In this document: positions 1 through 64,000 of the stretch, piece after piece
Layout of the letters: each line of letters starts with the position of its first letter
Position numbering within the stretch: position 1 is the stretch's first letter
Assembly (NCBI GenBank): GCA_029560465.1
Contig: JAKQKX010000063.1
Span: 3,796-67,795 of the forward strand
DNA: 64,000 nt
Direction of reading: 5' to 3'
Source of the DNA: Candidatus Omnitrophota bacterium
GTDB taxonomy: Bacteria > Omnitrophota > Gorgyraeia > Zapsychrales > JANLHA01
Notes under the pieces: generated by a model
Told to the model about the DNA's origin: nothing
The model's input: the letters and a program-made list of their open reading frames with translations, nothing else
The model's database searches: none
Position numbers and translations under genes: made by a program

Positions 1-1150
1 GGGGCGCCAAGGACGCACAGGTTTCCTTCAAGACGGGCAGGGAACACAGGGCGTTGCGCAAGGCCAGGAGGTCTTTGGGCTGGGTTAACCCGCAGGAGAG
101 TTTTGACAGGCACTTTTCGATATCCGGAAAACCGTTCAGCAATTCTTTCAGCCTTTTCTGGACGCCGGGTTCATTTTTTAGAAGAGTGACAGCCGCCTGC
201 CGTTCCAGAATCGCCCCCGGACTTTTAAGCGGGTGGAATAACCAGTCTCTAAGTTGCCGGCGGCCCAGCGCGCAGAGCGTCCGGTTCATGGTTTCATAAA
301 GGCTGTCCAGTTCCAGCCCGAGGGTCGCGGCTGGGGAAATATGCACGTATTGCTGGTCGGCGTACAGGGCGATCCGGTCGATGTGCTTGAGCGGCTGTTT
401 ATTCATCATGCGGAGGTATTCCAGCAGCGCACCGGCCGCGGATATCGCTGCCGGAAGATCGTCAATGCCGAACCCGGCAAGGTTTTGAACCGCGAAATGA
501 TCTTGTAATGTTTTCCGGGCCAGGTCAGGATTAAAGATCCAGTCTTCGTGAGGGCTGAGGACGACGGTGTTGGTTTTCATCAGAGGGTGGTGGATCATGT
601 CCCGTATCGTATCCGCCCGGCTTTCCGGGTAAAGGCATTCCGTGACCGGCAGGCGGGCCAGGACTTCCAGCATTTGCCGGGCCGAAGGGTATGCGTTGGC
701 CAGTATGGCGCCGGCCGCCGGGTCGATAAAAGCGATTCCGAGCGGGTCTTTGCTTTTCATCCCCGGGCTGACGCACATCAGGTAGCGGGCGTCGGACGAC
801 GCGTCGTCAAGAAATGTGCCGGACGTGATCGTGCGGATGACATCCCGCTGGACGATCCCTTGGGCCTGGGAGGGGTCTTCCAATTGTTCACAGATCGCCA
901 CTTTTTTTCCGGCCTTGATAAGACGGGCAATATATCCCTCTGCCGCGTGATAGGGGATTCCGCACATGGGGACATGACTGGCCGTGCCTTTGCCGCGGGA
1001 GGTGAGGACCAGGTCCAACAGGCGGGACGCTTCCTTGGCGTCGTCAAAAAACATTTCGTAGAAATCACCAAGGCGGAAAAAGAGAATGCAGTCCCGGTGT
1101 TGGGCTTTAATTTTGTGGTACTGCTTGAGCATCGGGGTTGCTGTTTCCAT
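1..1150 (-). CDS. mutS: DNA mismatch repair protein MutS, N-terminal ~383 aa; gene continues beyond window start
   Basis: Manual minus-strand translation from ATG at 1150: METATPMLKQYHKIKAQHRDCILFFRLGDFYEMFFDDAKEASRLLDLVLTSRGKG...GIPYHAAEGYIARLIKAGKKVAICEQ matches the MutS N-terminal mismatch-binding domain. Frame stays open to position 1. Not in ORF track because it has no stop in the window. Confidence 0.85.
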   Translation of the reverse strand, partial: METATPMLKQYHKIKAQHRDCILFFRLGDFYEMFFDDAKEASRLLDLVLTSRGKGTASHVPMCGIPYHAAEGYIARLIKAGKKVAICEQLEDPSQAQGIVQRDVIRTITSGTFLDDASSDARYLMCVSPGMKSKDPLGIAFIDPAAGAILANAYPSARQMLEVLARLPVTECLYPESRADTIRDMIHHPLMKTNTVVLSPHEDWIFNPDLARKTLQDHFAVQNLAGFGIDDLPAAISAAGALLEYLRMMNKQPLKHIDRIALYADQQYVHISPAATLGLELDSLYETMNRTLCALGRRQLRDWLFHPLKSPGAILERQAAVTLLKNEPGVQKRLKELLNGFPDIEKCLSKLSCGLTQPKDLLALRNALCSLPVLKETCASLAP

Positions 1151-1515
1151 AGGGGACAAGGGTCTAATCCGCTAAATCCGCGTGAGGCAGAATCCGTGAG
1201 CGGTCGGCGTCTTCTTCGTCGTTATTTCTGCCATGCCCAGGCTGTTTTCTGGGATATAAATCCACATAGTTATAACACAAATCTCCCTTTTGGTGAATAA
1301 AAGATTGTTAACGGTTTTAAGAAAAGACAAATAAATTTACCCGTGTGCGCCAGGCGGCTTGCGAAACAAGGGAGCCGTTGCCGTGGGTTCAGCCCCGGGC
1401 TTCCCTAACGTTTTTATAGAAAAATTTATAATTTATTGTTAACAAACAACTTAAATCTTTAAAATTCCATTTTTTTAATGGAAGTTCATGATAAAATACC
1501 ATTAATGATAGAATA

Positions 1516-1544
1516 TTGCGAAATTTCCGCATAAATGTTATACT
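1516..1544 (+). promoter_or_regulatory. Putative sigma70-type promoter (TTGCGA-17 nt-TATACT) in AT-rich divergent region between mutS and the 1601 gene
   Basis: -35-like TTGCGA at 1516-1521, 17-nt spacer, -10-like TATACT at 1539-1544. The 300-bp intergenic region is very AT-rich and also carries the palindrome TTCCATTTTTTTAATGGAA (about 1466-1486). Confidence 0.25.
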
Positions 1545-1600
1545 TATAACACTAATAGTATTATTATTCCGTCAATAATCCATAAAAAAGAGGGGCAATA

Positions 1601-3196
1601 ATGATAAGGCTAAAAACAGGGGTTAGTCTGATTTTTGTGTTGTGTCTTTTTCTTGCGCTGAATCCGTTGGCCAGTGCTTATGAAAGCAGTCTGATTGCCG
1701 ATCACCTGGTGATGGAGGGGAAGAATTATTATGCCTCCGGTGATTATGCCCGCGCCATTCATGAATTAAGCAAAGCCCTGCTGATCGACCCTCATAACGC
1801 TGAAGCCCAGTACTATTTAAATCAGCTGGGCGCGGCGGCGGGGGTGTTGCTGGGCCGCGGCAGCTCCTCCATGAGCCAAATGGCCCACATGTCCAGGAAT
1901 TTGGAGTGGTATAAAGCCGAATTAGCTAAAACGGAAAGAGATAATATTGAAAAGGCGCGTCTGACTCAAGCGCTGGAAGCCGAGAAAGAGAGGTTGAACC
2001 AAAAGCTCGTCAATAGAGAGAAAGAGAACAAGGTTTTGCAGCAGAAGATCGGCGATGTGCAGTCGCATTTCCGTAAGAAAGCCAGCCAGGACCGGGCCAT
2101 GATCAACGATTTGGAAAAGATCACTGCTCAAAAAGAGAGAGAGATCGCCTGCCTGAATGATGAGCTGTGCACGCTGGAAGAGACGTTATTGACCAAAGTG
2201 GAGTTGGTCGAAGAGCAGGACAAAGAGATTAAAGATCTCGCCCGGAACATACAGGAAGTTAAAAAAGTGTCTCAACAGCGCGCGGCGGAAGATCAGGTGC
2301 TTATTAAGAGTATCGAAGCCGCTTCGGAACATAAGAGTAAAGAAATTGCCAAGCTAAGCACGGATTTGGTAGAAACGAAAGGCCAGTTGGCAACCAGCAA
2401 GCAGACGCTCACGGAACAGGATAAAAGGATGAAAGAACTTGCCGATGAAATCAGCTCCCTGGAAAAAGAGCTGAACACGACAGAGAAGCGCTGGGAAAGC
2501 ACGAAAGTGGATTACGAGAAGACGATTCAAAACCTGGAAGAGGAGATTGTGCATAGCAAGACACAGTTCTCGGCGACGGATAAACAGTACAGCCAGAAGA
2601 TAAAGAATCTGCAGGGCGCTTTGCGGGAGAAGAGGAACGAGCTTAAGGCCAAGGAGAACCGTTTGATCGCCACGAATTATAAATTGGAAATGACGCAACA
2701 GGCCTTGGAAGCGAAGAACCAGGTCATAGGACAGTTGCGTAAATCCCTCTTGGCTTTGGAACAGGAGCTTGTGCATGTGCAGGCCCGTAATCAGAATGAG
2801 GTCCTTGCCAAAGAGTCCGGGAAAAACGTTTCTAAAGGGGATCAGGAACGGATTGATTTTATCCGTAAGCAGGATCAGTCGATCCTGGATTTGAAGCAGA
2901 AACTCGCGGACGCCCGTCAGGAAATTCGAAAGATTGAAAAGAGCACGGGAGAGAGCGATGTCAAGAAGCTGCTGGACCTTAAAGAACAGTTAACTATCGT
3001 GAAATTACAGCTTCAGGATCAGGGCGCCCAAACATCTCAAAACAGGGAGCAGTATGATCTTTTAAAAAGCCGGTTGGTGGACACGGAAAAACGTCTTGAG
3101 GTTTTGGTCCAGATTTCCCGGGACAAAGATATTCAGGTCAAAGAAATTGAGCGGCAGTTGTCAGAGGTCCTGACACAGGGTCGGGTTAATTTCTAA
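1601..3196 (+). CDS. Secreted protein with N-terminal TPR-like segment and long coiled-coil region
   Basis: Signal peptide MIRLKTGVSLIFVLCLFLALNPLASAYE, TPR-like NYYASGDYARAIHELSKALLIDPHNAEAQYYL, then about 400 aa of E/K/Q/L-rich heptad-like sequence. RBS-like AAGAGGGG upstream. Confidence 0.7.
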   Translation: MIRLKTGVSLIFVLCLFLALNPLASAYESSLIADHLVMEGKNYYASGDYARAIHELSKALLIDPHNAEAQYYLNQLGAAAGVLLGRGSSSMSQMAHMSRNLEWYKAELAKTERDNIEKARLTQALEAEKERLNQKLVNREKENKVLQQKIGDVQSHFRKKASQDRAMINDLEKITAQKEREIACLNDELCTLEETLLTKVELVEEQDKEIKDLARNIQEVKKVSQQRAAEDQVLIKSIEAASEHKSKEIAKLSTDLVETKGQLATSKQTLTEQDKRMKELADEISSLEKELNTTEKRWESTKVDYEKTIQNLEEEIVHSKTQFSATDKQYSQKIKNLQGALREKRNELKAKENRLIATNYKLEMTQQALEAKNQVIGQLRKSLLALEQELVHVQARNQNEVLAKESGKNVSKGDQERIDFIRKQDQSILDLKQKLADARQEIRKIEKSTGESDVKKLLDLKEQLTIVKLQLQDQGAQTSQNREQYDLLKSRLVDTEKRLEVLVQISRDKDIQVKEIERQLSEVLTQGRVNF

Positions 3197-3250
3197 CGAA
3201 AATTTTGCTGCCTTGGAATTCTTTTGGAAGCGGCCGGGGTTTTTTTTGAA

Positions 3251-3274
3251 GCAACCCGAAAGGGTTGCTTTTTT
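3251..3274 (+). terminator. Rho-independent terminator after the coiled-coil gene
   Basis: GCAACCC-GAAA-GGGTTGC hairpin followed by TTTTTT. Confidence 0.7.
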
Positions 3275-4176
3275 CAATCAAAGGGCCGGTTATAAAAAAT
3301 CCATCCATATCAACAAAAATTATAAAGAGATATGGAATGTTCGTTGGCAATCATGGCTTCTATGATACAATAACGTATCCGTGCCCAGAGCACTGTGACA
3401 AAATTATGCTGAACCGTAAAATTATTTTTGACCAAATAACGGCTTTGCTTGAAAAAAAAGTGACACCCGAAGAGATGTACGGGTGGGCTCTCGGGGTCGT
3501 TGTCACGCAGGAATATGAAAAAAGTATCCAGGAGGACCCTCTTATTCATACGGTGCTTGAAGACCTTATGAATATCGCCCAGGGGTCTGTGAATCGGCGC
3601 CCTTCGGAGGATTTGCTGGATTATTACCGGCGGTGCCTCGCCGGGCAGGATGATTATGACTCCAAGATGGCCTCATCACTGTCGAGCAAAGCATACGCGC
3701 GCTTAAAGGGCGCGGAATCCGACGAGCCCTCCTTCGCCGGGCTGAACCGGGGCCTCAAGAAATCCTACAAGAGATCCAAACGGGGGTTCCTGATTTTTTT
3801 GAGAGCGTATGTTTATTTCTTCGCCATTTGCATTATCGCTATTCATCTCGCCTCCATGTTATCTCCGGACCTGGTGGATTATGATGGTTCCGGGAACACC
3901 AATCGGTATATTATGACGGAAGCCATCCCTCACGTGACGTACGCGTTTATTCTCCTGGTGCCGTTCCACTGGCTTGTCAGAAACCAGTGGCTTTTTTTTT
4001 CCTTGCCCGCCATGATCTTCGGGGCTTTTTATTATTGGCGGGTTTCGATCGAATTGATTATTAAGCTGTCGCTTCATCAGTTTTTTATTTTGGTCATTTT
4101 GCCTTTCGGCGCTATCCCGGCCACGGTCGCATTGGTGTTGCTGCTGGTTGAATGGAAACGCACCCGAAGGAGGTAG
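3265..4176 (+). CDS. Hypothetical membrane protein (soluble N-terminal half, 3-4 C-terminal TM helices); start may be the internal ATG near 3337
   Basis: ORF track. Hydrophobic C-terminal segments FLIFLRAYVYFFAICIIAIHLASML and ILVILPFGAIPATVALVLLLV. The listed start overlaps the upstream terminator, so a downstream start is likely. Confidence 0.45.
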   Translation: MLFSIKGPVIKNPSISTKIIKRYGMFVGNHGFYDTITYPCPEHCDKIMLNRKIIFDQITALLEKKVTPEEMYGWALGVVVTQEYEKSIQEDPLIHTVLEDLMNIAQGSVNRRPSEDLLDYYRRCLAGQDDYDSKMASSLSSKAYARLKGAESDEPSFAGLNRGLKKSYKRSKRGFLIFLRAYVYFFAICIIAIHLASMLSPDLVDYDGSGNTNRYIMTEAIPHVTYAFILLVPFHWLVRNQWLFFSLPAMIFGAFYYWRVSIELIIKLSLHQFFILVILPFGAIPATVALVLLLVEWKRTRRR

Positions 4177-4265
4177 GGAGCACTCATTTCGGCGCGGCGA
4201 ATTTTCCCGACGAAAGATCTTTCAGGATGGGTTTCTTGGGTATTTCTGATTTGGCTTGAGAATTA

Positions 4266-4826
4266 TTGATTTCAAAAGACATGAGGTCGCGCTGGTTTTG
4301 CGCGCAGCCAGCACAACAAGGGATAAGGCTTTTTGCCTTTATGGACTATTTTGAAGAACAATCGCAGAAGGGCAGCCCCCGGGGCATTTATACGGTTGGT
4401 TTATGGCTTTTGATATCAACCGCCCCAGGTCTTTATTGGTCTTATCAGATGGGAGAAAAGTTGGTCTTTTCCCATTTAACTCCTGTCATAGCGGCGTATA
4501 CTATCGTGGCGGTTATCTGCGGGGCGGGCCTGTTTTTTAAACGGGAGTGGGCCAGAAAGGGGGCGGTGTGGCTGTTATCTATGCTGTTTATTTGGGCCCT
4601 TGTGGTTATTTACTGGCTCCTTGGGCCATCGATCAAGCCCCTGGCTTTCTGGCTGACCGATTACGTGGCGCTTGAGCAGGGCGTGATCCAGAACATTTTG
4701 TTCACGTTGTTCATTGCTTATATTCTCTGGCCGGTTATGGCTATTTTTTATTTAACATATCCCGGCGTCAAGATGCAATTTCGGAAGAATCCGCCCCCAA
4801 GAAGCGTTAAGAAGAAAATAATATAA
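4266..4826 (+). CDS. Hypothetical polytopic membrane protein
   Basis: ORF track; multiple hydrophobic helices; start uncertain. Confidence 0.45.
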   Translation: MISKDMRSRWFCAQPAQQGIRLFAFMDYFEEQSQKGSPRGIYTVGLWLLISTAPGLYWSYQMGEKLVFSHLTPVIAAYTIVAVICGAGLFFKREWARKGAVWLLSMLFIWALVVIYWLLGPSIKPLAFWLTDYVALEQGVIQNILFTLFIAYILWPVMAIFYLTYPGVKMQFRKNPPPRSVKKKII

Positions 4827-4885
4827 GAATAAAATAATATAAGAATAAAAGATCTCCGGAGTATGTCTACACAAAGGGAGGGGTT

Positions 4886-5263
4886 ATGAGCAAGAAGATT
4901 TTGGTGACCGATGATAATAAAAGGATCACGGATCTGCTTGGGAAGATGCTTTCCATGAAAGGATACGAAGTCCTGACGGCCGAATCCGGTCAGGAAGCCA
5001 TCATGAAAGCCCAGAGTTTTGCTCCGGATCTTGTGATTATGGATCTCATGCTTCCGGACATGCAGGGGTCTGATGTGGTCCGTGAGCTCAAGAGCCAGCC
5101 ATCGTGCGCGGCGATCCCGGTTATCTTTTTGTCTGGCATTGCGGAAGATACGGATTCCGGCGCGTGCTCTACGCTGCAGGTTGACGGCGTTATCTATAAG
5201 TCTTTTGCCAAACCTTTTGACATGGATAAGTTTTCCAGGGAGATCGCGCGGGTCCTTTCCTGA
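4886..5263 (+). CDS. Single-domain response regulator (CheY-like receiver)
   Basis: KILVTDDN...DLVIMDLMLPDMQG...IPVIFLSG...K receiver signature with phospho-acceptor Asp context; strong RBS AAAGGGAGGGG. Confidence 0.85.
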   Translation: MSKKILVTDDNKRITDLLGKMLSMKGYEVLTAESGQEAIMKAQSFAPDLVIMDLMLPDMQGSDVVRELKSQPSCAAIPVIFLSGIAEDTDSGACSTLQVDGVIYKSFAKPFDMDKFSREIARVLS

Positions 5264-5266
5264 TGT

Positions 5267-5599
5267 TTATTGAACCAGGACAGGGCTCTTCAGCGGGGTT
5301 TCATAGGTTTTTGAGGGATTCTTTTCAGCCAGGTTCCTTGGGGCCGGGGATGTCGGCTTGAGCTGTTTGACCGGAGCCAGAAGATCATTCTCTGGGTCTA
5401 TGACGACGGGTCGGGCCGTGTTTTCGGCGATTTGACCGGACACAATTTGAGTCTTTTCCGGAACGGCTGTTTGGGGCACATCCGGTGTTTGCATGGCTTG
5501 GATGAGCTGATAATTGTATAAACTAATCATGACAATCCCGCCGAGCACAATGAGTCCGCTGAAACCGAGTAAAATTTTAGTGAATGAGTGTCCTGTCAT
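5267..5599 (-). CDS. Small membrane-anchored protein, last gene of the minor-pilin operon
   Basis: One N-terminal TM helix (ILLGFSGLIVLGGIVMISLY). Its ATG overlaps the stop of the upstream PilX-like gene as ATGA, which suggests translational coupling. Confidence 0.5.
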   Translation of the reverse strand: MTGHSFTKILLGFSGLIVLGGIVMISLYNYQLIQAMQTPDVPQTAVPEKTQIVSGQIAENTARPVVIDPENDLLAPVKQLKPTSPAPRNLAEKNPSKTYETPLKSPVLVQ

Positions 5600-7299
5600 T
5601 CCCCCTCCTGCCAGACCATGCGGTCGGTGATATCATTTGTAAAGGCAATAAATGTGTTGAGCGTCGGGAAATAAGGCGGGGCGGTCCCGACCAGCATCCT
5701 TTCATCATAAATGAAGTTCCGGCCGTACCCGGAGATTTGCTGTCCGGTAGAGCCGTTAAATAATCCGAATGCCCCGTAGTCATCCGTGACCACCCCGCCT
5801 AAAAGGGTGGCCGTCCCCCGGGGGCCAACCCCGGAGTCGTCGTAACTGTCAACTTGGAAAATTCCGTTTTGCGCCAGGACCGTCCCGTGCACCTGAATGT
5901 TGTCAGGGGCCGAGGTTCCGATCCTGATGTCGCCCTCCCAGGTCACCAGGCCCAGAAGATTGTTCGTTCCCGCGGCTGACGGCGGGATATATCCGGCATC
6001 ACCGGGATTCCCGACTGCGGGGGTATAATCGGAATAGACCAGGTTGTCCGTGATTTTAATATCATCTTTTCCCGATATCGTGACCGTGCTGTTGGCCGCC
6101 ACGGTGCCTTTGAGGCTGGCGACGTTCCCGTTCACATGAATGATCGTCCCGGAGTCGTCTAACCCGTCCGGAAGGCCTGTGTATGTCTGGCTGGTCCCGG
6201 CGACTAAGTCCTCCACGGTTGTCTGGTTGTTGGCCGCGTCGGTCGTGACGCGTATGGTTGTGCCGCCCTGTGTCAAGGTATAGACCTGGTTGTTGCCGCT
6301 CACGGACAGGATAACGGACGAAGCGTTTCCTCGGACATAGATCCCTCCCGTGAGGTTGCTGCCGTCATTGGGCACGTAAATTCCATCGGTGCCGAACGTC
6401 TGGCCCCCCAAGGCCTGATCAACGACATCCTGCTGCTGGGTGGCCAGGTTCAGGGAAATCGTCCCGGCGTTCCGGTTGAATCCATTATTAAAAGTTGGAA
6501 TATCGTATGTGCCGTTGGAATCAGCATTGAGGAGGACCGGCGAACCCTGGTTGTAAAAACGGGCGGTTTGTTTGTCCTGGGAGGCGATATCTTCAAAGGT
6601 CCCGCTGGGGTTAAGGGCGAAATTAAAGCGGTCATTCGTGTGCACCGGCCCGGCGAAATTTGTTTTGTCTGTGAACCAGACCTGGCTCCCGGTAGGGGTG
6701 TTTTGCGTGTTCGTGAAGAGCGCGAATTTTGCGAAATTATCTTTCTGGACCCTGACCGTGAAGTCGCCGCTTAGCATAATGGTGTTGGAAGCGCCTCCGG
6801 CGGTCCCGGTTGTCATTACCCGGTAGCTATAGGGGAAGTCCCAGGCGTCCGTCCCGGCGGCGACAGGGTCGGTCTTTTCTGTCATGATGATCATGTATTG
6901 ATAGCTGTTTTGCCCCAAGGATCCGGTGTGGTTGTATTCCGCTTGCTCGCCGTTATGGGACAAGACCGGAGAATTGTTATGCCGGACCGTGTTTAAAAGC
7001 CAGCCAAGCCCGTCCCCGGAGGAAACTTTATTGGAGGCGAAATTGATGACCCCGCTTGGGTTCGCGTTGGCGATCGTGTTGCGAAGGTAATTGTTGATAA
7101 GAATATCCAGCTGATGCAGGGCTTGCTGGTTCCCTCCCTGGGCGGCTAAAGACGCTTCCGCCATGTCCCGTTCCGCCCGGGCTTCTTTGTTCTCTTGGGC
7201 GGCCCGGAGCACAAAGATTCCGCTTGTCCCCATCAGTATAACCATAAACATCAGGGTGATCGCCATGGCAACGCCTTTATTGTTACGGATATTCGTCAT
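5596..7299 (-). CDS. Large PilX-N-domain protein (type IV pilus minor pilin/tip-associated protein), 567 aa
   Basis: N-terminus MTNIRNNKGVAMAITLMFMVILMGTSGIFVLRAAQENKEARAERDMAEASLAAQ matches the PilX N-terminal domain pattern (hydrophobic helix, then charged helix). The remainder is G/T/N/S-rich and beta-like. RBS AAGGAA upstream. Confidence 0.7.
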   Translation of the reverse strand: MTNIRNNKGVAMAITLMFMVILMGTSGIFVLRAAQENKEARAERDMAEASLAAQGGNQQALHQLDILINNYLRNTIANANPSGVINFASNKVSSGDGLGWLLNTVRHNNSPVLSHNGEQAEYNHTGSLGQNSYQYMIIMTEKTDPVAAGTDAWDFPYSYRVMTTGTAGGASNTIMLSGDFTVRVQKDNFAKFALFTNTQNTPTGSQVWFTDKTNFAGPVHTNDRFNFALNPSGTFEDIASQDKQTARFYNQGSPVLLNADSNGTYDIPTFNNGFNRNAGTISLNLATQQQDVVDQALGGQTFGTDGIYVPNDGSNLTGGIYVRGNASSVILSVSGNNQVYTLTQGGTTIRVTTDAANNQTTVEDLVAGTSQTYTGLPDGLDDSGTIIHVNGNVASLKGTVAANSTVTISGKDDIKITDNLVYSDYTPAVGNPGDAGYIPPSAAGTNNLLGLVTWEGDIRIGTSAPDNIQVHGTVLAQNGIFQVDSYDDSGVGPRGTATLLGGVVTDDYGAFGLFNGSTGQQISGYGRNFIYDERMLVGTAPPYFPTLNTFIAFTNDITDRMVWQEGE

Positions 7300-7303
7300 G
7301 ATT

Positions 7304-8080
7304 TTAGTTTTTATTCCTTAATAAGACGTCCAGGCTTCCTTCCAGCGGAAGTGTCCCGAAAGGAGGGGCCTTACGTTCAAGCTGGACGTTTAGGGTTACA
7401 ATGGTTTGCGCGCCGTTTAAGCTAACCTGAAAATCAGAAATGTTCTGGGCAAAAATATCTGAATGAATGACGGCGTTGGAGCTGTCCAGGACCTGCCGTA
7501 ATAATTGTCCGCTCGCATTGATCGCATATTCGATGGTCCGGTTATTGTAAACGGAGGTGTCGCACGCGGAGCAGTCCCCCAGGCGGTCGCCGTGCGCCAG
7601 ATGCGCCTTGACGGCGTTGACCGACACTTCGATGGTCTGTTCATTGCTCGGATTGCCGGGAGGAAGGTGGCAAATCGTGACCTTGTTGTTCCCGTTCAAC
7701 GGATAATTGGACCCGCAGCCGGTCTTAAGCCAGGTGACCGGCGCTCCCCAGAACCGGATGGCCCCGTTTTCATCTATAGCCTGCGCCCCGCAGACGCAGA
7801 TCGGAATAGAGAAGCGTAAAATGTCCGACCCGTTGACGCCGGCCCCATCCTGGATGGATACTTTTAAATTGTTGCTGCTGTCCTCTCCCGATTGTTGAAG
7901 TTCGCTGGCAATCCGCTGTAAAGCCCGCCGCAGGTTTTGCTGCATCTGGATTTTCGCGTCGGTCACTGACCAGGCGTTGTTCCCGGCGATAAAAAGGAGG
8001 AAGCCCGCCAGCGTAATCATCGAGAAGATGGCGACCGCAACCAGCATTTCCACCATAGAGAACCCTTTTTGCGATTTCAT
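7304..8080 (-). CDS. Type IV pilin-like protein (PilW/minor pseudopilin-like) with prepilin N-terminal methylation motif
   Basis: MKSQKG/FSMVEMLVAVAIFSMITLAGF is a class III signal peptide (cleavage after G, Glu at +5). RBS AAGGA. Confidence 0.8.
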   Translation of the reverse strand: MKSQKGFSMVEMLVAVAIFSMITLAGFLLFIAGNNAWSVTDAKIQMQQNLRRALQRIASELQQSGEDSSNNLKVSIQDGAGVNGSDILRFSIPICVCGAQAIDENGAIRFWGAPVTWLKTGCGSNYPLNGNNKVTICHLPPGNPSNEQTIEVSVNAVKAHLAHGDRLGDCSACDTSVYNNRTIEYAINASGQLLRQVLDSSNAVIHSDIFAQNISDFQVSLNGAQTIVTLNVQLERKAPPFGTLPLEGSLDVLLRNKN

Positions 8081-8091
8081 GAGTAATCCTT

Positions 8092-8553
8092 TTATAAATT
8101 GACCCTCACCGAGGCCAACTGCACGGCGGAATCCAATATGCCGTTATTGTTGATGTCTTCCCCGGCATCAATTTGTCCGTCCAGATCAAGGTCTTCTCCG
8201 ACCACCCGCCCTGTCCGCTCCCGCCAGGAAAAAGACGCGGTGATCTCCAGCAGGTCCGGGTTTGAATCGTCAATATACACAACGCCCTTCCCATTTAAGT
8301 CCGGGGCCGTAAATGTGGTGTTGTTAAAAGTGCTGTGCACTTGCGTGAAAGAGGTGTTTTCTATTTCCGCCATTTTATTTTTACACGCTAAAACCGCCAT
8401 GGATGAATGGCGGGCCATTTCGCTGAGTTCCATGCATTTAATAAAGGAAAGGATCGTGCCCATAAACAAAGGAAGCAGGATAACGGTGGTAATTAGCAGC
8501 TCAGGAAGGGTGAGGCCCTTGTGAGCGTTAAATCTGGTTCTTCTGATACGCAT
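8092..8553 (-). CDS. Type IV pilin-like protein (PilV/FimT/GspH-like minor pilin) with prepilin motif
   Basis: ..MRIRRTRFNAHKG/LTLPELLITTVILLPLF prepilin motif. Start placed at the internal ATG (8553), which gives a 13-aa leader and an AAGGA RBS. The ORF track start is 8586. Confidence 0.7.
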   Translation of the reverse strand: MRIRRTRFNAHKGLTLPELLITTVILLPLFMGTILSFIKCMELSEMARHSSMAVLACKNKMAEIENTSFTQVHSTFNNTTFTAPDLNGKGVVYIDDSNPDLLEITASFSWRERTGRVVGEDLDLDGQIDAGEDINNNGILDSAVQLASVRVNL

Positions 8554-8957
8554 CGGATCGTCCTTGTTAATGATGCTTAAAACCATAACTCATCAATGGC
8601 CCCAGTTAGTTAAAGTATAAAATATTTGCGTCATGAAAGCAAAAGTTCTTTGCAGTTTATCAGAAACGTGAAATCGTCCCGCCGGAGGCCTTGTCGACGG
8701 GCGGATGTTAAACAGGAAGCCGGGGGTATTCAGGAGGCCGGAGGGAAGAGTCCTCCTGGTTGGGGTTTGGGGGTTAAACCAAGGATCCGGGAGCGGGTTC
8801 CCGGGCATTAAAAAATAGAGAATGCCTTGCCCGCCCATTTTTTTAAGATTAAAATATTGTCAGTTTTAAGGTTACATGAAAACCTGGAAACAAGAGTGTG
8901 TTATAAATCAGCAACGCGTAAGAATATTAATAATAGTTTTGATTTTAAGGAGGCGGT

Positions 8958-9197
8958 ATGCCAGCCGGGGTTGTTAACTTGTGCGGAAAAATATGCCCGT
9001 TCCCGATTTTTATTATTATAGGGCAGGTTGACAAAATGAAGCCGGGTGATTCTTTGTCCTTCCTGGTTGATGATCCTTTGGTATTAAAATCAGCTCCGGA
9101 GGAACTGGAAGATTATGCCGGGATAACCCACAGCATTAAGCCGGTTCAGGAGGGTTGGATTATTTCTATTAATATGGAGTCAGATGGGGGACGATAA
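8958..9197 (+). CDS. TusA-like sulfurtransferase / sulfur-carrier (SirA/YedF/YeeD family)
   Basis: Conserved Cys in LCGKICPFPI (CPxP-like), VDDP...EGWIISI two-layer sandwich pattern; strong RBS AAGGAGG; immediately upstream of the YeeE/YedE genes. Confidence 0.7.
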   Translation: MPAGVVNLCGKICPFPIFIIIGQVDKMKPGDSLSFLVDDPLVLKSAPEELEDYAGITHSIKPVQEGWIISINMESDGGR

Positions 9198-9199
9198 GC

Positions 9200-9616
9200 A
9201 TGAAAAACTGGACAGATAACCGGGCTCTGATGGTTGCCGGGTTTGCGGCGCTTAACGTGGTCATGTATTTGACGATCAAAAAATTCTGGATCGGGGGAAG
9301 CAGCTTTTTGCCGATGATCGGCAAGCCGGGACCCGATAACAAATTTTTATTTTCCTTTATTGTTAACCTCGGCGTGATCGCCGGGGCTTTCCTGGGGGCG
9401 GTCAGCAGCGGTGAGTTCCGCCTGCGCCTGCCGCAGAATTTTTCCCGGTCTATCATCGGAGGCATTTTGATCGGCGTCGGCGTCACCCTGGCGCCGGGAA
9501 CCTGCACGACAGCGTTTGTAACAGGCATCCCGATGCTGTCTGTCGCGTCTTTCCTTTCCGCCGCCGGAATATTTATCGGCGCTTTCATGGTGTATGGTCT
9601 AACCTGGAGGAGGTGA
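9200..9616 (+). CDS. YeeE/YedE family sulfur-transport membrane protein, first half
   Basis: Membrane protein with IGGILIGVGVTLAPGTCTT motif (Gly-rich loop plus Cys typical of the YeeE/YedE thiosulfate-transporter repeat). Confidence 0.7.
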   Translation: MKNWTDNRALMVAGFAALNVVMYLTIKKFWIGGSSFLPMIGKPGPDNKFLFSFIVNLGVIAGAFLGAVSSGEFRLRLPQNFSRSIIGGILIGVGVTLAPGTCTTAFVTGIPMLSVASFLSAAGIFIGAFMVYGLTWRR

Positions 9617-9619
9617 CCT

Positions 9620-10147
9620 GTGCTTTGGATAGGATTTTTATTTGGGATAGGGTTTGGTTTCTTTGTGCAGAGAGCCGGCCTTTGTTTTGCCCATGGCTTA
9701 GGTGAAATTTTTATGGGGAAAGGCAAAAGGATCGCCCGATATTTTTTGCTGATTTTTGTCATCACCGGAACAGGATTCTGGTTGTCCGGGGCCGTATCTC
9801 CGTTATTGGGATTGAAACCTGTTGGAGAAATCCGGGGACACGGTTTTTATAATGTTCTTTCCGGCTTGATTTTCGGCGCGGGGATCGCCCTCAATGGAGG
9901 CTGTGTTTTAGGAACCCTCCGGCAGATCGGGGAGGGGAATCTTTCGTTTCTGGTCGTCTTCATTGCGTTGATTCCCGGGATGGCGCTCGTGGTTTATGGG
10001 TTGAATCCTTTATTAGAGAAAGGATATCAGGCCCAGCAAGTTGTTCTTCCTGACCTGCTCGGGGTACCGGGCGGTGTTGTCATGGGGGCCCTTGTCTTGG
10101 CCGCTTTGGCGGGGTTGAAATATATACGGTCACTGAAGAAAGGATAA
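9620..10147 (+). CDS. YeeE/YedE family sulfur-transport membrane protein, second half
   Basis: GAGIALNGGCVLGT motif; GTG start preceded by GGAGGAGG. The split two-gene arrangement with a tusA-like partner is typical of this family. Confidence 0.7.
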   Translation: MLWIGFLFGIGFGFFVQRAGLCFAHGLGEIFMGKGKRIARYFLLIFVITGTGFWLSGAVSPLLGLKPVGEIRGHGFYNVLSGLIFGAGIALNGGCVLGTLRQIGEGNLSFLVVFIALIPGMALVVYGLNPLLEKGYQAQQVVLPDLLGVPGGVVMGALVLAALAGLKYIRSLKKG

Positions 10148-10156
10148 GATAAGGTT

Positions 10157-12601
10157 GTGGATCCGAAAAGAAATGAAATGAAAGAGGTGTCGCAGCACGC
10201 CCTGGAGGTCTTTGAGGAGAGAAACCGGGCTTTTCGCGTGTTGTATGACACGATTATTGAGCTGGAAACATGTAAAGACGTTTCGCCTTATATTATCTTA
10301 GCCCGGAATCTAAAAAGAATATGCCAGGCCGAAGTCGTGGCCATCGGCCATATTAAAGACGGCTTTTGCGACTTTTCTTTGGAATCGGTTGTCCCTGAAT
10401 CAGGCGGAGACGGGGGAGGGCGCTTGCCGGACCCCACCCGGGTTACCATGCCCGAGGATGTCGCCCATTTATTAAGGAAGACGCCGCTAGAGGAGTGCCT
10501 CACGCCCGAAGCCTGCTTGGGTCCGGACTTTCTTAAGGCCGTGCTTAACGGCCGCTATTCGCATGAGGCGTTCTCTTTTTTCCGCTTTTCCTGCAAGAGT
10601 GATGAGCGTTTGATCGCCGCGGGCATGATTGCGGTTGATAAAGCGCGAAAAATTAAGACTCGGGATATTATTGAAATCTACCTTAATTTCGCTGGAATGG
10701 TGATTGAGCGTTTCTATTCGATCGAGATTATTAAGGATAGCGAGAGAACCTTAAAGCAACTTCTTGATTCCATCCCAACGGGAATTATGATCATCGATAG
10801 CCGGGCGAAATGTGTTTTGGGTGCCAATACCGCGGCCCGGGCATTGATCGGTTGCCAGGGGCGCAATATTATCGGGGCGTCTTGCAAGGATTTGTTTTGT
10901 TTGAATACCGGAGAAGGCTGCCCGATTACGGACAAGAAAATGAAGACGGATTTTTCCGAACAGCAGTTACGGAAAGATAACGGGGACATCCTGCCTGTTT
11001 TAAAAAGTGTTGTTCCGATTCAATTGAACGGCCGGGATGTTTTTATTGAAAGCTTTATCGATATTTCCGAACGCAAGCGCAGCGAGGCGGTTATCGCTGA
11101 AGAAAAGGAACGGCTGGCCGTGACCCTGCGGTCTATCGGGGACGGGGTTATTACCGTCAACCGGAAGAAGGAGATCCTGTTGATCAATAAGGTGGCGGAA
11201 AGCCTGCTGGGAGTCCGGCAGGTTGAGGTGGCCGGAAAAAATTTTGATGAAACGGTCCGCATCCTTGATGCCAAAACCCAAGAGCCCATCAGGGGGTTCA
11301 TGGACCGGGTGGTGGAGAAGGGGGACATTGTCGAATTGCGCGAAGGGCTCCTTGTGTCCCGGGACGGAATTCATAAGCTGATCAGCGACAGCGTCGCGCC
11401 GATCCGGAATGTAGACAGTGAGATTATTGGGGCGGTTTTGGTGTTCCGGGATATCAGCGAGAAACGCCGGATGGAAGAGGATCTTATCAAGAAGCAGAAG
11501 CTGGACTCTTTGGGGCTTTTGGCCGGCGGGATCGCGCATGATTTTAATAATATTTTGGCGGTGATCGTGACCCAGGTGGCCATCGCGAAACTTACCGATG
11601 GCATTGACGCGCCTATCAAACAAATGCTGGAAGACATTCAAGCGGAGGCTTTGCGCGCGAGGACCCTGACCCAGCAGTTGATGACGTTTTCCAAAGGGGG
11701 AGCCCCGGTCAAGAAACTGGCCTTTTTAAAAGAGGTTATCATGGAATCGAGCAAATTTGTTTTGCATGGCTCGAATGTTTTATGCGAATTTTCCATCCCC
11801 GACGACCTTTGGGCGGTTGAGATCGATGAGGGGCAGATTAATCAGGTTATTCAGAACATGGTTCTGAACGCCCAGCAAGCCATGCCCCAGGGCGGGAAGG
11901 TTTATATCACCGCGAATAATATTTCTCTCCGGGAGCGGTTTCAAAGTTTGCAGGCCGGTTCGTATGTCCGCCTGGACATCGCGGATTCCGGAGAGGGCAT
12001 TGATCCGGAGATTCAGGAGAAAATTTTCGACCCGTATTTCACGACAAAGCCCTCGGGAACAGGGTTGGGGCTGGCCATTGTTTTTTCTATTGTTAAGCAC
12101 CATGGCGGCATGGTGGTCGTTGAATCGGATCTGGGCAAGGGCGCGCTGTTTTCGGTTTATTTGCCGGCGTGCCAGGATGTTCCCGTGAGGCAGCCCAGCG
12201 AGAAGAAAGACATTCCGGTCTTGTCCGGGCATAAAAAGATTCTGTTAATGGATGACGAGGACGCGTTGCGCAATTCGATGGCCAGTTTACTTAAGAATTA
12301 CGGGTTTGATGTCCACGCGGTGGCGCACGGAGAAGACGCGCTTCAGAAATTCCAGAAAGAAAAAATCGCCCAACAGCCTTTTGACCTGGTGATCCTGGAT
12401 TTAACGATCAAAGGCGGGCTGGGGGGGAAAGAGACGGCGTGGAAGCTGCGGGAGGTTTCCCGGGATGTTAAAATCATCGCGGCCAGCGGGTATTCGCAGG
12501 ATCCGATTTTAGCCCATTACCAGGAATATGGCTTTGATGGAATTGTGGTCAAGCCTTTCACCATGGATGAGCTGATACACGCGATCAATTCGTTATTATA
12601 G
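10157..12601 (+). CDS. Hybrid sensor histidine kinase (PAS domains, HisKA, HATPase_c, C-terminal receiver)
   Basis: H-box LAGGIAHDFNNILAVI, G-boxes DSGEGI and GTGLGL, C-terminal receiver KILLMDDEDALR...DLVILDL...K. GTG start. Confidence 0.85.
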   Translation: MDPKRNEMKEVSQHALEVFEERNRAFRVLYDTIIELETCKDVSPYIILARNLKRICQAEVVAIGHIKDGFCDFSLESVVPESGGDGGGRLPDPTRVTMPEDVAHLLRKTPLEECLTPEACLGPDFLKAVLNGRYSHEAFSFFRFSCKSDERLIAAGMIAVDKARKIKTRDIIEIYLNFAGMVIERFYSIEIIKDSERTLKQLLDSIPTGIMIIDSRAKCVLGANTAARALIGCQGRNIIGASCKDLFCLNTGEGCPITDKKMKTDFSEQQLRKDNGDILPVLKSVVPIQLNGRDVFIESFIDISERKRSEAVIAEEKERLAVTLRSIGDGVITVNRKKEILLINKVAESLLGVRQVEVAGKNFDETVRILDAKTQEPIRGFMDRVVEKGDIVELREGLLVSRDGIHKLISDSVAPIRNVDSEIIGAVLVFRDISEKRRMEEDLIKKQKLDSLGLLAGGIAHDFNNILAVIVTQVAIAKLTDGIDAPIKQMLEDIQAEALRARTLTQQLMTFSKGGAPVKKLAFLKEVIMESSKFVLHGSNVLCEFSIPDDLWAVEIDEGQINQVIQNMVLNAQQAMPQGGKVYITANNISLRERFQSLQAGSYVRLDIADSGEGIDPEIQEKIFDPYFTTKPSGTGLGLAIVFSIVKHHGGMVVVESDLGKGALFSVYLPACQDVPVRQPSEKKDIPVLSGHKKILLMDDEDALRNSMASLLKNYGFDVHAVAHGEDALQKFQKEKIAQQPFDLVILDLTIKGGLGGKETAWKLREVSRDVKIIAASGYSQDPILAHYQEYGFDGIVVKPFTMDELIHAINSLL

Positions 12602-12663
12602 TTTTTTGAGCTCCGCGCTTTCGTGCGGCACATTCTCGCCTTGGCGTGGTATAATCAGGCATC

Positions 12664-13755
12664 ATGATACACCGTAAAGACACGAAGATCCCCGGCATCA
12701 AACTTTTTCTCACCTACCTTCACAAAGGGTTGTTCGCCGTTAACCTGCGGATGCTCAAGAATTTCATTTTTTCCAGGTTGAGGCGCACGCAGCTGGAGCG
12801 GATTTTTGTCTGCCCGTCGCATGCCTGCAATGCCCGCTGCGTCCACTGTTATGAGAATTTTTCCGGACAGCCCGCCGCCTCGCTCACCACCGACGACGTT
12901 CATAACATCGTCGAGCAGTTCCACGCCTTGGGCGGGTATCAGGTCTATTTTTGCAGCGGTGAATTTCTTTTGCGCCCGGACGCCCTGGCGCTTATCCGTT
13001 ACGTGTCGTCCAGGCATATGGTGAGCAGTATCACGACTAACGGCTTGCTTTTAAGCGGCCCTTTGCTTGATGACTTAAAAGCCGCCGGCCTGACCGAGCT
13101 TATTGTTTCGATCGACAGCGCTGACCCGCGGCGCCATGATGAGCGGCGCGGGGTGCCGGGCTGTTTTGAAAAGGCGGCCGCCGGGCTTAAATTGGCGCGT
13201 GAGAGAGGGATCATCACCTATATCTGGACATATGTTTCCAGGTCCAACGCCGATGAGCTGGACGGGATCATCGCCCTCGGCCAGCGGCTGCAGGTTGAGC
13301 TGGTTTACGTGTTTTTCCCGCTTTTGTCCGGAAAATTCTTTGACCGTTTTGACGAAAATTTGTCTTTTGAGGAAAGGGAAGAATACCGGCACCGGTATAA
13401 CGAACGGGAGGGCGTTCTGCTCGAGTTCCCCACCGAAGGGACCCCGTGCACCGGCGGGGGGCTTGACCATGTGTGTGTCATGCCGTCCGGGGACGTGACG
13501 TTTTGCCCCCCGGTCCCGTATTCCTACGGCAACGTCCACACAACGCCTCTGAAGGAGTGTCTTCGGGCCGCGCGCGAGGACTACCGGCGTTTCCCGCAAT
13601 GCACCCGGGGGCAATGCCCGGTCAATTTCCCGGAATACCGGGATAAGTGCCGCGCCCGGTTTCTTCATCAACCGTCCCCGCCGGAAACGGATTCAAGGGA
13701 AGGCGAAACTTTATCCCGCAGGGAAGGGGCTTCTGATTTTAAATGGCATAAATAA
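12664..13755 (+). CDS. Radical SAM enzyme with C-terminal SPASM/twitch-like cysteine cluster
   Basis: CNARCVHC (Cx3Cx2C radical SAM motif); C-terminal cysteines CTGGG...CVMPSGDVTFCPP...CTRGQCP. Confidence 0.8.
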   Translation: MIHRKDTKIPGIKLFLTYLHKGLFAVNLRMLKNFIFSRLRRTQLERIFVCPSHACNARCVHCYENFSGQPAASLTTDDVHNIVEQFHALGGYQVYFCSGEFLLRPDALALIRYVSSRHMVSSITTNGLLLSGPLLDDLKAAGLTELIVSIDSADPRRHDERRGVPGCFEKAAAGLKLARERGIITYIWTYVSRSNADELDGIIALGQRLQVELVYVFFPLLSGKFFDRFDENLSFEEREEYRHRYNEREGVLLEFPTEGTPCTGGGLDHVCVMPSGDVTFCPPVPYSYGNVHTTPLKECLRAAREDYRRFPQCTRGQCPVNFPEYRDKCRARFLHQPSPPETDSREGETLSRREGASDFKWHK

Positions 13756-13819
13756 TGCAAGTTTTTGTCCGTTGAAGTATACTAAGAACGGCCGTAACAG
13801 TCCTTGAAAGGGGTTTTTT

Positions 13820-14509
13820 ATGCCGTACGACCGAGAAGATCCGGGCCATGCTCGCCATATCCATCTGACGCCCGGGCAGGAGAAGGGGTTTGGGGAAGAC
13901 TCTTTCGGTGAAAAGTTAAAGGTGGTGATCGACAGCTTGCCGCCGGAAGGCGTGAACCTGTCGGAAATCCGCGACCTTTTCGGCCAGGACGGGCTGTTGC
14001 TTCTGACCGCCTTTCTCACTATCCCTTTTATGGTCCCGGTTTCGATTCCGGGTGTGAGCACGGTGTTCGGGGCCGCTATTCTGCTGATCGGCGTCAGCCG
14101 CCTTGGGCGCCGTCATTTGTGGCTGCCGAAGCGCTTTGAAGAACGCGTCCTGCCGGCTGATAAGCTCCGCGCCGCCTTGAACCAGGGGCTGAAATTTTTT
14201 CATCAACTGGAACGATTAACCCGCCCGCGCCGCCTGAAAAGCCTGACGGCTGACGGCTTGACCGCGGCTCTGAACAACGGCGCGCTCATCCTGGGGGCGG
14301 TTCTTCTTATGGCCCCGTTCGGGTTCGTGCCTTTCAGCAATACCCTGCCGGGCCTGGCCTTGCTGCTTTTTGCCATCGGGCTGCTGCAGCGCGACGGGAT
14401 TTTTATCCTGTGGGGGCACCTGGTCAATGCCGTCACGATCATTTATTTCGCGTTTCTTATCGCCGGCGGCACCGCGCTGGTCCAGAAGGTGATAGCATAT
14501 TTTAGGTGA
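13820..14509 (+). CDS. ExoD-family (exopolysaccharide synthesis) membrane protein
   Basis: About 230-aa membrane protein with LLLLTAFLTIPFMVPVSIPGVSTVFGAAILLIG pattern, recalled from the ExoD family. Confidence 0.55.
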   Translation: MPYDREDPGHARHIHLTPGQEKGFGEDSFGEKLKVVIDSLPPEGVNLSEIRDLFGQDGLLLLTAFLTIPFMVPVSIPGVSTVFGAAILLIGVSRLGRRHLWLPKRFEERVLPADKLRAALNQGLKFFHQLERLTRPRRLKSLTADGLTAALNNGALILGAVLLMAPFGFVPFSNTLPGLALLLFAIGLLQRDGIFILWGHLVNAVTIIYFAFLIAGGTALVQKVIAYFR

Positions 14510-14635
14510 GAGGTTTTCTTAATAAGCCGTTTTTTTACAGCAGGGTATTTAAAACCCCGGTCCGCAAGGCGGGATGAAATTGGCCGCCCCGGGTTCTTTG
14601 GACGGGCAGGGTTTTTAATGAAAGCGAGGTGGGTG

Positions 14636-15037
14636 ATGGAGGGAGACATCCGGGAGATAAAGATTATCGGCGTGGACAGAGACGGGATTAAGTTCAGCCC
14701 GGATAAAAACGAATGCTGGGTCGTCCCGTTTAAGCTTTCGTTGAATCCGGATGAGCCGTGGCAGAAGAAATTTTATGAAGTCCAGCAGAAAGACACCAGC
14801 CCCCTGAAAAGGAAAGCGCGGGTTGTCGAGGCCGTCTTAAACGTGGAGGTTTCAGGCGCGGATGATTTACAGAAGATCCTTGATATTTTGAAGATCGCGG
14901 TTGCGGAAACCAATGTTTTGTGCGAGGAGGATCATCAGCGTAAGATTAAAGTCCGTCAGCAATTGGAGGTCTTGCAGCAAAAACAAAGGGACGCGACGCT
15001 GAAATTTAAAGAAGATGCGGATAACCTGCTTTTTTGA
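14636..15037 (+). CDS. Hypothetical cytoplasmic protein
   Basis: ORF track (listed from 14618); start moved to ATG 14636, preceded by GAGGTGGGTG. Confidence 0.4.
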   Translation: MEGDIREIKIIGVDRDGIKFSPDKNECWVVPFKLSLNPDEPWQKKFYEVQQKDTSPLKRKARVVEAVLNVEVSGADDLQKILDILKIAVAETNVLCEEDHQRKIKVRQQLEVLQQKQRDATLKFKEDADNLLF

Positions 15038-15041
15038 CGAC

Positions 15042-15398
15042 ATGAACCACAAATTAAATATGCTGTTAGTCCTCGCCCTCCTGGGGGCCGGGTGCGCCAC
15101 GGCGGGGGACCCGCACGCCGGGGTGAGGGCCCTTTCCAACACGGACCCAGCGAGGGAAGAAGACATCCTTAAACATATCCGTTTTCTGGAAAAGGCCGAT
15201 GGCCGCGGGGATTGCGCCATTGAAGTGCTCCGGGTGGAAGACCGCGGGATGGAGCTGATGGCTTATGTGGAATATTGGGTCGTGCGAAGCTGCGGGGTGA
15301 AGACCGTTTATAAGGTCCGCAAGGCGCCGATCGGGCCCGGGCAATACAAATACACGGTGACTTATCCTTCCGCCGCGGATTTGATGACTGTGGAATAA
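15042..15398 (+). CDS. Small lipoprotein (hypothetical)
   Basis: MNHKLNMLLVLALLGAGC lipobox (LLGAG/C) when started at the internal ATG; the track lists 15015. Confidence 0.5.
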   Translation: MNHKLNMLLVLALLGAGCATAGDPHAGVRALSNTDPAREEDILKHIRFLEKADGRGDCAIEVLRVEDRGMELMAYVEYWVVRSCGVKTVYKVRKAPIGPGQYKYTVTYPSAADLMTVE

Positions 15399-15408
15399 AG
15401 GAATAGGC

Positions 15409-15864
15409 ATGATTTTAGACATTTTAACGAACGCGCGCCGTTATCGGGGGATAAGCGAGGGGTTCACGAACGCATTTGAATTCCTCTCTCGCCCGGATTT
15501 GAAAGAGCTGCCGGCGGGGAAATATGACATAGACGGCGCGCGCGTTTACGCGACGGTGTCTAAGGGGCCGGGCCGCAGGAAAGAGGATTCTCTGCTTGAA
15601 GCGCATGAGAAATATATTGATATCCAATTGGTCCTGGCGGGCACCGATAACATGGGATGGAAGCCCAAGTCATTGTGTCAACAGCCAGCCGGGGAATATG
15701 ATCACAAATCCGATGTGCGGTTTTTTAAGGACGAACCCGACGCCTGGCTTTCCACCGCGAGCGGGGCGTTTGCGATTTTCTTCCCGGAAGACGCGCACAT
15801 GCCGCAGATATCGGCAGGCCAGCTTCACAAGGTCGTTGTCAAGGTGGCGGCGGACCTGGGCTAA
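15409..15864 (+). CDS. YhcH/YjgK/YiaL family protein (DUF386; TabA-like)
   Basis: MILDILTNARRY...FTNAFEFL...LPAGKYDIDG...YATVS...EAHEKYIDIQLVLAG...AIFFPEDAHMP follows the family consensus closely. Confidence 0.8.
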   Translation: MILDILTNARRYRGISEGFTNAFEFLSRPDLKELPAGKYDIDGARVYATVSKGPGRRKEDSLLEAHEKYIDIQLVLAGTDNMGWKPKSLCQQPAGEYDHKSDVRFFKDEPDAWLSTASGAFAIFFPEDAHMPQISAGQLHKVVVKVAADLG

Positions 15865-15906
15865 GGGGTTTTAAACGGGCTGTTTGATGGGAGGAGAGGG
15901 CGCAAG

Positions 15907-16830
15907 ATGATAATTCTTATTACAGGACTGCTTGTCGGCGTATCGGAAAGAGTCATTGCCTGGCGTTGGCTGCGCGCGGAAACTCAAGCGCGAGGCGAAC
16001 ATTTTGTTTTATGGGCCACTCTTACCGTCGTGTTCCCCCTGATCGGACTCCCGCTCTACCTTCTTTTCCGTTCCCATGCCCGCCTGTTTTCCTGTCCGCA
16101 CTGTCAGTCCCCGTCGCCAGAGGGCCGTCCCCGTTGCCTGCACTGCGGCACGGCCTGGCCCGCTTCCGGAGCGGATGATGGGGATGCCCTGTCCTGGAAG
16201 TTCCCTGACGGTGTCGTGGTCCCCCTGGCGGCCATCGCCGCTGTCGCCATGAGGCCTCTGTTCGCGTCTTTGCGGTTTTATGACAGACAGATACTTCTGC
16301 GGCCGGGGCTCGCGCTCATTTTAATCGGCGTAACGTACGCTTTATTGATAGGGATATACGCGTGGATCCTCGTCAAAACGCAGCGCGCCGGATGGCAAAA
16401 CAACCCTTTGCCGCTGTTAACCGGAGTCACCCTCGCCCTGGCCACGATTGTCCGCCTCGGCGGCATCAGGAGCGGAGGAATGGTGGTGATCGCCGCGGGC
16501 GTCCTCGTTTTGGCGATCGCTCTGGTCATGTCCGCCAGCCTGCATCTGGCGGTGTATGACGTTCGCCGGACAGTCATGGGGCTGGCGCTCGGGTGGATCG
16601 TTGCCGTCATCACGAATATTTTGGCGATGCCGTATTTCGGTATCACCCAATTCCCGATGATGATATTGCTCATAGCCCCGTTTATGTTGGCTGCCGCGGC
16701 CCTGTCTTTGCGCGCGCGGTTTGTCCGCGGTTCCGACCCGCGGTTGCGTGTCGCGTTCCTTCAGGTCGCCGCGCCGCTTTGGGGGCTGCTGGGCATCGCG
16801 CTTCTGATGGCGTTTCTGGCGAATCACTAA
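15907..16830 (+). CDS. Polytopic membrane protein with PLDc_N-like N-terminal helical hairpin and a CxxC...CxxC zinc-ribbon loop
   Basis: WRWLRAE...VLWATLTVVFPLIGLPLYLLFR resembles the cardiolipin-synthase N-terminal (PLDc_N) motif; CPHCQSPSPEGRPRCLHCG; 6-7 further TM helices. Confidence 0.5.
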   Translation: MIILITGLLVGVSERVIAWRWLRAETQARGEHFVLWATLTVVFPLIGLPLYLLFRSHARLFSCPHCQSPSPEGRPRCLHCGTAWPASGADDGDALSWKFPDGVVVPLAAIAAVAMRPLFASLRFYDRQILLRPGLALILIGVTYALLIGIYAWILVKTQRAGWQNNPLPLLTGVTLALATIVRLGGIRSGGMVVIAAGVLVLAIALVMSASLHLAVYDVRRTVMGLALGWIVAVITNILAMPYFGITQFPMMILLIAPFMLAAAALSLRARFVRGSDPRLRVAFLQVAAPLWGLLGIALLMAFLANH

Positions 16831-16885
16831 AGCCCTGAGGACAGAGAGTGTCGTTGAATTTAGACGTTAAAAAGGAGAAAAGCCG

Positions 16886-17446
16886 GTGATGGATATTATC
16901 CTGGAGGTCTTGCGGACGGTCATGGTGGGCGTCATCCTGTGGGTGCTGTTTCGAAGACGGAATTTGATGGAACTCAGTCAAATTGAAGGGTGGCGGCACT
17001 TGACAATCGGGTTCGCCTTGGTTTTTTTCGGGACACTGATTGACATCACGGATAATTTTGAGCGTCTAAATCAATTTATCATCATCGGCGACACGCCCGC
17101 GCAGGCGTTCTTGGAAAAAGTCGTCGGCTACCTTTTTGGCTTCATGTTTTTGGCGATGGGAATATTGCGGTGGCTGCCCAAGGTCGTGGAACACCAGGAG
17201 TCGATGAAGAAGGATCTTCAGCAGGCGGAAAGCAAGGTGAAAATTCTCAGCGGCTTTCTTCCTATCTGCGCCTCATGCAAGAAGATTCGCAATGATGCTG
17301 GATATTGGACGCAGATCGAATCTTACATCCGTGACCATTCGGAAGCCGAGTTTTCGCACAGCATTTGCCCGGAATGCATGAAGAAGCTTTACGCTGAATT
17401 TTCAAGGGAAAAGGATGCCCCTGCCGAACAACCGCGTCAACTTTGA
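16886..17446 (+). CDS. Membrane protein with conserved C-terminal Cys/His module (CxxC...H...CPxC)
   Basis: Three to four N-terminal TM helices, then LPICASCKKIRNDAGYWTQIESYIRDHSEAEFSHSICPECMKKLY. Confidence 0.55.
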   Translation: MMDIILEVLRTVMVGVILWVLFRRRNLMELSQIEGWRHLTIGFALVFFGTLIDITDNFERLNQFIIIGDTPAQAFLEKVVGYLFGFMFLAMGILRWLPKVVEHQESMKKDLQQAESKVKILSGFLPICASCKKIRNDAGYWTQIESYIRDHSEAEFSHSICPECMKKLYAEFSREKDAPAEQPRQL

Positions 17447-17460
17447 AAGGCGGGCCTGTT

Positions 17461-18486
17461 TTATTGATGCGGCTCGATGATGACTTTAAGCGAGTCTTGC
17501 GCTTCCGCCACCAATTGGAAGCCCCGCCCGGTTTCTTTAAGCGGCAAACGGTGCGTGATTAAAGGGGTTATATCGACGCGCCTGGAGCGCAGGAGTTCGA
17601 TCGCCACCACCGCGTCATACGGCGCGTTGCCGTATGAGGGCGCGAGTTTGATTTCGTTGCGCCAGAAATCATTGAGCGGCACGGGCAGCTCTACCCCCGG
17701 CACGGTGCAGGCAAAGGCCAAAACCATTCCGCCCCGCTCCACCGACCGCAACGCCTGTTGAAACGCGGTTAAGGCCCCGGTGCAGACAATCGCCAGGTCC
17801 GCCAGCCAGCCGCCGTTCATTTCCCTGACCAGTTCCGGCACGTCTTCTTTAGCGTCGATCACCGCGTCGGCGCCTAATTGTTTCGCCATCCTTAACCGGT
17901 ACGCGTTGATGTCCACGGCGATGATCCGGCCCGCGCCAACGGCTTTAGCGGCCAGAATGTGCAGCAGCCCGGAAATGCCGCTGCCAATGACCAGGACCGT
18001 CTGCCCTGGTTTTAAGGCAGCGATGCGCTGGCCGCGGATCACGCAGGCCAGGGGCTCGATAAACGCGCCGTCTTCATAGGAGACTTCCGGCGACAGCACA
18101 AACACGCCGCGGTCAACGTTCAAGGCCGGCACGCGGATGTATTCGGCAAACCCGCCTGGAAAATAATTCGTGGTGTGCAGGGTTTCGCAGGCCGTGTGGT
18201 AACCGGCCAGGCAATACCGGCACGTGTTGCAGGGGATGTGGTGCGAAACAAAAACACGATCGCCCGGCTTGTACTTTTTCACGCCTTCGCCAATTTCCGT
18301 GATGTCCCCGGCGATTTCATGGCCCAGCACAATCGGCGCTTTTTTGATGCGGTACCACTCCAAAACGTCGCTGCCGCAAATGCCGCTGGCGATGACTTTG
18401 ACCACCAGCTCGCCCGGCCCGGCGTGGGGCGTGGGCATCTCCTCAAGCCGCACATCCTTGTTGTTGTAATACATCGCGACGTTCAT
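17461..18486 (-). CDS. Zinc-dependent alcohol dehydrogenase (MDR family; sorbitol/threonine dehydrogenase-like)
   Basis: GICGSD...GHEIAGD catalytic Zn motif, structural Zn Cys cluster CNTCRYC...C, Rossmann GSGISG. Confidence 0.85.
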   Translation of the reverse strand: MNVAMYYNNKDVRLEEMPTPHAGPGELVVKVIASGICGSDVLEWYRIKKAPIVLGHEIAGDITEIGEGVKKYKPGDRVFVSHHIPCNTCRYCLAGYHTACETLHTTNYFPGGFAEYIRVPALNVDRGVFVLSPEVSYEDGAFIEPLACVIRGQRIAALKPGQTVLVIGSGISGLLHILAAKAVGAGRIIAVDINAYRLRMAKQLGADAVIDAKEDVPELVREMNGGWLADLAIVCTGALTAFQQALRSVERGGMVLAFACTVPGVELPVPLNDFWRNEIKLAPSYGNAPYDAVVAIELLRSRRVDITPLITHRLPLKETGRGFQLVAEAQDSLKVIIEPHQ

Positions 18487-18492
18487 GAATGT

Positions 18493-19284
18493 TTACCGGC
18501 CTTTCACTTCGTCGAATATTTTTTTCGCTTTTTTCACATCGGCGCCTTCGTGGATGACGGCTTGCAGGGCCCGCGCCATGGCCGCGGGGTGGGGGCTCTG
18601 CCAGACATTGCGGCCCAGGTTCACGCCGATGGCCCCGTCCTCTAGGCCGGAATAAACGAATTCAAACACTTCCGTTTCGGTTTCGCATTTTGGCCCGCCG
18701 GCGATCACGACCGGCACCGGGCAGCCGGCCACCACTTTGGAGAAATCTTTATCGCAGAAGTAGGTTTTCACCACCCGCGCGCCCAGCTCGGCGCAGATGC
18801 GGCAGCACAGGGCCAGGTAGCGCGCCTCGCGTTTGTCCATTTCCTTGCCCACGGCTGTCACGGCCATGACCGGCACGCCGTACGGCTCACACAGGTTCAC
18901 CATTTGGGCCAAATTGGACAGCGTCTGTTTTTCATAATCGCTGCCGATGAACACCGACACGCCGACGGCGCTGGCGTTCAGGCGTAAAATTTCGTCTATC
19001 GAGGTCGTCAGCGTTTCGTTCGCCAGGTCCTGGCCCACCATGCTGGTGCCGCCGGACACGCGCAGGATCACCGGCTTGGAGGTTGCCGCGTCGATGCAGG
19101 CGCGCAAGGTGCCGCGCGTCACGAACAGGGCGTCGCAATATCCGATGACCGGCTTGATGGTTTCGGCGGGTTTTTCCAGCCCGGACGTCGGCCCCTGAAA
19201 ATAGCCGTGATCGATCGGCATAAAGAAACATTTCCCGTCCGGTTTAATAAGCTGGCTCAAGCGGTTCTTCATTCCCCAGTCCAT
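18493..19284 (-). CDS. Class I aldolase of the DhnA/FbaB-LsrF-AroA' (DeoC-like) family
   Basis: About 260 aa TIM-barrel-like sequence with FMPIDHGY...VKTYF (Schiff-base Lys context); 6-bp gap to the downstream Zn-ADH, so probably one operon. Confidence 0.7.
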   Translation of the reverse strand: MDWGMKNRLSQLIKPDGKCFFMPIDHGYFQGPTSGLEKPAETIKPVIGYCDALFVTRGTLRACIDAATSKPVILRVSGGTSMVGQDLANETLTTSIDEILRLNASAVGVSVFIGSDYEKQTLSNLAQMVNLCEPYGVPVMAVTAVGKEMDKREARYLALCCRICAELGARVVKTYFCDKDFSKVVAGCPVPVVIAGGPKCETETEVFEFVYSGLEDGAIGVNLGRNVWQSPHPAAMARALQAVIHEGADVKKAKKIFDEVKGR

Positions 19285-19458
19285 GGCGCCTCCTTGTTGT
19301 CAATGGCCCGATATTTTTTAAGAGTACTATGAGCTACTTTATCCATTCCCCGCCGAAAAATCAAGGTAATTTTTCCGCTAAAAATGATATAATCTAACGC
19401 GGTTTCGCGGGCTTAATAACAGAGGACTGGTGTTCTATAAGGAAGAAGGGAATCCGTC

Positions 19459-20637
19459 ATGCACACGTTCGCGTATCAGAAAAATCAGCGTTATTTCGCG
19501 CAAATCGCGGATGGGCTGGAGGACTTGGGGAAGGAGGAGCTCGCCCGCCTCGGCGCGACAGACGTGAAGCCCTCCTACCGGGGGATTTATTTCTCGGCCG
19601 CCCCGGCCGCCCTGTACCGCGTCAATTACAGCGCCCGGCTCATCAGCCGGGTGATGGCCCCGTTGTTGACCTTTGATTGCCACAGCGACCGGTATTTATA
19701 TAAAACCGCGCGGTCCCTGCCCTGGACCGATTTGCTGACCCTTAAAACCACGTTCGCGGTGTTCACCAACGTGGCCAACAGCAATATCCGCCATTCGCAA
19801 TATGCCTCGCAGAAGCTGAAAGACGCGATCGTGGACCAGTTCCGGGACGCCTGCGGCGACCGGCCGCAAGTGGAACCGTTGTCCCCCGACGTCTGGATCA
19901 ACCTGTATATCCACAACAATAAAGCGACGATCAGTTTGGAGACGTCCGGCGGGTCTTTGCACCGCCGCGGCTACCGGCAGGAATCGGTGGAAGCGCCGAT
20001 GCAGGAAACGGTGGCGGCCGCGGTCATCCAGTTAAGCGGCTGGGACGGGGAACGGCCGCTGTACGACCCCATGTGCGGCTCCGGCACGTTGTTGACCGAA
20101 GCGCTCATGCGCGCCTGCCGGATCCCGTCCGGCTACCTGCGGGCGCGTTTCGGATTTGAGCGGCTGCCGGATTTTGACGCCGCGGTTTGGGGTAAAGTGA
20201 AACAGGAGTGCGACAAGCAAATCCGGCCCCTGCCGGCCGGGCTGATCGGCGGGAGCGACGTGTCCCGGGCCGCGGTTGAGGTGGCGCAAAAAAATTGCCG
20301 GATGCTGCCGGGCGGGGGGCAGATCACGATCAAGACGCGGCGTTTTCAGGATATCGAGGCCCTTGAGGACGCCGTGATTATCTGCAATCCGCCTTACGGC
20401 GTGCGCATGAACACCGCCCGGCAGGCGTCGACACTGCTCAAGGAATTCGACACCTTTTTGAAAAAGCGCTGCCAGGGGTCCACCGCCTACGTGTATCTCG
20501 GCAAAAAGGAGCTGCTGCCCCAGATCGCGCTTAGGCCAACCTGGAAAAAGCCGCTCAAGAACGGCGGCTTACAGGGTTTCCTGACAAAGTACGAGATCGC
20601 GGGGGAAAAGAAGGGGAAAGGAAGCGGACGCCATTGA
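19459..20637 (+). CDS. THUMP-domain class I SAM-dependent RNA methyltransferase (RlmL/COG0116-like)
   Basis: N-terminal THUMP-like region, DPMCGSGTLLTEA (motif I) and NPPYG (motif IV). Confidence 0.8.
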   Translation: MHTFAYQKNQRYFAQIADGLEDLGKEELARLGATDVKPSYRGIYFSAAPAALYRVNYSARLISRVMAPLLTFDCHSDRYLYKTARSLPWTDLLTLKTTFAVFTNVANSNIRHSQYASQKLKDAIVDQFRDACGDRPQVEPLSPDVWINLYIHNNKATISLETSGGSLHRRGYRQESVEAPMQETVAAAVIQLSGWDGERPLYDPMCGSGTLLTEALMRACRIPSGYLRARFGFERLPDFDAAVWGKVKQECDKQIRPLPAGLIGGSDVSRAAVEVAQKNCRMLPGGGQITIKTRRFQDIEALEDAVIICNPPYGVRMNTARQASTLLKEFDTFLKKRCQGSTAYVYLGKKELLPQIALRPTWKKPLKNGGLQGFLTKYEIAGEKKGKGSGRH

Positions 20638-20663
20638 AGCGGCCCTGTTTATCTGTGTTTAAT

Positions 20664-20866
20664 TTGGGGGACATGTACCTAATTCGCTTATGAATTAGGT
20701 GCGTGTCCCCGGAATTTACTGCTTATACGACGTTCCGGATAAGTGATATTACAGGGCAAATGGATACCATTTTATAAAAAACAGGGCTATAATAATGAAA
20801 AATCGGGGTAAAAATTGAATTATTCAAATGCCAAGAAACAACGCCAACCAGCAAATGGATAAGTCG
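20664..20866 (+). repeat. Copy 1 of a ~200-bp repeated intergenic element containing a 19-bp-stem hairpin (20667-20710)
   Basis: Near-identical to 27733-27972 (a few substitutions plus a 47-nt indel). Hairpin GGGGACATGTACCTAATTC-GCTTAT-GAATTAGGTGCGTGTCCCC. Lies between a GC-rich upstream gene and an AT-rich downstream cassette. Confidence 0.85.
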
Positions 20867-20905
20867 TTAAAGAAACGTTCGGCATGGAAACGCATATAAC
20901 ACAAA

Positions 20906-22054
20906 ATGACTATTGATCAAAAATATCAAATTGATTTTGTATTAGTAACTCACACCAAAGGTATCTTTTTTAATCCACATCGTCCTGAAGGTTTAGCGTT
21001 CACGCCTTCCACTAAAACAGGGTTGCGTTTCGTTCTCAAGCCATCAGACCCAAAAGGCGATGCGTGTGGTCATCGGGAGGGACTTGAATGCAGACTTTAT
21101 TCATCATATCCGGCAACGAAAGAACAGTTTGATTTTGTAGTTGCAATAAATAATCATAGGGTTATGCTTCGCGTTGCTGATGATATTTCTCTCCCATATA
21201 AACCGAAAGAAGAAATCCTTATAAATAAGGATGGTAAATACAAAGACGGTTTTTCTCCGCGTCGTTATTTGTGTCCATCTGATATTCAACAACTAATAAA
21301 AAATGTCGAGTCGGAACTAGCCTCTCAAACAAGTCAGTTTCTTAAACTGCTTCGATGGCGTCAAGGGATTGATGCTCCAGGCGAAGTTATAGAACACCGA
21401 TCACTTTACTGGAAAGTTGAAGCGGGGGATTGTCATTCAGTCCCTTTAGACGGTGGGTCGCACCATACGGTTGTAGTGCCGGAGATGTATGGCATACATT
21501 GGGATTCTGCTGATTCAGTAGATTTACAAAAGCTTTGGGCACAGGATGATATTGCAGAGCCCCTTGGGCATGCTTTAGTAAGAGAAGCAGCAGCTCTTGC
21601 TTCCGAGTCTCCAAGGAGTGCAATATTAATTATGACAGCAGCACTTGAAACAGCGGTTAAAATGCATATTAGCAACATTGCGCCTGATACGGATTGGCTA
21701 ATGGAGGAAATACCGTCACCACCAATTTTCAAGATGCTACGAGACTATATCCCTTTAATTCATGGTAGACGAGGCAGTGGGTTAGTCTGGTGGGTGAATG
21801 TGAACCCCTTTGTTAAGAAGGTGCAGAAACTTATTGAACTTCGTAACAAGGTCGCGCACACTGGGAAAATTCCTCAGGATGCTGCCCCCATTCATGAGAA
21901 CCTCGAATTAGTATCCGATCTGCTCTATTTGTTGGATGTGTTGGCTGGTCACGATTGGGCAAAGTCACTTGCAAGTCATAAATTTCGTGAAGCACTTGGT
22001 TGGCCCAACCCAACTCATGGCAGGACGACAAGCAAGATAACATGGGGACATTAG
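20906..22054 (+). CDS. AT-rich hypothetical protein with C-terminal HEPN-like domain (Rx4H motif; DUF4145/Apea-like)
   Basis: GC far below window average. C-terminus ...ALETAVKMHISN...VKKVQKLIELRNKVAHTGKIP contains the R-x4-H HEPN signature after a conserved helix; N-terminal ~250 aa unknown. Confidence 0.5.
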   Translation: MTIDQKYQIDFVLVTHTKGIFFNPHRPEGLAFTPSTKTGLRFVLKPSDPKGDACGHREGLECRLYSSYPATKEQFDFVVAINNHRVMLRVADDISLPYKPKEEILINKDGKYKDGFSPRRYLCPSDIQQLIKNVESELASQTSQFLKLLRWRQGIDAPGEVIEHRSLYWKVEAGDCHSVPLDGGSHHTVVVPEMYGIHWDSADSVDLQKLWAQDDIAEPLGHALVREAAALASESPRSAILIMTAALETAVKMHISNIAPDTDWLMEEIPSPPIFKMLRDYIPLIHGRRGSGLVWWVNVNPFVKKVQKLIELRNKVAHTGKIPQDAAPIHENLELVSDLLYLLDVLAGHDWAKSLASHKFREALGWPNPTHGRTTSKITWGH

Positions 22055-22275
22055 AACTAAACAAAGTGGGAATGCCGAACAAGCGCATTCACGCGGGCGC
22101 CGCTACGCGTCGCCGGTGATGCACAGGCGTTAGATGTAAAATAAGGAACAATAATGGACATAATTTCCCCATTAATAATAGTAGTTTTATTTTACAGAAT
22201 TAAATTAGGTGATGAGCGAAAATTCGGGATATTAGCTTTTGATATTCCTAAATAGTAAGCGTTCGGGGGTAATTA

Positions 22276-23268
22276 ATGATGGATAACGCAAAATTGATAT
22301 TTCAACAGTTCGCAAATGATGGTATTGACTATATTTATCAGAATATACTAAGTAAGTCATTAGAAGATACATGGGTTGAATGTAAAGGCAAAAGCGATCC
22401 CTCGCACCCAACACTAGACGAAAAGGATAAGTCAAATTTTGCAAAGAATTTGTCTGGTTTTGCTAATACAAGCGGTGGCGTTTTAATTTTTGGGTTAAAA
22501 GCAACAAAGAATTCAGAAGGATTTGACGTCGTTACAGGGGTACAGCCTATTAAAGACATAGATTCATTTGAAGCTGCTTTAAGAGAACAGGAACCTCGTA
22601 TAGTTGAAAGGGCAATATCAGGAATAGAATATAAAAGGATTTATACTGACAAAAATAAAAAAGAAGGCATTTTGCTTGTTTATGTCCCCGAGAGTACCAA
22701 TCCGCCTCATAGAAGTGTGAAAGACAAACATTTTTATCTGCGGGCTGGAGGGTCTTGTTATCCAATGGATTTGCCTCAGATTGAAAGTTTGGTACTTAAA
22801 AATATAAAACCAGAATTAGAAATAGATTTCTTTTTTCTTACGAATATGAATATATCAGATCCCCAGCAAGATTCAAGGGTGGATTTCATTATGGATTTTC
22901 AAATAAAAAATATCGGTAGAGCCATGGCCAAGAATATATTCGTAAGATTAGAGTTTCCTGGTGGGGGTATATATGAAATTTTCCCAGCTAAAAAAGGTGT
23001 CTATGATAAAGCCAACACGGAAACAAAAAGTGTCGTCTACGATTGGCATTATGATAAACCTATCCATCCTAATATATGCGTTCCAATAGAAGAGGCGACG
23101 CTTTTAGTATCTTGTAACTGCAGAATACCTCTTAGTTTTCCTCGATTCTTATTTGATGTTTCCATTTGTGCCGAGAACATGACATTGAAGTCAAAGAATT
23201 ACAATAAAAGCGGAGACGAAATGTTTAAGTTATTAATGGATCGAGGGGTAAGAAGAAAAATAACATGA
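22276..23268 (+). CDS. AlbA_2 / Schlafen-like (divergent AAA, putative DNA-binding) domain protein
   Basis: EDTWVECKGKSD...LSGFANTSGGVLIFGLK matches the AlbA_2 core (E..E.K....AFANT.GG.L..G). AT-rich. Confidence 0.6.
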   Translation: MMDNAKLIFQQFANDGIDYIYQNILSKSLEDTWVECKGKSDPSHPTLDEKDKSNFAKNLSGFANTSGGVLIFGLKATKNSEGFDVVTGVQPIKDIDSFEAALREQEPRIVERAISGIEYKRIYTDKNKKEGILLVYVPESTNPPHRSVKDKHFYLRAGGSCYPMDLPQIESLVLKNIKPELEIDFFFLTNMNISDPQQDSRVDFIMDFQIKNIGRAMAKNIFVRLEFPGGGIYEIFPAKKGVYDKANTETKSVVYDWHYDKPIHPNICVPIEEATLLVSCNCRIPLSFPRFLFDVSICAENMTLKSKNYNKSGDEMFKLLMDRGVRRKIT

Positions 23269-23283
23269 TGAGTCCTAGTCGAG

Positions 23284-23361
23284 TTATCACATCCTCGGCA
23301 TTAACGCCGTGATGTTTTTTGTCATCGTTGCCGCTGCGCTTTATGGCAAGTCAACCGCGCT
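23284..23361 (+). pseudogene. 78-bp fragment of the cation-diffusion-facilitator gene (identical to 30234-30311)
   Basis: Perfect nucleotide identity over 78 bp to the internal part of the CDF gene at 30132-30773 (encodes LGINAVMFFVIVAAALYGKSTALLA); flanks differ on both sides. Confidence 0.85.
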
Positions 23362-23463
23362 GCTGGCTCTTTGGGGTGTCCATAACAACCGCATGAACCG
23401 GATCGTGTCCCTGTTGGGCCACTCCGGGTTATGCGCGGCGTTCGACGAAGAAAGGAGGACGCA

Positions 23464-24090
23464 ATGAAATTCAACTGCATAAACTGCGGACAGAGCTTGG
23501 AGGCTGATTCAGACATGGCCGGGACTTCGGTGACATGCCCGGTTTGTTCCAAAGACATAAAAGTGCCGGGCCCGAAGGACCAGCCGATCCGAGTCCGACG
23601 AACGACCCCACCGCCAGTTCCTCAACAGCCTTTTTCAGAGACATCCCCGCTCAACACGGGATTACAGCCCAGAAGCTTCTTCGGCACCGCGTCTATGATC
23701 TTTGGGGTCACGTCCCCTCTGTTTGCGCTTGGGTTCGACTTCCTGATGTCCCTGCAAACGGGTGTACCTTTCGGGAGAATGCTGACCATATCCATACCGA
23801 CGGGATTTATGTTCGGGCTCCTTTTCGGGCTGATCATGGCCGCATTCCTGAAAGCAGACACCATCACTGTCAACATCCGGGATAGAGATGACTTTGTCTC
23901 TCGAATCAATGTGGCCATGTCTCAGATCGGTTTCTATCCGGAAACGGGATCAGGCAACTTCCTGATCTTTAAACCTTCCTTTTGGGCCGGATTGATGTCC
24001 GGACGGTTTTCAATAGTAATTCAAGGCAGCAAAGCGACAATCGTAGGCCCGAGTAAGTATCTGAAGAATATCCAGAAGAGGTTCGTATAG
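23464..24090 (+). CDS. Zinc-ribbon (CxxC...CxxC) membrane protein, hypothetical
   Basis: MKFNCINCGQ...VTCPVCSK, then a Pro-rich linker and 2-3 TM helices; strong RBS GAAAGGAGG; GC like the host core genome. Confidence 0.55.
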   Translation: MKFNCINCGQSLEADSDMAGTSVTCPVCSKDIKVPGPKDQPIRVRRTTPPPVPQQPFSETSPLNTGLQPRSFFGTASMIFGVTSPLFALGFDFLMSLQTGVPFGRMLTISIPTGFMFGLLFGLIMAAFLKADTITVNIRDRDDFVSRINVAMSQIGFYPETGSGNFLIFKPSFWAGLMSGRFSIVIQGSKATIVGPSKYLKNIQKRFV

Positions 24091-24202
24091 GTAGTGCCGA
24101 ACAAGCCGGATGCATGCGACGGCTTGCAGCCGCGCGTGATGCGCAGGTGTTATTTTAGTTGATTTCATTGCAATTACTTATCATATATGTTAAGATTATG
24201 GC

Positions 24203-24841
24203 ATGGAATTTGAAGAGTTTGTGTATAAAGTACAAGATTTGCCGGTTATCATTACAGAATATTTTTCTGCCGGGCAGAAGGATAGTCTGCCGATGGAGGT
24301 CCAGTTAAGTCGTTGGAAAAAGTCCGGTAAAATTATTCAACTCAAGCGGGGGGTATATCTTTTAGCAGAACCTTACCGAAAACGGCAAGTTTACGAATTT
24401 TATCTTGCAGGCCTTCTCCAACAGCCTTCCTATATCAGTTTGGAAAAAGCTTTTGAATTTCATAATCTTATCCCTGAAGCCGTAAATAGCTTTACCAGCG
24501 TTACTCCTAAAAGACACGCATGTTATGAGACCCCTGTTGGTCGTTTTGATTATCGGCACATTCGAGAGTCATTATTTTGGGGATATCAATCCGTAACCCT
24601 TTATGGCCAGACGGCGTTTATGGCTTTGCCTGAAAAGGCGCTTTTGGATTTTTTTTATCTTTCCCCGCATGAGCCGGATGAAGATTATTTGAAGGAGATG
24701 CGTCTGCAAAATTTAGATTTAATTGAACCTGAAAAAATGGAGTATTTTTCGCGTAGATTTGGAAAGCCGAAGTTGCGGCGCACCGCCGAGGCGATGATCA
24801 AACTGTGTGAAAAAGAAAGACAGGAAGAAAAAACGTTATGA
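24203..24841 (+). CDS. abiEi: AbiEi-family antitoxin / transcriptional regulator (type IV TA, abortive infection)
   Basis: About 210 aa with an N-terminal winged-HTH-like region; 4-bp ATGA overlap with the downstream AbiEii nucleotidyltransferase gene. Confidence 0.65.
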   Translation: MEFEEFVYKVQDLPVIITEYFSAGQKDSLPMEVQLSRWKKSGKIIQLKRGVYLLAEPYRKRQVYEFYLAGLLQQPSYISLEKAFEFHNLIPEAVNSFTSVTPKRHACYETPVGRFDYRHIRESLFWGYQSVTLYGQTAFMALPEKALLDFFYLSPHEPDEDYLKEMRLQNLDLIEPEKMEYFSRRFGKPKLRRTAEAMIKLCEKERQEEKTL

Positions 24842-25659
24842 AAGATTATTGTTTAGAACTGGCGGCTGCTAAAAGTGGGTATGACGCTAAACTCAACACG
24901 ATGCGGGAATATTTACAGGCGTATATTCTGCGAATTATGCAACAACAGCATATTTTTAGAACGACAGCTTTTATGGGTGGTACGGCCTTAAGGTTCATAT
25001 ATAAATTACCCCGTTTTTCTGAAGACCTGGACTTTTCTCTGGTTGATCAACCGGATTGGAAGTTTGCCGATTTGATTGCCAATATTAAAAAACAATTTAT
25101 GGATGCTGGATATAATATTCATGTCAAATACAAGGATCAGAAAACAGTGCAACATGCTTTCTTCCATTTTGATCAACTTTTGTATGATGCGGACCTGTCA
25201 CCTATACGAGATCAAAAATTCAGCATCAAATTGGAGGTTGATACCAATCCACCGCTGGGTGCGGGAGTAGAAACAAAGGTTTCCAATATCTATTTCCCGG
25301 TCAGTTTCTTGACGTACGATCTGCCATCTTTGTTTGCCGGAAAGCTTCACGCTTTGTTGAGCCGCGGGTTTACCAAGGGCCGTGATTTTTATGATTTGGC
25401 CTGGTATCTTTCCCGCTTTGATGGTGGGATTAAACCAAATTTCAACATGCTTAATCATGCGCTTGTGCAGTCCCATTGGCAGGGGGCGGAGTTAAATGAA
25501 AAAAACGGGTGGTCTGAATTAACAAAAATCGTCAAGGCGGCTGACTGGAAAAAGGTCAGAGAGGATGTTGAGAAATTCCTTGAAAATCCCAAGGATATGG
25601 ATGTTTACACGCAAGAGACTGTGTTGGGATTAGTGGCGAGTTGGGATAAAGAAGAATAA
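24838..25659 (+). CDS. abiEii: AbiEii/AbiGii-family nucleotidyltransferase toxin (DUF1814)
   Basis: FMGGTALRFIYKLPRFSEDLDF matches the GGTAL...R.SxDxDF nucleotidyltransferase motif of AbiEii. Confidence 0.8.
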   Translation: MKDYCLELAAAKSGYDAKLNTMREYLQAYILRIMQQQHIFRTTAFMGGTALRFIYKLPRFSEDLDFSLVDQPDWKFADLIANIKKQFMDAGYNIHVKYKDQKTVQHAFFHFDQLLYDADLSPIRDQKFSIKLEVDTNPPLGAGVETKVSNIYFPVSFLTYDLPSLFAGKLHALLSRGFTKGRDFYDLAWYLSRFDGGIKPNFNMLNHALVQSHWQGAELNEKNGWSELTKIVKAADWKKVREDVEKFLENPKDMDVYTQETVLGLVASWDKEE

Positions 25660-25771
25660 TCAGCGCCTGGCTCCCGGGGACGAAAAATCATATGGCCGCC
25701 CCGCCCCTCCGACCGTAAGAATGAAAAATGGGCCGGTAACCGATATTTCCAAACGAAAGGCTGGATAACCT

Positions 25772-26314
25772 ATGAACATGGCATCACGGCTTCTTCTTTT
25801 AACCGTATTCGTTAGCGTGTGTTCCGGATGTTGTGTCGCGTATGTTGTCACCGTGCCTGCCGCCGTAGTCAGCGCTGCTTTTATGAAAAAACATAAAGTC
25901 CATACTTCACAAGAGGTCCGCACGAAAGATGGCGCGCACGTTTATTTCTTGCAGCTGTCGGTCCCCCTGACAACGCTTCAAAAGGCCGACGGGCCGGAAC
26001 TGCTTTTTTTCTCGGTCATTGCGCGATCGCAATTTAATCCTGCAAAACCATGCGTATATCGGATATTTGCGCAAAAGATCCGGGATGGGAAAGAAGTCGG
26101 CGGCCCCGCCGTGGTCCTGGAATGGCGAATCAAGCATCCCCATGAGCCCCGTTGGGATATACAGGAGTTGTTTTTTGATCCCGTCAGAATGATTTCAGAT
26201 AAAAGGATAAGGGATACCGGAATCATCTATCGCGTTCGGGGCAAGAAAGCGGAGCGGGAACAATTTCTGGCTGTTCTTGAGAAAGACATTCTGGGCCGGA
26301 TTACCCAGGAATAA
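25772..26314 (+). CDS. Hypothetical lipoprotein/secreted protein
   Basis: Signal peptide with Cys-rich end LLLLTVFVSVCSGCC. Confidence 0.45.
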   Translation: MNMASRLLLLTVFVSVCSGCCVAYVVTVPAAVVSAAFMKKHKVHTSQEVRTKDGAHVYFLQLSVPLTTLQKADGPELLFFSVIARSQFNPAKPCVYRIFAQKIRDGKEVGGPAVVLEWRIKHPHEPRWDIQELFFDPVRMISDKRIRDTGIIYRVRGKKAEREQFLAVLEKDILGRITQE

Positions 26315-26352
26315 TGAGGGGGATTCTGACGGTATTATAAAGAAGGAGAATC

Positions 26353-26592
26353 ATGGATAAACAGATTTTTATATCTTTAGCGTGTATCATCGCGGGATTA
26401 TTCAGCTCAATTTGCGCCGGGATGGATTTTGATTTTTTTATGAATCACAGAAAAGCCCGATTCTTTGTGAAAATATTGGGCAGAAACGGCGCTCGGATTC
26501 TTTATGTTTTACTCGGCATCGCCATGATTATTGTTGGCGTTGGTTTTTTTACCGGGATCATCCCCTTGCAAGGGGAGCCTGTTTTTCAGTGA
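26353..26592 (+). CDS. Small membrane protein (2 TM), hypothetical
   Basis: ORF track; two hydrophobic helices; RBS AAGGAG. Confidence 0.35.
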   Translation: MDKQIFISLACIIAGLFSSICAGMDFDFFMNHRKARFFVKILGRNGARILYVLLGIAMIIVGVGFFTGIIPLQGEPVFQ

Positions 26593-26687
26593 TAAATAAT
26601 TTTGATAACGCCCGGCCTGATTGCCCGCTTTAAAACGGGGGGACAACTGCCGGGTGAACTCATGCGTCCGGCCGGGAGGATAAAACC

Positions 26688-27491
26688 ATGGCAAAAGCAT
26701 ACGTTCACGGATACGATCCGCGGGAGAACATTCGCTTACAGGATCAGGCCACCACCTTGGTTGACCTGCTGCATTCGGACACGGCCTATCCGGCGGGAAG
26801 CCGCGTCCTGGAAGCCGGCTGCGGAGTCGGCGCGCAAACGGTGACCTTGGCGAGAAACAGCCCCGGGGCGTCCATCGTGTCCATTGATATCGCGGAGGAA
26901 TCGCTCGCGCAGGCGGAGCGGATTGTCCGGGCGGCAGGGATGCCCAACGTCCGGTTCCAGCAGGCGGACATCTACCACTTACCCTTTGCCCCGCAATCAT
27001 TTGACCACGTCTTTGTTTGTTTTGTGCTGGAGCACTTGAGAGAGCCGGGCGCTGCCTTGCGGAAGCTGAAAGAGTGCCTGCGGCCGGGCGGAACCATCAC
27101 CGTCATTGAAGGCGACCACGGCTCTGCCTGCTTTCATCCCGACAGCGATGCGGCGCGCGCCGCGATTCACAGCCAGGTCGAATTGCAGTCTCGCGCGGGC
27201 GGCAACGCGCTCATGGGAAGGGCGCTGTATCCGTTGCTGGTTACAGCGGGCTATCGTGATGTCCGGGTGTCCCCCCGGATGGTATATGTTGATTCCAGCA
27301 AGCCGGAACTGGTCGACGGATTCACGAAGAAGACATTTACGGCGATGATCGAGGGTGTGCGTCAATCGGCGATCGAGGAGGGCGTCATCGAGCCCGCGCT
27401 GTTCGACCAGGGAATCAAGGACCTGTACCGAACGGCCGAGCCCGACGGCACATTCTGCTACACCTTTTTCAAAGCCCTGGGAAAAGCATGA
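26688..27491 (+). CDS. Class I SAM-dependent methyltransferase
   Basis: VLEAGCGVGAQTV motif I, acidic motif II ISIDIAEE, FDHVFVCFVLEHL; RBS GGGAGGA. Confidence 0.75.
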   Translation: MAKAYVHGYDPRENIRLQDQATTLVDLLHSDTAYPAGSRVLEAGCGVGAQTVTLARNSPGASIVSIDIAEESLAQAERIVRAAGMPNVRFQQADIYHLPFAPQSFDHVFVCFVLEHLREPGAALRKLKECLRPGGTITVIEGDHGSACFHPDSDAARAAIHSQVELQSRAGGNALMGRALYPLLVTAGYRDVRVSPRMVYVDSSKPELVDGFTKKTFTAMIEGVRQSAIEEGVIEPALFDQGIKDLYRTAEPDGTFCYTFFKALGKA

Positions 27492-27520
27492 ACGCCGAAC
27501 CATGAAAGGAGATTCTTAAC

Positions 27521-27733
27521 ATGCAGGTATTGGGGGTTTTGCTGTTGATCGCTGGTTTGGTCTTTGGAGCCGTTGGTATCTGGAGGAAAAAGAATCCTGG
27601 AGGCCCTGTCTTCTTTGGTCATGTAACGGACAGCATCCGGGACCTCTATGGTGTTAAAACGCCTGGCCATTGGCCGATCATCGTGGGGGCAATTTTGTTC
27701 CTGGCCGGCCTTGTCCTCGTGCTGCTGAAGTAG
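27521..27733 (+). CDS. Small 2-TM membrane protein
   Basis: Two TM helices; RBS AAAGGAG. Confidence 0.45.
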   Translation: MQVLGVLLLIAGLVFGAVGIWRKKNPGGPVFFGHVTDSIRDLYGVKTPGHWPIIVGAILFLAGLVLVLLK

Positions 27734-27972
27734 GCCGGGTTTTGGGGACAGATGACTTAATTCGCTTATGAATTAGGTGCGTATCCCCGGAATTTTGGAA
27801 TTTGCCCGGAATTTCTGTGTTAAAGTGGAAACCCTGATTATCCGACGTTCCGGATAAGTGATATTACAGGGCAAATGGATACCATTTTATAAAAAACAGG
27901 GCTATAATAATGAAAAATCGGGGTAAAAATTGAATTATTCAAATGCCAAGAAACACCGCCAACCAGCAAATG
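27733..27972 (+). repeat. Copy 2 of the repeated intergenic element with hairpin (27735-27779)
   Basis: See copy 1. Carries an extra 47 nt with three reiterations of CCGGAATTT; again directly 5' of an AT-rich cassette. Confidence 0.85.
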
Positions 27973-28011
27973 GATAAGTCGTATAATAATTGTTCGCTAT
28001 AAGGGATATAG

Positions 28012-28605
28012 ATGACAGAGCAAGAAAAGAGGAATATTGAAGAATCAATTGATAACGTAAAAAACGCCTTCCAGAGAGCGCCAAACGTCCTTCTTACTGA
28101 GGAAGATCTTCGTGTGCACCTTTGCCATAGACTTATCAATCATTTCGGTACGGAAAATAGGACAAACGATGGCGACATATCAATATCATTACATACGGAA
28201 ATACGCTGGTACGGGAATGGAAATCTAAAGACTCGATCTGATATTGTGCTTGTTGACGTTTCAAGTCTTGACGTTAGTAAGCATTTTAAACTGCCTAGCA
28301 AAGGTTATGGATTCAACATTCCTAAGGCTATTATTGAATTGAAATTCCGCCGTCCGAACGGAGAAGCTACATCCCAATTTCTTAAGAAGATACGTCAAGA
28401 TATCATAAAGCTTCAAGAACTCATCCGAGTTTTTGAGACTGTTCAAGGACAAAACACGGTTGCGTTCTGGATGGTCGTATTTGACAAGAAGCACAATATT
28501 CAGTGTAATATTGACGAACTAAAAATTCCACCCGGTGTGAATGTTACATATTGTTTTGCAGAAAGTAGCGAACAAACGCCTGCACCGGACGCTGTGCGCC
28601 GGTGA
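28012..28605 (+). CDS. AT-rich hypothetical protein with PD-(D/E)xK nuclease-like motif arrangement
   Basis: Helix with E (EEDLRVHLCHRLINHF), beta-strand ending in D (RSDIVLVD), then AIIELKF (ExK); spacing typical of restriction-endonuclease-like fold; GC roughly 35%. Confidence 0.5.
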   Translation: MTEQEKRNIEESIDNVKNAFQRAPNVLLTEEDLRVHLCHRLINHFGTENRTNDGDISISLHTEIRWYGNGNLKTRSDIVLVDVSSLDVSKHFKLPSKGYGFNIPKAIIELKFRRPNGEATSQFLKKIRQDIIKLQELIRVFETVQGQNTVAFWMVVFDKKHNIQCNIDELKIPPGVNVTYCFAESSEQTPAPDAVRR

Positions 28606-28639
28606 GGTGCCGCGTTAGATTTATAGAAAAGGGGGTTTT

Positions 28640-29017
28640 ATGACTCAGCTAATAATTGGTTATTTAATATCTACAGTTGTTGGAGCATTTATCATGAAGT
28701 TTGTTATGGAGAAAAAAGTATGGGGAAAATGGCTGCAAGATAAAGAAGAAAAAAATGAAGATAAGAAAAAAAATATAAAAAAAATATCAATGCTAGTGGG
28801 CATTCTTGAACGTGTTTTATATACTACCGCAATAATAATGGGCCAATATTCTTTTATTGCTATATGGTTAGGTATTAAAGTTGCACCAAAATGGGGCAAG
28901 TGGCATGAGGAAGAAAATCGTGGTATCTTTAATGCATTTTTGATAGGCAATGCGTTATCTATTATCATAGCCTTCGTGGGAGCATGGGTTATTAAACCAA
29001 GTATTCTTAAAATATAA
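28640..29017 (+). CDS. Small 4-TM membrane protein with K/E-rich cytoplasmic loop
   Basis: Four hydrophobic helices; loop KEEKNEDKKKNIKK; RBS AAAGGGGG; very AT-rich. Confidence 0.5.
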   Translation: MTQLIIGYLISTVVGAFIMKFVMEKKVWGKWLQDKEEKNEDKKKNIKKISMLVGILERVLYTTAIIMGQYSFIAIWLGIKVAPKWGKWHEEENRGIFNAFLIGNALSIIIAFVGAWVIKPSILKI

Positions 29018-29193
29018 TCAGGAAATCTAACACCTATAAGGCCCCGGAAGTCGAGATAAAGAGTTTGCCCGACGAAGATTTTTAAAGATTTTTGAAATTT
29101 ATAAAGAAGAGTTGTTCATTGGATTTGTGTAAAAATGTCTATCTGTGGATTGGGCGGCAATCCGGTTGTCGGTATATTGAGGAGGTTGCGTTC

Positions 29194-29907
29194 ATGGTTC
29201 TACGAGAATGTCCGTCTGAGGAAGAGTGGAACGAGATTTTTGGCAATTCTCTATTCCCGGATATCCTAAAATTTGTAGATAGTTTAAAACGTTCTGGTAA
29301 GACTTATGAAGATGGCTTTGAATTTATACGGGGAATAGAAACGCGTGAATATTACTTTCAACTTCGCCACAGAATAGCAGATACAGCAATAAGTTATGTG
29401 TTTGTAGTGTACTTCTATAATAAGGGTATACCTGATAAACGTTGGTCTGTTTCTCCCGGCAGGGACGGATGTTCTGTGGAATACTTCCCAGATTTTGAAA
29501 ATATACATTATGAAATAAAGAAATGGTTCGACTACTATTCTGACGTTTTCTACTATAAGTTATTTTCGGCCCTAGACATCGTTGGTCATATCTTAAACAA
29601 CACTCAAAATCTTAAGATCAAAAAAAGTAAAGTTTCGTTTTCCAGAAGCCTCAGAAAACTTGAGGGCATCAATGATGAATTATTTGAAACCATTAATTCC
29701 ATCAATCAAAATCAGGATTTTAAGACGGCCCAAGAAATTAGAAATGATATAACACATAATTACTTGCCAAGCTCAGTGGGGGTTTCTGTAACTATTGATG
29801 AAAAGCAAGGAATCGTTGGAGAAAGAGCTTACATTACCTCCTGTGATATCATTAACAATATTAACTCAATGCTTAAATTGTTTAAGCAAATTTTAGACGC
29901 TATATGA
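29194..29907 (+). CDS. Abi-like protein with C-terminal HEPN motif (Rx4H)
   Basis: TAQEIRNDITHNYLPS carries R-x4-H; start chosen at ATG 29194 preceded by GAGGAGG (track lists a TTG at 29092); AT-rich. Confidence 0.5.
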   Translation: MVLRECPSEEEWNEIFGNSLFPDILKFVDSLKRSGKTYEDGFEFIRGIETREYYFQLRHRIADTAISYVFVVYFYNKGIPDKRWSVSPGRDGCSVEYFPDFENIHYEIKKWFDYYSDVFYYKLFSALDIVGHILNNTQNLKIKKSKVSFSRSLRKLEGINDELFETINSINQNQDFKTAQEIRNDITHNYLPSSVGVSVTIDEKQGIVGERAYITSCDIINNINSMLKLFKQILDAI

Positions 29908-30131
29908 AAAATAGCCCAACAAAAAATGCAGCGGATGCGTAGTCAGGCCCCTGATTTTGGGCGTTGTGTGAAAAAAAACAGGGGAAACTTGTCCACACAA
30001 ATAATCCAACCCTGCCATCTGTTATGGGGCAATACATCACCCCTTTCTTTGTACAGGATAAAAATGGCTAAAAATATTCCACTAACGATTCAATTGAGCG
30101 GATCGGCCTTGCGGCCTCCCGCTTATTTTGG

Positions 30132-30773
30132 ATGTTAGATCGCTATAAGGATTGCGCTATGAGTGGTTGTTGTGACAAGGATTGTTCTTTAGAACGCCTG
30201 CGGGAACGGCAGCGCGGAACGTTGCAAATTGTCCTCGGCATTAACGCCGTGATGTTTTTTGTCATCGTTGCCGCTGCGCTTTATGGCAAGTCAACCGCGC
30301 TGCTGGCTGACAGTCTTGATAATCTTGGAGACGCATTGACATACGGCCTTAGCCTCTACGCGGTTTCGAGGGGCACTGCCGTTAAGGCCAAAGTCGCCCT
30401 GTTTAAGGGCGGGCTTATTTTCCTGGCGGCTGTTACCGTGGCCGCTCAAATTATTTACAAGTTTTTTGTCCCAGGTCTGCCCATTTTCGAGGTTATGGGC
30501 GCGTTCAGTCTTCTTGGCCTTGCCGCAAACTCCCTTTGTCTTTTTCTGCTGTGGCGACATCGCCACGAAGATGTGAATATGAGTTCCGTGTGGGAGTGCT
30601 CGCGAAACGACATCGCATCCAATCTTTCGGTTTTCGTGGCGGCCGGCGCGGTCTGGTTCACCGGTTCAGGCTGGCCTGATATTGTGGTTGCCGTGGGTCT
30701 CGTGTGGCTTTTAATGCGTTCCGCTCTTCGCGTTATTTCTTCAGCGATGGTAGAGCTTCGTACGGCAGCCTGA
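30132..30773 (+). CDS. Cation diffusion facilitator (CzcD-like) transporter, short form (213 aa, TM domain only)
   Basis: Cys-rich N-terminus CAMSGCCDKDC, TM helices with DSLDNLGDALTYGLSLYA (CDF signature-like). The cytoplasmic C-terminal domain found in most CDFs is absent. Confidence 0.7.
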   Translation: MLDRYKDCAMSGCCDKDCSLERLRERQRGTLQIVLGINAVMFFVIVAAALYGKSTALLADSLDNLGDALTYGLSLYAVSRGTAVKAKVALFKGGLIFLAAVTVAAQIIYKFFVPGLPIFEVMGAFSLLGLAANSLCLFLLWRHRHEDVNMSSVWECSRNDIASNLSVFVAAGAVWFTGSGWPDIVVAVGLVWLLMRSALRVISSAMVELRTAA

Positions 30774-30920
30774 CAATTCGCTCAACACGGACGGGTCAAA
30801 GCACCGCAGGAGTAAAACAACAACCGCTTCGCGGACAACCGCAGGACAAGGCTGTTGAGCAACAGTTCGAGGATGAATAAAGAATATGTCTAGGGACCTG
30901 CTCCCCGGGAAAGACTGCGA

Positions 30921-30985
30921 TTGCAGGATCAGGCGGCCACTCTGGTTGACTTGTTGCGTTCCGGCCATGGGGCGCTTCCGGCTGT
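30921..30985 (+). pseudogene. Diverged remnant of a paralogous methyltransferase N-terminus (homologous to 26733-26795)
   Basis: About 72% nucleotide identity over ~58 nt; encodes RLQDQAATLVDLLRS versus RLQDQATTLVDLLHS in the intact MTase; reading frame diverges afterwards. Confidence 0.35.
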
Positions 30986-31018
30986 AGCGGGCCGCGGTAA
31001 AACAAAAAGGAGAAAAAA

Positions 31019-31489
31019 ATGGAAAAAGGAACATGCTGCCCTCAATTTAACCCGGCTCTGTGGGAAGAAAAAAGTTATAAGTGGGATAAAAAAATATTTA
31101 TTAAGGATAACGTTTTCACGGTGTTTTACATGCCCATGAATTTTGGCCCGGTGATAAAAAGAATGATGGCAAAGATTGAAAAGGCGGGGGCCAAGGCGCT
31201 GGACTGGATGGCTTTATCAGACCACACTTCCCCATGGAACATGGATTTATACGTCGCGGTTGACAGAGAAGTGCCGGGAGCCCACAATACGGCCATTTCC
31301 GGAGATTTTTTCAGCAAGGTGTACGAAGGCCCATTTAAAGATACCGGCAAATGGTGCAAAGATTTTGAAGCGTTTGCTAAGAATAAAAATTTGAACATAA
31401 ACAAATTATATATGTGGTACACGACATGCCCCAAATGCGCCCAGAAATACGGGAAAAATTATGTCGTCATAATGGGGAAAACCAGTTAA
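31019..31489 (+). CDS. Hypothetical protein with C-terminal CPKC motif
   Basis: ORF track; RBS AAAGGAG; no family recognised. Confidence 0.45.
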   Translation: MEKGTCCPQFNPALWEEKSYKWDKKIFIKDNVFTVFYMPMNFGPVIKRMMAKIEKAGAKALDWMALSDHTSPWNMDLYVAVDREVPGAHNTAISGDFFSKVYEGPFKDTGKWCKDFEAFAKNKNLNINKLYMWYTTCPKCAQKYGKNYVVIMGKTS

Positions 31490-31588
31490 GATTTTGATAG
31501 GGCCAGCCGGCGAATTTTGCCTTTTTGCGCGCGGGCGGTTCAGGCCGGGGACCTTTTCATTAAATGGCTGAACAAAGGAGGAACGGCT

Positions 31589-31996
31589 ATGGCATTGTTT
31601 GAATGGGATGAAACTTTTAGTGTTAATGTCGTTGAGATTGATCAACAGCACCGGAAGCTTGTTGAGATGGTTAATGAACTTCACGATGCCATGGGCGCAG
31701 GAAAGAGCAAGGAGATTTTAGGCAAGATTATCAAAGGCCTCAGTAATTATGCAAAGATACATTTCGCGACAGAGGAAAAATATTTTGACCAGTTTGGCTA
31801 TCCTGACGCCGACAGTCATAAAGACGAACATGCCAATTTCGCGCAGAAAGTTGCCGAGTTTAAAGAGGGGTTTGACGCGGGGAGACTCGGGTTGTCTATA
31901 GAGGTGATGAGGTTTTTGTCGACATGGCTCAAAAGCCACATCAAAGATGTTGATAAGAAATACGGGCCTTTTTTCAATGAGAATGGCCTGAAATAG
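31589..31996 (+). CDS. Bacteriohemerythrin (hemerythrin-like O2/metal-binding protein)
   Basis: MALFEWDETFSVNVVEIDQQHRKLVEMVNELHDAM...H...E..H...H...D hemerythrin His/Asp ligand pattern; start at ATG 31589 after AAAGGAGG (track ORF starts earlier). Confidence 0.8.
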   Translation: MALFEWDETFSVNVVEIDQQHRKLVEMVNELHDAMGAGKSKEILGKIIKGLSNYAKIHFATEEKYFDQFGYPDADSHKDEHANFAQKVAEFKEGFDAGRLGLSIEVMRFLSTWLKSHIKDVDKKYGPFFNENGLK

Positions 31997-32097
31997 GCCA
32001 ACCACGAGGCGGTTCCTTTGCTAACTAGATTGACCTTGAGATGTCCAGGGTTTATTTTTAAAACTGGTGTATCAAAGCGTATCGCAGGAGGTGGGGC

Positions 32098-34431
32098 ATG
32101 AACGAGGAGATATTTCACGATATTTGCGACTTCCTTGAGGTTCCAATCTTCATCATCAATGTGGAGGCCGCCGGGTGTTTCACGTTCAGCTATCTTAACC
32201 CGGCCTTTGAGAAAGCCACGGGCCTTGGCCAGGAGGGCGTCGTTGGCAGGCGGTTTGAAGATATCTCCGGGTTTCCCGGGGAAGGCGCTGCCCTGTTACG
32301 GGTCAGATGCCAACGCTGCCTGGAGGAGGGAACCCCAAGCGGTGACGGCGATGAGGAGCGCCCTGTCCCCATGGGCCGCCAGTCTTTTTCCACGGTTCTG
32401 GTCCCAATGCGCGGCGCTGCCGGCAAGACGGGCCATATCGCGGGAATGCTCCGGACCAGTGCCAAGCGCCGGCAGGCCGAGAAGGACTTGCGGCAGTCGC
32501 ACGATCTGCTTCGGGCCATCATCGAAGCCGTCCCGACGGCGATCATTGGCCTGGATTTGGACGGAAACGTGCATACCGTGTGGAACGCGGCCGCGGAGAA
32601 GATGCTGGGCTGGAGCGCGCAGGAGGTGATGGGCCGCCCGCTGCCGACCGTGCCCGCCGGAAGCCAGGAGGAATTCCGGGGCTTTCGGGAAAGTATCCGC
32701 AGGGGGCTTACCCTTAACGGCGTGGAAGTGCGCCGCCAGAAACGTGACGGCACGCCTATTGATTACAGCATCTATGCCTCGCCCCTCCATGACGCGGAAG
32801 GGCACATTTCCGGCAACATCGCCGTATTGGTGGACATCGGGGAACGCAAGCGGGCCAAGCAGGCTGTCGAAGAGAGTGAAAATAAAATGCGCAGCATTCT
32901 GGAGAACATCGGGATAGGTGTGTCGCTTATAAGTCCCGGCATGGAGATCCTTGAAATGAATCGCCAGATGCGGGAATGGTTCCCTAACGTCGAGCTGAGC
33001 CAGCATCCCGTCTGTTACCAGGTGTTCAACAACCCGCCGGGGGAAGGAGTCTGCGACTACTGTCCGACGCGCAAGACCTTCCAGGACGGGTTGGTTCATA
33101 AAGCCACGACGACAACGCCGCAGGGAGACCGCGTACGCCATTACCACGTTGTCTCTTCCCCTATTTTCAACGCGTCAAAGGAGGTTACGGCCGTCATCGA
33201 GATGGTGGAGGATATCACGGAGCAGGAACAGGCCGACAAGGAAACGGCGCGGTTGCAGGCGCAGCTGGCCCAGGCGCAGAAGATGGAATCCGTGGGGCGG
33301 CTCGCGGGCGGCGTGGCCCACGACTTCAACAACATGCTCTCCGTGATTATCGGGTATACGGAACTGGCGCTCATGGATATCGCCCCGGCCGATCCGCGTT
33401 ATCCCCATCTTCAGGAAGTCGTGGCCGCTGCCCGGCGGTCGGCCTCCTTCACCAGACAACTGTTGGCCTTTGCGCGCCGACAGACCGTTTCTCCGCGTAT
33501 TTTAAACCTGAACGACACCGTAGCCGGCATGCTCAATATGCTCGAGCGGCTCATCGGCGAGAACATCAAGTTGTCCTGGGTGCCGGCCGTGGACTTGTGG
33601 CCTGTTAAGATGGATTCCAGCCAGATCGATCAGGTGCTGACAAACCTGTGCGTCAATGCCCGGGATGCGATTTCCGGGGCGGGGAAGGTCACCATCACGA
33701 CAGGGAATTGCACTTTTGATGACGCTTATTGCGCCAGCCACAAGGGGCTTGTTCCCGGCGATTACACCCTGCTTTCCGTCACGGACGATGGTTATGGCAT
33801 GGATGAGGAAACACAATCCCATATTTTCGAGCCCTTTTTCAGCACAAAAGACCTGAAGAAAGGCACCGGCCTGGGATTAGCCACTGTGTACGGGATTGTC
33901 AAACAGAACAATGGTTATATTGACGTATTTAGCAAGCCGGGACAGGGAACGGCGTTCAAGGTGTATTTCCCGCGGCAGAAGGCCCATCGGGTGGAGGCGG
34001 GGGGGAAGCCAGAGGCGGAAATATCGATACAGGGAACCGAAACCATTCTGGTCGTTGATGATGAAAATGTGGTCCTGAATTTGTGCGCGCATATCCTCCA
34101 GGTGTTGGGGTATACGCCCTTGATGGCCAAGTCGCCCCAGGAGGCCATGTGTCTGTTCGAGAAGCACGCGCAGGACATTCAACTGTTGCTCACCGACGTG
34201 GTGTTGCCGGAGATGACTGGCCGGGATCTGGCGCAAAGGCTTGTTTCTGTTAAGCCCGGTTTGAAATGTTTGTATATGTCAGGGTATGCGCCCCACATCA
34301 TTGCCCCTCGGGGAGTCCTGGAGAAGGGGATTCATTTCATACCGAAGCCGATTTCAATGAAGGACTTGGGGGTTGCGGTGCGTCAGGTGCTTGACGAGAC
34401 GCCGTCCGGGGATAATGAAGAGGCGGGCTAA
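32098..34431 (+). CDS. Hybrid sensor histidine kinase (multiple PAS, HisKA, HATPase_c, receiver)
   Basis: H-box LAGGVAHDFNNMLSVI, G-box GTGLGLATV, receiver ILVVDDE...LLLTDVVLPEMTG; RBS GCAGGAGGTGG. Confidence 0.85.
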   Translation: MNEEIFHDICDFLEVPIFIINVEAAGCFTFSYLNPAFEKATGLGQEGVVGRRFEDISGFPGEGAALLRVRCQRCLEEGTPSGDGDEERPVPMGRQSFSTVLVPMRGAAGKTGHIAGMLRTSAKRRQAEKDLRQSHDLLRAIIEAVPTAIIGLDLDGNVHTVWNAAAEKMLGWSAQEVMGRPLPTVPAGSQEEFRGFRESIRRGLTLNGVEVRRQKRDGTPIDYSIYASPLHDAEGHISGNIAVLVDIGERKRAKQAVEESENKMRSILENIGIGVSLISPGMEILEMNRQMREWFPNVELSQHPVCYQVFNNPPGEGVCDYCPTRKTFQDGLVHKATTTTPQGDRVRHYHVVSSPIFNASKEVTAVIEMVEDITEQEQADKETARLQAQLAQAQKMESVGRLAGGVAHDFNNMLSVIIGYTELALMDIAPADPRYPHLQEVVAAARRSASFTRQLLAFARRQTVSPRILNLNDTVAGMLNMLERLIGENIKLSWVPAVDLWPVKMDSSQIDQVLTNLCVNARDAISGAGKVTITTGNCTFDDAYCASHKGLVPGDYTLLSVTDDGYGMDEETQSHIFEPFFSTKDLKKGTGLGLATVYGIVKQNNGYIDVFSKPGQGTAFKVYFPRQKAHRVEAGGKPEAEISIQGTETILVVDDENVVLNLCAHILQVLGYTPLMAKSPQEAMCLFEKHAQDIQLLLTDVVLPEMTGRDLAQRLVSVKPGLKCLYMSGYAPHIIAPRGVLEKGIHFIPKPISMKDLGVAVRQVLDETPSGDNEEAG

Positions 34432-34522
34432 CACAGAGGATCCGAAGCGAAAGCCCCGGGGGAGGATATCCGGAGTTCCCCGCGCGGGGCGCCGGATTAA
34501 GGAAAGGGGCATCAGGCACATC

Positions 34523-34891
34523 ATGAAAACACGGAAAGAAATCATAAGAGAATACAAGGAAAGAAAAATTTCGGCGGGAATTTTTCAGATCAGGAACACC
34601 CTTAAGAATAAAGTGTTGCTGGGCAGCAGTAAAAACCTTGAAGGCATATGGAACAGCAACCGTTTTCAGCTGTCGGCCGGCGCGCACAGGAATAAAAAAT
34701 TACAAGAGGACTGGAATGAATGCGGAGCGGAATGTTTTATTTTTGAGATATTGGAAGTCATTGAAGAAAAAGACGGGCCGTGTTTCAATATGGAGGATGA
34801 GTTAACGTTGCTTGAACAGATATGGGTTGAGAAAATCAAGCCTTTTGACAGCAACGGATATAATGACAACAGCAATATCAGGGTGGCGTAA
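34523..34891 (+). CDS. Small stand-alone GIY-YIG nuclease-domain protein (YhbQ/UPF0213-like)
   Basis: GIFQIRN...LLGSSKNLEGIWNSNRFQLSAGAHRNKKLQEDWNECGAECFIFEILE matches the GIY-YIG consensus (GIY..YIG..N...R...H...N...E). Confidence 0.7.
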   Translation: MKTRKEIIREYKERKISAGIFQIRNTLKNKVLLGSSKNLEGIWNSNRFQLSAGAHRNKKLQEDWNECGAECFIFEILEVIEEKDGPCFNMEDELTLLEQIWVEKIKPFDSNGYNDNSNIRVA

Positions 34892-34974
34892 CATGTTATG
34901 CCACGAAAATATTTGAAAGGACACACGGCAAGAGGGCGCGCGGGCGTTTCTGTCGCATGTCCAATGAGGCCTAT

Positions 34975-36507
34975 TTATCCCCACCAGCTCCTGTCTAGGC
35001 TTCTGTATTGGATGGCCTCGGCGATGTGCTCGGGCAAAATCCGCTTTGAGCCGGCGAGGTCGCTGACCGTGCGCGCGATTTTAATGATTTTGTCATGGGC
35101 CCGGGCCGAGAAGTTGAGTTCTTCGATGGCCTGTTTTAGGAGGCCGCGACATTCCGGGGACAAGGGGCAGTATTCTTTGAGTTGACGATGATTGAGCTGT
35201 GCGTTGACGGTGATGCTGGTGCCGGCAAACCGCTTTTTTTGAATTTCCCGGGCCTTGATGGTCCTTTCTTTTATTTGCGCCGACGTTTCTCCTCTTGTGT
35301 TGGACAGGAGTTCTGCCGGAGGGAGGGGAGGGACATCCAGATGAATATCAATGCGGTCCAGAAGAGGGCCGGACACTTTCGAAATATAACGCTGGATCTG
35401 CCAGGAGGAACACCGGCATTCTCTTTTCGGGTCGGTGAAAAATCCGCACGGGCAGGGGTTCATGGCGGCGACGAACATGAAGTTGGCCGGGAACTGCATG
35501 GTTTTTGACGCGCGCGCGATGGTGACGTGTTTGTCTTCCAGGGGCTGGCGCAGCGCCTCAAGCGCGTTGCGGTTGAATTCCGGAAGTTCGTCCAGGAAAA
35601 GAATACCGTTGTGGGCCAGGGTCACCTCTCCCGGGCGCGGGTTCGATCCGCCTCCGACCAAGGCCACATCAGAGGTCGTGTGATGTGGGGCGCGGAAAGG
35701 GCGCTGGGTCACCATCCCTGTTTTTGATTTCACCAGGCCCATCGCGGAATAAATCCGGGTTGTCTCCAGGATCTCTTCCCGGCTCATTTTAGGGACAATG
35801 CTGTTTAATCGTCGAAGAACCAGCGACTTTCCTGTCCCGGGGCTTCCCATTAATAGGCAATTGTGGGCCCCGGCGGCGCAGACCTCGAGCCCGCGCTTGA
35901 CATGCGATAGACCTTTGACATCGGCAAAATCCAGTTCTTCGTCATCAGGCTGGCTTGTTAACAAGGATGGGTCGGTTTTGAAAGGCCGGATGCTTTCGGG
36001 ATCAGAGAGGAAATGGATCACCTGATTTAGCGAATCGACCGGATAAACGTCCATGACGTCGGCTATAGCCGCTTCCGGCGCGTTGGCCGACGGCAGAAGG
36101 AGCCCTTTAAAACGGTTTTTATCCATGGACAGCGCGATGGATAACGCGCCCTTGACGGGCTTCACTTTTCCATCTAAAGAGAGTTCTCCCAAAATGGCGT
36201 ATTCATTTAATCGTTGGGGAGAAATTTGTTCGGATGACGCTAATATTCCTAAGGCAATCGGCAAATCAAAGGACGGGCCTTCCTTTTTTGTGTCCGCCGG
36301 GGAAAGATTGATGGTGCTTCTTGAAATGGGGAATTTGTGCCCGCTGTTTTTAATGGCCGCGCGGACGCGTTCTTTGCTTTCTTTAAGCGTGTTGTCGGGG
36401 AGCCCGACAATGATCGTTGCCGGCAGGCCGCGCGAGCAATCGACCTCGATCGTGACTAAATACGAATCTATGCCGTTTAGGGCGTAACTGTAAGTTTTTG
36501 ATAACAT
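34975..36507 (-). CDS. YifB/ComM family Mg-chelatase-like AAA+ ATPase
   Basis: True start MLSKTYSYALNGIDSYLVTIEVDCSRGLPATIIVGLPD (the N-terminal Lon-like domain typical of YifB); Walker A GSPGTGKS; MCM/ChlI-like C-terminus. The track ORF is extended 96 codons upstream without support. Confidence 0.85.
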   Translation of the reverse strand: MLSKTYSYALNGIDSYLVTIEVDCSRGLPATIIVGLPDNTLKESKERVRAAIKNSGHKFPISRSTINLSPADTKKEGPSFDLPIALGILASSEQISPQRLNEYAILGELSLDGKVKPVKGALSIALSMDKNRFKGLLLPSANAPEAAIADVMDVYPVDSLNQVIHFLSDPESIRPFKTDPSLLTSQPDDEELDFADVKGLSHVKRGLEVCAAGAHNCLLMGSPGTGKSLVLRRLNSIVPKMSREEILETTRIYSAMGLVKSKTGMVTQRPFRAPHHTTSDVALVGGGSNPRPGEVTLAHNGILFLDELPEFNRNALEALRQPLEDKHVTIARASKTMQFPANFMFVAAMNPCPCGFFTDPKRECRCSSWQIQRYISKVSGPLLDRIDIHLDVPPLPPAELLSNTRGETSAQIKERTIKAREIQKKRFAGTSITVNAQLNHRQLKEYCPLSPECRGLLKQAIEELNFSARAHDKIIKIARTVSDLAGSKRILPEHIAEAIQYRSLDRSWWG

Positions 36508-36960
36508 TATATTTCCATTTTTTGGTTTAATTGTGTGGATGAAATCCGATCCGGCCTTCCGGCTTTTCCAGTGGTTCCAGTAATTTTTTAATGGCCTTAA
36601 AAACGATCTTGAATTGATGATCGTATTTCCTTTGGCAGCTTGCGGGTGCCGCCCCAGCTTGATGTGCCCAAGAGGTTGGCCGGGGAGAAAAAGCCAGGGC
36701 CGCGTTCGGCTGTGAAAGGAACGGCACCGCTTCCGACAGGGTGCGCGCCGGGACCTGCCCGCTGGCAACCCTTTCCCAACACCCACTTTGATCATAACCG
36801 GGCCTCCATCCCGGAAATGCCGTCATTTGAAATTCGGGTTGGTACAGGACAAAGAGTCTTTCTTTTGGGGGGGTTTTTAAAATAAGGGAAAAAAGGGGAA
36901 CGCGTGGGGTGAAATCTTATTATTATCAATAATAATATCAAAAGAAGAAAATTAAAGACC

Positions 36961-36989
36961 TTGCTTTTTTAAGAAAGCAAAATTATAAT
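36961..36989 (+). promoter_or_regulatory. Putative sigma70 promoter (TTGCTT-17 nt-TATAAT) for the 37098 gene
   Basis: -35 TTGCTT at 36961-36966, 17-nt spacer, consensus -10 TATAAT at 36984-36989, in an AT-rich intergenic region; the spacer is itself an inverted repeat TTGCTTT/AAAGCAA. Confidence 0.35.
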
Positions 36990-37097
36990 GTAAACTAACA
37001 TAAATCAGGTGTCATGTCAAATTTTACCAAACGCATGTTATTAATCTCTGTCCCGCTTATGGTTAAGCGCGGGCCTTTCGGTATCCTTTAAAAGTTT

Positions 37098-37568
37098 ATG
37101 GAAATTTTCGTAATACTTGTAAAAGAAGTTTTACGCAACAAAATTTTGGTCATTACACTAACGGTCTGGGCTCTGGCCCAGTGCATCAAAGTGTTTCTGG
37201 GGGTGATCCGGGAACGGCGGTTTAATTTCCGCTGGTTTATCGGAACCGGGGGCATGCCCTCCAGCCACGCTGCGGGCGCGACCGCCTTAGCCACGACGAT
37301 CGGGATGGAGCGCGGGTTTGACTCGGTGATCTTCGCTTTGTCCGCGGTTTTCGCTTTGGTCACGATGTTTGACGCCCAGGGGGTCCGCCGGGCCACGGGC
37401 CAGCAGGCGGAGATATTGAACAGGATTCTTGAAGATATCTACTGGAGGGGAAAGATTGAAACCAACCGCCTGGTGGAGCTTATCGGGCACACCCCTATCC
37501 AGGTTTTTATTGGTTCCATTATCGGCTGCCTGATGTCGATTGCGTTTTATGGCATGTGGGGCCGTTAA
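37098..37568 (+). CDS. Divergent PAP2 family membrane protein (DUF212/YuiD-like)
   Basis: GGMPSSHAAGATALA motif typical of the divergent PAP2 family; 4 TM helices. Confidence 0.75.
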   Translation: MEIFVILVKEVLRNKILVITLTVWALAQCIKVFLGVIRERRFNFRWFIGTGGMPSSHAAGATALATTIGMERGFDSVIFALSAVFALVTMFDAQGVRRATGQQAEILNRILEDIYWRGKIETNRLVELIGHTPIQVFIGSIIGCLMSIAFYGMWGR

Positions 37569-37619
37569 TATCCGTCCGGGGGCAGATTCAAATTCACCCG
37601 CCAATAAAGGAGTGGAATT

Positions 37620-38438
37620 GTGAATAATCGATTGGTGATTATAGGTGGAGTGTTTGTTGGGGTTCTTGTGCTGTGGTTTAGTTTATCCCGGGGCAAGAAG
37701 CCGGAACCGGTCGCGCAGGCGGACCCGAAACAGGTCAATGTCGCCGAGTTGTATAAACGGGCGAGCGGGTTCGAAAAGAACGGCGACCACGTCAAGGCGC
37801 GGGTGATTTACCAGGAGATTTTAAAGAAGTATCCGGATTACGACAATATCATGAATGTCCAGAAAGACCTGGAAGAGCTGAATATGAACCTTATTTTCTC
37901 CACAACAACCGTGCCGGGGAAGACGTTGACGCATGAAGTGATGCCCGGAGACACGCTCGGCAAGATCGCCAAACGTTACGGTACGACGGTGGAGCTGATT
38001 AAAAAAAGCAACGCTTTAAAGAGCGACGTGATCCGGATCTCGCAGAAATTGCGTGTCTGGACCGGTCATTTTAATATATTCGTCGACAAATCACAGAATG
38101 TCCTGATTTTGAAAGACGGCGATGAAATTGTGAAGGTCTATCTCGTTTCCACCGGTGAGAATTCCAGCACGCCGGTGGGCACGTTTAAGATCACTTCAAA
38201 ATTGGTGGACCCGGTTTGGTTCAGCCGCGGGATCGTTGTCCCGCCGGAGAGCCCGGAAAATGTCCTGGGCACGCGGTGGATGGGGTTTGACCTTCCCGGG
38301 TACGGCATTCACGGCACGATCGAGCCGGAAACGATCGGGCAGGCGGTGACCGCGGGGTGCGTCCGCATGAGGAACGCGGACGTGGAAGAGCTCTATAGCC
38401 TGATCCCCATGGGGACCGAAGTGGTTATTGTCGACTAA
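37620..38438 (+). CDS. L,D-transpeptidase (YkuD domain) with LysM domain and N-terminal membrane anchor
   Basis: LysM: HEVMPGDTLGKIAKRYGTTVELIKKSN; YkuD catalytic motif GIHGT...TAGCVRM; GTG start. Confidence 0.8.
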   Translation: MNNRLVIIGGVFVGVLVLWFSLSRGKKPEPVAQADPKQVNVAELYKRASGFEKNGDHVKARVIYQEILKKYPDYDNIMNVQKDLEELNMNLIFSTTTVPGKTLTHEVMPGDTLGKIAKRYGTTVELIKKSNALKSDVIRISQKLRVWTGHFNIFVDKSQNVLILKDGDEIVKVYLVSTGENSSTPVGTFKITSKLVDPVWFSRGIVVPPESPENVLGTRWMGFDLPGYGIHGTIEPETIGQAVTAGCVRMRNADVEELYSLIPMGTEVVIVD

Positions 38439-38486
38439 AGGCGTGAAGGACAGCGGGGTTTTTTTATAAGGAGCGGAAAGAGAGAC

Positions 38487-39473
38487 ATGAACGGCCTGGA
38501 TTTCGAAAAACCTATCATGGAATTGCAAGCGAAGATTGACCAGCTGAAAAGTTTCGGCACGAACAAGCGGATCAATATCGATCCCGAGATCAAAAAGTTG
38601 GAGCAGAAGCTGGAGAAGATGAAGCAGGCGATTTACAGCAACCTGACGGAATGGCAGCGGGTTCAGATCGCCCGGCATCCGGCCCGGCCTTACACGCTGG
38701 ACTATATTCATATGATCGCCTCTGATTTTGTCGAGATGCACGGGGACCGGCTGTTTTCCGACGACCAGGCCCTCCTGGGAGGGCTGGCCAGGATTGACCA
38801 GCACAAAGTCATGATTATCGGGCATCAGAAAGGGCGGGATATTAAGGAAAATATCATGCGGAATTTCGGTTGCGCCCATCCAGAGGGCTACCGCAAAGCC
38901 ATCCGCCTGATGCAGCTGGCCGGAAAATTTCAGTTGCCAATCATCACCCTGATTGACACGCCCGGGGCGTATCCCGGCATCGGCGCTGAAGAGCGCGGAC
39001 AGGCCCAGGCCATCGCCTCGAACCTTAAAGATATGTCTTTGATCCCTTCGCCGATCATCGCGATTGTTATCGGGGAAGGCGGCAGCGGCGGGGCCATCGG
39101 CATCGGCGTCGCCAACCGGGTTTACATTTTACAGAACGCGTATTATTCCGTCATTTCCCCGGAAGGCTGCGCTTCGATCCTTTGGCGCAACAGCGTGAAG
39201 GCGCCTGACGCCGCCAACGCGTTAAAGCTGACCGGCGAACATTTAAAAAAATTTGGCATTGTCGATGATATTATCCCGGAGCCGCCGGGCGGAGCGCATC
39301 ATGACCCCCAGTTCGTCGCGAAAAATATAAAGAAAGTCATTCTTAAGGCTATCAAGGAGTTATCCGCCAAATCCCGGGAGGAGCTGTTGGAGGACCGTTA
39401 TAATAAGTTCCGAAGCATCGGCGTATTCCTGGAGAACGGCGCGGCGGGCGCGGCTGACACCCCGGCTTCATGA
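38487..39473 (+). CDS. accA: Acetyl-CoA carboxylase carboxyltransferase subunit alpha
   Basis: MNGLDFEKPIMELQAKIDQLK...ARHPARPYTLDYI...GAYPGIGAEERGQ matches AccA along its full length. Confidence 0.9.
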   Translation: MNGLDFEKPIMELQAKIDQLKSFGTNKRINIDPEIKKLEQKLEKMKQAIYSNLTEWQRVQIARHPARPYTLDYIHMIASDFVEMHGDRLFSDDQALLGGLARIDQHKVMIIGHQKGRDIKENIMRNFGCAHPEGYRKAIRLMQLAGKFQLPIITLIDTPGAYPGIGAEERGQAQAIASNLKDMSLIPSPIIAIVIGEGGSGGAIGIGVANRVYILQNAYYSVISPEGCASILWRNSVKAPDAANALKLTGEHLKKFGIVDDIIPEPPGGAHHDPQFVAKNIKKVILKAIKELSAKSREELLEDRYNKFRSIGVFLENGAAGAADTPAS

Positions 39474-39575
39474 CGCCTCCCGGTAAGCCGGGCCTTATCC
39501 CCTCCCGCGTTTTTTCTGTTCGTTAACCATCACAGGCCGTAAGAGGAATCGAGAAGAGCGGCCTTTTAGAAAGCC

Positions 39576-40715
39576 ATGACTCAAGGGGAATTGTCCCATA
39601 AAGAGGATGTTCGGAATTTGTCCTTCGAGGACCTGAAGAGGTATTTGGAAGGCGCCGGGGAAAAAAGTTTTCGCGCGGATCAGGTTTTTGAGTGGATTTA
39701 TCAAAAGGGCGCCTGGTCGTTTGACGGCATGAGCAATTTGCCCAAGCCGCTCCGGGACAGGCTGGCGCGGGATTTTTATTGCCGCCCTTTTGTCTCTGTC
39801 CAGAAGCAGGTTTCCCCCGAAGGCACCACCAAATTTCTTTTCGAGCTTAATGATCATGAAAAAATTGAGAGCGTCCTGATCCCGGCCCAGGGACGGGCCA
39901 CGGCCTGTGTTTCCACCCAGGCGGGCTGCAAATTCGGCTGTAAATTCTGCGCCAGCGGCGTCGGCGGCTGGGTGAGAAATTTGACGTGCGCCGAGATCGT
40001 GACGCAGGTCCTGGGTGTAAGGGAAGAATCCCTCAAACATAAAAAGCCCCTGACGAACATTGTTTTTATGGGCACCGGCGAGCCGCTGGATAATTTTGAG
40101 AACCTCATGGCCGCCATCCGGATCATCAATTCCGACAAGGGCATGAACATCGGCGCCCGTCACATGACCGTTTCCACGGCGGGGCTGATCCCGGGGATGA
40201 AAGAGCTGGCCCAAGCGGGCCTGCAGGTCGAGCTGGCGGTTTCGCTGCACGGATATGATGATGAAACCCGAAGCTTCCTCATGCCGGTGAATAAAAAGTA
40301 TCCCCTGAAAGAACTGATGGCCGCCTGCCTGGAATACATCCGGGAAACGAACCGCCAGATCACTTTTGAATACATTTTAATCAGGAACCTGACCTGCACG
40401 GAAAAGGCCGCACGGGCTTTGGGGAAGTTGTTAAAAGGGATGCTTTGTAAAATGAACCTGATCCCGTACAACCCCGTCCCGGAATTTGATTATGAACCGC
40501 CTAATAAATTGGAATTGCTCGCCTTTACGACCCGCCTTTCGCAATTAGGGATTCACGCCACCGTCCGGATGCCGCGGGGCCGGGAGGTCCAGGCCGCCTG
40601 CGGGCAATTGCGGCAGGGGCCAACGCCGCCGCGCGCCCACGGGCCTGGCCGGGTGAGCCCGGCGCGGCCTTATGGCCGGAGGGGGCAGCGCGTTCCCCGG
40701 GGGAGGCGGGTATGA
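39576..40715 (+). CDS. rlmN: Dual-specificity RNA methyltransferase RlmN (radical SAM)
   Basis: CVSTQAGCKFGCKFCASG radical SAM motif; RlmN-type N-terminal domain; ATGA overlap with the next gene. Confidence 0.85.
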   Translation: MTQGELSHKEDVRNLSFEDLKRYLEGAGEKSFRADQVFEWIYQKGAWSFDGMSNLPKPLRDRLARDFYCRPFVSVQKQVSPEGTTKFLFELNDHEKIESVLIPAQGRATACVSTQAGCKFGCKFCASGVGGWVRNLTCAEIVTQVLGVREESLKHKKPLTNIVFMGTGEPLDNFENLMAAIRIINSDKGMNIGARHMTVSTAGLIPGMKELAQAGLQVELAVSLHGYDDETRSFLMPVNKKYPLKELMAACLEYIRETNRQITFEYILIRNLTCTEKAARALGKLLKGMLCKMNLIPYNPVPEFDYEPPNKLELLAFTTRLSQLGIHATVRMPRGREVQAACGQLRQGPTPPRAHGPGRVSPARPYGRRGQRVPRGRRV

Positions 40716-42547
40716 AGAAGATCAAGGGGAAAAATAAGAAGAGCGCGGCCGTTTCCGAGAATTGGTGGACCCGGGTGTCCCGGGAGAAGGCCTTAGGGTT
40801 GGGGTTTATTTTCTTTGTGACGCTCCTGGCCTTCAGCAATATTTTTGGCAATCAGTTTGTCCTGGATGATTTTGATTTTATCGCACACTGGCCGTTGATC
40901 CGGGACCTGCGGAATTTTCCGCGTTTTTTTGTGGAGTATATCCCGCCGGACGGGCAGCCCGGCGTGTATTCTCCTCTTAAAACCCTCTGGCACGCGCTCA
41001 ATTTCCAGTTGTGGGGCCAGGAGGTTTTTGGGTATCACCTCGTTTCTCTTTTTATTCACGGCGCCGGGATTTGGCTTGTCTATCAGATCGCTTATGAATT
41101 GTTGCGGCGCAGGGACGTTTCTTTCTGGACGGCGCTTGTGTTCGCGGTGCATCCGGCCCATGTTGAAGCCGTCACGTTTATGACGGCCAGCGTGGACACC
41201 CTCGGGATCGTGTTTTTGTTCGCGAGTTTTTATTCTCATTTGCGGGCTAACCGGCGGGAAGGCCGGGTTCCGGTTTTCTGGAAAGGCGGGGCCGCGGAGG
41301 ACGAAAACAAACCGGCGGGCAGGCGCGGCCGGGAATCCGACGGCGTGCCGGGCCGGGACCGGGCCTGGGCGATTTGTTTTGCGGGTTTGGCGGTCTTCAG
41401 CCATGAGCTGGCGATTTCGCTGCCGTTATTGATTGTGTTTTATGAGCGGTTTTTTACGCGGCCCCGCCGGACATGGCGCGGCCTTGTGGCCTTGGTCTGG
41501 CCTTTTTTTATCATTGTCGCGGGGTATGTTTTATGCAAGTGGCGGGTGTTGGGGATGATCAACCGCGGCGGGTATGTCGCCGGCAGTTTTAGCCTGACCA
41601 TGGCGGTTATCGTCAAAGCCTGGGCGAAATACCTGGCCACACTTGTTTTTCCATTTCAATTGTCCCATAACCCGGTGATCGCGCCGGGGATTTTTGCTTT
41701 TGATCCGTCCGACTTTAATCCGTCCGCAGTCCTGGCGCAGTCTCTGACCGATAGGCACACGTTAGGGGCGCTGGCTGTTCTGGGGTTGCTGGCCCTTTGG
41801 GTGCTTCTCTCCTGGAAGAGCCGGCCGCTCATCGCGTTTGGCAGCGGATGGTTGTTTATCTCTCTGTTGCCGGGCGCCAATATCGTGCCCAGTTCGGTTT
41901 ATTTCGCGGAGCGGTATCTGTATCCCGGGTCCCTGGGTTTTTGCCTTGTGTTGGCCGCGGGGATTGTCCATTCCTTTCAGGCCGCGTCCAGTTCCAACCG
42001 GGCGTGGCTTAAAGGCGCGGCCGCCGCAGTCGCCGCGCTGATCGTCCTGTTCTACGGGGCCAGGACCTGGGCGCGCAACGCGGACTGGAAAGACAACCGC
42101 CGGCTGTATGAATCGACGGTGCGGATGAACCCCGAAAGCGCCGTGATGCACAGTAATCTGGGGATCGTGTACGCCCAGGAAGGGGAGTGGGACCTTGCCC
42201 TGAACGCCTTTCAAACCGCCATTGCTTTGAAACCGGACGACGCGCATTTTTATTTCGCCGTGGCCCCGGTGTATTTAGAGAAAGGGCTTCCGGACCACGC
42301 GATCGCCGCTTACCGGAAGGCCATCGTTTTAAACCCCAATTTTGCCGAAGCGTATTTTAACCTGGCCGGCGTGTACGCCCAGCTCGGGGATGAGGATGAG
42401 GTCCGGGGCAATCTGAATCAGTCCATGTGGCTTTTTAAGCGGCAGGGCCGCGTCCTGGAAGCGGGCATGCTGCTTCAGCATATCGACTCGGTTCTGCAAT
42501 CCCCGCCCGGGACGGGTCAGGACATTTTAACCCAGGGGCTTTTTTAA
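40712..42547 (+). CDS. TMTC-like GT-C-fold glycosyltransferase (DUF1736 membrane domain plus C-terminal TPR repeats)
   Basis: N-terminal polytopic domain with first-loop DD motif (VLDDFDFIAHW); C-terminal TPR repeats (AVMHSNLGIVYAQEGEWDLALNAFQTAIALKPDDAHFYF...). Confidence 0.7.
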   Translation: MKKIKGKNKKSAAVSENWWTRVSREKALGLGFIFFVTLLAFSNIFGNQFVLDDFDFIAHWPLIRDLRNFPRFFVEYIPPDGQPGVYSPLKTLWHALNFQLWGQEVFGYHLVSLFIHGAGIWLVYQIAYELLRRRDVSFWTALVFAVHPAHVEAVTFMTASVDTLGIVFLFASFYSHLRANRREGRVPVFWKGGAAEDENKPAGRRGRESDGVPGRDRAWAICFAGLAVFSHELAISLPLLIVFYERFFTRPRRTWRGLVALVWPFFIIVAGYVLCKWRVLGMINRGGYVAGSFSLTMAVIVKAWAKYLATLVFPFQLSHNPVIAPGIFAFDPSDFNPSAVLAQSLTDRHTLGALAVLGLLALWVLLSWKSRPLIAFGSGWLFISLLPGANIVPSSVYFAERYLYPGSLGFCLVLAAGIVHSFQAASSSNRAWLKGAAAAVAALIVLFYGARTWARNADWKDNRRLYESTVRMNPESAVMHSNLGIVYAQEGEWDLALNAFQTAIALKPDDAHFYFAVAPVYLEKGLPDHAIAAYRKAIVLNPNFAEAYFNLAGVYAQLGDEDEVRGNLNQSMWLFKRQGRVLEAGMLLQHIDSVLQSPPGTGQDILTQGLF

Positions 42548-43245
42548 TGCTTGAGCTGTCCGTCGTGATCCCTGTTTATAATTCCAAAAAGTTTATCGTC
42601 CCCGCCGTGGAGGAACTGACCGCATTGTGCGACCGGCAGGAATGGGCCTATGAAATTTTGCTGCGGGATGACGGCAGCTCCGATGATAGCGCCGGCGTCC
42701 TGCGCCTCCTTTCAGGGAAACACCCCCGGGTGCGGTGCGTGTTTAATGAGAGGAACCGGGGGCTGGGGTTTACGTTAAGGCGGTTGTTTGAAGAAGCGAA
42801 GGGCCGGACCGTGGTGTATTGCGACGTCGATCTTCCTTTTGGCGTCGGCGTCTTCCGTGACCTGGTCGCTTTGAATAAAAAACATGACCTGGTTGTCGTG
42901 TCCCGCTACCTTTCTGCGAAGCAGGGCCGTATTCCGTTTTTGCGCAAGGCGGTCAGCCGGCTGTATTTTGGGCTTTGCCGGATGCTTTTTCAGGTTCGGG
43001 TTTTTGACATCGGCTCCGGGACGGTCGCTTTCTCCCGCGAGGCGTTAACGCGGATTCCGCTGCACGCGGACGGCTTCGATATTCATATCGAAATCATGAC
43101 CGCGTTTCATAACCATGGTTGTTCTATCCTCGAGATCCCTGCCCCTTATTCTGAGAAAGGGCCCGGGACATTTTCCATCCTCCGTCACGGCCCCCGGGTC
43201 GTCATCGACACGGTGCGCCTGTGGCGTAAAAGTTTTAAGAAGTGA
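42547..43245 (+). CDS. GT2-family glycosyltransferase (polyprenol-phosphate sugar synthase-like)
   Basis: VVIPVYNS...LLRDDGSSDDS...DVDLPF GT2 motifs; start overlaps the stop of the TMTC-like gene. Confidence 0.8.
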   Translation: MLELSVVIPVYNSKKFIVPAVEELTALCDRQEWAYEILLRDDGSSDDSAGVLRLLSGKHPRVRCVFNERNRGLGFTLRRLFEEAKGRTVVYCDVDLPFGVGVFRDLVALNKKHDLVVVSRYLSAKQGRIPFLRKAVSRLYFGLCRMLFQVRVFDIGSGTVAFSREALTRIPLHADGFDIHIEIMTAFHNHGCSILEIPAPYSEKGPGTFSILRHGPRVVIDTVRLWRKSFKK

Positions 43246-43294
43246 ATCGTGACGGATTGCCTCCTGGAAGCAACAGACAAAACCGTAAAAAATT

Positions 43295-43870
43295 TTAGGG
43301 CAGTTGGATATGTTTCTGGGTGAAGGTCTTGATGATTTCCTTGATCTTCGGATGCTGGAGCAGGCGCTGGAAGTCTGGGTTTTGCTGGATCGTCCCCGGG
43401 TCTAGCGTCGAGAGGTCTTTCATGAGGTTGCTGTCCTGGATGATTTTCACTACGTCCGGATCCGTCATCAAATCCTGGATAAGCGTCAGGATTTGCGGAT
43501 CGCTCATCAGCGTCTGTTGCACCGCCTGCAGGGCGTCCGGGGAATTAAGAATCTGCGTCCCCGGGGAAAGGTTGCCGCCCAGGATCGGCAGGCGCGCGGG
43601 CGCTTCTTCCTTCCGCTGAAAATTTCCTGAAGAGATGCTTTGAATGTCTGCCGGGTTGACGCGGATTTCCCCCAGGTGCTCGGTCTGGATGATATAGGCC
43701 CCGTTCTGCACGGAAACCAATCTTCCCCGGATAAGCGTGCCGTCATTTAAAGAGATAAACTGCAGGGGAACGGAAGATGTGTCGCCTTCGGCCGCGGCCG
43801 GCAGAGGGAGGAGAGAGAAAAACATGGGCAGAAGGAATACCGTAATAATTTTCAGTAAACGGTTATTCAT
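43295..43870 (-). CDS. Secreted hypothetical protein
   Basis: Signal peptide MNNRLLKIITVFLLPMFFSLLPLPAAAEG; Q/D/L-rich repeats. Confidence 0.5.
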   Translation of the reverse strand: MNNRLLKIITVFLLPMFFSLLPLPAAAEGDTSSVPLQFISLNDGTLIRGRLVSVQNGAYIIQTEHLGEIRVNPADIQSISSGNFQRKEEAPARLPILGGNLSPGTQILNSPDALQAVQQTLMSDPQILTLIQDLMTDPDVVKIIQDSNLMKDLSTLDPGTIQQNPDFQRLLQHPKIKEIIKTFTQKHIQLP

Positions 43871-43959
43871 GAGTAATAGTTTAGCATTGAATCATGAGGT
43901 AAGCAATGCTGGGGTTAGCCGGGGTTTTTTAGGTGTTGCCGGCGGCCGGCGTGAAAGTG

Positions 43960-45492
43960 TCATTCTTTTATGACCCGGTAAAGTTTTTCCACGCCGATGC
44001 GCAGCCGGGTGGCGCCCTGGTGCCAGTCTTCCGAAAGGGTTTCTCCCTGGTATTCGAGCCGGTAGTGCGTTTTCATGAATTTGGAAAACCGCTGTCCCGG
44101 GTCATAACTGAGCAACCCCGAAGAGGTGATATAGACCGGGACGCCGTCCTGGAGCAGCCCGTCCAGCCGGGCCTGGAAATCTTTCAGGTCCGCCGGCGTG
44201 ATGAAGAAAGGGTCGTTGGGCCGGCGCAGCATATCCCTGCGGCCGTAATAAATGATAAACGGGAATTCGTCCCCGCAGATGATTTTAGCCGCGGGTTCGG
44301 TGCGCCTTCCCACGAAACGGGCGAAGTCAGGCAGCAGCGCATGCCGGTGGCGGAAACGCAGGATCGGGTGAATGTTCACGAACATGGTGACAACGATGAG
44401 GGCGAACGCAAATTGAGTGAGCAGCCGGAAACGGGCGTTGGGGAAGCTTTTAAGATGAGAAAAGAAGGCCCCGGCGCAGATCATCAGCGGGATGATGGCG
44501 ATGAGGATGAACCTGGGCGTTGTCATGGCGAGGTTCCCGAGAAAGAGAAGCGGCCAGAAGAACCACGCGCCCAGGAAGGCGGCCGATAGCCGCTGTTTGT
44601 TTTTAATCAAGAGGAGGAACCCCAGCAGGGCGGCGATGACGCCGAAGGGAGTCATGCTGAAAAAGATGACTTGGAAACTGTCGCCTAAAGCCGGGGACAG
44701 GAAGCCCAAAAAGTTTGGCGTCGTGCTGGCGGCCCAATATCGTTTAAGCTGGCTGCAATATCCGTTTTGGGCGGATAAGATGAAAAGCGGAAGGTGAAAA
44801 AGGAGCGCGGTTACGCCGGAGCCGAGCCAAAGAAAAAAGAAGTCGCTTGAGAACCGGCGGCAGGCTGTCTTGGTGTCCGGCCTCGGGCCGCCGGTTCTGG
44901 ATGCCAGGGCTCCCAGAAGGATTGAGACGGGCGCGGTCATGAGCGCGAATTCCTGAATCCGGGACGCGCCCATGCAGCCCAGCCAGAAAGCACTTGAGGC
45001 GATGTCCCTGATGGCCCGGGTTTCTTTGTATTGGAGGAGCGATAAAAGGCCGAAATGCAGGAACAATAGGCTGGGAACATGGCTCATCCCGTACGTCGAT
45101 ATTCCTAAAAAGACGGGGAACACCGACAACAACAGCGCGCTGTATATCGCCGCCGGGCGGTTGAGAAGTTTTTGAACAACCAGGTAATGGACCGGTACTG
45201 TTATGGAGCTAATGACCACACTCATGAGGTTGACGGCCAGGACCGGATCGGCGTTGCCGGCAAGCTGTGTCAGCGCCAAAAAGAGGGCGCCCAGGAGAAC
45301 CGTCAGGGGGTAGCCTGTCCCGAAAACGTACTGGGGCTGGAGCAACTGAAGGGTACGCTCCGCCTGGATAGCCAGGGAAAGGCAGTCTCCGTTAAAAGGG
45401 CCCCGGCTGATCACCGATAACCGTAACAGCAAATTCAGCCCTCCTAATAAAAGAGGGATCATCGCGGGATGGAAGGGGGGGCGGGTTTTCAT
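43960..45492 (-). CDS. Polytopic membrane protein, probable GT-C-type glycosyltransferase (paralog of 45489-47051)
   Basis: At least 10 TM helices; shares N-terminal LLLRLSxISxGPxxxDC...AxQAExTL and C-terminal L(S/Y)EDWHxGA motifs with the upstream paralog; ATGA overlap. Confidence 0.55.
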   Translation of the reverse strand: MKTRPPFHPAMIPLLLGGLNLLLRLSVISRGPFNGDCLSLAIQAERTLQLLQPQYVFGTGYPLTVLLGALFLALTQLAGNADPVLAVNLMSVVISSITVPVHYLVVQKLLNRPAAIYSALLLSVFPVFLGISTYGMSHVPSLLFLHFGLLSLLQYKETRAIRDIASSAFWLGCMGASRIQEFALMTAPVSILLGALASRTGGPRPDTKTACRRFSSDFFFLWLGSGVTALLFHLPLFILSAQNGYCSQLKRYWAASTTPNFLGFLSPALGDSFQVIFFSMTPFGVIAALLGFLLLIKNKQRLSAAFLGAWFFWPLLFLGNLAMTTPRFILIAIIPLMICAGAFFSHLKSFPNARFRLLTQFAFALIVVTMFVNIHPILRFRHRHALLPDFARFVGRRTEPAAKIICGDEFPFIIYYGRRDMLRRPNDPFFITPADLKDFQARLDGLLQDGVPVYITSSGLLSYDPGQRFSKFMKTHYRLEYQGETLSEDWHQGATRLRIGVEKLYRVIKE

Positions 45493-47051
45493 TCGTTGAC
45501 GATCCTGTAAACAGCCACCGGGTAAATAAACTGGTACATCGCGCCCCGGTGCCAGTCTTCATAGAGTTTTTCCCCGATGCAGATAAGGGAATAATTCTCC
45601 TTTAGAAAGTCCGTGAACTGGCGCCCGGGGTTGTGGGCGGACATGGTGATGTAATTGATATAGACTTCATGCCCGTTGGCGAGAGCCTGGTCGATTTTTT
45701 GTTTGAAAAGATCGAGGTCCGCCGCGGAATAAGGGGCCTGGACCTTTAAAGGGAGCCGCAGCAACTCCGGGCCGTTATAGTAACGCAGGAAATCCCCTTC
45801 ATCGCCGGGAATCATCACGGCCCCCGGCGCGGCCTGGTCATTGAGCCAGCGGACATAATCGGGTAACAGCGCGTAACGGTGCTGGTAGTCTAAAACGGGG
45901 TAGACGCGGTAGAAACACAGCCAGGCCAGAAGGATGGTGATAAGGACGGTCATGGTTTTAAAATATCCTTTAGGCTGCCGGTAAAGTGAGGCCAGGGCCG
46001 CTCCCGCCAGGATATAGAGCGCCGGCAAGGCGCATAAAAAGAAACGGGGCATGACGATATCCAGACGGCTGAACACCAAAAACGGGACCGCGTACCAGGC
46101 GATCAAAAACGTAACTAAAGGTTTATTTACTCTATATATAATAACATGGCCCAGGGCGATAAGCACGAGGCCGAGCGGCGAAAAATTATCGGCCCAATAA
46201 ATCAGGGAGAGGAGAAGATAGCGGACGGACAGGATGTCCAGCCGGCTGAAGATTTCAAAGTCCCAGAAAGAGCGCAGGCCAGGGCCGGGTGCTTTCGCGG
46301 TCAGCGGCAGGTAAAATAATCCGATGATAATGAACGCGATTGTCAAGGCCGCTTTAATCCGTAAGCCCGGTGATTTTGCCGGCGGGGGTTCTTGCGGGGA
46401 CAGGGGAAGGTGAAACAGGACCAGGACCGCGGGCAGCAGGGTGATAAAATCCTGGAGGCGGGCCGCGCCCCATAAGCCCAGCGCGATTCCAGCGGCCAGC
46501 AGCCCTCCGGCGCGGAGGCGTGTTTTAACCTGAAGAATAATGAGCAGGCTGAACAAGCATAAGAACAGGCTTAGGACGGGCGTGTTGCCGAACACGGACA
46601 GGCTCAAGAAAATCGGGCTGGCCGAAAACAGCAGGCTGCTTATAACCGCCGTGGTTGGGTCAACAAGTTTTTTGGTGATGATAAAAAAAAGCGGGACACA
46701 AAGCGCGCTGACGAACACGCTCATCCCGTTTACCGCGGTCACGGCGTCGTAAGCGGTGAAGACCCGCGCCAGCCAGGCGCTGGAGGCGGCGATCATGGCG
46801 CTCAAGGGGAACCCGTGGCTGTGGAGGTAATGCAGTGAGCCGGTCTTAAGCGTGAGTTCGGCCTGATAGGCCATGGTGACGCAGTCCAGATGATAGGGCC
46901 CTTTGCTGATTAGAGAGAGGCGCAGCAGAAGGTTGCCGATAAAAAGAGTCACAGGAATAAAGGCGGATCGTAAAAGGCGCATCACGGATAGGTTTAAAGG
47001 GCGCGTGGCCCGGTTGTTTTCATCGGCGCGGCTTAAAGGATCGTTGAACAT
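45489..47051 (-). CDS. Polytopic membrane protein, probable GT-C-type glycosyltransferase (paralog)
   Basis: As above. Confidence 0.55.
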   Translation of the reverse strand: MFNDPLSRADENNRATRPLNLSVMRLLRSAFIPVTLFIGNLLLRLSLISKGPYHLDCVTMAYQAELTLKTGSLHYLHSHGFPLSAMIAASSAWLARVFTAYDAVTAVNGMSVFVSALCVPLFFIITKKLVDPTTAVISSLLFSASPIFLSLSVFGNTPVLSLFLCLFSLLIILQVKTRLRAGGLLAAGIALGLWGAARLQDFITLLPAVLVLFHLPLSPQEPPPAKSPGLRIKAALTIAFIIIGLFYLPLTAKAPGPGLRSFWDFEIFSRLDILSVRYLLLSLIYWADNFSPLGLVLIALGHVIIYRVNKPLVTFLIAWYAVPFLVFSRLDIVMPRFFLCALPALYILAGAALASLYRQPKGYFKTMTVLITILLAWLCFYRVYPVLDYQHRYALLPDYVRWLNDQAAPGAVMIPGDEGDFLRYYNGPELLRLPLKVQAPYSAADLDLFKQKIDQALANGHEVYINYITMSAHNPGRQFTDFLKENYSLICIGEKLYEDWHRGAMYQFIYPVAVYRIVNE

Positions 47052-47270
47052 TTACCACTTTAAGTTACCATAAAATCATGAGGCACGGAACCGAAAAATT
47101 GACCAGTTTGTGCCGGAGTTGTGTCAACAAAGGGCCGACAGGGTACGGGGCGCATCGGCCCTCCACGGTTGAAGATGATGATTTATCCCGCAAAGATACT
47201 TGGGCATATTTCCCGGCAATACTTGACAATACTTATATGACTAAATATGCTTTAGTGGGAGGTGAGAAAA

Positions 47271-47492
47271 ATGATGAAACCAATAAGTCTTAAAATAGAA
47301 GAAGATCAACTGAAATTGTTAGAGGCCGTTTCCGCTGAAACACATATCCCAAAGTCAACACTGATACGGGAAGGGCTTGATTTTGTCATCCGCCAGCATA
47401 GGGAAGATATTGTTTCCGCGGATCTGCAAAAAGAAATTCATGCCCTTATTGATGAGGATAAAGATTTGCTGAAGAAATTGGCAAAGGCATGA
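47271..47492 (+). CDS. Ribbon-helix-helix antitoxin (Phd/CopG-like) of a Doc TA module
   Basis: MMKPISLKIEEDQLKLLEAVSAE RHH beta-strand/helix pattern; RBS GGGAGGTGAG; ATGA overlap with doc. Confidence 0.7.
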   Translation: MMKPISLKIEEDQLKLLEAVSAETHIPKSTLIREGLDFVIRQHREDIVSADLQKEIHALIDEDKDLLKKLAKA

Positions 47493-47875
47493 AATATCTT
47501 TACCCGAAGCAAGTCATTTATCTGCATAAACAAATCATATCAGAAACCGGTGGAACGCAGGGCGTCAGAGATAGGGGGCTTTTAGAGTCCGCTGTTTATC
47601 GGCCGCAGGCTTCTTTTGGCGGGCGTGACCTTTATCCGGATCTTTATTCAAAAACCGCTGTGTTGTGTTATTTCATAATTCATAATTATCCTTTTGTCGA
47701 TGGGAATAAACGGGTGGGGTACGAAGGAATGCGCCTGATGTTAAGAGTCAATGGTTATGATATCAACGCCTCTCCAAAAGAGAAATTTGAATTTATTATG
47801 AGTATCGCAAAAGGAGAAATGAACGAACGGAATATTGCTTATTGGATAAGCACGCACAGTTCAACGATCGGTTAA
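47489..47875 (+). CDS. doc: Doc (death-on-curing) Fic-family toxin
   Basis: HNYPFVDGNKRVG Fic/Doc active-site motif (HxFx[D/N]GNKR). Confidence 0.85.
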   Translation: MKYLYPKQVIYLHKQIISETGGTQGVRDRGLLESAVYRPQASFGGRDLYPDLYSKTAVLCYFIIHNYPFVDGNKRVGYEGMRLMLRVNGYDINASPKEKFEFIMSIAKGEMNERNIAYWISTHSSTIG

Positions 47876-47985
47876 CGAGTGTTTTTTATGGTGGCGAGAG
47901 ACTGTTATGCTGCCCCTTAAGCCGGGTTGTGTGTCGGGATGGGAGATTAAAAAATAACTTGTCGTTGAGGAAAAATAAAATTAAG

Positions 47986-48069
47986 TGCTGGAGGAGGGAG
48001 TTGAACCCTCATGAGGTTGCCCTCACTGGTTTTTGAGACCAGCGCGTATGCCAATTCCGCCACTCCAGC
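47986..48069 (-). tRNA. tRNA-Leu (anticodon CAA)
   Basis: Manual fold: acceptor GCTGGAG/CTCCAGC, anticodon stem CTGGT/ACCAG with loop CTCAAAA, long variable arm TGAGG-GCAA-CCTCA, T-arm GAGGG-TTCAACT-CCCTC; no CCA encoded. Confidence 0.8.
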
Positions 48070-48087
48070 AGAGAATCGGAGAAATCC

Positions 48088-48438
48088 TTACGGCCAAATA
48101 TGGAAAATTTTCTTGATATCTTTTTGGCGCAGATAATAAATGACAAACCCGTGATAGAGGATGGATATCCCATTTTTTATCGGGGACGGCACCGTGGTTT
48201 CCATCGCGCCGTTAAGATGAATGATGCCCAGAAAAATTAGGAGTTTGCTTAAGAGCACCACGGAGGCGAAGTAAAGCAACGCCCGGTAAGCCAGTTTTTT
48301 GAACCGGAGAATCCCGACGCCAATGGAAAACGATGTTAACGCGGCCGTAATGACAAAGAACAGGACATTGTTTGGCTTGGCGTTGGAGCCCAGCAACACG
48401 GCCCACCCCGTCCCCAGGAGTGTCCCCCCGCCAATCAT
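48088..48438 (-). CDS. Small membrane protein between the two tRNA genes (hypothetical)
   Basis: ORF track 154-aa ORF trimmed to the internal Met so that it does not overlap tRNA-Ala; 3-4 TM helices. Confidence 0.35.
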   Translation of the reverse strand: MIGGGTLLGTGWAVLLGSNAKPNNVLFFVITAALTSFSIGVGILRFKKLAYRALLYFASVVLLSKLLIFLGIIHLNGAMETTVPSPIKNGISILYHGFVIYYLRQKDIKKIFHIWP

Positions 48439-48503
48439 GATTTCAATGATACCGATAAATAAAATAACCCGAAAGCTTTTCAATTTTCGGAATTCGCGCG
48501 AAA

Positions 48504-48579
<76 letters not shown>

Positions 48580-48681
48580 GTTAAATTTTTTGTCAATATA
48601 GCATTGGGTCGTGTTTTTGTCAATGAAGTGTTCTGGAACCTGCCGGAACGCCCGCGGGCCCGCCTTCCGCGCCCCGATTGA

Positions 48682-48713
48682 ATGTAAACTAAAAACAGGG
48701 ATTAAGTTGACAT
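48682..48713 (+). promoter_or_regulatory. Candidate BirA operator (bioO-like inverted repeat ATGTAAAC-N16-GTTGACAT) upstream of birA-bio operon
   Basis: Half-sites resemble the TGTAAACC / GGTTTACA BirA-box consensus with a 16-nt spacer, about 60 nt upstream of birA. Confidence 0.4.
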
Positions 48714-48771
48714 TTTAATAAAATAAGGATAATATTGGTGGTGTTATGAAAGGGCTTCTCTGCCGCAGAAT

Positions 48772-49734
48772 ATGATCCCGGAAGAAATTATCCAGTATTT
48801 AAAATCCAACGCCACGTTTGTGTCCGGCCAGAAATTAAGCCAGCATTTGAAAATAAGCCGGGCCGCGGTCTGGAAGTATGTCCACGAGTTAAGGGAGTCG
48901 GGGTACCGGATTGAAGCGGTCCCTCACCGGGGGTATCGCCTTAAATTCGTTCCGGATAAACTGCTCCCCTGGGAGATCCGCGCGGGGCTGGCGACACGGG
49001 TTCTGGGGCATGAGGTTTTTTGTTATGACACCCTGCCTTCCACCATGGATGAGGCGTTCCGGCTGGCCGAGGGGAATCAATGCCGGGAAGGCGCTTTGGT
49101 CTGCGCGGAATCACAAACGCGGGGCCGCGGCCGGATGGGGCGGACCTGGTTTTCTCCCAAAGGGAAAGGGATTTACGCCTCACTTGTTTTAAAGCCGTTT
49201 CTTGCTCCCTCGGAAGTGAGCTGGATCACGTTTGTGGCGGCGATCGCGGTCTGCGAAGGCATCCGGCAGACGACCGGGCTTGCCGCCGCCATCAAGTGGC
49301 CGAATGATGTCTTAATAAAGAGGAAGAAGGTGGCCGGGATCCTGACCGAGATGAACGCGGAGGTGGACCGGGTCCATTTTGTGGTGGTTGGTTTAGGGTT
49401 GAATGTCAATATCGATAAAGCCCATCTTCCGCCGCAGGCCACGTCTTTGAGAATGGAGTTGGGCGGGAAAGTGTCCCGGGTCCTGTTCCTGCAGGCGGTT
49501 TTAAAACAAATGGAACACTGGTATGGTTGCCTGCTGGAGCGCCGTTTCACGCCGGTCCTGGAGCGGTGGAAGGAGTTGTCCGTGACGCTCGGCCGCCGGA
49601 TCCGGATCTCGGAGCACCATAAGGCGATCGAAGGCAAGGCGGTGGACCTGTCGGATGACGGCGGGCTTATTGTCCTTAACAGCGACGGGGATTTGATCAA
49701 GAAGATGACTGGTGACGTGGAATTCCTCGATTGA
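48772..49734 (+). CDS. birA: Bifunctional biotin-[acetyl-CoA-carboxylase] ligase and bio operon repressor BirA
   Basis: N-terminal HTH (LSQHLKISRAAVWKYVHELRESGYRI), ligase motif GRGRMGRTWFSPKGKGIY, C-terminal SH3-like domain. Confidence 0.85.
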   Translation: MIPEEIIQYLKSNATFVSGQKLSQHLKISRAAVWKYVHELRESGYRIEAVPHRGYRLKFVPDKLLPWEIRAGLATRVLGHEVFCYDTLPSTMDEAFRLAEGNQCREGALVCAESQTRGRGRMGRTWFSPKGKGIYASLVLKPFLAPSEVSWITFVAAIAVCEGIRQTTGLAAAIKWPNDVLIKRKKVAGILTEMNAEVDRVHFVVVGLGLNVNIDKAHLPPQATSLRMELGGKVSRVLFLQAVLKQMEHWYGCLLERRFTPVLERWKELSVTLGRRIRISEHHKAIEGKAVDLSDDGGLIVLNSDGDLIKKMTGDVEFLD

Positions 49735-49771
49735 TTAGGGGAAAGGCCGGTCAGCATGAAAGGGGAACAGG

Positions 49772-50947
49772 GTGTTTAACGCGAGGCTCCAGGCGGAGCT
49801 GGATGAATTGGAAGAGAAAGGGCTGCGCCGGGTTCTGCGCGGACTGGATGGCGCTCAGGACCGTGTGGTCGGGATCGGCGGCAAGGCCTACATCAATTTT
49901 TGTTCCAATAATTATCTGGGGCTCGCCGCGGACGTCCGTTTGCGGGACGCGGCGGCGGCCTCGTTACAGCAGTCGGGCTTCGGGGCGGGCGCTTCCCGGC
50001 TGGTCTGCGGGACGTTGTCCGAACACCAGAAGCTCGAGGAGCGCCTGGCGGTTTTTAAAGGCGCGGAACGGTGTGTTTTATTTAACTGCGGGTACATGGC
50101 CAATGTTGGGATCATCGCGTCGCTGTTCGGTCGAGGTGATTTGATCCTTTCCGACCGGCTTAACCACGCGTCCATCATTGACGGGATTGTGTTAAGCCGG
50201 GCGGATTTCCGCCGGTACCCCCATTGCGACATGGCGGGCCTGGAGCGGTTGCTGCGGGAGGCCGGGGGAAAATACAGGACAATCGCCGTCATCACCGAAT
50301 CCGTTTTTAGCATGGATGGCGATCTGGCCCCTCTGGATCAGATCGTGCGGATGACCAAACAGCATGGGGCCGTGTTGATGGTGGACGAGGCGCACGCGGC
50401 CGGGGTTTTCGGGGCTGGCGGCCGGGGCGCGGTGGAACATTTCGGCTGCGGGAGTGATGTCGCCATCCAGATGGGCACGCTGTCCAAGGCGTTCGGCTCT
50501 TTCGGCGCCTATGTCTGCGGTTCCACGCGGCTGATAGAGTATGTCATGAACCGGGCGCGGAGTTTTATTTACACGACGGCGCTCCCCCCGTCGGTGGCGG
50601 CGGCGTCATTAAAAGCCCTGGAGATCATTGAGGCCGAACCGGGGCGGAGGGAAGCGTTATGGCGAAACGCCACGGAGATGCGCCGGAGGTTGAAAGAGGC
50701 CGGCTTTGATACGTTGCGTTCCGTGAGCCCGATTATCCCGGTTGTGGTCGGTGACGAAAAGCGGGCGACAACGTTTTCGGCGAAGCTTTTTGAGCAGGGG
50801 CTTCTCGTCACAGCGATCCGCCCGCCGACTGTTCCGGCGAACACGGCCCGGCTGCGGGTCACGGTGACGGCAAGTCACACGCCGGATGATCTGGAGTGTT
50901 TGTTGAGGCGGATGAAAACGGTCGGGGAGGAATTATGCCTTATTTAA
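49772..50947 (+). CDS. bioF: 8-amino-7-oxononanoate synthase
   Basis: PLP-dependent AONS family: FCSNNYLGLA, MDGD...HA, K in TLSKAFGSFG; GTG start. Confidence 0.85.
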   Translation: MFNARLQAELDELEEKGLRRVLRGLDGAQDRVVGIGGKAYINFCSNNYLGLAADVRLRDAAAASLQQSGFGAGASRLVCGTLSEHQKLEERLAVFKGAERCVLFNCGYMANVGIIASLFGRGDLILSDRLNHASIIDGIVLSRADFRRYPHCDMAGLERLLREAGGKYRTIAVITESVFSMDGDLAPLDQIVRMTKQHGAVLMVDEAHAAGVFGAGGRGAVEHFGCGSDVAIQMGTLSKAFGSFGAYVCGSTRLIEYVMNRARSFIYTTALPPSVAAASLKALEIIEAEPGRREALWRNATEMRRRLKEAGFDTLRSVSPIIPVVVGDEKRATTFSAKLFEQGLLVTAIRPPTVPANTARLRVTVTASHTPDDLECLLRRMKTVGEELCLI

Positions 50948-51780
50948 CATCAAGCCGCGGCATGCGCTGGCATTATGAAGAGGAGGGAACGGGCCCGGGG
51001 CTCCTTTTCCTGCACGGCTGGGGCGTTGACCGGAGGATATGGCGGCAGCAGTTCAAGTTTTTTTCCCGTGATTACTGCACCGTCGCGCTGGATCTCCCCG
51101 GGCACGGGCAGAGCGAATGGCGGCCGTCATCCCTGGCGGACATGGCGGAAGATATCCGCGAGCTTTTCCTCAGGAAAAATGGGGGATGGAGGATTGTGGC
51201 CAGCTCTCTCGGCGGGCTGGTGGCCTTTCAGCTGGCGGCCTGCGAACCGTCCAGGATCCGCGCTCTGGTTTTTGTGGGGTCACTGCCGAAATTCGTGCGG
51301 GATGAAGGGGCTCTTTACGGCCTAACGCCCGCTCGTATCATGAAGCTGCAGGAGCAGCTGCGGACCGATTACCCGGTGATCGTGCGGATTTTTTTCCGGT
51401 CCCTTTTCACGCGGTCGGAGCGGAACAGCCGCCGGTACAAATGGATTCAGACTTTTCGTCGGCAGGAGCAGTCCCCGGATCGCGACGCTTTGGCGGAATT
51501 TCTTGATATCCTGGTCACGGCAGATTTGCGGCCGGTCCTCTCCCGATGCGGGATTCCGGTTCACATGATCAACGGAACAGAGGATTATATTTGCCCCCGC
51601 CCTGTTTATGAACAGATGAAAAGGGATTATCCGGCCTTGACTGTGGACTGGCTGCCGGATTGCGGTCATTTTCCGTTCTTGACGAAACCGTATGAATTTA
51701 ACGGTAAGCTTAAAGAGTTCCTGGATCGCGTCGGGGGCGACCGGGAGGGGCGCGCGAAAGCGGCTGGGGGGGCCTTATGA
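50935..51780 (+). CDS. bioH: Alpha/beta-hydrolase, BioH-like pimeloyl-ACP methyl ester esterase
   Basis: LLFLHGWGVD...ASSLGG (GxSxG)...D...H triad context; start at the internal ATG after GGGAGGAATT; position between bioF and bioC. Confidence 0.7.
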   Translation: MPYLTSSRGMRWHYEEEGTGPGLLFLHGWGVDRRIWRQQFKFFSRDYCTVALDLPGHGQSEWRPSSLADMAEDIRELFLRKNGGWRIVASSLGGLVAFQLAACEPSRIRALVFVGSLPKFVRDEGALYGLTPARIMKLQEQLRTDYPVIVRIFFRSLFTRSERNSRRYKWIQTFRRQEQSPDRDALAEFLDILVTADLRPVLSRCGIPVHMINGTEDYICPRPVYEQMKRDYPALTVDWLPDCGHFPFLTKPYEFNGKLKEFLDRVGGDREGRAKAAGGAL

Positions 51781-52568
51781 TCCAGCGAAGGGTTCAGAAA
51801 GCTTTTTCCGGGTCAGCCGTGCGGTATGACCAGAACGCGCTTCTGCAGAGGGATGTCAGCCGTCAGTTGCTGGCGGCGGCTGCGGCCCTGCCGGACGACG
51901 GGGCTGTGCTCGACATCGGCATGGGGACCGGGCGGATGGCCGCTGAACTGAAGTGCCGGCGGCCCCGTGTCCATGTCGTGGGCGTAGATCTGGCTTTCGG
52001 CATGGTCGCTTTTGCCAGACGCCGACACCGGCAGGTTCAGGCGGTGCAGGCTGATGCGTTACGGCTCCCTTTCAAAAACAGCTGCTTCGACGCTGTTGTG
52101 TCGAATTTGGCATTTCAATGGATCGATGATTTGTCGCAGGCGTTTTATCAGATCAACCGGGTTTTGAAAATGGACGGGCCGTTTTTGTTAACGGTGTTTA
52201 CGCGTAAAACGTTATGGGAACTGTACCAGTCTTTAGGCGAAACCGCGCGGCGTCCCGCGGGCGGGCGGCTAATATCAGATTCCCGCCTTCCGGAGGAGAG
52301 AGAAGTTTTTAAGGCTCTCGAAGGAACGGGGTTCAGTATAGAGAATAAAAACAGACAGGAGAACCGTCAGCAATACGCGAGTCTGATGGCCCTTTTGCGG
52401 TGGCTGAAAGCGACCGGGGCCAACGCGATGAACAGCGATATTTTCGTCGGCCCGCAGTGGCTTCAGGATGCTGAACGGTATTACCACTATAATTTTCAAT
52501 GGCACGATGGCGTGCAGGCCACGTTTGAGATTATGCAGGTCGTGGCCAGAAAGAGGAAATCATTATGA
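51777..52568 (+). CDS. bioC: Malonyl-ACP O-methyltransferase
   Basis: VLDIGMGTGRMAAEL SAM motif I; BioC-like length; ATGA overlaps on both sides. Confidence 0.8.
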   Translation: MIQRRVQKAFSGSAVRYDQNALLQRDVSRQLLAAAAALPDDGAVLDIGMGTGRMAAELKCRRPRVHVVGVDLAFGMVAFARRRHRQVQAVQADALRLPFKNSCFDAVVSNLAFQWIDDLSQAFYQINRVLKMDGPFLLTVFTRKTLWELYQSLGETARRPAGGRLISDSRLPEEREVFKALEGTGFSIENKNRQENRQQYASLMALLRWLKATGANAMNSDIFVGPQWLQDAERYYHYNFQWHDGVQATFEIMQVVARKRKSL

Positions 52569-54820
52569 GAAGAGACAGACATTTACCCAAGAAATCAAAG
52601 CAAGAAGTTGAGGCTGATGCGATCAACCCCATGGATGTCCTGGATATGATGGCGGACGACGATATGCCTGAGGAACAGGCGTCCCGGCCGCAGCCTCGGA
52701 ACCCCCGGCGCAGGCACGCACCGCGTGGCCGGCGCCCGGTGGAAACACCGGCCGTGGAGGCGAAAGGGAGAGGAATTTTTATAACCGGCACGGACACGGG
52801 CGTCGGGAAGACGGTCGCGCTTTGCGTCCTGGGGACACTGTTGCAGAAGAAAGGGCTTAATATCGGGGTGATGAAGCCTGTGCAGTGCGGCGGGCAGGAT
52901 GCGGATATCCTTTCCCGGATGTTTGATCCCAAAGACGATATGCAGGATATTAATCCTTTTAAAGCCACGGCGGAGCTTCCTCCGCATGTGGCGTTTCATC
53001 AGGAGAAAATCCGTTTTCATCCGCAGACGGTTTTGGATAAGTATAATCGGATCCGGGAGAAGCACGACCTGACCCTGGTGGAAGGGGCTGGTGGGCTGAT
53101 GGTGCCGCTTTTTGACACGTATTTTATGGCGGACTTGATTAAAGATATGGATTTGGATGTCGTGTTGGTGGCGCGGCTGGGCCTGGGGACGATTAATCAC
53201 ACCTTGCTGACACTGCGGCAGGCTGAAGACGCGGGGCTAAATGTGATCGGTGTTATTTTCAATGAGCCCGCGCTTTCTCCCCGGGGGATGGCCGAGAGAA
53301 CCAATCCTTCGACGATACGCCGCATGAGCCGGGTCCCGGTGCTGGGGATCATCCCTCACCTGGGCCAGCCCGCCCCGGAACAATACCAGGCTGAAATCGT
53401 GAAGCGGTGTTCCCGCACCATGAATATCAAACCGTTGTTAAGAAAATCGCCGGAAGCCAGGCCGCTTCCCTGGGGGGCCTGGGATAAACAGGTCATCTGG
53501 CATCCGTTTACTCAGATGAAAGATTGGCTGAAGGAGGATCCGCTGGTGATCCATAAGGCGAAGGGATCGTATGTGGAGGATGTGTCCGGGCGGAAATATA
53601 TTGACGGTGTTTCCAGCCTGTGGGTGAATGTTCACGGGCACGGGCACCCGGTGTTGAACCGCGCCATTAAAGAGCAGGTCAACCGGCTGAGCCATTCGAC
53701 GTTCTTAGGATTATCCAATGTCCCCGCGATCGCGCTCGCCAAGAAGCTTGTGGAGATCGCGCCTTCGGGATTGCAGAAGGTGTTTTACTCGGATAGCGGT
53801 TCGACGGCCGTTGAGGTCGCGATTAAGATGGCGTATCAATACTGGCACAATAGGGGTAAAAACCGGAAGACCCTGATCGCGCATTTGGCCCACTCGTACC
53901 ATGGCGACACCTGCGGGAGCGTCAGCGTTGGAGGCATCGCGCTGTTCCATAAGGTGTATGAGAAATTGATTTTTAAAACTTTGGAAATCCCGTTTCCTGA
54001 TTTCTACCGTTCACCGGAGGGCAAGACATATCCGGGTTATACGGAAGAATGCCTGCAGGCCATGGCCGAGACCTTCAAACGCCGGCAGCATGAGCTCGCG
54101 GCCATTGTTGTTGAGCCGCTGGTGCAGGGCGCCGCTGGCATGATTGTCTGGCCGGAAGGGGTCTTGAAGAAAATACGGGAGTTGTGCCATAAATACAATA
54201 TATTTTTAATCGCGGATGAGGTCGCGACGGGTTTCGGCCGGACCGGCACCATGTTTGCCTGCGAGCAGGAAAAGGTCAGCCCGGATTTCCTCTGCATCGC
54301 GAAAGGCTTAACCGGCGGCACCCTCCCATTGGCGGCGACGTTGACGACCCAGCGCGTGTTTGACGGCTTTTGTTATGATTATGAATCCCAGAAAACGTTT
54401 TTTCACGGGCACACGTATACGGGGAATCCCGTGTGCTGCGCCGCGGCGCTGGCGAATTTGAGTATTTTTGAGAAAGAGCAGACGTTGCAGAAATTGCAGC
54501 CTAAAATTAAATACCTCACAAAAGCGCTTCAGCGGTTTTCCGCCCTTCCTCACGTCGGGGATATTCGGCAAAAAGGCTTCATGGTCGGGATAGAGCTTGT
54601 CGCGGATAAAACTTTGAAAACTCCGTATGCTTGGAAAGATAAGATCGGGGTCAGGGTGTGCTGGGAGGCCCGGGCGAAGGGCGTGATCCTGCGGCCGCTG
54701 GGGGACGTGATCGTCCTCATGCCGCCCTTGTCGGTGAGCCGAAGCGAGATGGACCAGCTTTTGGATGCGGCATACGAGGCGGTGAAAAACGTGACGGCGG
54801 AAAGCGCTGCCGCAGAATAA
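52565..54820 (+). CDS. bioDA: Fused dethiobiotin synthetase and adenosylmethionine-8-amino-7-oxononanoate aminotransferase (BioD-BioA), 751 aa
   Basis: BioD P-loop GIFITGTDTGVGKTV...KPVQCG in the N-terminal third; BioA aminotransferase class III (VIWHPFTQM..., PLP Lys region DEVATGFGRTG) in the C-terminal 450 aa; acidic/Pro-rich 65-aa N-terminal extension. Confidence 0.8.
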   Translation: MRRDRHLPKKSKQEVEADAINPMDVLDMMADDDMPEEQASRPQPRNPRRRHAPRGRRPVETPAVEAKGRGIFITGTDTGVGKTVALCVLGTLLQKKGLNIGVMKPVQCGGQDADILSRMFDPKDDMQDINPFKATAELPPHVAFHQEKIRFHPQTVLDKYNRIREKHDLTLVEGAGGLMVPLFDTYFMADLIKDMDLDVVLVARLGLGTINHTLLTLRQAEDAGLNVIGVIFNEPALSPRGMAERTNPSTIRRMSRVPVLGIIPHLGQPAPEQYQAEIVKRCSRTMNIKPLLRKSPEARPLPWGAWDKQVIWHPFTQMKDWLKEDPLVIHKAKGSYVEDVSGRKYIDGVSSLWVNVHGHGHPVLNRAIKEQVNRLSHSTFLGLSNVPAIALAKKLVEIAPSGLQKVFYSDSGSTAVEVAIKMAYQYWHNRGKNRKTLIAHLAHSYHGDTCGSVSVGGIALFHKVYEKLIFKTLEIPFPDFYRSPEGKTYPGYTEECLQAMAETFKRRQHELAAIVVEPLVQGAAGMIVWPEGVLKKIRELCHKYNIFLIADEVATGFGRTGTMFACEQEKVSPDFLCIAKGLTGGTLPLAATLTTQRVFDGFCYDYESQKTFFHGHTYTGNPVCCAAALANLSIFEKEQTLQKLQPKIKYLTKALQRFSALPHVGDIRQKGFMVGIELVADKTLKTPYAWKDKIGVRVCWEARAKGVILRPLGDVIVLMPPLSVSRSEMDQLLDAAYEAVKNVTAESAAAE

Positions 54821-54894
54821 TCCGGCGAGGGTCTCCGTCCGCCCGGGCGGACGGGAATAGCCGGCACAGCCGTTAGAGAGCGTGTGGGAGCGGG

Positions 54895-56019
54895 GTGACG
54901 ATGGGGAACGACAACAGGCGGAAAAAGGTCGCGGTCGCCATGAGCGGCGGAGTTGATTCTTCGGTGGCGGCGGCGCTTCTGAAAGAGCAGGGATACGAGG
55001 TTGAAGGCGTGACGATGTGTTTTAATATCCAGCACACCGCCGGCCGCCGGCCCTCTTGCTGCGGGGTGGAAGGCATTCAGGCCGCCCGGGCCGCCGCCCA
55101 ATGCCTTTCGATCCCTCATCATGTCCTGGATTTTGCCGGAGACATAGAAGAATTGGTCGTTCAAAATTTTATTCAGGAATATTGCCGCGGGCGCACGCCT
55201 AACCCGTGCGTGCGGTGTAATCAGTATTTAAAGTTCGGCACGCTGCGGGTTTTAGTTCAACAGCTGGGCATGGATTATTTGGCGACCGGACATTATGCCC
55301 GGATTGACCGCGATGATCAGACCGGACGTTTTAGACTTCGGAAAGGAACAGATGCCAAGAAAGACCAAACCTATTTCCTGTACGGGCTTCCCGAGGCTGC
55401 CTTGCCGTTCGTCCTTTTTCCTTTAGGTGATTTGACGAAGACGGATGTCCGGGCCCTGGCGCGCCGTATGGGCTTGCCGACGTCCGAGAGGCTGGAAAGC
55501 CAGGATATCTGTTTTATATCGTCGGGCGGATACAAGACGTTTATCCAGGGACGGCTGGGGGAGCAGGTGTTTGTCCCTGGCCTGTTTAAGAATCCGCAGG
55601 GGGAGGTCGTGGGCCGGCATCAGGGGATCGCCCGTTACACGATTGGCCAGAGAGACCAGCTCGGCATCGCGTTAGGGGTTCCGGTGTATGTTTACCGGAT
55701 CGACCCTGATGAGAACACCGTTTATGTCGGGCCGGAAGAGTATCTTTACGCAGAAGGCTTGCTGGCCGGAGAGATGAATTACCTGCAGCCGATGATCTCT
55801 CAACGAACAGTTGAGGTCCTGGCCCGGATTCGTTATAATGCTCCGGATGTAAAGGGGCGGTTGACTGTTTTGGGACCCGGGACGTGCCGGCTTGTTTTTG
55901 ATGAGCCGCAGAAGTCAGTCACGCCCGGCCAATCCGTGGTTTTGTATGAGGGAGACACTGTCCTGGGCGGCGGCGTGATTGAAACGCCGCTGTGTCCGGC
56001 GTGTCCCGGATCGTCATGA
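54895..56019 (+). CDS. mnmA: tRNA-specific 2-thiouridylase MnmA
   Basis: KKVAVAMSGGVDSSVAA PP-loop; conserved Cys pair; GTG start (alternative ATG at 54901). Confidence 0.85.
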   Translation: MTMGNDNRRKKVAVAMSGGVDSSVAAALLKEQGYEVEGVTMCFNIQHTAGRRPSCCGVEGIQAARAAAQCLSIPHHVLDFAGDIEELVVQNFIQEYCRGRTPNPCVRCNQYLKFGTLRVLVQQLGMDYLATGHYARIDRDDQTGRFRLRKGTDAKKDQTYFLYGLPEAALPFVLFPLGDLTKTDVRALARRMGLPTSERLESQDICFISSGGYKTFIQGRLGEQVFVPGLFKNPQGEVVGRHQGIARYTIGQRDQLGIALGVPVYVYRIDPDENTVYVGPEEYLYAEGLLAGEMNYLQPMISQRTVEVLARIRYNAPDVKGRLTVLGPGTCRLVFDEPQKSVTPGQSVVLYEGDTVLGGGVIETPLCPACPGSS

Positions 56020-56056
56020 GTCCGTTGGTCAACGTGTTTATCAGAAAGGATAAAAG

Positions 56057-57331
56057 ATGAAGATTAAATTTGATCAGAAAAATCTGGAGGGGTTCCTGTC
56101 TATTAAGGATTTTGAAGGCGTTCAGCCGGCCGTCGATAAGGCGCATCACGATTTGTTGAAGAAAACCGGGAAGGGAAGCGATTATACCGGGTGGCTGGAC
56201 TTGCCGGAAAAGACGACGGATTCCACTTTGGATGAAATTTTGGGCTTGGCCCGGACGGTCCGGGAGCATTCTGATTGTCTGATCGGGATCGGGATCGGCG
56301 GGTCTTATGTCGGCATCAGGGCCTCGCTGGAATTTCTAATTTCCGACCAGAAAATGCCGGTCTATTACGCCGGTCATAATCTGAGCGCCGGTTATTTATA
56401 TCATTTGATGGAACAACTGAAGGACAAGCGCATCACGGTCGTGGTGATCTCTAAATCCGGGACCACCACGGAGCCGGCGTTGGCGTTTCGTATCATTAAG
56501 AATTTTATGGAAGAAAAATATTCCCCGGCCGAGCTGAAAAAGCGCATCATCACGATCACGGACGCGGAGAAAGGCGCGCTGCGTTCAATTACAAAAAAGG
56601 AAGGCTACCAGTCGTTTTCGATCAACAATGACGTGGGCGGGCGTTTTTCGGTTTTAACGCCCGTGGGGCTTGTCCCTTTGGCTTTGGCGGGTATCGATAT
56701 CAAAAGTTTGATCCAGGGGGCCCGGCAGGCGGCGGTCGATTACGGGGTCATGGATATGGGAAAGAATCCGGCCTACCAATATGCCGCCGCGCGCTATCTT
56801 TTGTATCAGAGGGGGAAAGTCATCGAGGTGTTATCAACCTTTTACCAGCGGCTGTCCTTTGTCGAAGAGTGGTGGAAACAATTGTTCGGTGAGAGCGAGG
56901 GCAAGGATGGCAAAGGGATTTTTCCGACATCACTCAGCTTTACGACGGACCTGCATTCCATGGGGCAGCTGCTCCAGGAAGGGGAACGGAACATGTTTGA
57001 AACTTTTCTTATGGCGGAAAATTCCGGGCACGAGGTAATTATCCCGTCTGATGACGCGAACTTGGATAACTTTAATTGTGTGGCCGGCAAAGACCTGGAT
57101 TTTGTGAATAAGCAGGCGTACAAGGCAACCGCCATGGCGCATTATGAGGGGGGCGTCCCGAATATGACCATCACGATTCCCTGTTTTGACGCGGGGACTT
57201 TGGGAGAATTGTATTACTTCTTTGAGAAGGCGGTGGCCATTACAGGGTATTTGCTGGAAGTAAACCCGTTTAATCAGCCCGGAGTCGAGGCGTATAAAAA
57301 GAAAATGTTCGCGCTTTTAGGCAGGAAATAA
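56057..57331 (+). CDS. pgi: Glucose-6-phosphate isomerase (short bacterial/archaeal type)
   Basis: SIS domains; GIGGSYVG; ...GESEGKDGKGIFP... Confidence 0.85.
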   Translation: MKIKFDQKNLEGFLSIKDFEGVQPAVDKAHHDLLKKTGKGSDYTGWLDLPEKTTDSTLDEILGLARTVREHSDCLIGIGIGGSYVGIRASLEFLISDQKMPVYYAGHNLSAGYLYHLMEQLKDKRITVVVISKSGTTTEPALAFRIIKNFMEEKYSPAELKKRIITITDAEKGALRSITKKEGYQSFSINNDVGGRFSVLTPVGLVPLALAGIDIKSLIQGARQAAVDYGVMDMGKNPAYQYAAARYLLYQRGKVIEVLSTFYQRLSFVEEWWKQLFGESEGKDGKGIFPTSLSFTTDLHSMGQLLQEGERNMFETFLMAENSGHEVIIPSDDANLDNFNCVAGKDLDFVNKQAYKATAMAHYEGGVPNMTITIPCFDAGTLGELYYFFEKAVAITGYLLEVNPFNQPGVEAYKKKMFALLGRK

Positions 57332-57556
57332 TCTTGGGGGCACAAAAAATAAGGACGATCAGTACTGGATCGTCCTTATAAGGTGATAGGCCTTCAGACG
57401 CTTTCGCTATCATCCAACCTCCATACCATATACAACTAAATTATGCACCATGGGAACGCATTTTTCAAGAGTAATTTTAAAAATAATTTTTCCAAAATTA
57501 TAGAATGAGTGTTGCATTCTAAGACGGCTTGACATAAGATAAAAAATGATATTTAA

Positions 57557-58108
57557 GTGATTTATTCGCAAGGTCATAGAATGAAACAGAAAAAGTCAGG
57601 TTCTCCTTCACAAACGCCCCGCGTTCAATTGAAGCTTGGGATTTTTTTTGTTTTTTTGGCTTTCCTGGGTTTGGGTGTTGTTGTTGTGCTCATTCTCGGG
57701 AAGATGAGCGTCCGGGATGAAGAATTAGCGCTTCTTAAGGCTCAGGTGAGCCTGTCCGAGGAAACGAAAGCCGAGGTTGAAGAGACGAATATGGCGCTTC
57801 TAAACGCCTTGGGCGCGGAAGTATCGGTGTCCCGGGTGGTTCAGGCGGCTGATAAAGTCTACGATGCGAAAGTCAAGAATACGAAGGATGGTTATCTGTG
57901 GGTGGACCGGGCATCCGCCACTTGGGTTGTGACGTTAGGCGCTTTGAACGGGTTATCAGAAGGGAACCGGCTTTCTGTGTTTGACGGCAATGAAAAGATT
58001 GACACGGTGGAGGTGTCGATGGCGATGGACGTCATTTCTTATGTTCTCCCAACGGAACGATTAAAGAATCAATATAACGCGGATTATTTTCGTGTCGTCA
58101 AGGAATGA
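57557..58108 (+). CDS. Membrane-anchored hypothetical protein
   Basis: One N-terminal TM helix (LGIFFVFLAFLGLGVVVVLILG), then a soluble domain. Confidence 0.45.
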   Translation: MIYSQGHRMKQKKSGSPSQTPRVQLKLGIFFVFLAFLGLGVVVVLILGKMSVRDEELALLKAQVSLSEETKAEVEETNMALLNALGAEVSVSRVVQAADKVYDAKVKNTKDGYLWVDRASATWVVTLGALNGLSEGNRLSVFDGNEKIDTVEVSMAMDVISYVLPTERLKNQYNADYFRVVKE

Positions 58109-58604
58109 GGTTCGTGTGTCGGGTTTTTTAGACCAGTTTCGAAAGACCATTGTCCAATCTGTGTGGAAGGACACGCCTGACATTCCCTCGCGGATTGAGC
58201 TTGACGATAAGATCGCGTTGGGCGTGCTTTTGTGGGTTGTGGCGGAAGAGGACAAAACGTTTTTGCCGGAAGAAGAGTCTGCGATCAAAGAAATCCTGGA
58301 AACGCAGGGAGGGGTTACGCCCGAAGTCATGCCTGTCGTTCTTGGCGCTATCAAGCTGGCGGCCCGGGAGAGAATAGACCTATTCACTTTCACCCGGGAA
58401 GTCAGCCAGGATTTGCCTTACGCGGCCAAGAAAGAGATTGTCGAGAATTTATTCCGGGTGGCCTGCGCGGACGGGGACTTGGCTCATGAAGAGCAGGGCG
58501 TGATTCGTAAGATTGCCGGCCTTTGCGGGGTTGACCACAAGGATTTTATTGCGGCTAAATTAAGAATCAAAAAAGAATTCGGCCTGGACACATTCGGTTT
58601 TTGA
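58092..58604 (+). CDS. TerB-like (tellurite resistance TerB / DjlA-N) domain protein
   Basis: ALGVLLWVVAEEDKTFLPEEESAIKEIL... and LFRVACADGDLAHEEQGVIRKIA follow the TerB two-repeat amphipathic pattern. Confidence 0.55.
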   Translation: MSSRNEVRVSGFLDQFRKTIVQSVWKDTPDIPSRIELDDKIALGVLLWVVAEEDKTFLPEEESAIKEILETQGGVTPEVMPVVLGAIKLAARERIDLFTFTREVSQDLPYAAKKEIVENLFRVACADGDLAHEEQGVIRKIAGLCGVDHKDFIAAKLRIKKEFGLDTFGF

Positions 58605-58820
58605 GCGGGACGTTGTCGATTCCGCGTTTCAGGCCGGGTGTTTTTTAGATTCCCGAGATTTAAAACACGCAGGGGTTTTGGCGTGGTATAAATATAAAAA
58701 AAAGGTTTTGAATTTTTTATATTAAAGATATATAATTGGCGCGGAATTTGAAAAAGGGATAAAAGGCTGCATTCATAACTAATTATATCCCTTAAGTTTT
58801 CTTACCACGAAGGAGGGCGT

Positions 58821-59087
58821 ATGAAGATTACCGACGTTCGTGAATTGCTGAAAAATAAACAGGTTATTGAGGAAATCAACCGGCATTTGTGGATTGAAAG
58901 CCAGAAAGCAGGTTACAGCATCGGCATTGAGAGGGCAACGGATGAATGGTTGCGGCTTTATGCCGAAGGATGGATGAAGTATCACATGCCGGAGAAATAC
59001 CAGTCGTTGCAATTAAAGAAAAAGAAAGAAGCCGAAAAGGGCGAAAAAAAGAAGTCTGGAAAGACGGGTAAAAAAAGATCTAGCTAA
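58821..59087 (+). CDS. Small hypothetical protein with Lys-rich tail
   Basis: RBS AAGGAGGG; followed by a clear terminator. Confidence 0.5.
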   Translation: MKITDVRELLKNKQVIEEINRHLWIESQKAGYSIGIERATDEWLRLYAEGWMKYHMPEKYQSLQLKKKKEAEKGEKKKSGKTGKKRSS

Positions 59088-59116
59088 TCCCCGTTCATTT
59101 TTATTTTTGAGGCATA

Positions 59117-59155
59117 CGAAAGGACAAACTCCGGTTTGTCCTTTCGTGTTTTATT
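59117..59155 (+). terminator. Rho-independent terminator
   Basis: CGAAAGGACAAAC-TCCGG-TTTGTCCTTTCG hairpin followed by TGTTTTATT. Confidence 0.75.
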
Positions 59156-59172
59156 CAGGGGGAATGTTGACG

Positions 59173-61551
59173 TCAGGACGCCCCGGGGTTCTGCTGCGGC
59201 CAGCGAGGAGAGGGAAGCCGGCCACTTTGTCTGGTGCTTAGAAAGAGCAGGAGCAGGAGGGAGACGAGGCTGACCATACTGCCTATTTTGAATGAAGCCG
59301 GGGAGAACACGAAACGGACTCTATGGTGCCCGGCGGGGAGGAAGACCGAGCGGATGAAATAATCGGTCTGGAATATTTTTGAGGGTTTCCCATTCACATA
59401 AACTTTCCAGTCGGGATGATAGGCATCGCTCAGGATAAGGAATCCGGGGGATTGCATATTAACCCCCAGGGCGACCTGATTGGCGGAATACTGGCTGATG
59501 TTAACAGCGGATCCGTCCTCTATCGGCGTGGATTTAAGCAGTTGCTGGACCGGCATAACCGGCGGATGGTTAATCACGGCGACATGCCGGGTTTGATCTT
59601 TTAGCTGTTGAAGGACGCGCAACGACTGCTCATCATCCGTCTGGAAAATCGCTTTGTGGACGATAAAAGCGCGGGGATAGGCCCGAGGCCTTTCATAGAT
59701 TTCCACTTTATCCCGGTAGACGCGTGTGTAGTTTTTTGTCACGTTTTTCAAGTGTGGGAATTTTTTTTCAAATGCCGAATCCGTTGGCTTGATGATATAA
59801 CGCACATTCAGCAAGTCGAGGATATTTTCGCTGTAAGGCAACGGGATCGCCCTTAAAGCCGGGGGCCGCAGATCGCCGCGGAAATGGTTCGGGACGAAAA
59901 GCGTGTTGACCAGGCGGACAAAACGTTTCGGAACCAGGCCGAAAAAGAACCCGAGGTCGTCGACTTCAAATCCGGAAGCGGTGTTGGGGTAGAAGGCCCA
60001 GAAGTTCCCGTAGCTTCTTACCCGTTGAGGCTGGTCCTTGATAAAGTTGATGTACGGCACCTCACCGAAGGAGCGGAATCGAAACGGCCTTTCCCGGTGA
60101 ATGTGGGAAAAGAGTTCCACGAAGAGAACCGCCAAAAGCAGCAGTCCGGTCACGGTCCGGGTCAGGATTTTTTTGTCCCGGCAGAACAAGAGGCCCTGAA
60201 AGACCACGATGAGTGAAAACGCTGCCAGGCTTGCGCGCAGCGCCTGCGGTTGTCCGTCGGGGTTTTGCAGCAGGAGGAGATGGGCGGTCACGATGCCGAT
60301 CAAGAGCAGGCTGAAAGGAATCCCTTTTAAGAATAAATTCCGGCTGTTGAGGATGCCGCGGGTCCCCATGCCGGCGCAAACGGCCAGAGAAAATGCGGCG
60401 AGAACCGGTGCGTGCGGGGCAAAGCGACAGACGCTGAATCCCGGAAGATGTCCGATCCAGTTGATGTAAGGCAGGGCGTATTGTTTGCTGATGATCAGAA
60501 AGGCCATCAGCGCAAAGAAACTATTGGCATGCTTTTTATGATTGTTGAAGAAGCTCATGAATGTCAGGGCGAAGGGCAGTAAGCCAATGTATCCGCCCCA
60601 CCATCCGGAGAACATCCATTGATAGGTGAGCGGGACCTTTTGGAAAAAATACGGGATCACGAGGCTTAGCGCGCGGGAGCGCTGTTCTTCCAAAAGAAGG
60701 CCTACTTGGGGAGGGTGCCCGTGCCAGAATTCGAACAGAAGGTTTTTAAAGAACGGGAACGTAATAAAAGCGGAGAGCCCTGCTGCTAAAAGGTACGCCA
60801 GGAGGCCATGCTTGACGGCTTGTTGGGGTGACACGGAATGCCTCAAGACAAAAACCCGGTATAGGAAGAAGCATAAACAATATACGTTAACCAAAAGGAT
60901 GTGTTCCGGGTGGCCTCCTAAAACACTCAACGTGACGGCGGCGGACAAAAGCGCCGTGTCGACCGGGCGCTTCTTGCGGAGCAAGCGTTCGATGCTCAGC
61001 AAGATGAGGGGGGTTGTGATGTCGACGTTGGTCGTCCAGTATTGGAGGGATAAAAGCGGCCCGCTGAGCATGAAGGCGACGGCGGAGCAGAGGGAAGGGA
61101 TTGTTTTGAGCCCCAGCGTGCGCATGAACCAGTACGTGAAGCATCCGGCGACAAGGAATCTGGCGAGGATCATGATGTCCCACGCGAAGAGTTCTGGGAG
61201 AAGATAGAGGATAAACATCAGCGGATAAAACATGCCGACTTCGATCATGCCGATGAGCGGATACCCGCAAGCCTGGTGGGGGTTCCAAAGAGGGAGAATG
61301 CCTTTTCGAAGGTTGCGTTTGATAAATTCATAAACGGGCTCCTCCATAACCGGGGAATCCGTTCCGTTAACGGGAATAAATTTAGGTTTGTTGTTTTCCT
61401 GGCCGTAAGCGCCGGTCGGCAAGGCCTGGGAGTTGGCGGTCGTGACTTTAAATGTTTTGTTCAGGAAGACGACATCGTAGAACGCGATCACAAGCAGGAT
61501 CGTCAGAAAAACAGGAATAAGAAGCGTCTGATTTTTCACCCGGGGAATCAT
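59173..61551 (-). CDS. YfhO-family polytopic membrane protein (putative GT-C glycosyltransferase)
   Basis: About 790 aa, over 12 TM helices; N-terminal region with conserved Pro/Trp pattern resembling YfhO. Confidence 0.7.
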   Translation of the reverse strand: MIPRVKNQTLLIPVFLTILLVIAFYDVVFLNKTFKVTTANSQALPTGAYGQENNKPKFIPVNGTDSPVMEEPVYEFIKRNLRKGILPLWNPHQACGYPLIGMIEVGMFYPLMFILYLLPELFAWDIMILARFLVAGCFTYWFMRTLGLKTIPSLCSAVAFMLSGPLLSLQYWTTNVDITTPLILLSIERLLRKKRPVDTALLSAAVTLSVLGGHPEHILLVNVYCLCFFLYRVFVLRHSVSPQQAVKHGLLAYLLAAGLSAFITFPFFKNLLFEFWHGHPPQVGLLLEEQRSRALSLVIPYFFQKVPLTYQWMFSGWWGGYIGLLPFALTFMSFFNNHKKHANSFFALMAFLIISKQYALPYINWIGHLPGFSVCRFAPHAPVLAAFSLAVCAGMGTRGILNSRNLFLKGIPFSLLLIGIVTAHLLLLQNPDGQPQALRASLAAFSLIVVFQGLLFCRDKKILTRTVTGLLLLAVLFVELFSHIHRERPFRFRSFGEVPYINFIKDQPQRVRSYGNFWAFYPNTASGFEVDDLGFFFGLVPKRFVRLVNTLFVPNHFRGDLRPPALRAIPLPYSENILDLLNVRYIIKPTDSAFEKKFPHLKNVTKNYTRVYRDKVEIYERPRAYPRAFIVHKAIFQTDDEQSLRVLQQLKDQTRHVAVINHPPVMPVQQLLKSTPIEDGSAVNISQYSANQVALGVNMQSPGFLILSDAYHPDWKVYVNGKPSKIFQTDYFIRSVFLPAGHHRVRFVFSPASFKIGSMVSLVSLLLLLFLSTRQSGRLPSPRWPQQNPGAS

Positions 61552-61666
61552 GGTCCTTATAGTATAATAATGATAGCGTTGTCAATCAAGCGGAGTTATG
61601 GAATCGTGAGGAGAAAAAGAAAACCCCCTAAGGATATCAGGGGGTTTTCAAGGGCTATAGAAAAAA

Positions 61667-61759
61667 TTACTTTCTTTTAGCAGCAGTTTTTTTCTTCGCA
61701 ACTTTCTTAACGGCTTTCTTAACTGTCTTTTTTTTGGCTGCTTTCTTTTTTACTGGCAT
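61667..61759 (-). CDS. 30-aa lysine/alanine-rich basic protein (histone H1-like tail protein), not in ORF track
   Basis: Manual translation MPVKKKAAKKKTVKKAVKKVAKKKTAAKRK; perfect RBS AGGAGAAAGG 6 nt upstream of the ATG; flanked by an extremely AT-rich region. Confidence 0.5.
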   Translation of the reverse strand: MPVKKKAAKKKTVKKAVKKVAKKKTAAKRK

Positions 61760-61998
61760 GTTCCTTTCTCCTTTCGTGAAAGAAATTTTAAATATTGTTA
61801 CTTAAATAATAACACACACATAATAAGATGCAAAAAATAATTTATATTTTTTAATAAAAATTATTTTTATAAATGTTTTATAAAAGGATAAAATTTTATT
61901 TTTATTTCATTTTTCTCGACGGGCGTCCTGTTCCGGAAGAAAGAGGCGAGATGCCGTTGCGGAGCGGATAAGTTTTTATCCAGGAAGCGATTTACAAT

Positions 61999-63117
61999 AT
62001 GCCGTCATTATATGTTCATATTCCTTTTTGTTTAAGAAAATGTTTTTATTGTTCGTTTACGGTTGCGATTTCCAAGGAACATCACGCGTCTCGCTATGTG
62101 GCCTGCATTTTGCGGGAAGCCCAGCGGTATCAGGGGGAGACCCTCGATTCTATTTATATCGGAGGCGGGACGCCGAGCATGCTGACGGAGGGCGCGTTGC
62201 GTAAACTTTTTAAAGAGCTCCCGGGGATATTCCGCTGCGCCCCTGGCCTGGAAGTAACCATTGAAGCCAACCCCGAGACTATTGATTTTGCGAAAGCGGA
62301 GCTTCTCTTTTCTTTGGGAGTGACCCGCGTGAGCCTTGGCGTGCAAACGTTTCATGAAAAATATTTGCGTTGGATGGGCCGCACCCATACAGCAGAGCAG
62401 TCTGTGCGGGCCGTGGCCGCTTTACAGTCGGCGCTGTTAACCAATATTAATTTGGACCTGATGTATTCTTTCCCCGGAGAAACCATGTCTGAACTTGAAA
62501 GTGACGTGAAACACCTGGCCGGCTTGGGCTGTGCCCATGTGTCGCTCTATGCGTTAAGCGTCGAACCTTATAGTCGTTTTTATGTCCAGGGGATTCAACC
62601 GCTACCACGGGATACCGAAGCCGCATTTTATGAAGATGTCCGGCGGAGACTCTCTCGGAGCGGCTATCGTCAGTATGAGATCAGTAATTTTTGCCGTTCC
62701 GGCAAGGAGTCGTTTCATAACAAGAATTACTGGCTTGGAGGCGATTATATCGGTCTTGGCGTGAGCGCTCATTCGCACCGTCAAGGGCGCCGGAGCTGGA
62801 ACACCGCGCAGCTGAATGCCTACATGGCGGCCATCGAGAGTGGCGCGAACCCCGAAGAAGGGCACGAAGTGTTGACGCCTGAACAACAGTTCAGGGAGGC
62901 GGTTGCTTTCGGGTTGAGGATGAATCAGGGGGTGGATGTTCAACGGTTGGAAGAACGCTACCGTATGGCTGCGCCAGAGGCGCTGGAGGCAAGGGTTCGG
63001 TCCTTTATCCATGAAGGGTGGCTGGATGAGAAAGAGGCCGGGCCAGGACGCCCGTTATGGCTGGTAACGGATCGGGGACGGCTGGTCCTGGACACATTGA
63101 TGCCCTATATTATATAA
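61999..63117 (+). CDS. hemW: Radical SAM heme chaperone HemW (HemN-like, oxygen-independent coproporphyrinogen III oxidase family)
   Basis: LYVHIPFCLRKCFYCSF (Cx3Cx2C), HemN C-terminal domain. Confidence 0.85.
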   Translation: MPSLYVHIPFCLRKCFYCSFTVAISKEHHASRYVACILREAQRYQGETLDSIYIGGGTPSMLTEGALRKLFKELPGIFRCAPGLEVTIEANPETIDFAKAELLFSLGVTRVSLGVQTFHEKYLRWMGRTHTAEQSVRAVAALQSALLTNINLDLMYSFPGETMSELESDVKHLAGLGCAHVSLYALSVEPYSRFYVQGIQPLPRDTEAAFYEDVRRRLSRSGYRQYEISNFCRSGKESFHNKNYWLGGDYIGLGVSAHSHRQGRRSWNTAQLNAYMAAIESGANPEEGHEVLTPEQQFREAVAFGLRMNQGVDVQRLEERYRMAAPEALEARVRSFIHEGWLDEKEAGPGRPLWLVTDRGRLVLDTLMPYII

Positions 63118-63131
63118 GAGAAGAGAGGGAG

Positions 63132-64000
63132 TTAGAACGGGAGCCCGTTTTGATCTGCGATAGTCCGGCTCTGGTGGAATAATTCCAGAAGGAGGCGTTG
63201 GACGTAACGGCGATATTGTTCCTTGATTTGAAGCTGTTGAAATATTTTTTCTGATTTTCGAAGGCGGGTCAGAATATGGTCCAGGCTGTAGGCCAGGCTG
63301 CCCGTTTCTATAAAAATTTTACGGACGGCCAGAAGATCCTTATGCGTTATTTTGGGCTTGGTGAATATTTCCATGAACCGAGCTTTATGTTTTCCTTGAA
63401 GCTGACTGTAAGCGTGGCACACCAGCAAGGTTTTTTTGGATTCCGCGATATCGCTCAATATGGATTTCCCGATGTTTTTTTGCGTGTCAAATACCCCTAT
63501 AATATCGTCTTGAATCTGGAACGCCTGCCCGATCAGGAGGCCGAGCTCGGCCAGAAGTTGTATGTCCTGTTCGCCGGCTCCGGCCAGGATCGCTCCCACG
63601 ACCAGGGGGCAGTCAAAAGTGTACCGGGCCGTTTTGAGTGAGTAGTTGAGAAAGACGTCCTTCTCGGAAACCTGCGGGACCGTTTTCGTCCCATGCAGGG
63701 TGTCAATGAATTCTCCCATAGCCGTGAACACGGCGGTCTGGATGAAGTATTTGAGCGCTCGTTCTTTCCGGTCCCGGTGTTCATTGATAGAGAGAAAAGC
63801 ATCGATCGCCAGGGCGTATACGATGTCCCCAACGACAATGCTCAAGTCGGTCCCTAACCGCTGGCGGTCGCTGGCCTTCGCGGCTTTTTCCATCATCTTG
63901 TGCATGGTCGGCTTGCCTCGGCGCAGATCGGAGCGGTCAATGATGTCATCGTGAATCAGCATGAAGTTGTGGAGAAGTTCGATGCAGGTTGACACATAAT
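63132..64000 (-). CDS. Polyprenyl diphosphate synthase (FPP/GGPP synthase family), C-terminal part; gene continues beyond window end
   Basis: First Asp-rich motif LIHDDIID and second GQAFQIQDDIIG. The first motif lies only ~13 residues from the listed Met, so the true start is upstream of position 64000. Confidence 0.8.
   Translation of the reverse strand, partial: YVSTCIELLHNFMLIHDDIIDRSDLRRGKPTMHKMMEKAAKASDRQRLGTDLSIVVGDIVYALAIDAFLSINEHRDRKERALKYFIQTAVFTAMGEFIDTLHGTKTVPQVSEKDVFLNYSLKTARYTFDCPLVVGAILAGAGEQDIQLLAELGLLIGQAFQIQDDIIGVFDTQKNIGKSILSDIAESKKTLLVCHAYSQLQGKHKARFMEIFTKPKITHKDLLAVRKIFIETGSLAYSLDHILTRLRKSEKIFQQLQIKEQYRRYVQRLLLELFHQSRTIADQNGLPF

Follow-up and report, generated by a model that had tools for sequence, protein, structure and literature searches.

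The attI and Pc promoter platform of integrons (e.g., attI1 of class 1 integrons) is a double-stranded site heading a cassette array, in which cassettes are joined at G|TT with the newest adjoining the site, repeated motifs are candidates for integrase binding, and the cassettes are co-oriented and readable from the upstream promoter. Clusters of attC sites lacking an integron integrase are termed CALINs (Cury et al, 2016; PMC4889954), and the cassettes of chromosomal integrons have been reported to store defence genes (bioRxiv 10.1101/2024.07.02.601686). In the present analysis of a window of 64 kb (the whole stretch of DNA examined), we found a direct repeat that is a composite of a hairpin and a module, designated module A, which probably serves as an attI-like docking site heading an integron-type cassette array; module A shares with the attI/Pc platform all the features listed above, the promoter and binding motifs being candidates.

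The near-identical direct repeat reported in the initial annotation is real, with 27741-27996 being a second copy of 20664-20881 at a start-to-start spacing of 7115 nt, and it can be divided into a long hairpin and the ~165-nt module A. The 3' part (20719-20881 versus 27834-27996) is 95% identical across 163 nt, with a single mismatch as far as 20873, and the hairpin part (20664-20717 versus 27741-27795) is 89% identical. A 25-nt hairpin core and a 35-nt module pattern each occurred exactly twice in the window, 0 being expected from shuffles. The indel between the copies, previously given as 47 nt of GGAATTT reiterations, is 37 nt in the alignment and has that composition only in its first half; the second half, CTGTGTTAAAGTGGAAAC, belongs to the ancestral module, being retained by other module A copies and lost from copy 1. 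The copies do follow gene stops, although not immediately (26 nt past that of rlmL for copy 1 and 8 nt past that of a 70-aa ORF for copy 2), and the functional right end, G 20877 or 27992, lies 29 or 20 nt before the start codon instead of the ~40 bp stated earlier. The features of both platforms are as follows.

19459..20637, + strand: RlmL/THUMP-type RNA methyltransferase gene, conserved core gene 5' of the first platform (Pfam UPF0020, THUMP, RlmL_1st)
20661..20716, + strand: hairpin 1, 19-bp stem 20667-20685 / 20692-20710, loop GCTTAT, AATTT..GGAATT flanks (folding)
20719..20877, + strand: module A copy 1, putative attI-like platform (10-copy alignment, nhmmer profile hits)
20723-20742, + strand: inverted repeat TTATACG-N6-CGGATAA of copy 1
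20758-20772, + strand: palindrome AAATGG-ATA-CCATTT of copy 1
20788-20793, + strand: TATAAT of copy 1
20848-20877, + strand: conserved crossover-proximal block of copy 1
20877|20878, + strand: putative crossover G|TT of copy 1
27741..27814, + strand: hairpin 2, degraded stem, with GGAATTT reiterations (alignment, folding)
27815..27992, + strand: module A copy 2, its left segment CTGTGTTAAAGTGGAAAC being absent from copy 1 (alignment, profile hits)
27903-27908, + strand: TATAAT of copy 2
27992|27993, + strand: putative crossover G|TT of copy 2

Module A was found in 10 copies, nine full and one with the 3' half only (L103b), in at least six contexts on metagenome contigs and MAGs named Candidatus Omnitrophota: the two of the window (A1 and A2), two in a near-identical strain (L135/L136, MAG GCA_030153525.1), L108=L137 (also L139), L143, L109=L102, L104=L105, L103a, and L103b, the last lying behind an attC. 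All copies share the 3' end ..AAAGAATTG|TT or close variants. The 10-copy alignment has two near-invariant blocks and no similarity after GTT, and behind each copy stands a different AT-rich cargo, the proteins of which have no homology to one another. Thus, counting copies in relatives, as had been proposed, yielded ten with different cargo rather than two with identical cargo. In L135-L140 and L143, module A stands 3' of an rlmL orthologue with 83-99% aa identity, whereas neither module A nor an array is present at rlmL in two more distant relatives, L141 (81% aa) and L142. The dyad of the module differs by a symmetric compensatory change: L109 and L104 have ATATACG..CGTATAA, and most copies have TTATCCG..CGGATAA. 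No similarity was found to Rfam or to plasmid and phage collections.

To characterize the cargo, we compared the hexamer that follows the G of module A with the attC R'' box (NNNNAAC) lying a few nt past the stop of the first ORF. As a result, the hexamer was the exact reverse complement of R'' at 7 of 10 junctions (A1, TTCGGC/GCCGAAC; A2, TTCGCT/AGCGAAC; L108, TTAAAT/ATTTAAC; L109, TTAGCG/CGCTAAC; L103b, TTCTGT/ACAGAAC; L136-A1, TTATCT/AGATAAC; L143, TTGGAG/CTCCAAC) and was one base off at the other three (L103a, L105, L136-A2), the chance of matching the four free bases being 1/256 per junction. For cassette 2a, the 5' end served to predict R'', and the exact sequence was then located. The chaining continued into further downstream cassettes, being exact in 5/6 in L143 and 4/6 in L136. 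The attC sites were called by custom scripts with a two-half PWM trained solely on sites from other loci; hits of at least 29 in the window were at 22074, 23380, 28567, and 30080, all on the + strand within 22-30.2 kb, against a maximum of 24.2 in 20 shuffles, and the window sites fold into bulged hairpins. The cargo and neighbouring features are as follows.

20878..22129, + strand: cassette 1a, 5' end TTCGGC, 382-aa ORF (20906-22054), weak HEPN hit (Pfam)
22074-22135, + strand: attC of cassette 1a, R'' GCCGAAC, R' G|TTAGAT, PWM 29.1, duplex -21.8 kcal/mol
22130..23291, + strand: cassette 1b, 5' end TTAGAT, 330-aa Schlafen/AlbA_2 ORF (22276-23268; Pfam SLFN_AlbA_2)
23292..23368, + strand: 77-nt fragment of a cation-efflux (CDF) gene, 100% identity to 30232-30308
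23380..23446, + strand: attC, R'' CCATAAC, R' G|TTCGAC, PWM 30.7, hairpin fold
23441..24149, + strand: cassette with zinc-ribbon membrane protein ORF (23464-24090), the last one differing from strain L136
24096-24155, + strand: attC of the zinc-ribbon cassette, R'' GCCGAAC, R' G|TTATTT
24150..27733, + strand: between-strain conserved segment, 97.5% identity to L136 12689-16515 (Pfam, PADLOC), with AbiEi (24203-24841), AbiEii (24838-25659), a 180-aa ORF, Imm17 (26353-26592), a GC-rich SAM methyltransferase (26688-27491), and a 70-aa membrane ORF (27521-27733)
27993..28614, + strand: cassette 2a, 5' end TTCGCT, 197-aa ORF (28012-28605)
28567-28620, + strand: attC of cassette 2a, R'' AGCGAAC, R' G|TTAGAT, PWM 37.9, duplex -26.5 kcal/mol
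28615..30134, + strand: second variable head, further cassettes, internal attC boundaries partly resolved, with a 125-aa ORF (28640-29017; 5' end TTAGAT matched by R'' ATCTAAC at 29025-29031), a HEPN_Cthe2314 ORF (29194-29907), and a weak attC candidate (29913-29969)
30080-30140, + strand: attC, R'' CACTAAC, R' G|TTAGAT with G at 30134, PWM at least 29
30135..30773, + strand: cation-efflux (CDF) gene unit starting TTAGAT (Pfam Cation_efflux), real start codon probably at 30159, first segment again common to L136
30873..30962, + strand: methyltransferase gene 5'-end remnant, ~71% nt and 70% aa identity to 26688-26777

Because the 5' hexamer complements R'' of the attC after the first ORF, the cargo is, judged from its sequence, composed of integron gene cassettes. 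The earlier cassette reading was correct as to swappability, and its integron nature is added here; the proposed att-like insertion signature 5' of such cargo is likewise borne out by the common G|TT end and the matching R''. Ten first cassettes starting at G|TT, together with the complementary hexamers, point to the footprint of recombination between attC and a site at module A, a reading drawn from junction anatomy. Several attC sites are lacking or degenerate in the window, namely after the Schlafen gene (the R'' ATCTAAC expected downstream of cassette 1b, which is truncated, is absent), after AbiE, and around 29025-29170. The cargo has a GC content of 34-45% versus about 60% and is rich in HEPN, Abi, and Schlafen-type genes, which fits the defence storage described for chromosomal integrons.

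A comparison with strain L136 confirmed that the cargo is swappable exactly behind both module A copies. The homology stops at 20874 and resumes at ~24163, and stops again at 27994 and resumes at 30134, with identities of 98.7% up to 20874, 97.5% over 24163-27994, and 97.7% from 30134; the backbone is the same, and the unrelated cassettes are confined to two intervals, from A1 to the next conserved attC and from A2 to the CDF cassette. Blocks of 2-4 cassettes were replaced whole rather than single cassettes being added, and the 3' half of A2 has ~13 differences per 100 nt versus ~2.5% in the flanks, about fivefold, so that homologous replacement fits better than fresh integrase activity. It might accordingly be argued that module A is a mere conserved intergenic or promoter segment at a hotspot and no recombinase substrate, the cargo being exchanged purely by homologous recombination, e.g., after natural transformation, with module A as one arm and the next conserved gene as the other. 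The whole-block swaps speak for this, as do the A2 divergence, which suggests breakpoints inside the invariant 5' block, the hairpin distribution, which is out of step with strain relatedness, and the transformation-driven cassette shuffling described in chromosomal integrons (PMC12614218). However, it accounts neither for ten different first cassettes beginning at one G|TT nor for the hexamer complementing the R'' of its own attC, and we regard it as unlikely. Homologous exchange probably works alongside site-specific recombination, not in its place, and array heads may also be swapped whole between strains with the invariant 5' block providing one homology arm and the next conserved cassette the other.

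With regard to the enzyme, no tyrosine recombinase was detected by Pfam in 40 window ORFs or among precomputed Pfam hits for genes of the 76-kb source contig, and neither the window, that contig, nor the surroundings of any module A copy yielded an integron integrase; the earlier statement that the window has no integrase or transposase gene holds, and for the tyrosine recombinase it extends across the contig. The lack of an adjoining intI could suggest that module A is an accidental hotspot, a favoured secondary (attG-type) target, rather than a dedicated platform, as integrases can insert cassettes at many non-att genomic sites (bioRxiv 10.1101/2022.09.11.507474). However, an accidental target would not be expected to span 165 nt with two near-invariant blocks and to be conserved between lineages whose flanks are 77-91% identical; module A is also duplicated at several loci, heads arrays in one orientation at every copy, and relatives without it have no cassettes at rlmL, making this possibility more doubtful still.

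The hairpin raises another alternative, that hairpin and module A form a small non-autonomous mobile element (MITE/REP-like) standing by chance before foreign genes. The 19-bp stem ascribed to both copies is intact in copy 1 (-39.4 kcal/mol, z = -9.5, two of 19 bp being G-U pairs, + strand) but degraded in copy 2, which has an internal loop (z = -2.9). The position of hairpin 1 has no hairpin in strain L136 or L137, that of hairpin 2 has one also in L136, and the L143 array has a related copy at its distal end, 3' of an R'' box; the presence of the hairpin is hence independent of module A and differs at the same site between 98.7%-identical strains. This and the occurrence of module A in multiple copies at more than one locus favour a mobile element. 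In contrast, module A lacks terminal inverted repeats and target-site duplications, only two copies lie in the 64 kb with no others elsewhere in the loci searched, no transposase is present, and in L109 the copied stretch includes, besides the module, the 3'-terminal 164 nt of an unrelated gene lying upstream, indicating segmental rearrangement, not transposition. The alternative is thus very improbable, and the term MITE-like, unsuited to module A, may apply loosely to the hairpin alone. A recent, functionally meaningless local tandem duplication has almost no probability: the two units do share colinear homologies (module A, the 77-nt CDF fragment, and the methyltransferase 5' remnant), but these are of very different ages (identities of about 99-100%, 89%, and 71%) and have unrelated cargo between them. 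Other contigs also have arrays headed by this module, and the cargo that follows each of the two copies varies from strain to strain.

Taken together, module A as an attI-like docking site would operate by site-specific recombination of circular cassettes with an attC hairpin into the module, between G and TT, by an integron-type integrase presumably encoded elsewhere in the genome. Since joining would occur at the 3' end of the module, the newest cassettes would lie directly behind it, co-oriented. They would probably be transcribed from the TATAAT region, with module A probably carrying an outward promoter, and the two dyad symmetries 5' of TATAAT are candidate protein-binding sites. The TATAAT-like box noted earlier is present in both copies but lacks a matching -35, and no sigma-70-type -35/-10 pair was found on the + strand; the 5' block of the module may have a shared promoter or leader role. 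Two platforms in tandem (rlmL-A1-cassettes-AbiE/Imm17/MTase-A2-cassettes-CDF) would make the element appear as a direct repeat around 7 kb, and A2 may have arrived as part of an unusual cassette ending in an attI-type site.

On the best reading, module A has no intI gene attached to it, forms a tandem pair here, and occurs at another locus as well. It differs from the attI/Pc platform in having no intI adjacent or within 76 kb, in its greater length (~165 nt), and in its copy number, with several per genome and one array containing a tandem pair. Compared with attI1, it appears to have no sequence similarity and no obvious inverted L/R core boxes. Under IntegronFinder's categories, the locus would be a CALIN and agrees with that definition (PMC4889954); CALINs, however, are described as attC clusters without a defined head, whereas a conserved attI-like module heads each cluster here, and close strains change cassette content exactly behind it. 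Similar to A2 and L103b, attI-flanked or delta-attI-type cassettes of mobile integrons (Sci Rep 2026, PMC12901181) have a full or partial attI-type site inside the array, 3' of other cassettes, in attI-cassette-attI architectures; those involve attI1/attI2 in clinical class 1 and 2 integrons with the integrase present, whereas module A is unrelated in sequence, chromosomal, from Candidatus Omnitrophota, and has no linked integrase. Sedentary chromosomal integrons (Darracq et al, bioRxiv 10.1101/2024.07.02.601686) share with the window compact defence-type cassette proteins (here HEPN families, AbiE toxin-antitoxin, Schlafen/AlbA_2, and Imm17) and a toxin-antitoxin cassette in the stable array core, and they differ from its two heads with small arrays (about 4-6 cassettes per head) and no linked integrase. 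The attG sites (Loot et al, bioRxiv 10.1101/2022.09.11.507474) likewise receive cassettes away from intI-linked attI; they are numerous and far from classical att in sequence and structure, whereas module A is long, conserved, reused, and duplicated. The unusual feature of this locus is its conserved, multi-copy attI-like head.

The near-identical repeat pair described in the initial annotation was a true direct repeat by repeat search, BLASTN, and pairwise alignment. The repeat search aligned 20719-20881 with 27834-27996 (163 nt, 95%) and, as an upstream portion, 20677-20717 with 27755-27795 (95%), which BLASTN widened to 20664-20717 versus 27741-27795 (89%). The core patterns each occurred twice within the 64-kb window, with 0 occurrences expected by chance. 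The indel between the copies, put at 47 nt in that annotation, was a 37-nt insertion in copy 2 by the pairwise alignment. The GC content of the cargo was 34-45%, compared with about 60% before it, and the surrounding genes were as follows.

Genes around the two copies of the repeat
19459-20637: RlmL/THUMP methyltransferase gene (rlmL), GC-rich, preceding copy 1
3′ of copy 1: AT-rich cargo encoding a 382-aa protein (weak HEPN), Schlafen/AlbA_2, and a zinc-ribbon membrane protein
Also 3′ of copy 1: AbiEi/AbiEii, a 180-aa ORF, and Imm17
Preceding copy 2: GC-rich SAM methyltransferase gene, then a 70-aa ORF
3′ of copy 2: a 197-aa ORF, a 125-aa ORF, a HEPN_Cthe2314 protein, and a 70-aa ORF, then a cation-efflux (CDF) gene

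A metagenome pattern scan with AATGGATACCATT-N15-CTATAAT yielded six contigs carrying 82-88% identical copies of the 3′ part of the repeat, hereafter module A (L-numbers denote related contigs or MAG loci). L108 was a syntenic relative in which rlmL was followed by A and then by unlike DNA, the 3′ end of an unrelated gene preceded A in L109 (the same locus as L102) and L104 (as L105), and in L103 a full A (L103a) was followed after about 900 nt by a copy consisting of only the 3′ 78 nt (L103b). In the alignment of the copies, a near-invariant 80-nt 5′ block, at 20723-20803 in copy 1, which holds the dyad TTATCCG-N6-CGGATAA, the palindrome AAATGG-ATA-CCATTT, and TATAAT, was followed by about 40 nt of variable sequence and then by a conserved 3′ block (..CCAGCAAATGGATAAGTCGTTAAAGAATTG), at 20848-20877 in copy 1, and the similarity was zero past the TT following that block. 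L109 and L104 differed at both arms of the dyad in a symmetric, compensatory way, and the proteins encoded behind different copies were mutually unrelated. With regard to a Pc promoter reading into the cassettes, TATAAT (ending at 20793 and 27908 in the window) was invariant at 85 nt upstream of the crossover, with every cassette co-oriented with it; no -35/-10 pair passed the promoter scan, and a look by eye for a LexA box found only a one-mismatch resemblance to the TTAC-N3-GTAA type box. Several copies of A carried the heptamer GTTAAAG at their left edge, and in most copies it recurred 8 nt ahead of the crossover; copy 2 in the window had only the left-hand one (27815-27833 and 27977-27992 compared, and also L136, L137, and L103). 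Such repetition might have been left by a duplication of the attI x attI type. The gene that is intact in L104 (reverse strand) was represented before the A of L109 by only its last 164 nt (L109 1109-1293 compared with L104). Upstream of that fragment in L109 was an Rce1-like gene, which in L143, a third lineage, lies just after the rlmL-linked array (L143 11252-12121 versus L109 218-1090), so that L109 may itself represent a second head in a further tandem arrangement.

As for other identities of A, small-ORF readings (e.g., MPRNNANQQMDKS...) were discarded, given that there was no ribosome-binding site and that the frame was unconserved across the copies. A riboswitch or leader for the CDF gene was likewise rejected, because no Rfam match was obtained and A also heads arrays that are devoid of CDF. 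Rfam returned no known structured RNA for A and nothing relevant in the window at gathering and permissive thresholds, where only two distant tRNAs matched; tRNA-Leu(CAA) and tRNA-Ala(GGC), at 47985-48579 on the minus strand, are unrelated to the repeat. The consensus fold of A was weak (-15 to -18 kcal/mol), with a covariation term that lent it no support, and the sole compensatory pair fell within the DNA-type dyad. The MITE-like nature suggested in the initial annotation was not borne out either: there were only two copies in 64 kb instead of the many dispersed ones expected of MITE/REP elements, the terminal inverted repeats and target-site duplication typical of these were missing around A, and the copies were carried along with pieces of flanking genes. 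In plasmid and phage collections, BLASTN found no match to the element, and IMG/VR pattern scans gave 0 matches for the hairpin core and 9 for the dual GCAAATGGATA motif, all of them unrelated tandem or coding repeats.

An attC site consists of R′′ (RYYYAAC) and R′ (GTTRRRY) boxes that flank an imperfect L′′/L′ hairpin just 3′ of the ORF. The first six bases of a cassette (TTNNNN) complement the R′′ (NNNNAAC) of its own 3′ attC, which follows from recombination of the circular cassette at G|TT. The first clue came from L103, which had a textbook attC (GTCTAAC..hairpin..GTTAGAC) between its two genes, and the copies of A were accordingly examined for this complementarity by a chaining test, in which R′′ was predicted from the six bases after the terminal G of A (20877 for copy 1, A1, and 27992 for copy 2, A2) and then sought downstream. 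As a result, exact R′′ boxes were found a few nucleotides past the stop of the first ORF for both A1 (GCCGAAC at 22074) and A2 (AGCGAAC at 28567), and also for L108 (ATTTAAC), L109 (CGCTAAC), L103b (ACAGAAC), A1 of L136 (AGATAAC), and L143 (CTCCAAC). With one-mismatch boxes for L103a, L105, and A2 of L136, the cassettes directly behind A gave seven exact matches and three with one mismatch. Later cassettes chained alike, most clearly in L136 and L143, where most of them matched. The sites in the window that showed the attC boxes and hairpin were as follows.

attC sites in the window
22074-22135, + strand: attC site
23380-23446, + strand: attC site
24096-24155, + strand: attC site
28567-28620, + strand: attC site
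30080-30140, + strand: attC site

At least 15 further attC sites were found in the related loci, and the sites folded as bulged hairpins with arm duplexes of -16 to -26 kcal/mol; the calls were made with ad hoc scripts and not with the covariance model of IntegronFinder. Generic AAC...GTT hairpin scans, too noisy in this GC-rich genome, were replaced by the chaining test and by a two-half PWM trained solely on attC sites from other loci, with which the whole window was scanned. Four window sites scored 29.1-37.9, compared with a shuffle maximum of 24.2, and all were on the + strand within 22.0-30.2 kb. In a MAFFT alignment of 19 attC sites, the 3′ halves were misaligned. The sites identified by the PWM and the chaining of 5′ ends with R′′ show the AT-rich cargo to be integron gene cassettes in the strict sense, and, judged from the junctions, these are joined to A at G|TT. 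Near-identical short elements (95-97%) were also seen behind different ORFs in different lineages: one, shared by L143 (8648-8728) and L136 (16932-17012), is an attC site, and a second pair is L109 3453-3490 and L108 13767-13804.

For a strain comparison, an rlmL homologue search found a 99% variant (P0001) in MAG GCA_030153525.1 and a JGI contig (loci L135/L136). Their backbone was 98.7% identical to that of the window up to 20874, 97.5% over 24163-27994, and 97.7% from 30134, and both intervals in between held unrelated cassettes. In the first interval, a 143-aa ORF and HEPN_AbiU2 stood in place of the 382-aa, Schlafen, CDF-fragment, and zinc-ribbon units of the window; in the second, four small ORFs stood in place of the 197-aa, 125-aa, HEPN_Cthe2314, and 70-aa units. 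The left limits were the G|TT of A1 and A2, and the right limits were the attC R′ G|TT at 24149 and 30134. Thus, the cassettes differed behind both copies between these boundaries, and the element, rather than being confined to two sites with the same cargo in all relatives, leads variable cargo. L143 (about 91% identity) had rlmL, the hairpin, A, and six other cassettes, the L108/L137 species had A and one cassette, and L141 and L142 had rlmL with neither A nor cassettes. At least eight metagenome samples, taken from digesters, sludge, and other sources, supplied contigs with identical rlmL, CDF, DeoC, or hydrolase proteins; the contigs that were compared were 99-100% identical to the window, and the rest had the same gene order, so that they were uninformative about variation. 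Exact-protein look-ups (rlmL, CDF, DeoC, hydrolase, and a 118-aa ORF) returned only 99-100% identical contigs with the same cargo, the variation having surfaced only via homologues and protein-cluster members. A scan with the rlmL protein found no close relative in the species-representative genome collection, where the best rlmL was 58% identical.

In both strains, the conserved core that separates the two variable heads was the AbiEi/AbiEii toxin-antitoxin pair (24203-25659). Toxin-antitoxin cassettes are reported to stabilise arrays, and this position of the pair fits such a role. A 77-nt internal fragment of the CDF gene (23292-23368, exactly the same as 30232-30308) was placed between the truncated Schlafen cassette and the attC site at 23380-23446, and its presence there suggests that the CDF unit once had a second copy, most of which has been deleted. 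A methyltransferase 5′ remnant of ~30 codons (30873-30962) lay downstream of the CDF gene and was about 71% identical at the nucleotide level to 26688-26777 in its intact counterpart, the SAM methyltransferase gene upstream of A2. The fragment and the remnant were colinear between the two units; the remnant is far older than the other shared pieces, indicating a mosaic history of the two units. The attC R′ box and the first ATG of the CDF ORF as annotated overlap (ATG|TTAGAT, 30132-30140), and therefore the true start is probably the ATG at 30159; the product is called as 204 aa in other assemblies.

The hairpin behaved as a module separate from A. That of copy 1 folded as + strand RNA at -39.4 kcal/mol (z = -9.5) with two G-U pairs, and that of copy 2 had an internal loop. 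Both strains had it at A2, and it also occurred at L103a and ahead of A in L143; it was absent at A1 of L136 and in the L137 species, and in these two the ancestral left edge ..TGTTAAAGNGGAA.. took its place. Its presence was thus independent of A between strains that are 98.7% identical (window 20661-20716; L136 11200-11225). At the far end of the L143 array, a loop-flipped hairpin (11150-11215) directly followed the R′′ box TCCTAAC, which pairs with the 5′ end of the last cassette (TTAGGA), so that this copy is the stem behind R′′; the flank of the window hairpin resembles an R′′-L′′ half-site on the minus strand. The hairpin may be an attC-type stem or a small, possibly mobile, palindromic insert. 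The G-U pairs on the + strand would suit a terminator insulating A from upstream transcription, although this assignment is uncertain.

Homologous recombination clearly appears to act in addition to site-specific joining, as read from cassette blocks exchanged whole between strains, the 3′ half of A2 being ~5 times more diverged than its flanks, and a hairpin distribution at odds with strain relatedness. For the joining itself, we propose that cassette circles would enter A at G|TT via an integron-type integrase encoded elsewhere, with the newest landing directly behind A, whose TATAAT region would drive their transcription; proteins may bind at the two dyads and at the repeated GGATAAGT / GCAAATGGATA motifs.

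In agreement with the initial annotation, no integrase, other tyrosine recombinase, or transposase was found in Pfam scans of 40 window ORFs or among the precomputed Pfam hits of the whole 76-kb contig, and none of these lay beside the other copies of A. Since intI, a tyrosine recombinase with an IntI-specific insertion, is missing next to the attI-type site, the locus is not a complete integron. A is attI-like by junction anatomy only, ten different first cassettes being joined at a single fixed G|TT. Neither the cassettes nor the attC sites depart from what is usual in integrons. An integron is defined by an integrase gene physically coupled to a single attI site, and CALINs, which are common, are usually regarded as debris or passive cassette stores. 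The CALIN category of IntegronFinder (PMC4889954) requires two or more attC sites on the same strand and no neighbouring intI; this locus, whose + strand bears at least five attC sites and in whose 76-kb contig no integrase was found, belongs to it. The integrase-less locus nevertheless retains a conserved multi-copy insertion module, exactly behind which the cassettes vary in strains ~1% apart; the literature searched gave no account of a conserved ~165-nt attI-like head that combines detachment from intI, duplication both in tandem and at another locus, and strain-variable cassettes behind it. If an integrase works in trans on these sites, loci of the CALIN type can still be acquiring cassettes, one genome could run several such platforms, and attI-type sites could spread without intI. 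Defence cassettes borne by integrons (HEPN, AbiE, and Schlafen-like) are extended by this locus to Candidatus Omnitrophota, an uncultivated phylum of anaerobic digesters to which the NCBI names of identical proteins assign the host, and A provides a concrete sequence with which platforms of this kind could be located, together with the unknown small genes that follow them.

A wider reading, which we consider rather unlikely, is that A is a portable, integrase-less attI-type platform copied to new sites, the heads being fed in trans by one integrase elsewhere and the hairpin being attC-derived and helping to move the platform. Each copy, whether after rlmL, within an array already there, or after at least one further gene, would have seeded a new array, and with both the docking site and the promoter in A, several active heads per genome would be run by one enzyme. 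As to the tandem arrangement, it may be speculated that an unusual cassette, a segment with an attI-type site at its end (..MTase-70aa-hairpin-A2), was inserted. Mobile integrons offer known examples of comparable architectures with attI1 and attI2 (PMC12901181).

Follow-up and report, generated by a model that had tools for sequence, protein, structure and literature searches.

The interval at 20906-23268, part of a 64,000-nt stretch of a Candidatus Omnitrophota chromosome (hereafter the window), probably consists of two consecutive, independently acquired cassettes of an integrase-less, CALIN-like array, the first encoding a putative autoinhibited HEPN ribonuclease (P1) and the second a predicted pSlfn5-type protein (P2). 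Two AT-rich neighbors that both look RNA-targeting tempt one to annotate a new two-gene system, but the unit boundaries and the comparative context show otherwise. The corrected annotation would extend the pSlfn5 class to a distant and poorly studied phylum. In addition, two strains with the same backbone and swapped cargo let cassette turnover in an array lacking an integrase be seen cleanly in nature. Features are listed in Table 1.

Table 1. Features of the two cargo slots and of the P1 and P2 proteins (nucleotide positions are those of the window; residue numbers are marked).
Feature	Position	Strand	Details
Repeat A, copy 1	20664-20879	+	ends in GTT 20877-20879, the cassette attachment junction
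P1 cassette (single-gene unit)	20878-22129	+	starts with the TT of the upstream G|TT and stops at the G of its attC R' box
P1 ORF	20906-22054	+	382 aa
P1 N-terminal part	residues 1 to ~210		beta-rich domain, then a long helix
P1 HEPN-type domain	residues ~215-350		E248x3K252; R313-N314-x3-H318
attC-like site of the P1 cassette	22074-22135	+	R'' GCCGAAC 22074-80, L'' CATTCAC, L' GTGATG, R' GTTAGAT 22129-35
Second unit	22130-23439	+	P2, repeat B and terminal attC-like site
P2 DNA module	22229-23290	+	common to unrelated contexts; homology to L033 and L032
P2 ORF	22276-23268	+	330 aa
P2 Schlafen/AlbA_2 nuclease domain (predicted)	residues 30-165		motif E30-x4-E35-x-K37
P2 C-terminal Ig-like beta-sandwich	about residues 178-312		predicted model and Foldseek
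Repeat B	23292-23368		77-nt fragment of a cation-efflux gene, in second unit
attC-like site closing the P2 unit	23381-23446	+	CATAAC...GGCGTTCGAC; R' GTTCGAC 23440-46; arm score 19; hairpin -14.7 kcal/mol
Third cassette gene of slot 1	23464-24090	+	208-aa zinc-ribbon and transmembrane protein
attC-like site ending slot 1	24096-24155	+	GCCGAAC...GGTGTTATTT
Repeat A, copy 2	27745-27994	+	ends in GTT 27992-27994; heads slot 2
Slot 2	27995-30133		
HEPN_Cthe2314 protein, slot 2	29092-29907	+	98.7 bits
attC-like site behind the HEPN_Cthe2314 gene	29914-29969		

An earlier sequence-only reading had described two AT-rich genes of 382 and 330 aa downstream of the first copy of a repeated element, and this description was accurate. 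Both open reading frames have exactly the coordinates in Table 1. Their base composition (GC 0.43 and GC3 0.34 for P1, GC 0.35 and GC3 0.30 for P2) is far below that of the flanking RlmL-like, DeoC, and ADH genes, with GC of about 0.60 and GC3 of 0.72-0.80. The repeated element, repeat A, is present in two copies with 95% identity between 20677-20881 and 27755-27996, and copy 1 ends just before P1. The genes are separated by a 221-nt spacer with an attC-like site inside it, and an AbiEi/AbiEii pair is encoded 1 kb downstream. An Rfam scan that included repeat A returned two tRNAs and no other RNA family.

[quoted passage not shown] The ELRNKVAHTG string (Rx4H) pointed out near the C-terminus of P1 is indeed there, and it contains R313-N314-K-V-A-H318, a match to the conserved motif with its polar residue. 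R313, N314, and H318 are invariant across 39 homologs; R313 and H318 are also invariant in 46 distant relatives (22-30% identity), and the asparagine is at least 90% conserved in the 39 close and 46 distant sequences. The second motif, E248-T-A-V-K252, sits in a helix at residues 236-258, and its E248 and K252 are invariant in both alignments. [quoted passage not shown] A helical insert may lie between helices 2 and 3.

P1 reaches the Pfam gathering threshold of no HEPN family, and its similarity to HEPN_RiboL-PSP (17.7 bits) falls under the cutoff of 28.4 and aligns only profile positions 140-184 of 191. The same family is matched by 21 of the 39 close relatives (best E-value 4e-6) and 19 of the 46 distant ones (best 2e-7), giving 40 of 85 at E <= 0.01, and nearly all remaining Pfam matches of the relatives are to HEPN-clan families. 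The C-terminus had been called HEPN- or DUF4145-like; the HEPN-type half of that label holds up, supported by the matches of the family and by the motifs, but DUF4145 was matched neither by P1 at E <= 1 nor by its 85 relatives at E <= 0.01 in Pfam. Neither sequence nor Foldseek comparison gave a significant match to a solved structure, and a P1 profile searched against PDB sequences at E <= 10 matched none, 3jrt included. PADLOC, NCBIfam, and PHROGs returned nothing for P1, and phage databases returned no match; plasmids gave one distant match. The family is sizeable: clustering at 50% identity gives a minimum of 1,481 clusters, which are spread over many phyla.

From sequence and model, the best reading of P1 is a HEPN-type protein with an RNA-targeting or abortive-infection role. 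It would be an autoinhibited single-polypeptide ribonuclease in which the N-terminal domain senses a trigger, probably a phage component, and the HEPN domain (R313/N314/H318 with E248/K252) then cuts RNA without metal, arresting translation in the manner of abortive infection. P1 might instead act outside antiviral defense, as a stress or dormancy toxin or as an addiction module that stabilizes the cassette array. Dormancy induction by integron-cassette HEPN RNases has been hypothesized (PMC3710099), and toxin-antitoxin genes are common in cassette arrays, with the AbiE pair next door. However, the ORF fills most of its cassette and leaves no space for an antitoxin gene, a conserved N-terminal domain of this size is more in keeping with sensing or autoinhibition than with a bare toxin, and cassette-borne HEPN proteins of the AbiU2 type are known to protect against phages, one HEPN_AbiU2 example conferring resistance (bioRxiv 10.64898/2026.03.17.712381). 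We therefore regard a toxin role as unlikely.

The AlbA_2 or Schlafen-like core claimed for the 330-aa protein was recovered over the full length of PF04326 (profile positions 1-118 of 118, 58.6 bits against a cutoff of 25.3). Its motif, E30-DTWV-E35-C-K37, corresponds to Ex4(E/D)xK; among the 23 relatives, E30 and K37 never vary and position 35 is always E or D. The remainder of P2 is modeled as all-beta over residues 181-311 (pLDDT 87), and the best Foldseek matches of this C-terminal domain are the ectodomains of integrins alphaV, alphaX, and alphaIIb (E-values 3e-6 to 1e-4) and macroglobulin receptor-binding domains. A known class has this layout: pSlfn5 proteins such as RorSlfn5 are single-gene, phage-triggered tRNases with a Schlafen nuclease and an Ig-like sensor, for which a resemblance to integrin ectodomains was reported (Perez Taboada et al., Nat Microbiol 2026, PMC13056530). 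We used the criteria of that study for pSlfn proteins, namely a full-length Slfn domain (PF04326, >100 aa) and the catalytic Ex4(E/D)xK motif. On its domain layout, P2 is predicted to be of pSlfn5 architecture, an already named single-gene system. By analogy with RorSlfn5, the Ig-like domain would bind a phage structural or assembly protein and the Ex4ExK nuclease would then cleave tRNA anticodon arms in a Mn2+-dependent manner. For P2 as well, an RNA-targeting or abortive-infection role appears to be the best reading. PADLOC had no model matching P1 or P2, and across PADLOC, NCBIfam, and PHROGs the sole match of P2 was a weak one to an AlbA_2-containing "DNA helicase" PHROG.

Going by database names, P2 might not be a nuclease but a regulator that binds nucleic acids. 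Labels such as "ATP-binding protein", "RecG-like", and "helix-turn-helix" are common among AlbA_2 proteins; the plasmid homologs are labeled "ATP-binding protein", one database name is "helix-turn-helix domain-containing protein", and 2kyy, the N-terminal domain of a RecG-related protein, is the solved AlbA_2 structure that matches best. We consider this very improbable, given that E30, the acidic residue at 35, and K37 are conserved throughout the subfamily, that neither an HTH nor an ATPase domain was found in P2, where the Ig-like sandwich is the sole domain besides AlbA_2, and that the homologs lie consistently in defense or restriction-modification neighborhoods.

The sequence-only reading had joined the two proteins into one unnamed Schlafen and HEPN system, and this is where it finds no support: the predicted RNA-targeting or abortive-infection function applies to each protein separately and not to a joint system. 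The genes are adjacent, co-oriented, similarly AT-rich, and both predicted to target RNA, with no clear terminator between them, as expected of an operon that supplies a sensor and an executor or two RNases acting jointly. The exact pair also occurs in six metagenome contigs, but all are 99.9-100% identical to the window and belong to the same strain, so they are not independent. Elsewhere the pairing disappears. Across 25 genomic P1 loci, P2-family ORFs are absent within 8 kb and no neighbor family recurs, and no AlbA_2 neighbor accompanies the P1 homologs at 79%, 76%, and 72% identity wherever flanks exist. The two genes likewise failed to co-occur in two further close P1 contigs and in four divergent P2 contexts. 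Homologs of P2 at 80%, 79%, and 51% identity have other partners, and the neighbors found include a type I hsdR gene, a SIR2-like gene, and SMC/PLD/HEPN_Swt1 genes; one homolog lies inside a serine-recombinase element. In L037, the 382-aa neighbor of a P2 homolog was considered as a P1 relative; BLASTP returned nothing, the protein is SIR2-like, and the equal length is coincidental. Because these neighborhood analyses show no conserved pairing, the two-gene reading is rejected as the least probable of the alternatives we weighed. Against it also stand the attC-like site and spacer between the genes, the different DNA-homology units to which they belong, and the ability of the pSlfn5 architecture to function as a single gene. 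P1 and P2 are not supported as a pair and are best described as two stand-alone modules in separate mobility units, although they could still cooperate functionally in this strain.

The boundaries of these units were traced by DNA homology. The P1 unit is 77-81% identical to L038, L039, and L001, where the homology begins at the G|TT junction (20876, 20877, and 20873, respectively) and runs out at 22083 or 22061, within the left arm of the attC-like site. A GTT(C/A)GGC box and leader likewise precede five P1 homologs. The site behind P1 forms a bottom-strand hairpin (folding z -1.8), and its left arm shares homology with more clear-cut attC sites that follow the P1 homologs in L038, L039, and L002 (z -2 to -3.9, with one extrahelical base). 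With its G|TT bounds and an attC-like imperfect hairpin of its own, P1 has the layout of an integron cassette. The L002 locus was itself considered as a complete integron and dismissed, its recombinase being an IS91-type transposase below the IntI cutoff.

The P2 module is shared over a different extent. Its identity to L033 is 86.5% over 22229-23290 and that to L032 is 84% over 22265-23290, and the homology stops one base before repeat B. This repeat separates the stop codon of P2 from the attC-like site that closes the unit, which is displaced by 113 nt, and no attC sites or arrays were found around P2 homologs elsewhere. Because of this displacement and the homologs outside attC arrays, P2 may have entered the array by a different route.

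The attC-like sites themselves were called with an in-house heuristic that has a high background; it gave six between 22.0 and 30.2 kb, namely the four in Table 1 and two more at 28567-28620 and 30083-30140. They adjoin 5 of the 8 slot ORFs compared with 9 of the 63 other ORFs (p = 0.006), an enrichment at stop codons that is gone at a stricter threshold. The sites of the window are short, with weak folding z-scores of -1.2 to -1.8. Early scans that required strict R''/R' complementarity or MFE pairing of AAC with GTT recovered no candidate. Scans for co-occurring end motifs (11 observed, 5.4 +/- 2.5 in shuffled sequence) and for arm complementarity (70 and 40 +/- 10) did not discriminate on their own, and generic motif and inverted-repeat scans showed no or marginal enrichment over shuffles. 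A match at 8280-8328 on the minus strand falls within a coding ORF and probably arose by chance. No IntI-like sequence was found in the 64-kb window by tblastn with an approximate IntI1 probe, which did find the tyrosine recombinase in L002.

Such results would suit an ordinary genomic island or prophage remnant in which the AT-rich block is swapped by homologous recombination at the flanking core genes and the AAC...GTT hairpins are terminators or chance palindromes. The absence of an integrase from the window and the small enrichment in generic scans are in keeping with this, and replacement of cargo from strain to strain could use flanking homology. However, three independent comparisons each place the homology breakpoints at GTT triplets, at least five unrelated contigs have the P1 gene together with its upstream GTT box and the R''/L''/L'/R' hairpin behind it, the hairpins carry no T-tracts, and phage families are not matched. 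A plain island is thus quite unlikely, and we infer instead that the attC-like sites are used, or were formerly used, by an integron integrase encoded elsewhere.

Comparison of strains is consistent with cassette exchange at two slots, each headed by repeat A. Copy 1 contains a long hairpin at 20667-20711 (z -3.5) and an AT-rich part in which AAGAAAC occurs as a direct repeat (20833-39 and 20871-77). The ends of four copies, two in the window and two in L040, are alike up to an invariant GTT and then wholly divergent; a metagenome scan found the repeat in only one extra contig. A sister strain is 97.5-98.7% identical along the backbone and has different cargo in both slots, with synteny breaking off at 20874 and resuming at 24163 for slot 1 and breakpoints at 27994 and 30134 for slot 2. 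It carries a HEPN_AbiU2 gene in the slot occupied by P1. The HEPN_Cthe2314 gene in slot 2 makes HEPN cassettes a recurrent feature of the locus, and with it the strain pair holds three different HEPN families across the slots. The P1 family appears to be a sizeable, so far undescribed group of HEPN proteins whose genes travel in integron cassettes, and it is a reasonable candidate for defense screens. Our broader proposal is plausible but tentative: the family would consist of single-gene antiphage HEPN ribonucleases with a new N-terminal sensor domain, spread as an integron cassette, and the two slots headed by repeat A would be a sign of ongoing integron-type cassette exchange in Candidatus Omnitrophota, at an attachment element that is atypical and integrase-distal.

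Among known systems, P1 resembles the HEPN Abi-type RNases (RiboL-PSP-HEPN, AbiD/AbiF, AbiU2) in the RNx3H motif ending helix 3, the Ex3K motif in helix 2, a possible helical insert between them, and the mobile or defense context. It differs from them by an N-terminal domain of ~210 residues that has no detectable relatives. The similarity to RiboL-PSP-HEPN is weak but consistent in Pfam. That family is fused to endoribonuclease L-PSP or found in an operon with ParB (PMC3710099), whereas P1 is sub-threshold, aligns only in the last two helices, and has neither an L-PSP domain nor a ParB operon. As a single HEPN gene in a cassette, P1 is comparable to the integron-cassette HEPN genes (PDB 3jrt family) and AbiU2 genes but differs from them in both HEPN family and architecture. 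P2 shares with pSlfn5 a single polypeptide with an N-terminal full-length PF04326 domain bearing Ex4(E/D)xK, a C-terminal integrin-like Ig sandwich, and a defense-island neighborhood. Compared with RorSlfn5 it is shorter (330 aa versus about 43 kDa) and has an extra N-terminal helix ahead of the motif (E30 versus E15), and its host belongs to Omnitrophota and not to Enterobacterales. The locus is unlike known integron cassette arrays in having no nearby intI, in consisting of two short arrays with heuristic attC calls, and in the roughly 220-nt repeat at the head of each array, which is neither a typical attC nor a known attI; its host phylum also sets it apart. Integron cassettes are known carriers of compact defense genes in BRiCs, sedentary chromosomal integrons, and CALINs (Kieffer, 2025; Darracq, 2025; Getz, 2025), and the window resembles such arrays in its co-oriented, AT-rich, mostly single-gene units split by AAC...GTT imperfect hairpins with G|TT junctions, and in its strain-specific cargo, in-array toxin-antitoxin genes, and compact defense genes.

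The locus encoding P1, which has a HEPN-type C-terminal domain, and P2, a Schlafen/AlbA_2 protein, is best read as a CALIN-like array (cassettes without an integrase) of consecutive single-gene defence candidates. The sequence-only reading had described two AT-rich genes behind the first copy of a repeated element, and this description stood: both ORFs lie where it placed them, downstream of copy 1 of repeat A, and are AT-rich (P1, GC 0.43 and GC3 0.34; P2, GC 0.35 and GC3 0.30) compared with the flanking RlmL-like, DeoC, and ADH genes (GC ~0.60, GC3 0.72-0.80).

Features of the two cassette-bearing intervals (slots) and adjoining DNA; window coordinates unless a contig is named
Feature	Position	Strand	Remarks
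Repeat A, copy 1	20677-20881		20664-20879 as attachment element
P1	20906-22054	+	382 aa
Putative attC-like site, P1-P2 spacer	22074-22135
P2	22276-23268	+	330 aa
Repeat B	23292-23368		fragment of cation-efflux gene
attC-like site after repeat B	23381-23446
Third unit of slot 1			208-aa zinc-ribbon membrane protein gene, closed by attC-like site 24096-24155
AbiEi/AbiEii	24203-25659		complete pair
180-aa protein, then Imm17 homologue	25772-26592
Repeat A, copy 2	27755-27996		27745-27994 as attachment element; 95% identical to copy 1
Slot 2	27995-30140		behind repeat A copy 2
Slot 2, 197-aa ORF			attC-like site 28567-28620, R' GTTAGAT
Slot 2, 125-aa ORF			membrane protein
Slot 2, HEPN_Cthe2314 protein	29092-29907		98.7 bits; attC-like site 29914-29969
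Slot 2, terminal attC-like site	30083-30140
Cation-efflux gene	30132-30773		intact
Sister-strain slots	L041/L042: 11383-12688 and 16516-18480		wholly different cargo in both

The HEPN and Schlafen pairing that had also been proposed was not borne out. No P2-family ORF lay within 8 kb at any of 25 genomic loci encoding P1 relatives from many phyla, and no neighbour family recurred among these loci. Close P1 homologues (79%, 76%, and 72% identity) had no AlbA_2 neighbour wherever flanks exist. P2 homologues occupied varied settings: one (80% identity) directly adjoins the gene for a type I restriction R subunit, another (79%) lies within an element bearing a serine recombinase, and two (51% each) were found in an SMC/PLD/HEPN_Swt1 island and downstream of a SIR2-like gene, respectively. 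The exact pair occurred elsewhere only on contigs 99.9-100% identical to the window, and so of the same strain. Two type I restriction loci (contigs L033, 95-4581, and L037, 2-3791) hold close P2 homologues, one abutting hsdR with stop and start sharing one base and the other preceded by hsdR and a SIR2-like gene; the hsdR products of both loci carry a Peptidase_S24-like segment at the C-terminus.

By the names of identical proteins, the host is a Candidatus Omnitrophota MAG. The backbone of the sister Omnitrophota strain (GCA_030153525.1) is 97.5-98.7% identical to the window. In its slot 1, a 143-aa gene and a HEPN_AbiU2 gene replace P1, P2, and the zinc-ribbon gene; in slot 2, four other small ORFs replace the HEPN_Cthe2314 gene and the 197-aa and 125-aa genes, whose products received no family assignment. 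Three different HEPN families (that of P1, HEPN_AbiU2, and HEPN_Cthe2314) therefore occupy the two slots across the two strains. Synteny is lost at 20874 and 27994, where the two repeat A copies end in GTT, and is back at 24163 and 30134, the latter being the G of a GTTAGAT box with an attC-like hairpin upstream in both strains. Repeat A (~220-250 nt) includes a hairpin of 19 bp, a palindrome (TTGAATTATTCAA), and two direct copies of AAGAAAC. The terminal 75 nt reappear in intergenic positions on a contig of another organism (L040), where the 3' end is found twice (1215-1289 and 2124-2354). The four ends from the window and L040 are alike up to an invariant GTT, and four unrelated genes follow. 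Repeat A acts as a left attachment point for cassettes; its class is perhaps attI-like, its terminal element being no typical attC and no integrase lying beside it.

The 221-nt spacer between P1 and P2 holds GCCGAAC-AAGCG-CATTCAC...GTGATG-CACAGGC-GTTAGAT, whose R''/L''/L'/R' layout is that of the integron attC consensus and suggests an attC-like site. Homologous cleaner sites, a common upstream GTT box, and the limits of P1-unit homology support this reading. Longer, cleaner versions sharing the left arm of the window's site lie downstream of P1 homologues in L038, L039, and L002, and each folds as an imperfect hairpin (z -2 to -3.9) in which one base is extrahelical. The box GTT(C/A)GGC is located ~25-30 nt upstream of the P1 ATG in the window and five other contigs. 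DNA homology of the P1 unit starts at the GTT of 20877-79 (L038, 20876; L039, 20877; L001, 20873) and ends at 22083 or 22061, within the attC left arm, which makes P1 a discrete cassette. The P2 unit differs, running from 22229 or 22265 to 23290 (84-87% identity to L033 and L032) and ending one base short of repeat B (77 nt). Repeat B is 100% identical to cation-efflux gene codons at 30232-30308 and sits isolated, with the P2 module on one side and the following attC-like site on the other.

No integron integrase was found within the 64-kb window. In L002, an IS91-family transposase (1267-2892, - strand) with an N-terminal tyrosine-recombinase domain directly adjoins a long attC (2960-3090, arm score 28) and a P1-homologue cassette in an integrase-less array; being IS91-type, it was ruled out as an integron integrase. 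Generic attC scans had high background, and attC-like sites lay beside the stop codons of 5 of 8 slot ORFs versus 9 of 63 others (p = 0.006), an enrichment that was gone at stricter score.

An AbiEi/AbiEii pair (type IV toxin-antitoxin/abortive infection), also kept in the sister strain, adjoins the array directly after slot 1. The genes for the 180-aa protein and the 79-aa Imm17 immunity-protein homologue (39 bits) may be what is left of a polymorphic-toxin module. Downstream of the cation-efflux gene, a degraded copy (30879-30961; 71% over 83 nt) of a methyltransferase gene 5' end (26694-26776) suggests an older rearrangement or duplication of the backbone. Further AT-rich patches (1-5, 36-37, 47-48, 57-59, and 61-62 kb; composition scan) and a 44-nt inverted repeat pair (57462-57505/61842-61885, 4.3 kb apart; repeat scan) may mark additional islands.

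The HEPN family of P1 is large and uncharacterised, with a plausible candidate role in defence. For P2, the earlier AlbA_2 call held, with a full-length Pfam match to SLFN_AlbA_2 (residues 30-165, 58.6 bits, cutoff 25.3). A 2026 study searched for prokaryotic Schlafens by a full-length PF04326 domain and gives their catalytic motif as Ex4(E/D)xK (PMC13056530). Across 23 P2 relatives, the residues E30, K37, E104, and R146 and a GFANTSGGV block never vary, and position 35 is E or D throughout, giving the P2 motif E30-x4-E35-x-K37. An AlphaFold model of P2 (pLDDT 87) shows an all-beta C-terminal domain, matched best in Foldseek by ectodomains of the integrins alphaV, alphaX, and alphaIIb (E 3e-6 and weaker); the AlbA_2 structure 2kyy matches the N-terminal domain (E 1e-5).

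In pSlfn5, the class that is best characterised, one polypeptide carries a Slfn nuclease at the N-terminus and, at the C-terminus, an Ig-like sensor likened to integrin ectodomains (PMC13056530). P2 too joins an N-terminal Slfn domain to a C-terminal domain resembling these ectodomains; together with the motif, this gives P2 the pSlfn5 architecture and makes it a predicted new member of the class. By architecture and motif it is comparable to RorSlfn5 as described, which, once it has sensed the tail assembly chaperone of T5, cleaves tRNAs in the anticodon arm with Mn2+ (PMC13056530). By homology, both P1 and P2 would have RNase activity and a phage trigger. The reading of the locus as a CALIN-like defence array fits reports of integron cassettes as banks of compact phage-defence genes (Kieffer 2025; Darracq 2025; Getz 2025), and a HEPN_AbiU2 cassette has demonstrated activity (bioRxiv 10.64898/2026.03.17.712381).

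What the first reader, a model, noticed from the sequence alone, without database searches (positions are those of the whole stretch)
23284..23361. Perfect 78-bp internal fragment of the CDF transporter gene duplicated 7 kb upstream, directly after cassette I
Positions 23284-23361 are 100% identical to 30234-30311 inside the intact CDF gene, while all flanking DNA differs. In both places the CDF sequence lies just downstream of an AT-rich cassette that itself follows the repeated element. This implies an ancestral unit [repeat - cassette - CDF (- MTase)] that was duplicated or recombined. Copy 1 lost most of the CDF gene and acquired different cargo (zinc-ribbon protein, abiEi/abiEii, lipoprotein). 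The perfect identity points to a recent event and marks this as an actively rearranging hotspot.
Basis: seen in the sequence. Interest (0 to 1): 0.6.

Follow-up and report, generated by a model that had tools for sequence, protein, structure and literature searches.

The report
Gene-fragment scar in integron cassette array
A perfect 77-base copy of part of a metal-transporter gene is a leftover scar inside a patched-together mobile gene cassette, in a chromosome stretch of an uncultured bacterium where small defence-gene cassettes are swapped between strains; the scar is ordinary, but it reveals an integron-like cassette array with no integrase nearby.

Summary
The repeat is real but slightly misplaced. 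A perfect 77-nt direct repeat lies at 23292-23368 and 30232-30308, the second copy inside an intact CDF gene. Eleven independent metagenome assemblies give the same arrangement, so it is not an artefact.

The "AT-rich cassettes" are integron-type gene cassettes, each an ORF followed by an attC hairpin. They form two arrays, each starting at the last G|TT of a conserved ~200-nt element (R). No integrase is in the window, so this is a CALIN-type locus. The CDF gene is itself a cassette, found with attC sites in several phyla.

A sister strain (98% identity) has the same backbone. Both of its arrays hold different cassettes, and it has no CDF fragment.

The fragment sits inside a chimeric cassette. 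In order this holds an AlbA_2 gene torn from a type I restriction locus (23 nt of hsdR remain), 1 nt, the fragment, 11 nt, and a non-cognate attC.

Most likely the fragment is a recent, strain-specific, non-functional recombination scar copied from the resident CDF cassette. It is not the remnant of an ancient [repeat-cassette-CDF-MTase] duplication. The "rearranging hotspot" idea holds. Which illegitimate joins produced the scar remains unresolved.

The parts
20663..20877 (+). R1: a conserved ~200-nt element after the RlmL-like gene. It holds a hairpin (20666-20710), the palindrome TTATACGacgttCCGGATAA and a TATAAT box, and ends ...GTCGTTAAAGAAACG|TT. The final G (20877) is the cassette insertion point.
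   Evidence: Homology with the sister strain (L094) and a more distant relative (L095) stops here. The first cassette's attC R'' is 7/7 complementary to G plus the cassette's own start.
20878..22129 (+). Cassette 1a: a 382-aa HEPN-like ORF (20906-22054) plus its attC.
   Evidence: Pfam gives a weak RiboL-PSP-HEPN match, E=0.0034, below the cut-off. Own R' is GTTCGGC and R'' is GCCGAAC, 7/7. Absent from the sister strain.
22074..22135 (+). attC 'a' (GCCGAAC...GTTAGAT).
   Evidence: Covariance model R1 scores 51.4 bits, E=2e-11 (this is a training site). It lies 20 nt after the ORF stop.
22130..23440 (+). Chimeric cassette 1b. In order it holds: a TTAGAT cassette start, the AlbA_2 segment, an hsdR stub, the CDF fragment, 11 nt, and the non-cognate attC 'f'.
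   Evidence: Own R' is GTTAGAT but R'' is CCATAAC, only 4/7. It is one of two poor fits among 16 cassettes tested.
22276..23268 (+). AlbA_2 (Schlafen AlbA_2) ORF, 330 aa.
   Evidence: Pfam PF04326, E=1e-15. Positions 22229-23290 are 84-86.5% nt identical to L107 and L108.
23268..23290 (+). 23-nt stub (ATGAGTCCTAGTCGAGTTATCAC) of the partner gene, the type I restriction R subunit.
   Evidence: Alignment with L107 and L108. The L108 partner is PADLOC REase_I, E=0. Homology ends at 23290.
23292..23368 (+). The finding: a 77-nt sense-strand copy of CDF gene nt 101-177 of the 30132 frame (transmembrane helix 1). It has no start and no 3' part.
   Evidence: Absent from the sister strain. No microhomology at either junction, read directly.
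23380..23446 (+). attC 'f' (CCATAAC AAC CGCATGAACCGG ... CCGGGTTATGCG CGGC GTTCGAC), 11 nt after the fragment. The crossover G is at 23440.
   Evidence: Model R1 scores 42.5 bits, E=6e-9 (training site).
23441..24149 (+). Cassette 1c: a zinc-ribbon / transmembrane protein ORF (23464-24090) plus attC 'b' (24096-24155, GCCGAAC...GTTATTT).
   Evidence: 47 bits. R''/own-start fit is 6/7. Absent from the sister strain, and W/L094 homology resumes at 24163.
24150..27733 (+). Block shared with the sister strain: AbiEi 24203-24841, AbiEii 24838-25659, lipoprotein 25772-26314, Imm17 26353-26592, SAM-MTase 26688-27491, small TM protein 27521-27733.
   Evidence: Pfam and PADLOC. It is 97.5% identical to L094 12689-16515. 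The model detects no attC here.
27740..27992 (+). R2: the second copy of R, with the hairpin and a 37-nt insertion. The crossover G is at 27992. Its core is chimeric, with an R2-type 5' part and an R1-type 3' part.
   Evidence: The first cassette fits 7/7.
27993..30134 (+). Array 2, the strain-specific cassettes:
- A 197-aa ORF (28012-28605) with attC 'c' (28567-28620).
- A 125-aa TM ORF (28640-29017) with R'' ATCTAAC at 29025.
- HEPN_Cthe2314 (29092/29194-29907) with an attC at 29914-29969.
- An ORF-less unit with attC 'd' (30080-30140).
   Evidence: Pfam. Model R1 E-values run from 8e-9 to 1e-6. Two of these cassettes fit 7/7. The sister strain has different cassettes here.
30135..30854 (+). 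The CDF gene cassette. It starts G|TTAGAT, and the ORF is 30159 (or 30132) to 30773. It contains the source copy at 30232-30308.
   Evidence: Pfam Cation_efflux. W/L094 homology starts at 30134. Homologous CDF cassettes with attC sites occur in other phyla.
30780..30860 (+). attC 'e' of the CDF cassette (GCTCAAC...GTTGAGC, a perfect RYYYAAC/GTTRRRY pair).
   Evidence: Its first 16 nt are shared with the attC after the CDF homolog in L042, which sits next to an IntI fragment. Model R1 does not detect it.
30879..30970 (+). Remnant (about 30 codons) of a paralogous SAM-MTase. It is 70.7% identical to 26694-26784 and is present in both strains.

Best explanation
The region from 20.7 to 30.9 kb is a pair of integron-type gene-cassette arrays with no integrase gene nearby, i.e. 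a CALIN-type locus. Each array starts at the terminal G|TT of a conserved ~200-nt element, R.

The intact CDF gene is itself one such cassette. The 77-nt copy is a non-functional scar inside a chimeric cassette of the first array. It was made in this strain's lineage, after the split from the sister strain, from the resident CDF cassette 6.9 kb downstream.

My preferred route has three steps, all inferred:
1. A second copy of the CDF cassette, or a DNA segment reaching from R into CDF, was placed in array 1. This happened by cassette shuffling or by ectopic recombination using the near-identical R copies as homology.
2. One illegitimate join fused an AlbA_2 gene segment, cut 23 nt into its hsdR partner, to CDF nt 101.
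3. A second illegitimate join linked CDF nt 177 to 11 nt plus the attC of another cassette. Only 77 nt of CDF survived.

Shown: the anatomy, the junctions, lineage specificity, the cassette nature of the region, and chimerism of R.
Inferred: the order and mechanism of the joins, and loss of function.
For: - **attC sites.** attC-like hairpins sit on the + strand right after ORF stops. On the 16-site alignment, 81% of cells are paired against 29-46% when partners are slid, and 22 double changes compare with 10.2+-2.3 in shuffles.
- **Model specificity.** In the window a covariance model built from these sites scores only the six array sites, at E 2e-11 to 1e-6; the next best hit is E=1.4. In held-out loci it finds 27 hits at E<0.1, 26 of them on the CDF strand. 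These include a ten-site array in L083 and sites abutting CDF in L020, L024, L029 and L036.
- **Independent cassette test.** R'' was compared with the complement of G plus the cassette's own first 6 nt. It fits 6-7/7 in 14 of 16 cassettes, including the first cassette after eight R copies in six different loci.
- **Integrase.** An IntI1 query finds no integrase in the window. The same query does detect IntI fragments beside CDF homologs in L042 and L086.
- **Strain comparison.** The sister strain shares the backbone but has other cassettes and no fragment.
- **Allele identity.** The fragment is 77/77 to the window's own CDF allele, 76/77 to the sister's, and 92% or less to others.
- **Left junction.** It falls 23 nt into the hsdR partner gene.
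- **Chimerism.** The cassette holding the fragment is one of only two poor R''/start fits, at 4/7.
- **Exchange between arrays.** W_R2 has 4 mismatches to W_R1 but 10 to its ortholog L094_R2. W_R1 also carries a hairpin that L094_R1 and L095_R lack.
Against: - No intermediate was found, such as array 1 with an intact second CDF cassette. Every contig carrying the same AlbA_2 or zinc-ribbon protein shows the same arrangement.
- The route needs two illegitimate joins, both without microhomology.
- The attC after the fragment is not the CDF cassette's own attC.
- The attC model is self-built, and L-box complementarity was one of my criteria for selecting sites. IntegronFinder was not run.
- No integrase is known for this organism.
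- Loss of function is assumed. A 51-aa ORF (23312-23467) runs through the fragment and was called as a gene in the JGI annotation.
Confidence: 0.6

Rival explanations
1. Single complex event. One deletion or rejoining in array 1, between hsdR codon 8 and the 3' end of another cassette, was repaired with a templated patch. A polymerase switched template to the nearby CDF gene, copied 77 nt plus one untemplated base, and switched back.
For: It needs only one event. The copy is perfect and comes from a template 6.9 kb away on the same strand. One unassigned base (A at 23291) sits at the left junction. The cassette is a patchwork of at least four sources, all in sense orientation.
Against: There is no microhomology at either junction to prime a template switch. 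To my knowledge, templated filler insertions of this size are poorly documented in bacteria. Sequence alone cannot separate this from two successive deletions.
Confidence: 0.2
2. An ancestral unit [R - cassette - CDF - MTase] was duplicated in tandem. Copy 1 then lost most of CDF in place and gained new cargo.
For: There are three collinear matches, R, CDF and MTase, with similar spacing. R after the RlmL-like gene is old, since it is present in L095.
Against: - The identities are 97%, 100% and 70.7%, which do not fit one duplication.
- The fragment and the zinc-ribbon cassette are missing from the sister strain, which keeps the AbiE-to-MTase block.
- The fragment's left neighbour is an hsdR stub, not cassette or CDF sequence.
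- A dead fragment as old as the MTase remnant would not be 77/77.
Confidence: 0.08
3. attL/attR-type duplication. The 77-mer is the core site of a 6.9-kb integrative element (23369-30308) that inserted into CDF.
For: Perfect direct repeats flank about 6.9 kb, and the right copy lies in a gene.
Against: - No recombinase lies between the repeats.
- Before insertion CDF would have had no 5' end, because the left flank is AlbA_2/hsdR.
- The sister strain has the interior block (AbiE...MTase, R2) but not the left repeat.
Confidence: 0.03
4. Assembly chimera or collapsed repeat.
For: Short repeats can mislead short-read assemblers.
Against: Eleven independent contigs from different samples and assemblers are 99-100% identical. 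They include a megahit k141 contig (L006) that spans the fragment and both flanks.
Confidence: 0.02

Closest known systems
CALIN: cluster of attC sites lacking an integron-integrase (Cury et al. 2016, PMC4889954)
   Same: At least seven attC-type sites lie on one strand with ORFs in the same orientation. No intI is nearby and no intI pseudogene is detected. The cassettes have unknown or defence functions.
   Different: Each array is headed by a conserved, multi-copy ~200-nt element (R) whose last G|TT is used repeatedly as the insertion point. That is attI-like behaviour, which is not part of the CALIN definition. Two arrays are separated by a 3.6-kb block with no recognisable attC.
Sedentary chromosomal integrons as stores of anti-phage defence cassettes (bioRxiv 10.1101/2024.07.02.601686; 10.1101/2024.07.02.601719)
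   Same: The cassettes encode HEPN-type proteins, an AlbA_2 protein and Imm17, and an AbiE toxin-antitoxin pair lies within the arrays. Cassette content turns over at strain level.
   Different: There is no integrase or canonical attI in the locus. The host carries a Candidatus Omnitrophota MAG label, not Vibrio or Xanthomonas. No defence activity was tested.
Cassette insertion at non-classical genomic sites (attG, consensus GWT; bioRxiv 10.1101/2022.09.11.507474) and delta-attI-type cassettes (PMC12901181)
   Same: Cassettes are joined to non-attC DNA at a G|TT. Expression would depend on a resident promoter, and R has a TATAAT box.
   Different: The same site in R is used in every R copy examined: nine copies in seven loci, with the cassette fit checked for eight of them. 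attG insertion is scattered across a genome. R is not adjacent to intI, unlike attI.
Homology-facilitated illegitimate recombination and deletion scars in mobile-element hotspots (general knowledge, not checked in the literature here)
   Same: One-sided homology (R) combined with illegitimate joins would leave short orphan gene pieces such as this one.
   Different: No donor or intermediate was observed. The junctions lack the 3-10 nt microhomology usually reported.

Membership tests
Integron cassette array / CALIN | Two or more attC sites clustered on one strand. | tested here: met
   Six sites at E 2e-11 to 1e-6 with my covariance model, all on the + strand between 22074 and 30140, and nothing else in 64 kb below E=1. 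In addition there is attC e (30780-30860) and R'' at 29025. Caveat: the six are training sites for the model.
Integron cassette array / CALIN | attC architecture: R''(RYYYAAC) - spacer - L'' with extrahelical base(s) - variable stem - L' - spacer - R'(GTTRRRY). | tested here: met
   81% of cells are paired against 29-46% when slid, and covariation exceeds all 500 shuffles. L-box complementarity was one of my selection criteria, so this evidence is partly circular.
Integron cassette array / CALIN | Cassettes behave as units cut at G|TT: R'' is complementary to G plus the cassette's own first bases. | tested here: met
   14 of 16 cassettes fit 6-7/7, and nine of them fit 7/7. In the first 14, 43 of 56 free positions match against about 14 expected by chance. 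This feature was not used to select the sites.
Integron cassette array / CALIN | No integron-integrase gene nearby. | tested here: met
The same query finds IntI fragments in L042 and L086, which serves as a positive control. No IntI-specific profile search was run.
Integron cassette array / CALIN | Detection by the reference tool (IntegronFinder attC model) and IntI-dependent recombination. | not testable with these tools
   IntegronFinder's model is not available here, and no experiments were possible.
Complete integron (intI + attI + Pc + cassettes) | intI adjacent to the first cassette. | tested here: not met
   Upstream of R1 lie the RlmL-like, DeoC and ADH genes. Upstream of other R copies lie a CAAX protease, or SmpB and a PEP-CTERM protein. 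No IntI hit appears in any R-bearing locus.
Complete integron (intI + attI + Pc + cassettes) | An attI insertion site with a promoter reading into the cassettes. | tested here: inconclusive
   R's terminal G|TT is the junction for the first cassette in all eight R copies checked for fit. R has a TATAAT box, but the sigma-70 scan calls no consensus promoter on the + strand. No binding or transcription data exist.
   Identities are 97%, 100% and 70.7%. The fragment is absent from the sister strain.
Integrative element flanked by attL/attR | A recombinase gene within the element, and a target gene reconstituted at one end. | tested here: not met
   No recombinase lies in 23369-30231. The left flank is an hsdR stub.
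Cation diffusion facilitator (Pfam PF01545) | A full-length Cation_efflux domain. | tested here: met
   The gene at 30132-30773 matches with E=6e-14, covering profile positions 2-197 of 198. The 77-nt fragment encodes only about 25 residues of transmembrane helix 1, so it is not a member.

The most novel reading that the evidence does not exclude
R is a portable, attI-like landing pad. It is a ~200-nt element with a symmetric operator-like palindrome, a TATAAT box, direct repeats (GCAAATGGATA x2, GGATAAGT x2) and a terminal G|TT. R seeds and feeds cassette arrays at several chromosomal sites without a linked integrase, served in trans by an integrase elsewhere in the genome or community. The R copies also act as homology arms that move cassettes, and scars such as the CDF fragment, between arrays. 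A further unexcluded reading is that the patchwork AlbA_2 cassette shows a non-cassette gene being recruited into a cassette frame. How new cassettes are created is stated to be unknown (PMC4889954).
Probability: 0.3. Interest if true: 0.65.

Novelty: new member of a known kind. Interest (0 to 1): 0.35.

Why it matters
The fragment itself matters little. It is a dead scar, and it misleads annotation, because a 51-aa "gene" was called across it.

Following it up shows three more useful things:
- An uncultured bacterium carrying a Candidatus Omnitrophota label has integrase-less, integron-type arrays whose defence-like cassettes turn over between strains that are 98% identical.
- A small CDF metal transporter circulates between phyla as a gene cassette.
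- Every array examined begins at the same base of a conserved multi-copy element.

If R proves to be a trans-served attI-like platform, this would offer an explanation for how at least some CALINs arise and stay active. The chimeric AlbA_2 cassette would then be a rare natural example bearing on how cassettes acquire new genes.

Tried and rejected
- **Integrative-island reading (attL/attR).** Rejected: no recombinase inside, and the sister-strain structure does not fit.
- **Known RNA families.** Rfam at gathering threshold finds only two tRNAs in the whole window. At E<=1 over 20600-24200 it finds only a chance miRNA hit.
- **R as an ordinary cassette bounded by G|TTAAAG.** Rejected: homology between R copies continues 12-15 nt to the left of that motif, and R has no attC-like 3' hairpin.
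- **Generic attC-like scans of my own.** One (RYYYAAC...GTTRRRY plus hairpin) hit all over the window. The other (L-box with one bulge) gave 50 hits against 12-31 in shuffles. I relied instead on position, the R''/own-start test and the covariance model.
- **Strict attC search after CDF in 79 genome loci.** It found only 4. The covariance model later found many more.
- **IntI secondary-site (GWT / G|TT) crossover at the fragment borders.** The junction sequences do not fit.
- **Search for the state before the insertion.** Exact-protein look-ups for CDF, AlbA_2 and the zinc-ribbon protein, plus AlbA_2 homologs, gave only the same strain or non-cassette contexts.
- **Conserved neighbours of CDF.** None across 80 genomes.
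- **PADLOC on cassette proteins.** Only AbiEi and AbiEii match.
- **Sigma-70 scan.** It does not call a promoter in R.

Full report
**1. The observation**

The window holds a perfect 77-nt direct repeat at 23292-23368 and 30232-30308, spaced 6940 nt apart.

The second copy lies inside an intact Cation_efflux (CDF) gene at 30132-30773; the more likely start is ATG 30159, giving 204 aa. It covers nt 101-177 counted from 30132. Sequence on both sides of the two copies is unrelated. Only three direct-repeat families of 30 nt or more exist in the 64 kb, so chance is excluded.

A sensitive self-blastn of 19-33 kb finds exactly three collinear matches:
- The element I call R: 20663-20898 ~ 27740-28010, with a 153-nt core at 97% and one 37-nt indel.
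- The CDF 77-mer at 100%.
- A methyltransferase N-terminal piece: 26694-26784 ~ 30879-30970, at 70.7%.

**2. Not an artefact**

The window comes from JGI contig Ga0116242_10000617. Eleven further contigs are 99-100% identical to it. They come from other samples and assemblers: JGI 3300009780, 3300009782, 3300025855; ENA ERZ795059, ERZ27257428, ERZ27257431, ERZ761564; Logan SRR4244858. Contigs found show the same gene order.

L005 spans both copies and L002 spans both. The megahit k141 contig L006 spans the fragment with both flanks, and its k-mer is longer than the repeat.

**3. Gene map**

All genes below are on the + strand:
- RlmL-like RNA methyltransferase, 19459-20637.
- R1.
- A 382-aa protein with a weak HEPN signature.
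- A Schlafen AlbA_2 protein.
- The CDF fragment.
- A zinc-ribbon/TM protein.
- AbiEi and AbiEii.
- A lipoprotein.
- Imm17.
- A SAM-methyltransferase.
- A 70-aa TM protein.
- R2.
- A 197-aa protein.
- A 125-aa TM protein.
- A HEPN_Cthe2314 protein.
- CDF.
- The MTase remnant.
- Bact_hydrolase and hemerythrin.

The stretches after R1 and R2 have 34-45% GC, against 55-65% in the backbone.

**4. Relatives**

The RlmL-like protein has a 99% relative on NCBI GCA_030153525.1 and JGI 3300045917, fetched as L093 and L094. Blastn shows the same backbone at 97.5-98.7% identity, but two segments are replaced:
- W 20875-24162 corresponds to 1.3 kb in L094 that encodes a 143-aa protein and a HEPN_AbiU2 protein.
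- W 27995-30133 corresponds to 2 kb in L094 holding several small ORFs.

The sister strain therefore lacks both the CDF fragment and the zinc-ribbon gene. It keeps the AbiE-to-MTase block, R2, CDF and the MTase remnant.

A more distant relative, L095 (RlmL 83% aa), keeps R after the RlmL-like gene. Its homology to the window ends at the same base of R.

An exact 25-mer from R found four further contexts in metagenomes:
- L100/L106: a CAAX protease and an 84-aa ORF, then R, then HEPN_Cthe2314.
- L102/L103.
- L104: SmpB and a PEP-CTERM protein, then R, then DUF4279.
- L101: R, a lipoprotein, a partial R, then further genes.

In all of them homology stops at ...GTCGTTAAAGAATTGTT.

**5. The cassettes are integron-type**

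Directly after ORF stop codons, on the + strand, lie hairpin sites with attC architecture: xxxxAAC, a spacer, an L'' arm with a bulged base, a variable stem, an L' arm, a spacer, then GTTRRRY. The W sites are 22074-22135, 23380-23446, 24096-24155, 28567-28620, 29914-29969, 30080-30140 and 30780-30860. Similar sites occur in L094, L095, L101, L104 and L106.

On a 16-site alignment, 81% of cells pair, against 29-46% when the partners are slid. There are 22 double-change cells against 10.2+-2.3 in shuffles, with 0 of 500 shuffles reaching the observed value. L-box complementarity was one of my selection criteria, so this result alone is partly circular. Three independent lines remove the circularity.

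(a) Cassette logic. If cassettes are cut at G|TT, then R'' should complement G plus the cassette's own first six bases. This holds at 6-7/7 for 14 of 16 cassettes, and at 7/7 for nine of them. In the first 14 cassettes, 43 of 56 free positions match against about 14 expected by chance. The set includes the first cassette after R in W_R1, W_R2, L094_R1, L094_R2, L095, L101, L104 and L106.

(b) Strain-variable boundaries coincide with these G|TT points: 20877, about 24149, 27992 and 30134.

(c) A covariance model built from the 16 sites scores only the six array sites in the window; the next hit is at E=1.4. In loci not used for training it gives 27 hits at E<0.1, and 26 of them lie on the strand of the CDF gene. 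These include a ten-site array in L083 and sites abutting CDF in L020, L024, L029 and L036.

The same query does find IntI fragments next to CDF homologs in L042 and L086. The locus therefore meets the published definition of a CALIN (PMC4889954).

**6. CDF is a cassette**

CDF has 354 relatives in genomes of many phyla. The 80 best are 78-91% identical in amino acid sequence and share no neighbours with the window.

Many of these relatives have no attC nearby. In others, including Omnitrophota, Fermentibacteria, Thermodesulfobacteriota, Gallionella, Thiogranum and Desulfobulbaceae MAGs, the gene is bounded by G|TTAG.. 25-40 nt before the ATG and by an attC right after the stop. The attC after the W gene shares its first 16 nt with that of L042.

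**7. Where the fragment sits**

AlbA_2 DNA (W 22229-23290) is 84-86.5% identical to L107 and L108. In those loci the gene is followed, with overlapping stop and start, by a large partner gene. In L108 that partner is a type I restriction R subunit (PADLOC REase_I, E=0).

W keeps only the first 23 nt of that partner (23268-23290). Then comes one unassigned base, then CDF nt 101-177, then 11 nt, then attC f.

This cassette starts TTAGAT, which predicts R'' ATCTAAC, but its attC has CCATAAC, a 4/7 fit. The cassette is therefore a patchwork of at least four sources. Neither border of the fragment shows microhomology. Neither fits a G|TT or GWT integrase site.

**8. Origin and timing**

The fragment matches the window's own CDF allele 77/77, the sister strain's 76/77, and all others at 92% or less. 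It is absent from the sister strain. It was therefore made from the resident cassette in this lineage.

There is independent evidence for exchange between the two arrays in this lineage:
- W_R2's core has 4 mismatches to W_R1 and 6 to L094_R1, but 10 to its own ortholog L094_R2. Its 5' columns are R2-type and its 3' columns are R1-type.
- W_R1 carries the GGGGACA...TGTCCCC hairpin that L094_R1 and L095_R lack.

R copies therefore recombine with each other.

**9. Mechanism**

My preferred reading is that a second copy of the CDF cassette, or a segment running from R into CDF, reached array 1. This would happen by cassette shuffling or by R-mediated ectopic recombination. It was then almost wholly removed by two illegitimate joins.

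A single repair event with a templated 77-nt patch is the main rival. I could not separate the two, because all contigs carrying the same AlbA_2 or zinc-ribbon protein show the same arrangement.

The ancient tandem-duplication model is contradicted by the uneven identities and by the sister strain. The attL/attR model is contradicted by the lack of a recombinase and by the sister strain.

The claim that perfect identity proves recency relative to R is weak. At 2.6% divergence, 77 nt would show no mismatch about 13% of the time (my arithmetic).

**10. What R is**

R has a very conserved 5' half, with these features:
- A palindrome, TTATCCG-N6-CGGATAA, which shows a compensatory variant ATATACG-N6-CGTATAA.
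- A TATAAT box.
- A variable middle.
- A conserved 3' end.
- Direct repeats GCAAATGGATA (x2) and GGATAAGT (x2).

Rfam has no match for it. The sigma-70 scan calls no consensus promoter on the + strand.

R behaves like an attI-type insertion point but is never next to an integrase. The published parallels are attG insertion and delta-attI cassettes.

**11. Verdict**

The fragment is an ordinary, probably functionless scar. The context is a new member of a known kind, a CALIN with defence-like cassettes, and R is a feature worth following up.

Limits of this analysis:
- The attC model is self-built.
- The IntI1 query came from memory, although it was validated by true hits in L042 and L086.
- The organism label rests on one NCBI protein name, Candidatus Omnitrophota.
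- No experiment was possible.

Noticed in passing
window 20663-20877 and 27740-27992; L094 11210-11385 and 16261-16513; L095 11267-11442; L101, L102, L104, L106: R is a multi-copy ~200-nt element found in at least six genomic contexts. It always ends ...GTCGTTAAAGAATTG|TT and is always followed by attC cassettes, and it is never next to an integrase. It has a palindrome with a compensatory variant and two pairs of direct repeats.
   Followed up: partly
window 27834-27989 versus 20719-20874 and L094 16355-16510: The core of W_R2 is chimeric. It is closer to R1-type copies (4-6 mismatches) than to its own ortholog in the sister strain (10 mismatches), which implies a crossover or gene conversion inside R in this lineage.
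   Followed up: yes
window 20666-20710 and 27742-27786; L094 ~16270-16316; L101; L106 ~3450-3500 and ~2810-2850: A ~45-nt nested hairpin (GGGGACA..ACYTAATTCgcttatGAATTAGGT..TGTCCCC, then GGAATTT repeats) is present before some R copies and absent before others (L094_R1, L095_R). Related copies lie inside the L106 array. It may be a small mobile or repeat element.
   Followed up: partly
L013-L092, especially L083 314-7776, L038 7694-8619, L024 3089-3175, L020 9598-9665, L036 4216-4319, L029 10610-10696: The ~204-aa CDF gene, 78-91% identical in amino acids across many phyla, sits in attC arrays in a subset of genomes and is a plain chromosomal gene in others. L083 has ten ~124-nt attC sites upstream of it.
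   Followed up: partly
L042 9825-9914 and 9975-10678: An integron-integrase C-terminal fragment lies on the same strand as a CDF cassette, about 60 nt upstream of its G|TTAGGT start. This is the layout expected of an inverted-integrase integron remnant, in a Fermentibacteria MAG.
   Followed up: partly
window 22229-23290; L107 7987-9024; L108 48-1121: The AlbA_2 gene travels with a stub of a type I restriction hsdR gene. The stub is 23 nt in the window and longer and degenerate in L107, which is a mobile-element context with a serine recombinase. hsdR is full-length in L108.
   Followed up: partly
window 30879-30970: An N-terminal remnant (~30 codons) of a paralogous SAM-methyltransferase lies just after the CDF cassette's attC. 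It is 70.7% identical to 26694-26784 and is shared with the sister strain, so it is old.
   Followed up: partly
window 23309-23467 (JGI gene call 23312-23467): A 51-52-aa ORF that starts inside the CDF fragment and runs through attC f was called as a gene in public annotations. It is probably an annotation artefact.
   Followed up: no
window 24150-27733: The AbiEi/AbiEii-lipoprotein-Imm17-MTase-small TM block lies between the two arrays and has no attC detectable with my model. A degenerate hairpin after Imm17 (about 26600-26660) lacks the GTT core. It is unclear whether the block is an old decayed part of the array.
   Followed up: partly
window 57462-57505 and 61842-61885: AT-rich 44-nt inverted repeats, 70% complementary and 4.3 kb apart, were reported by the repeat finder.
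   Followed up: no
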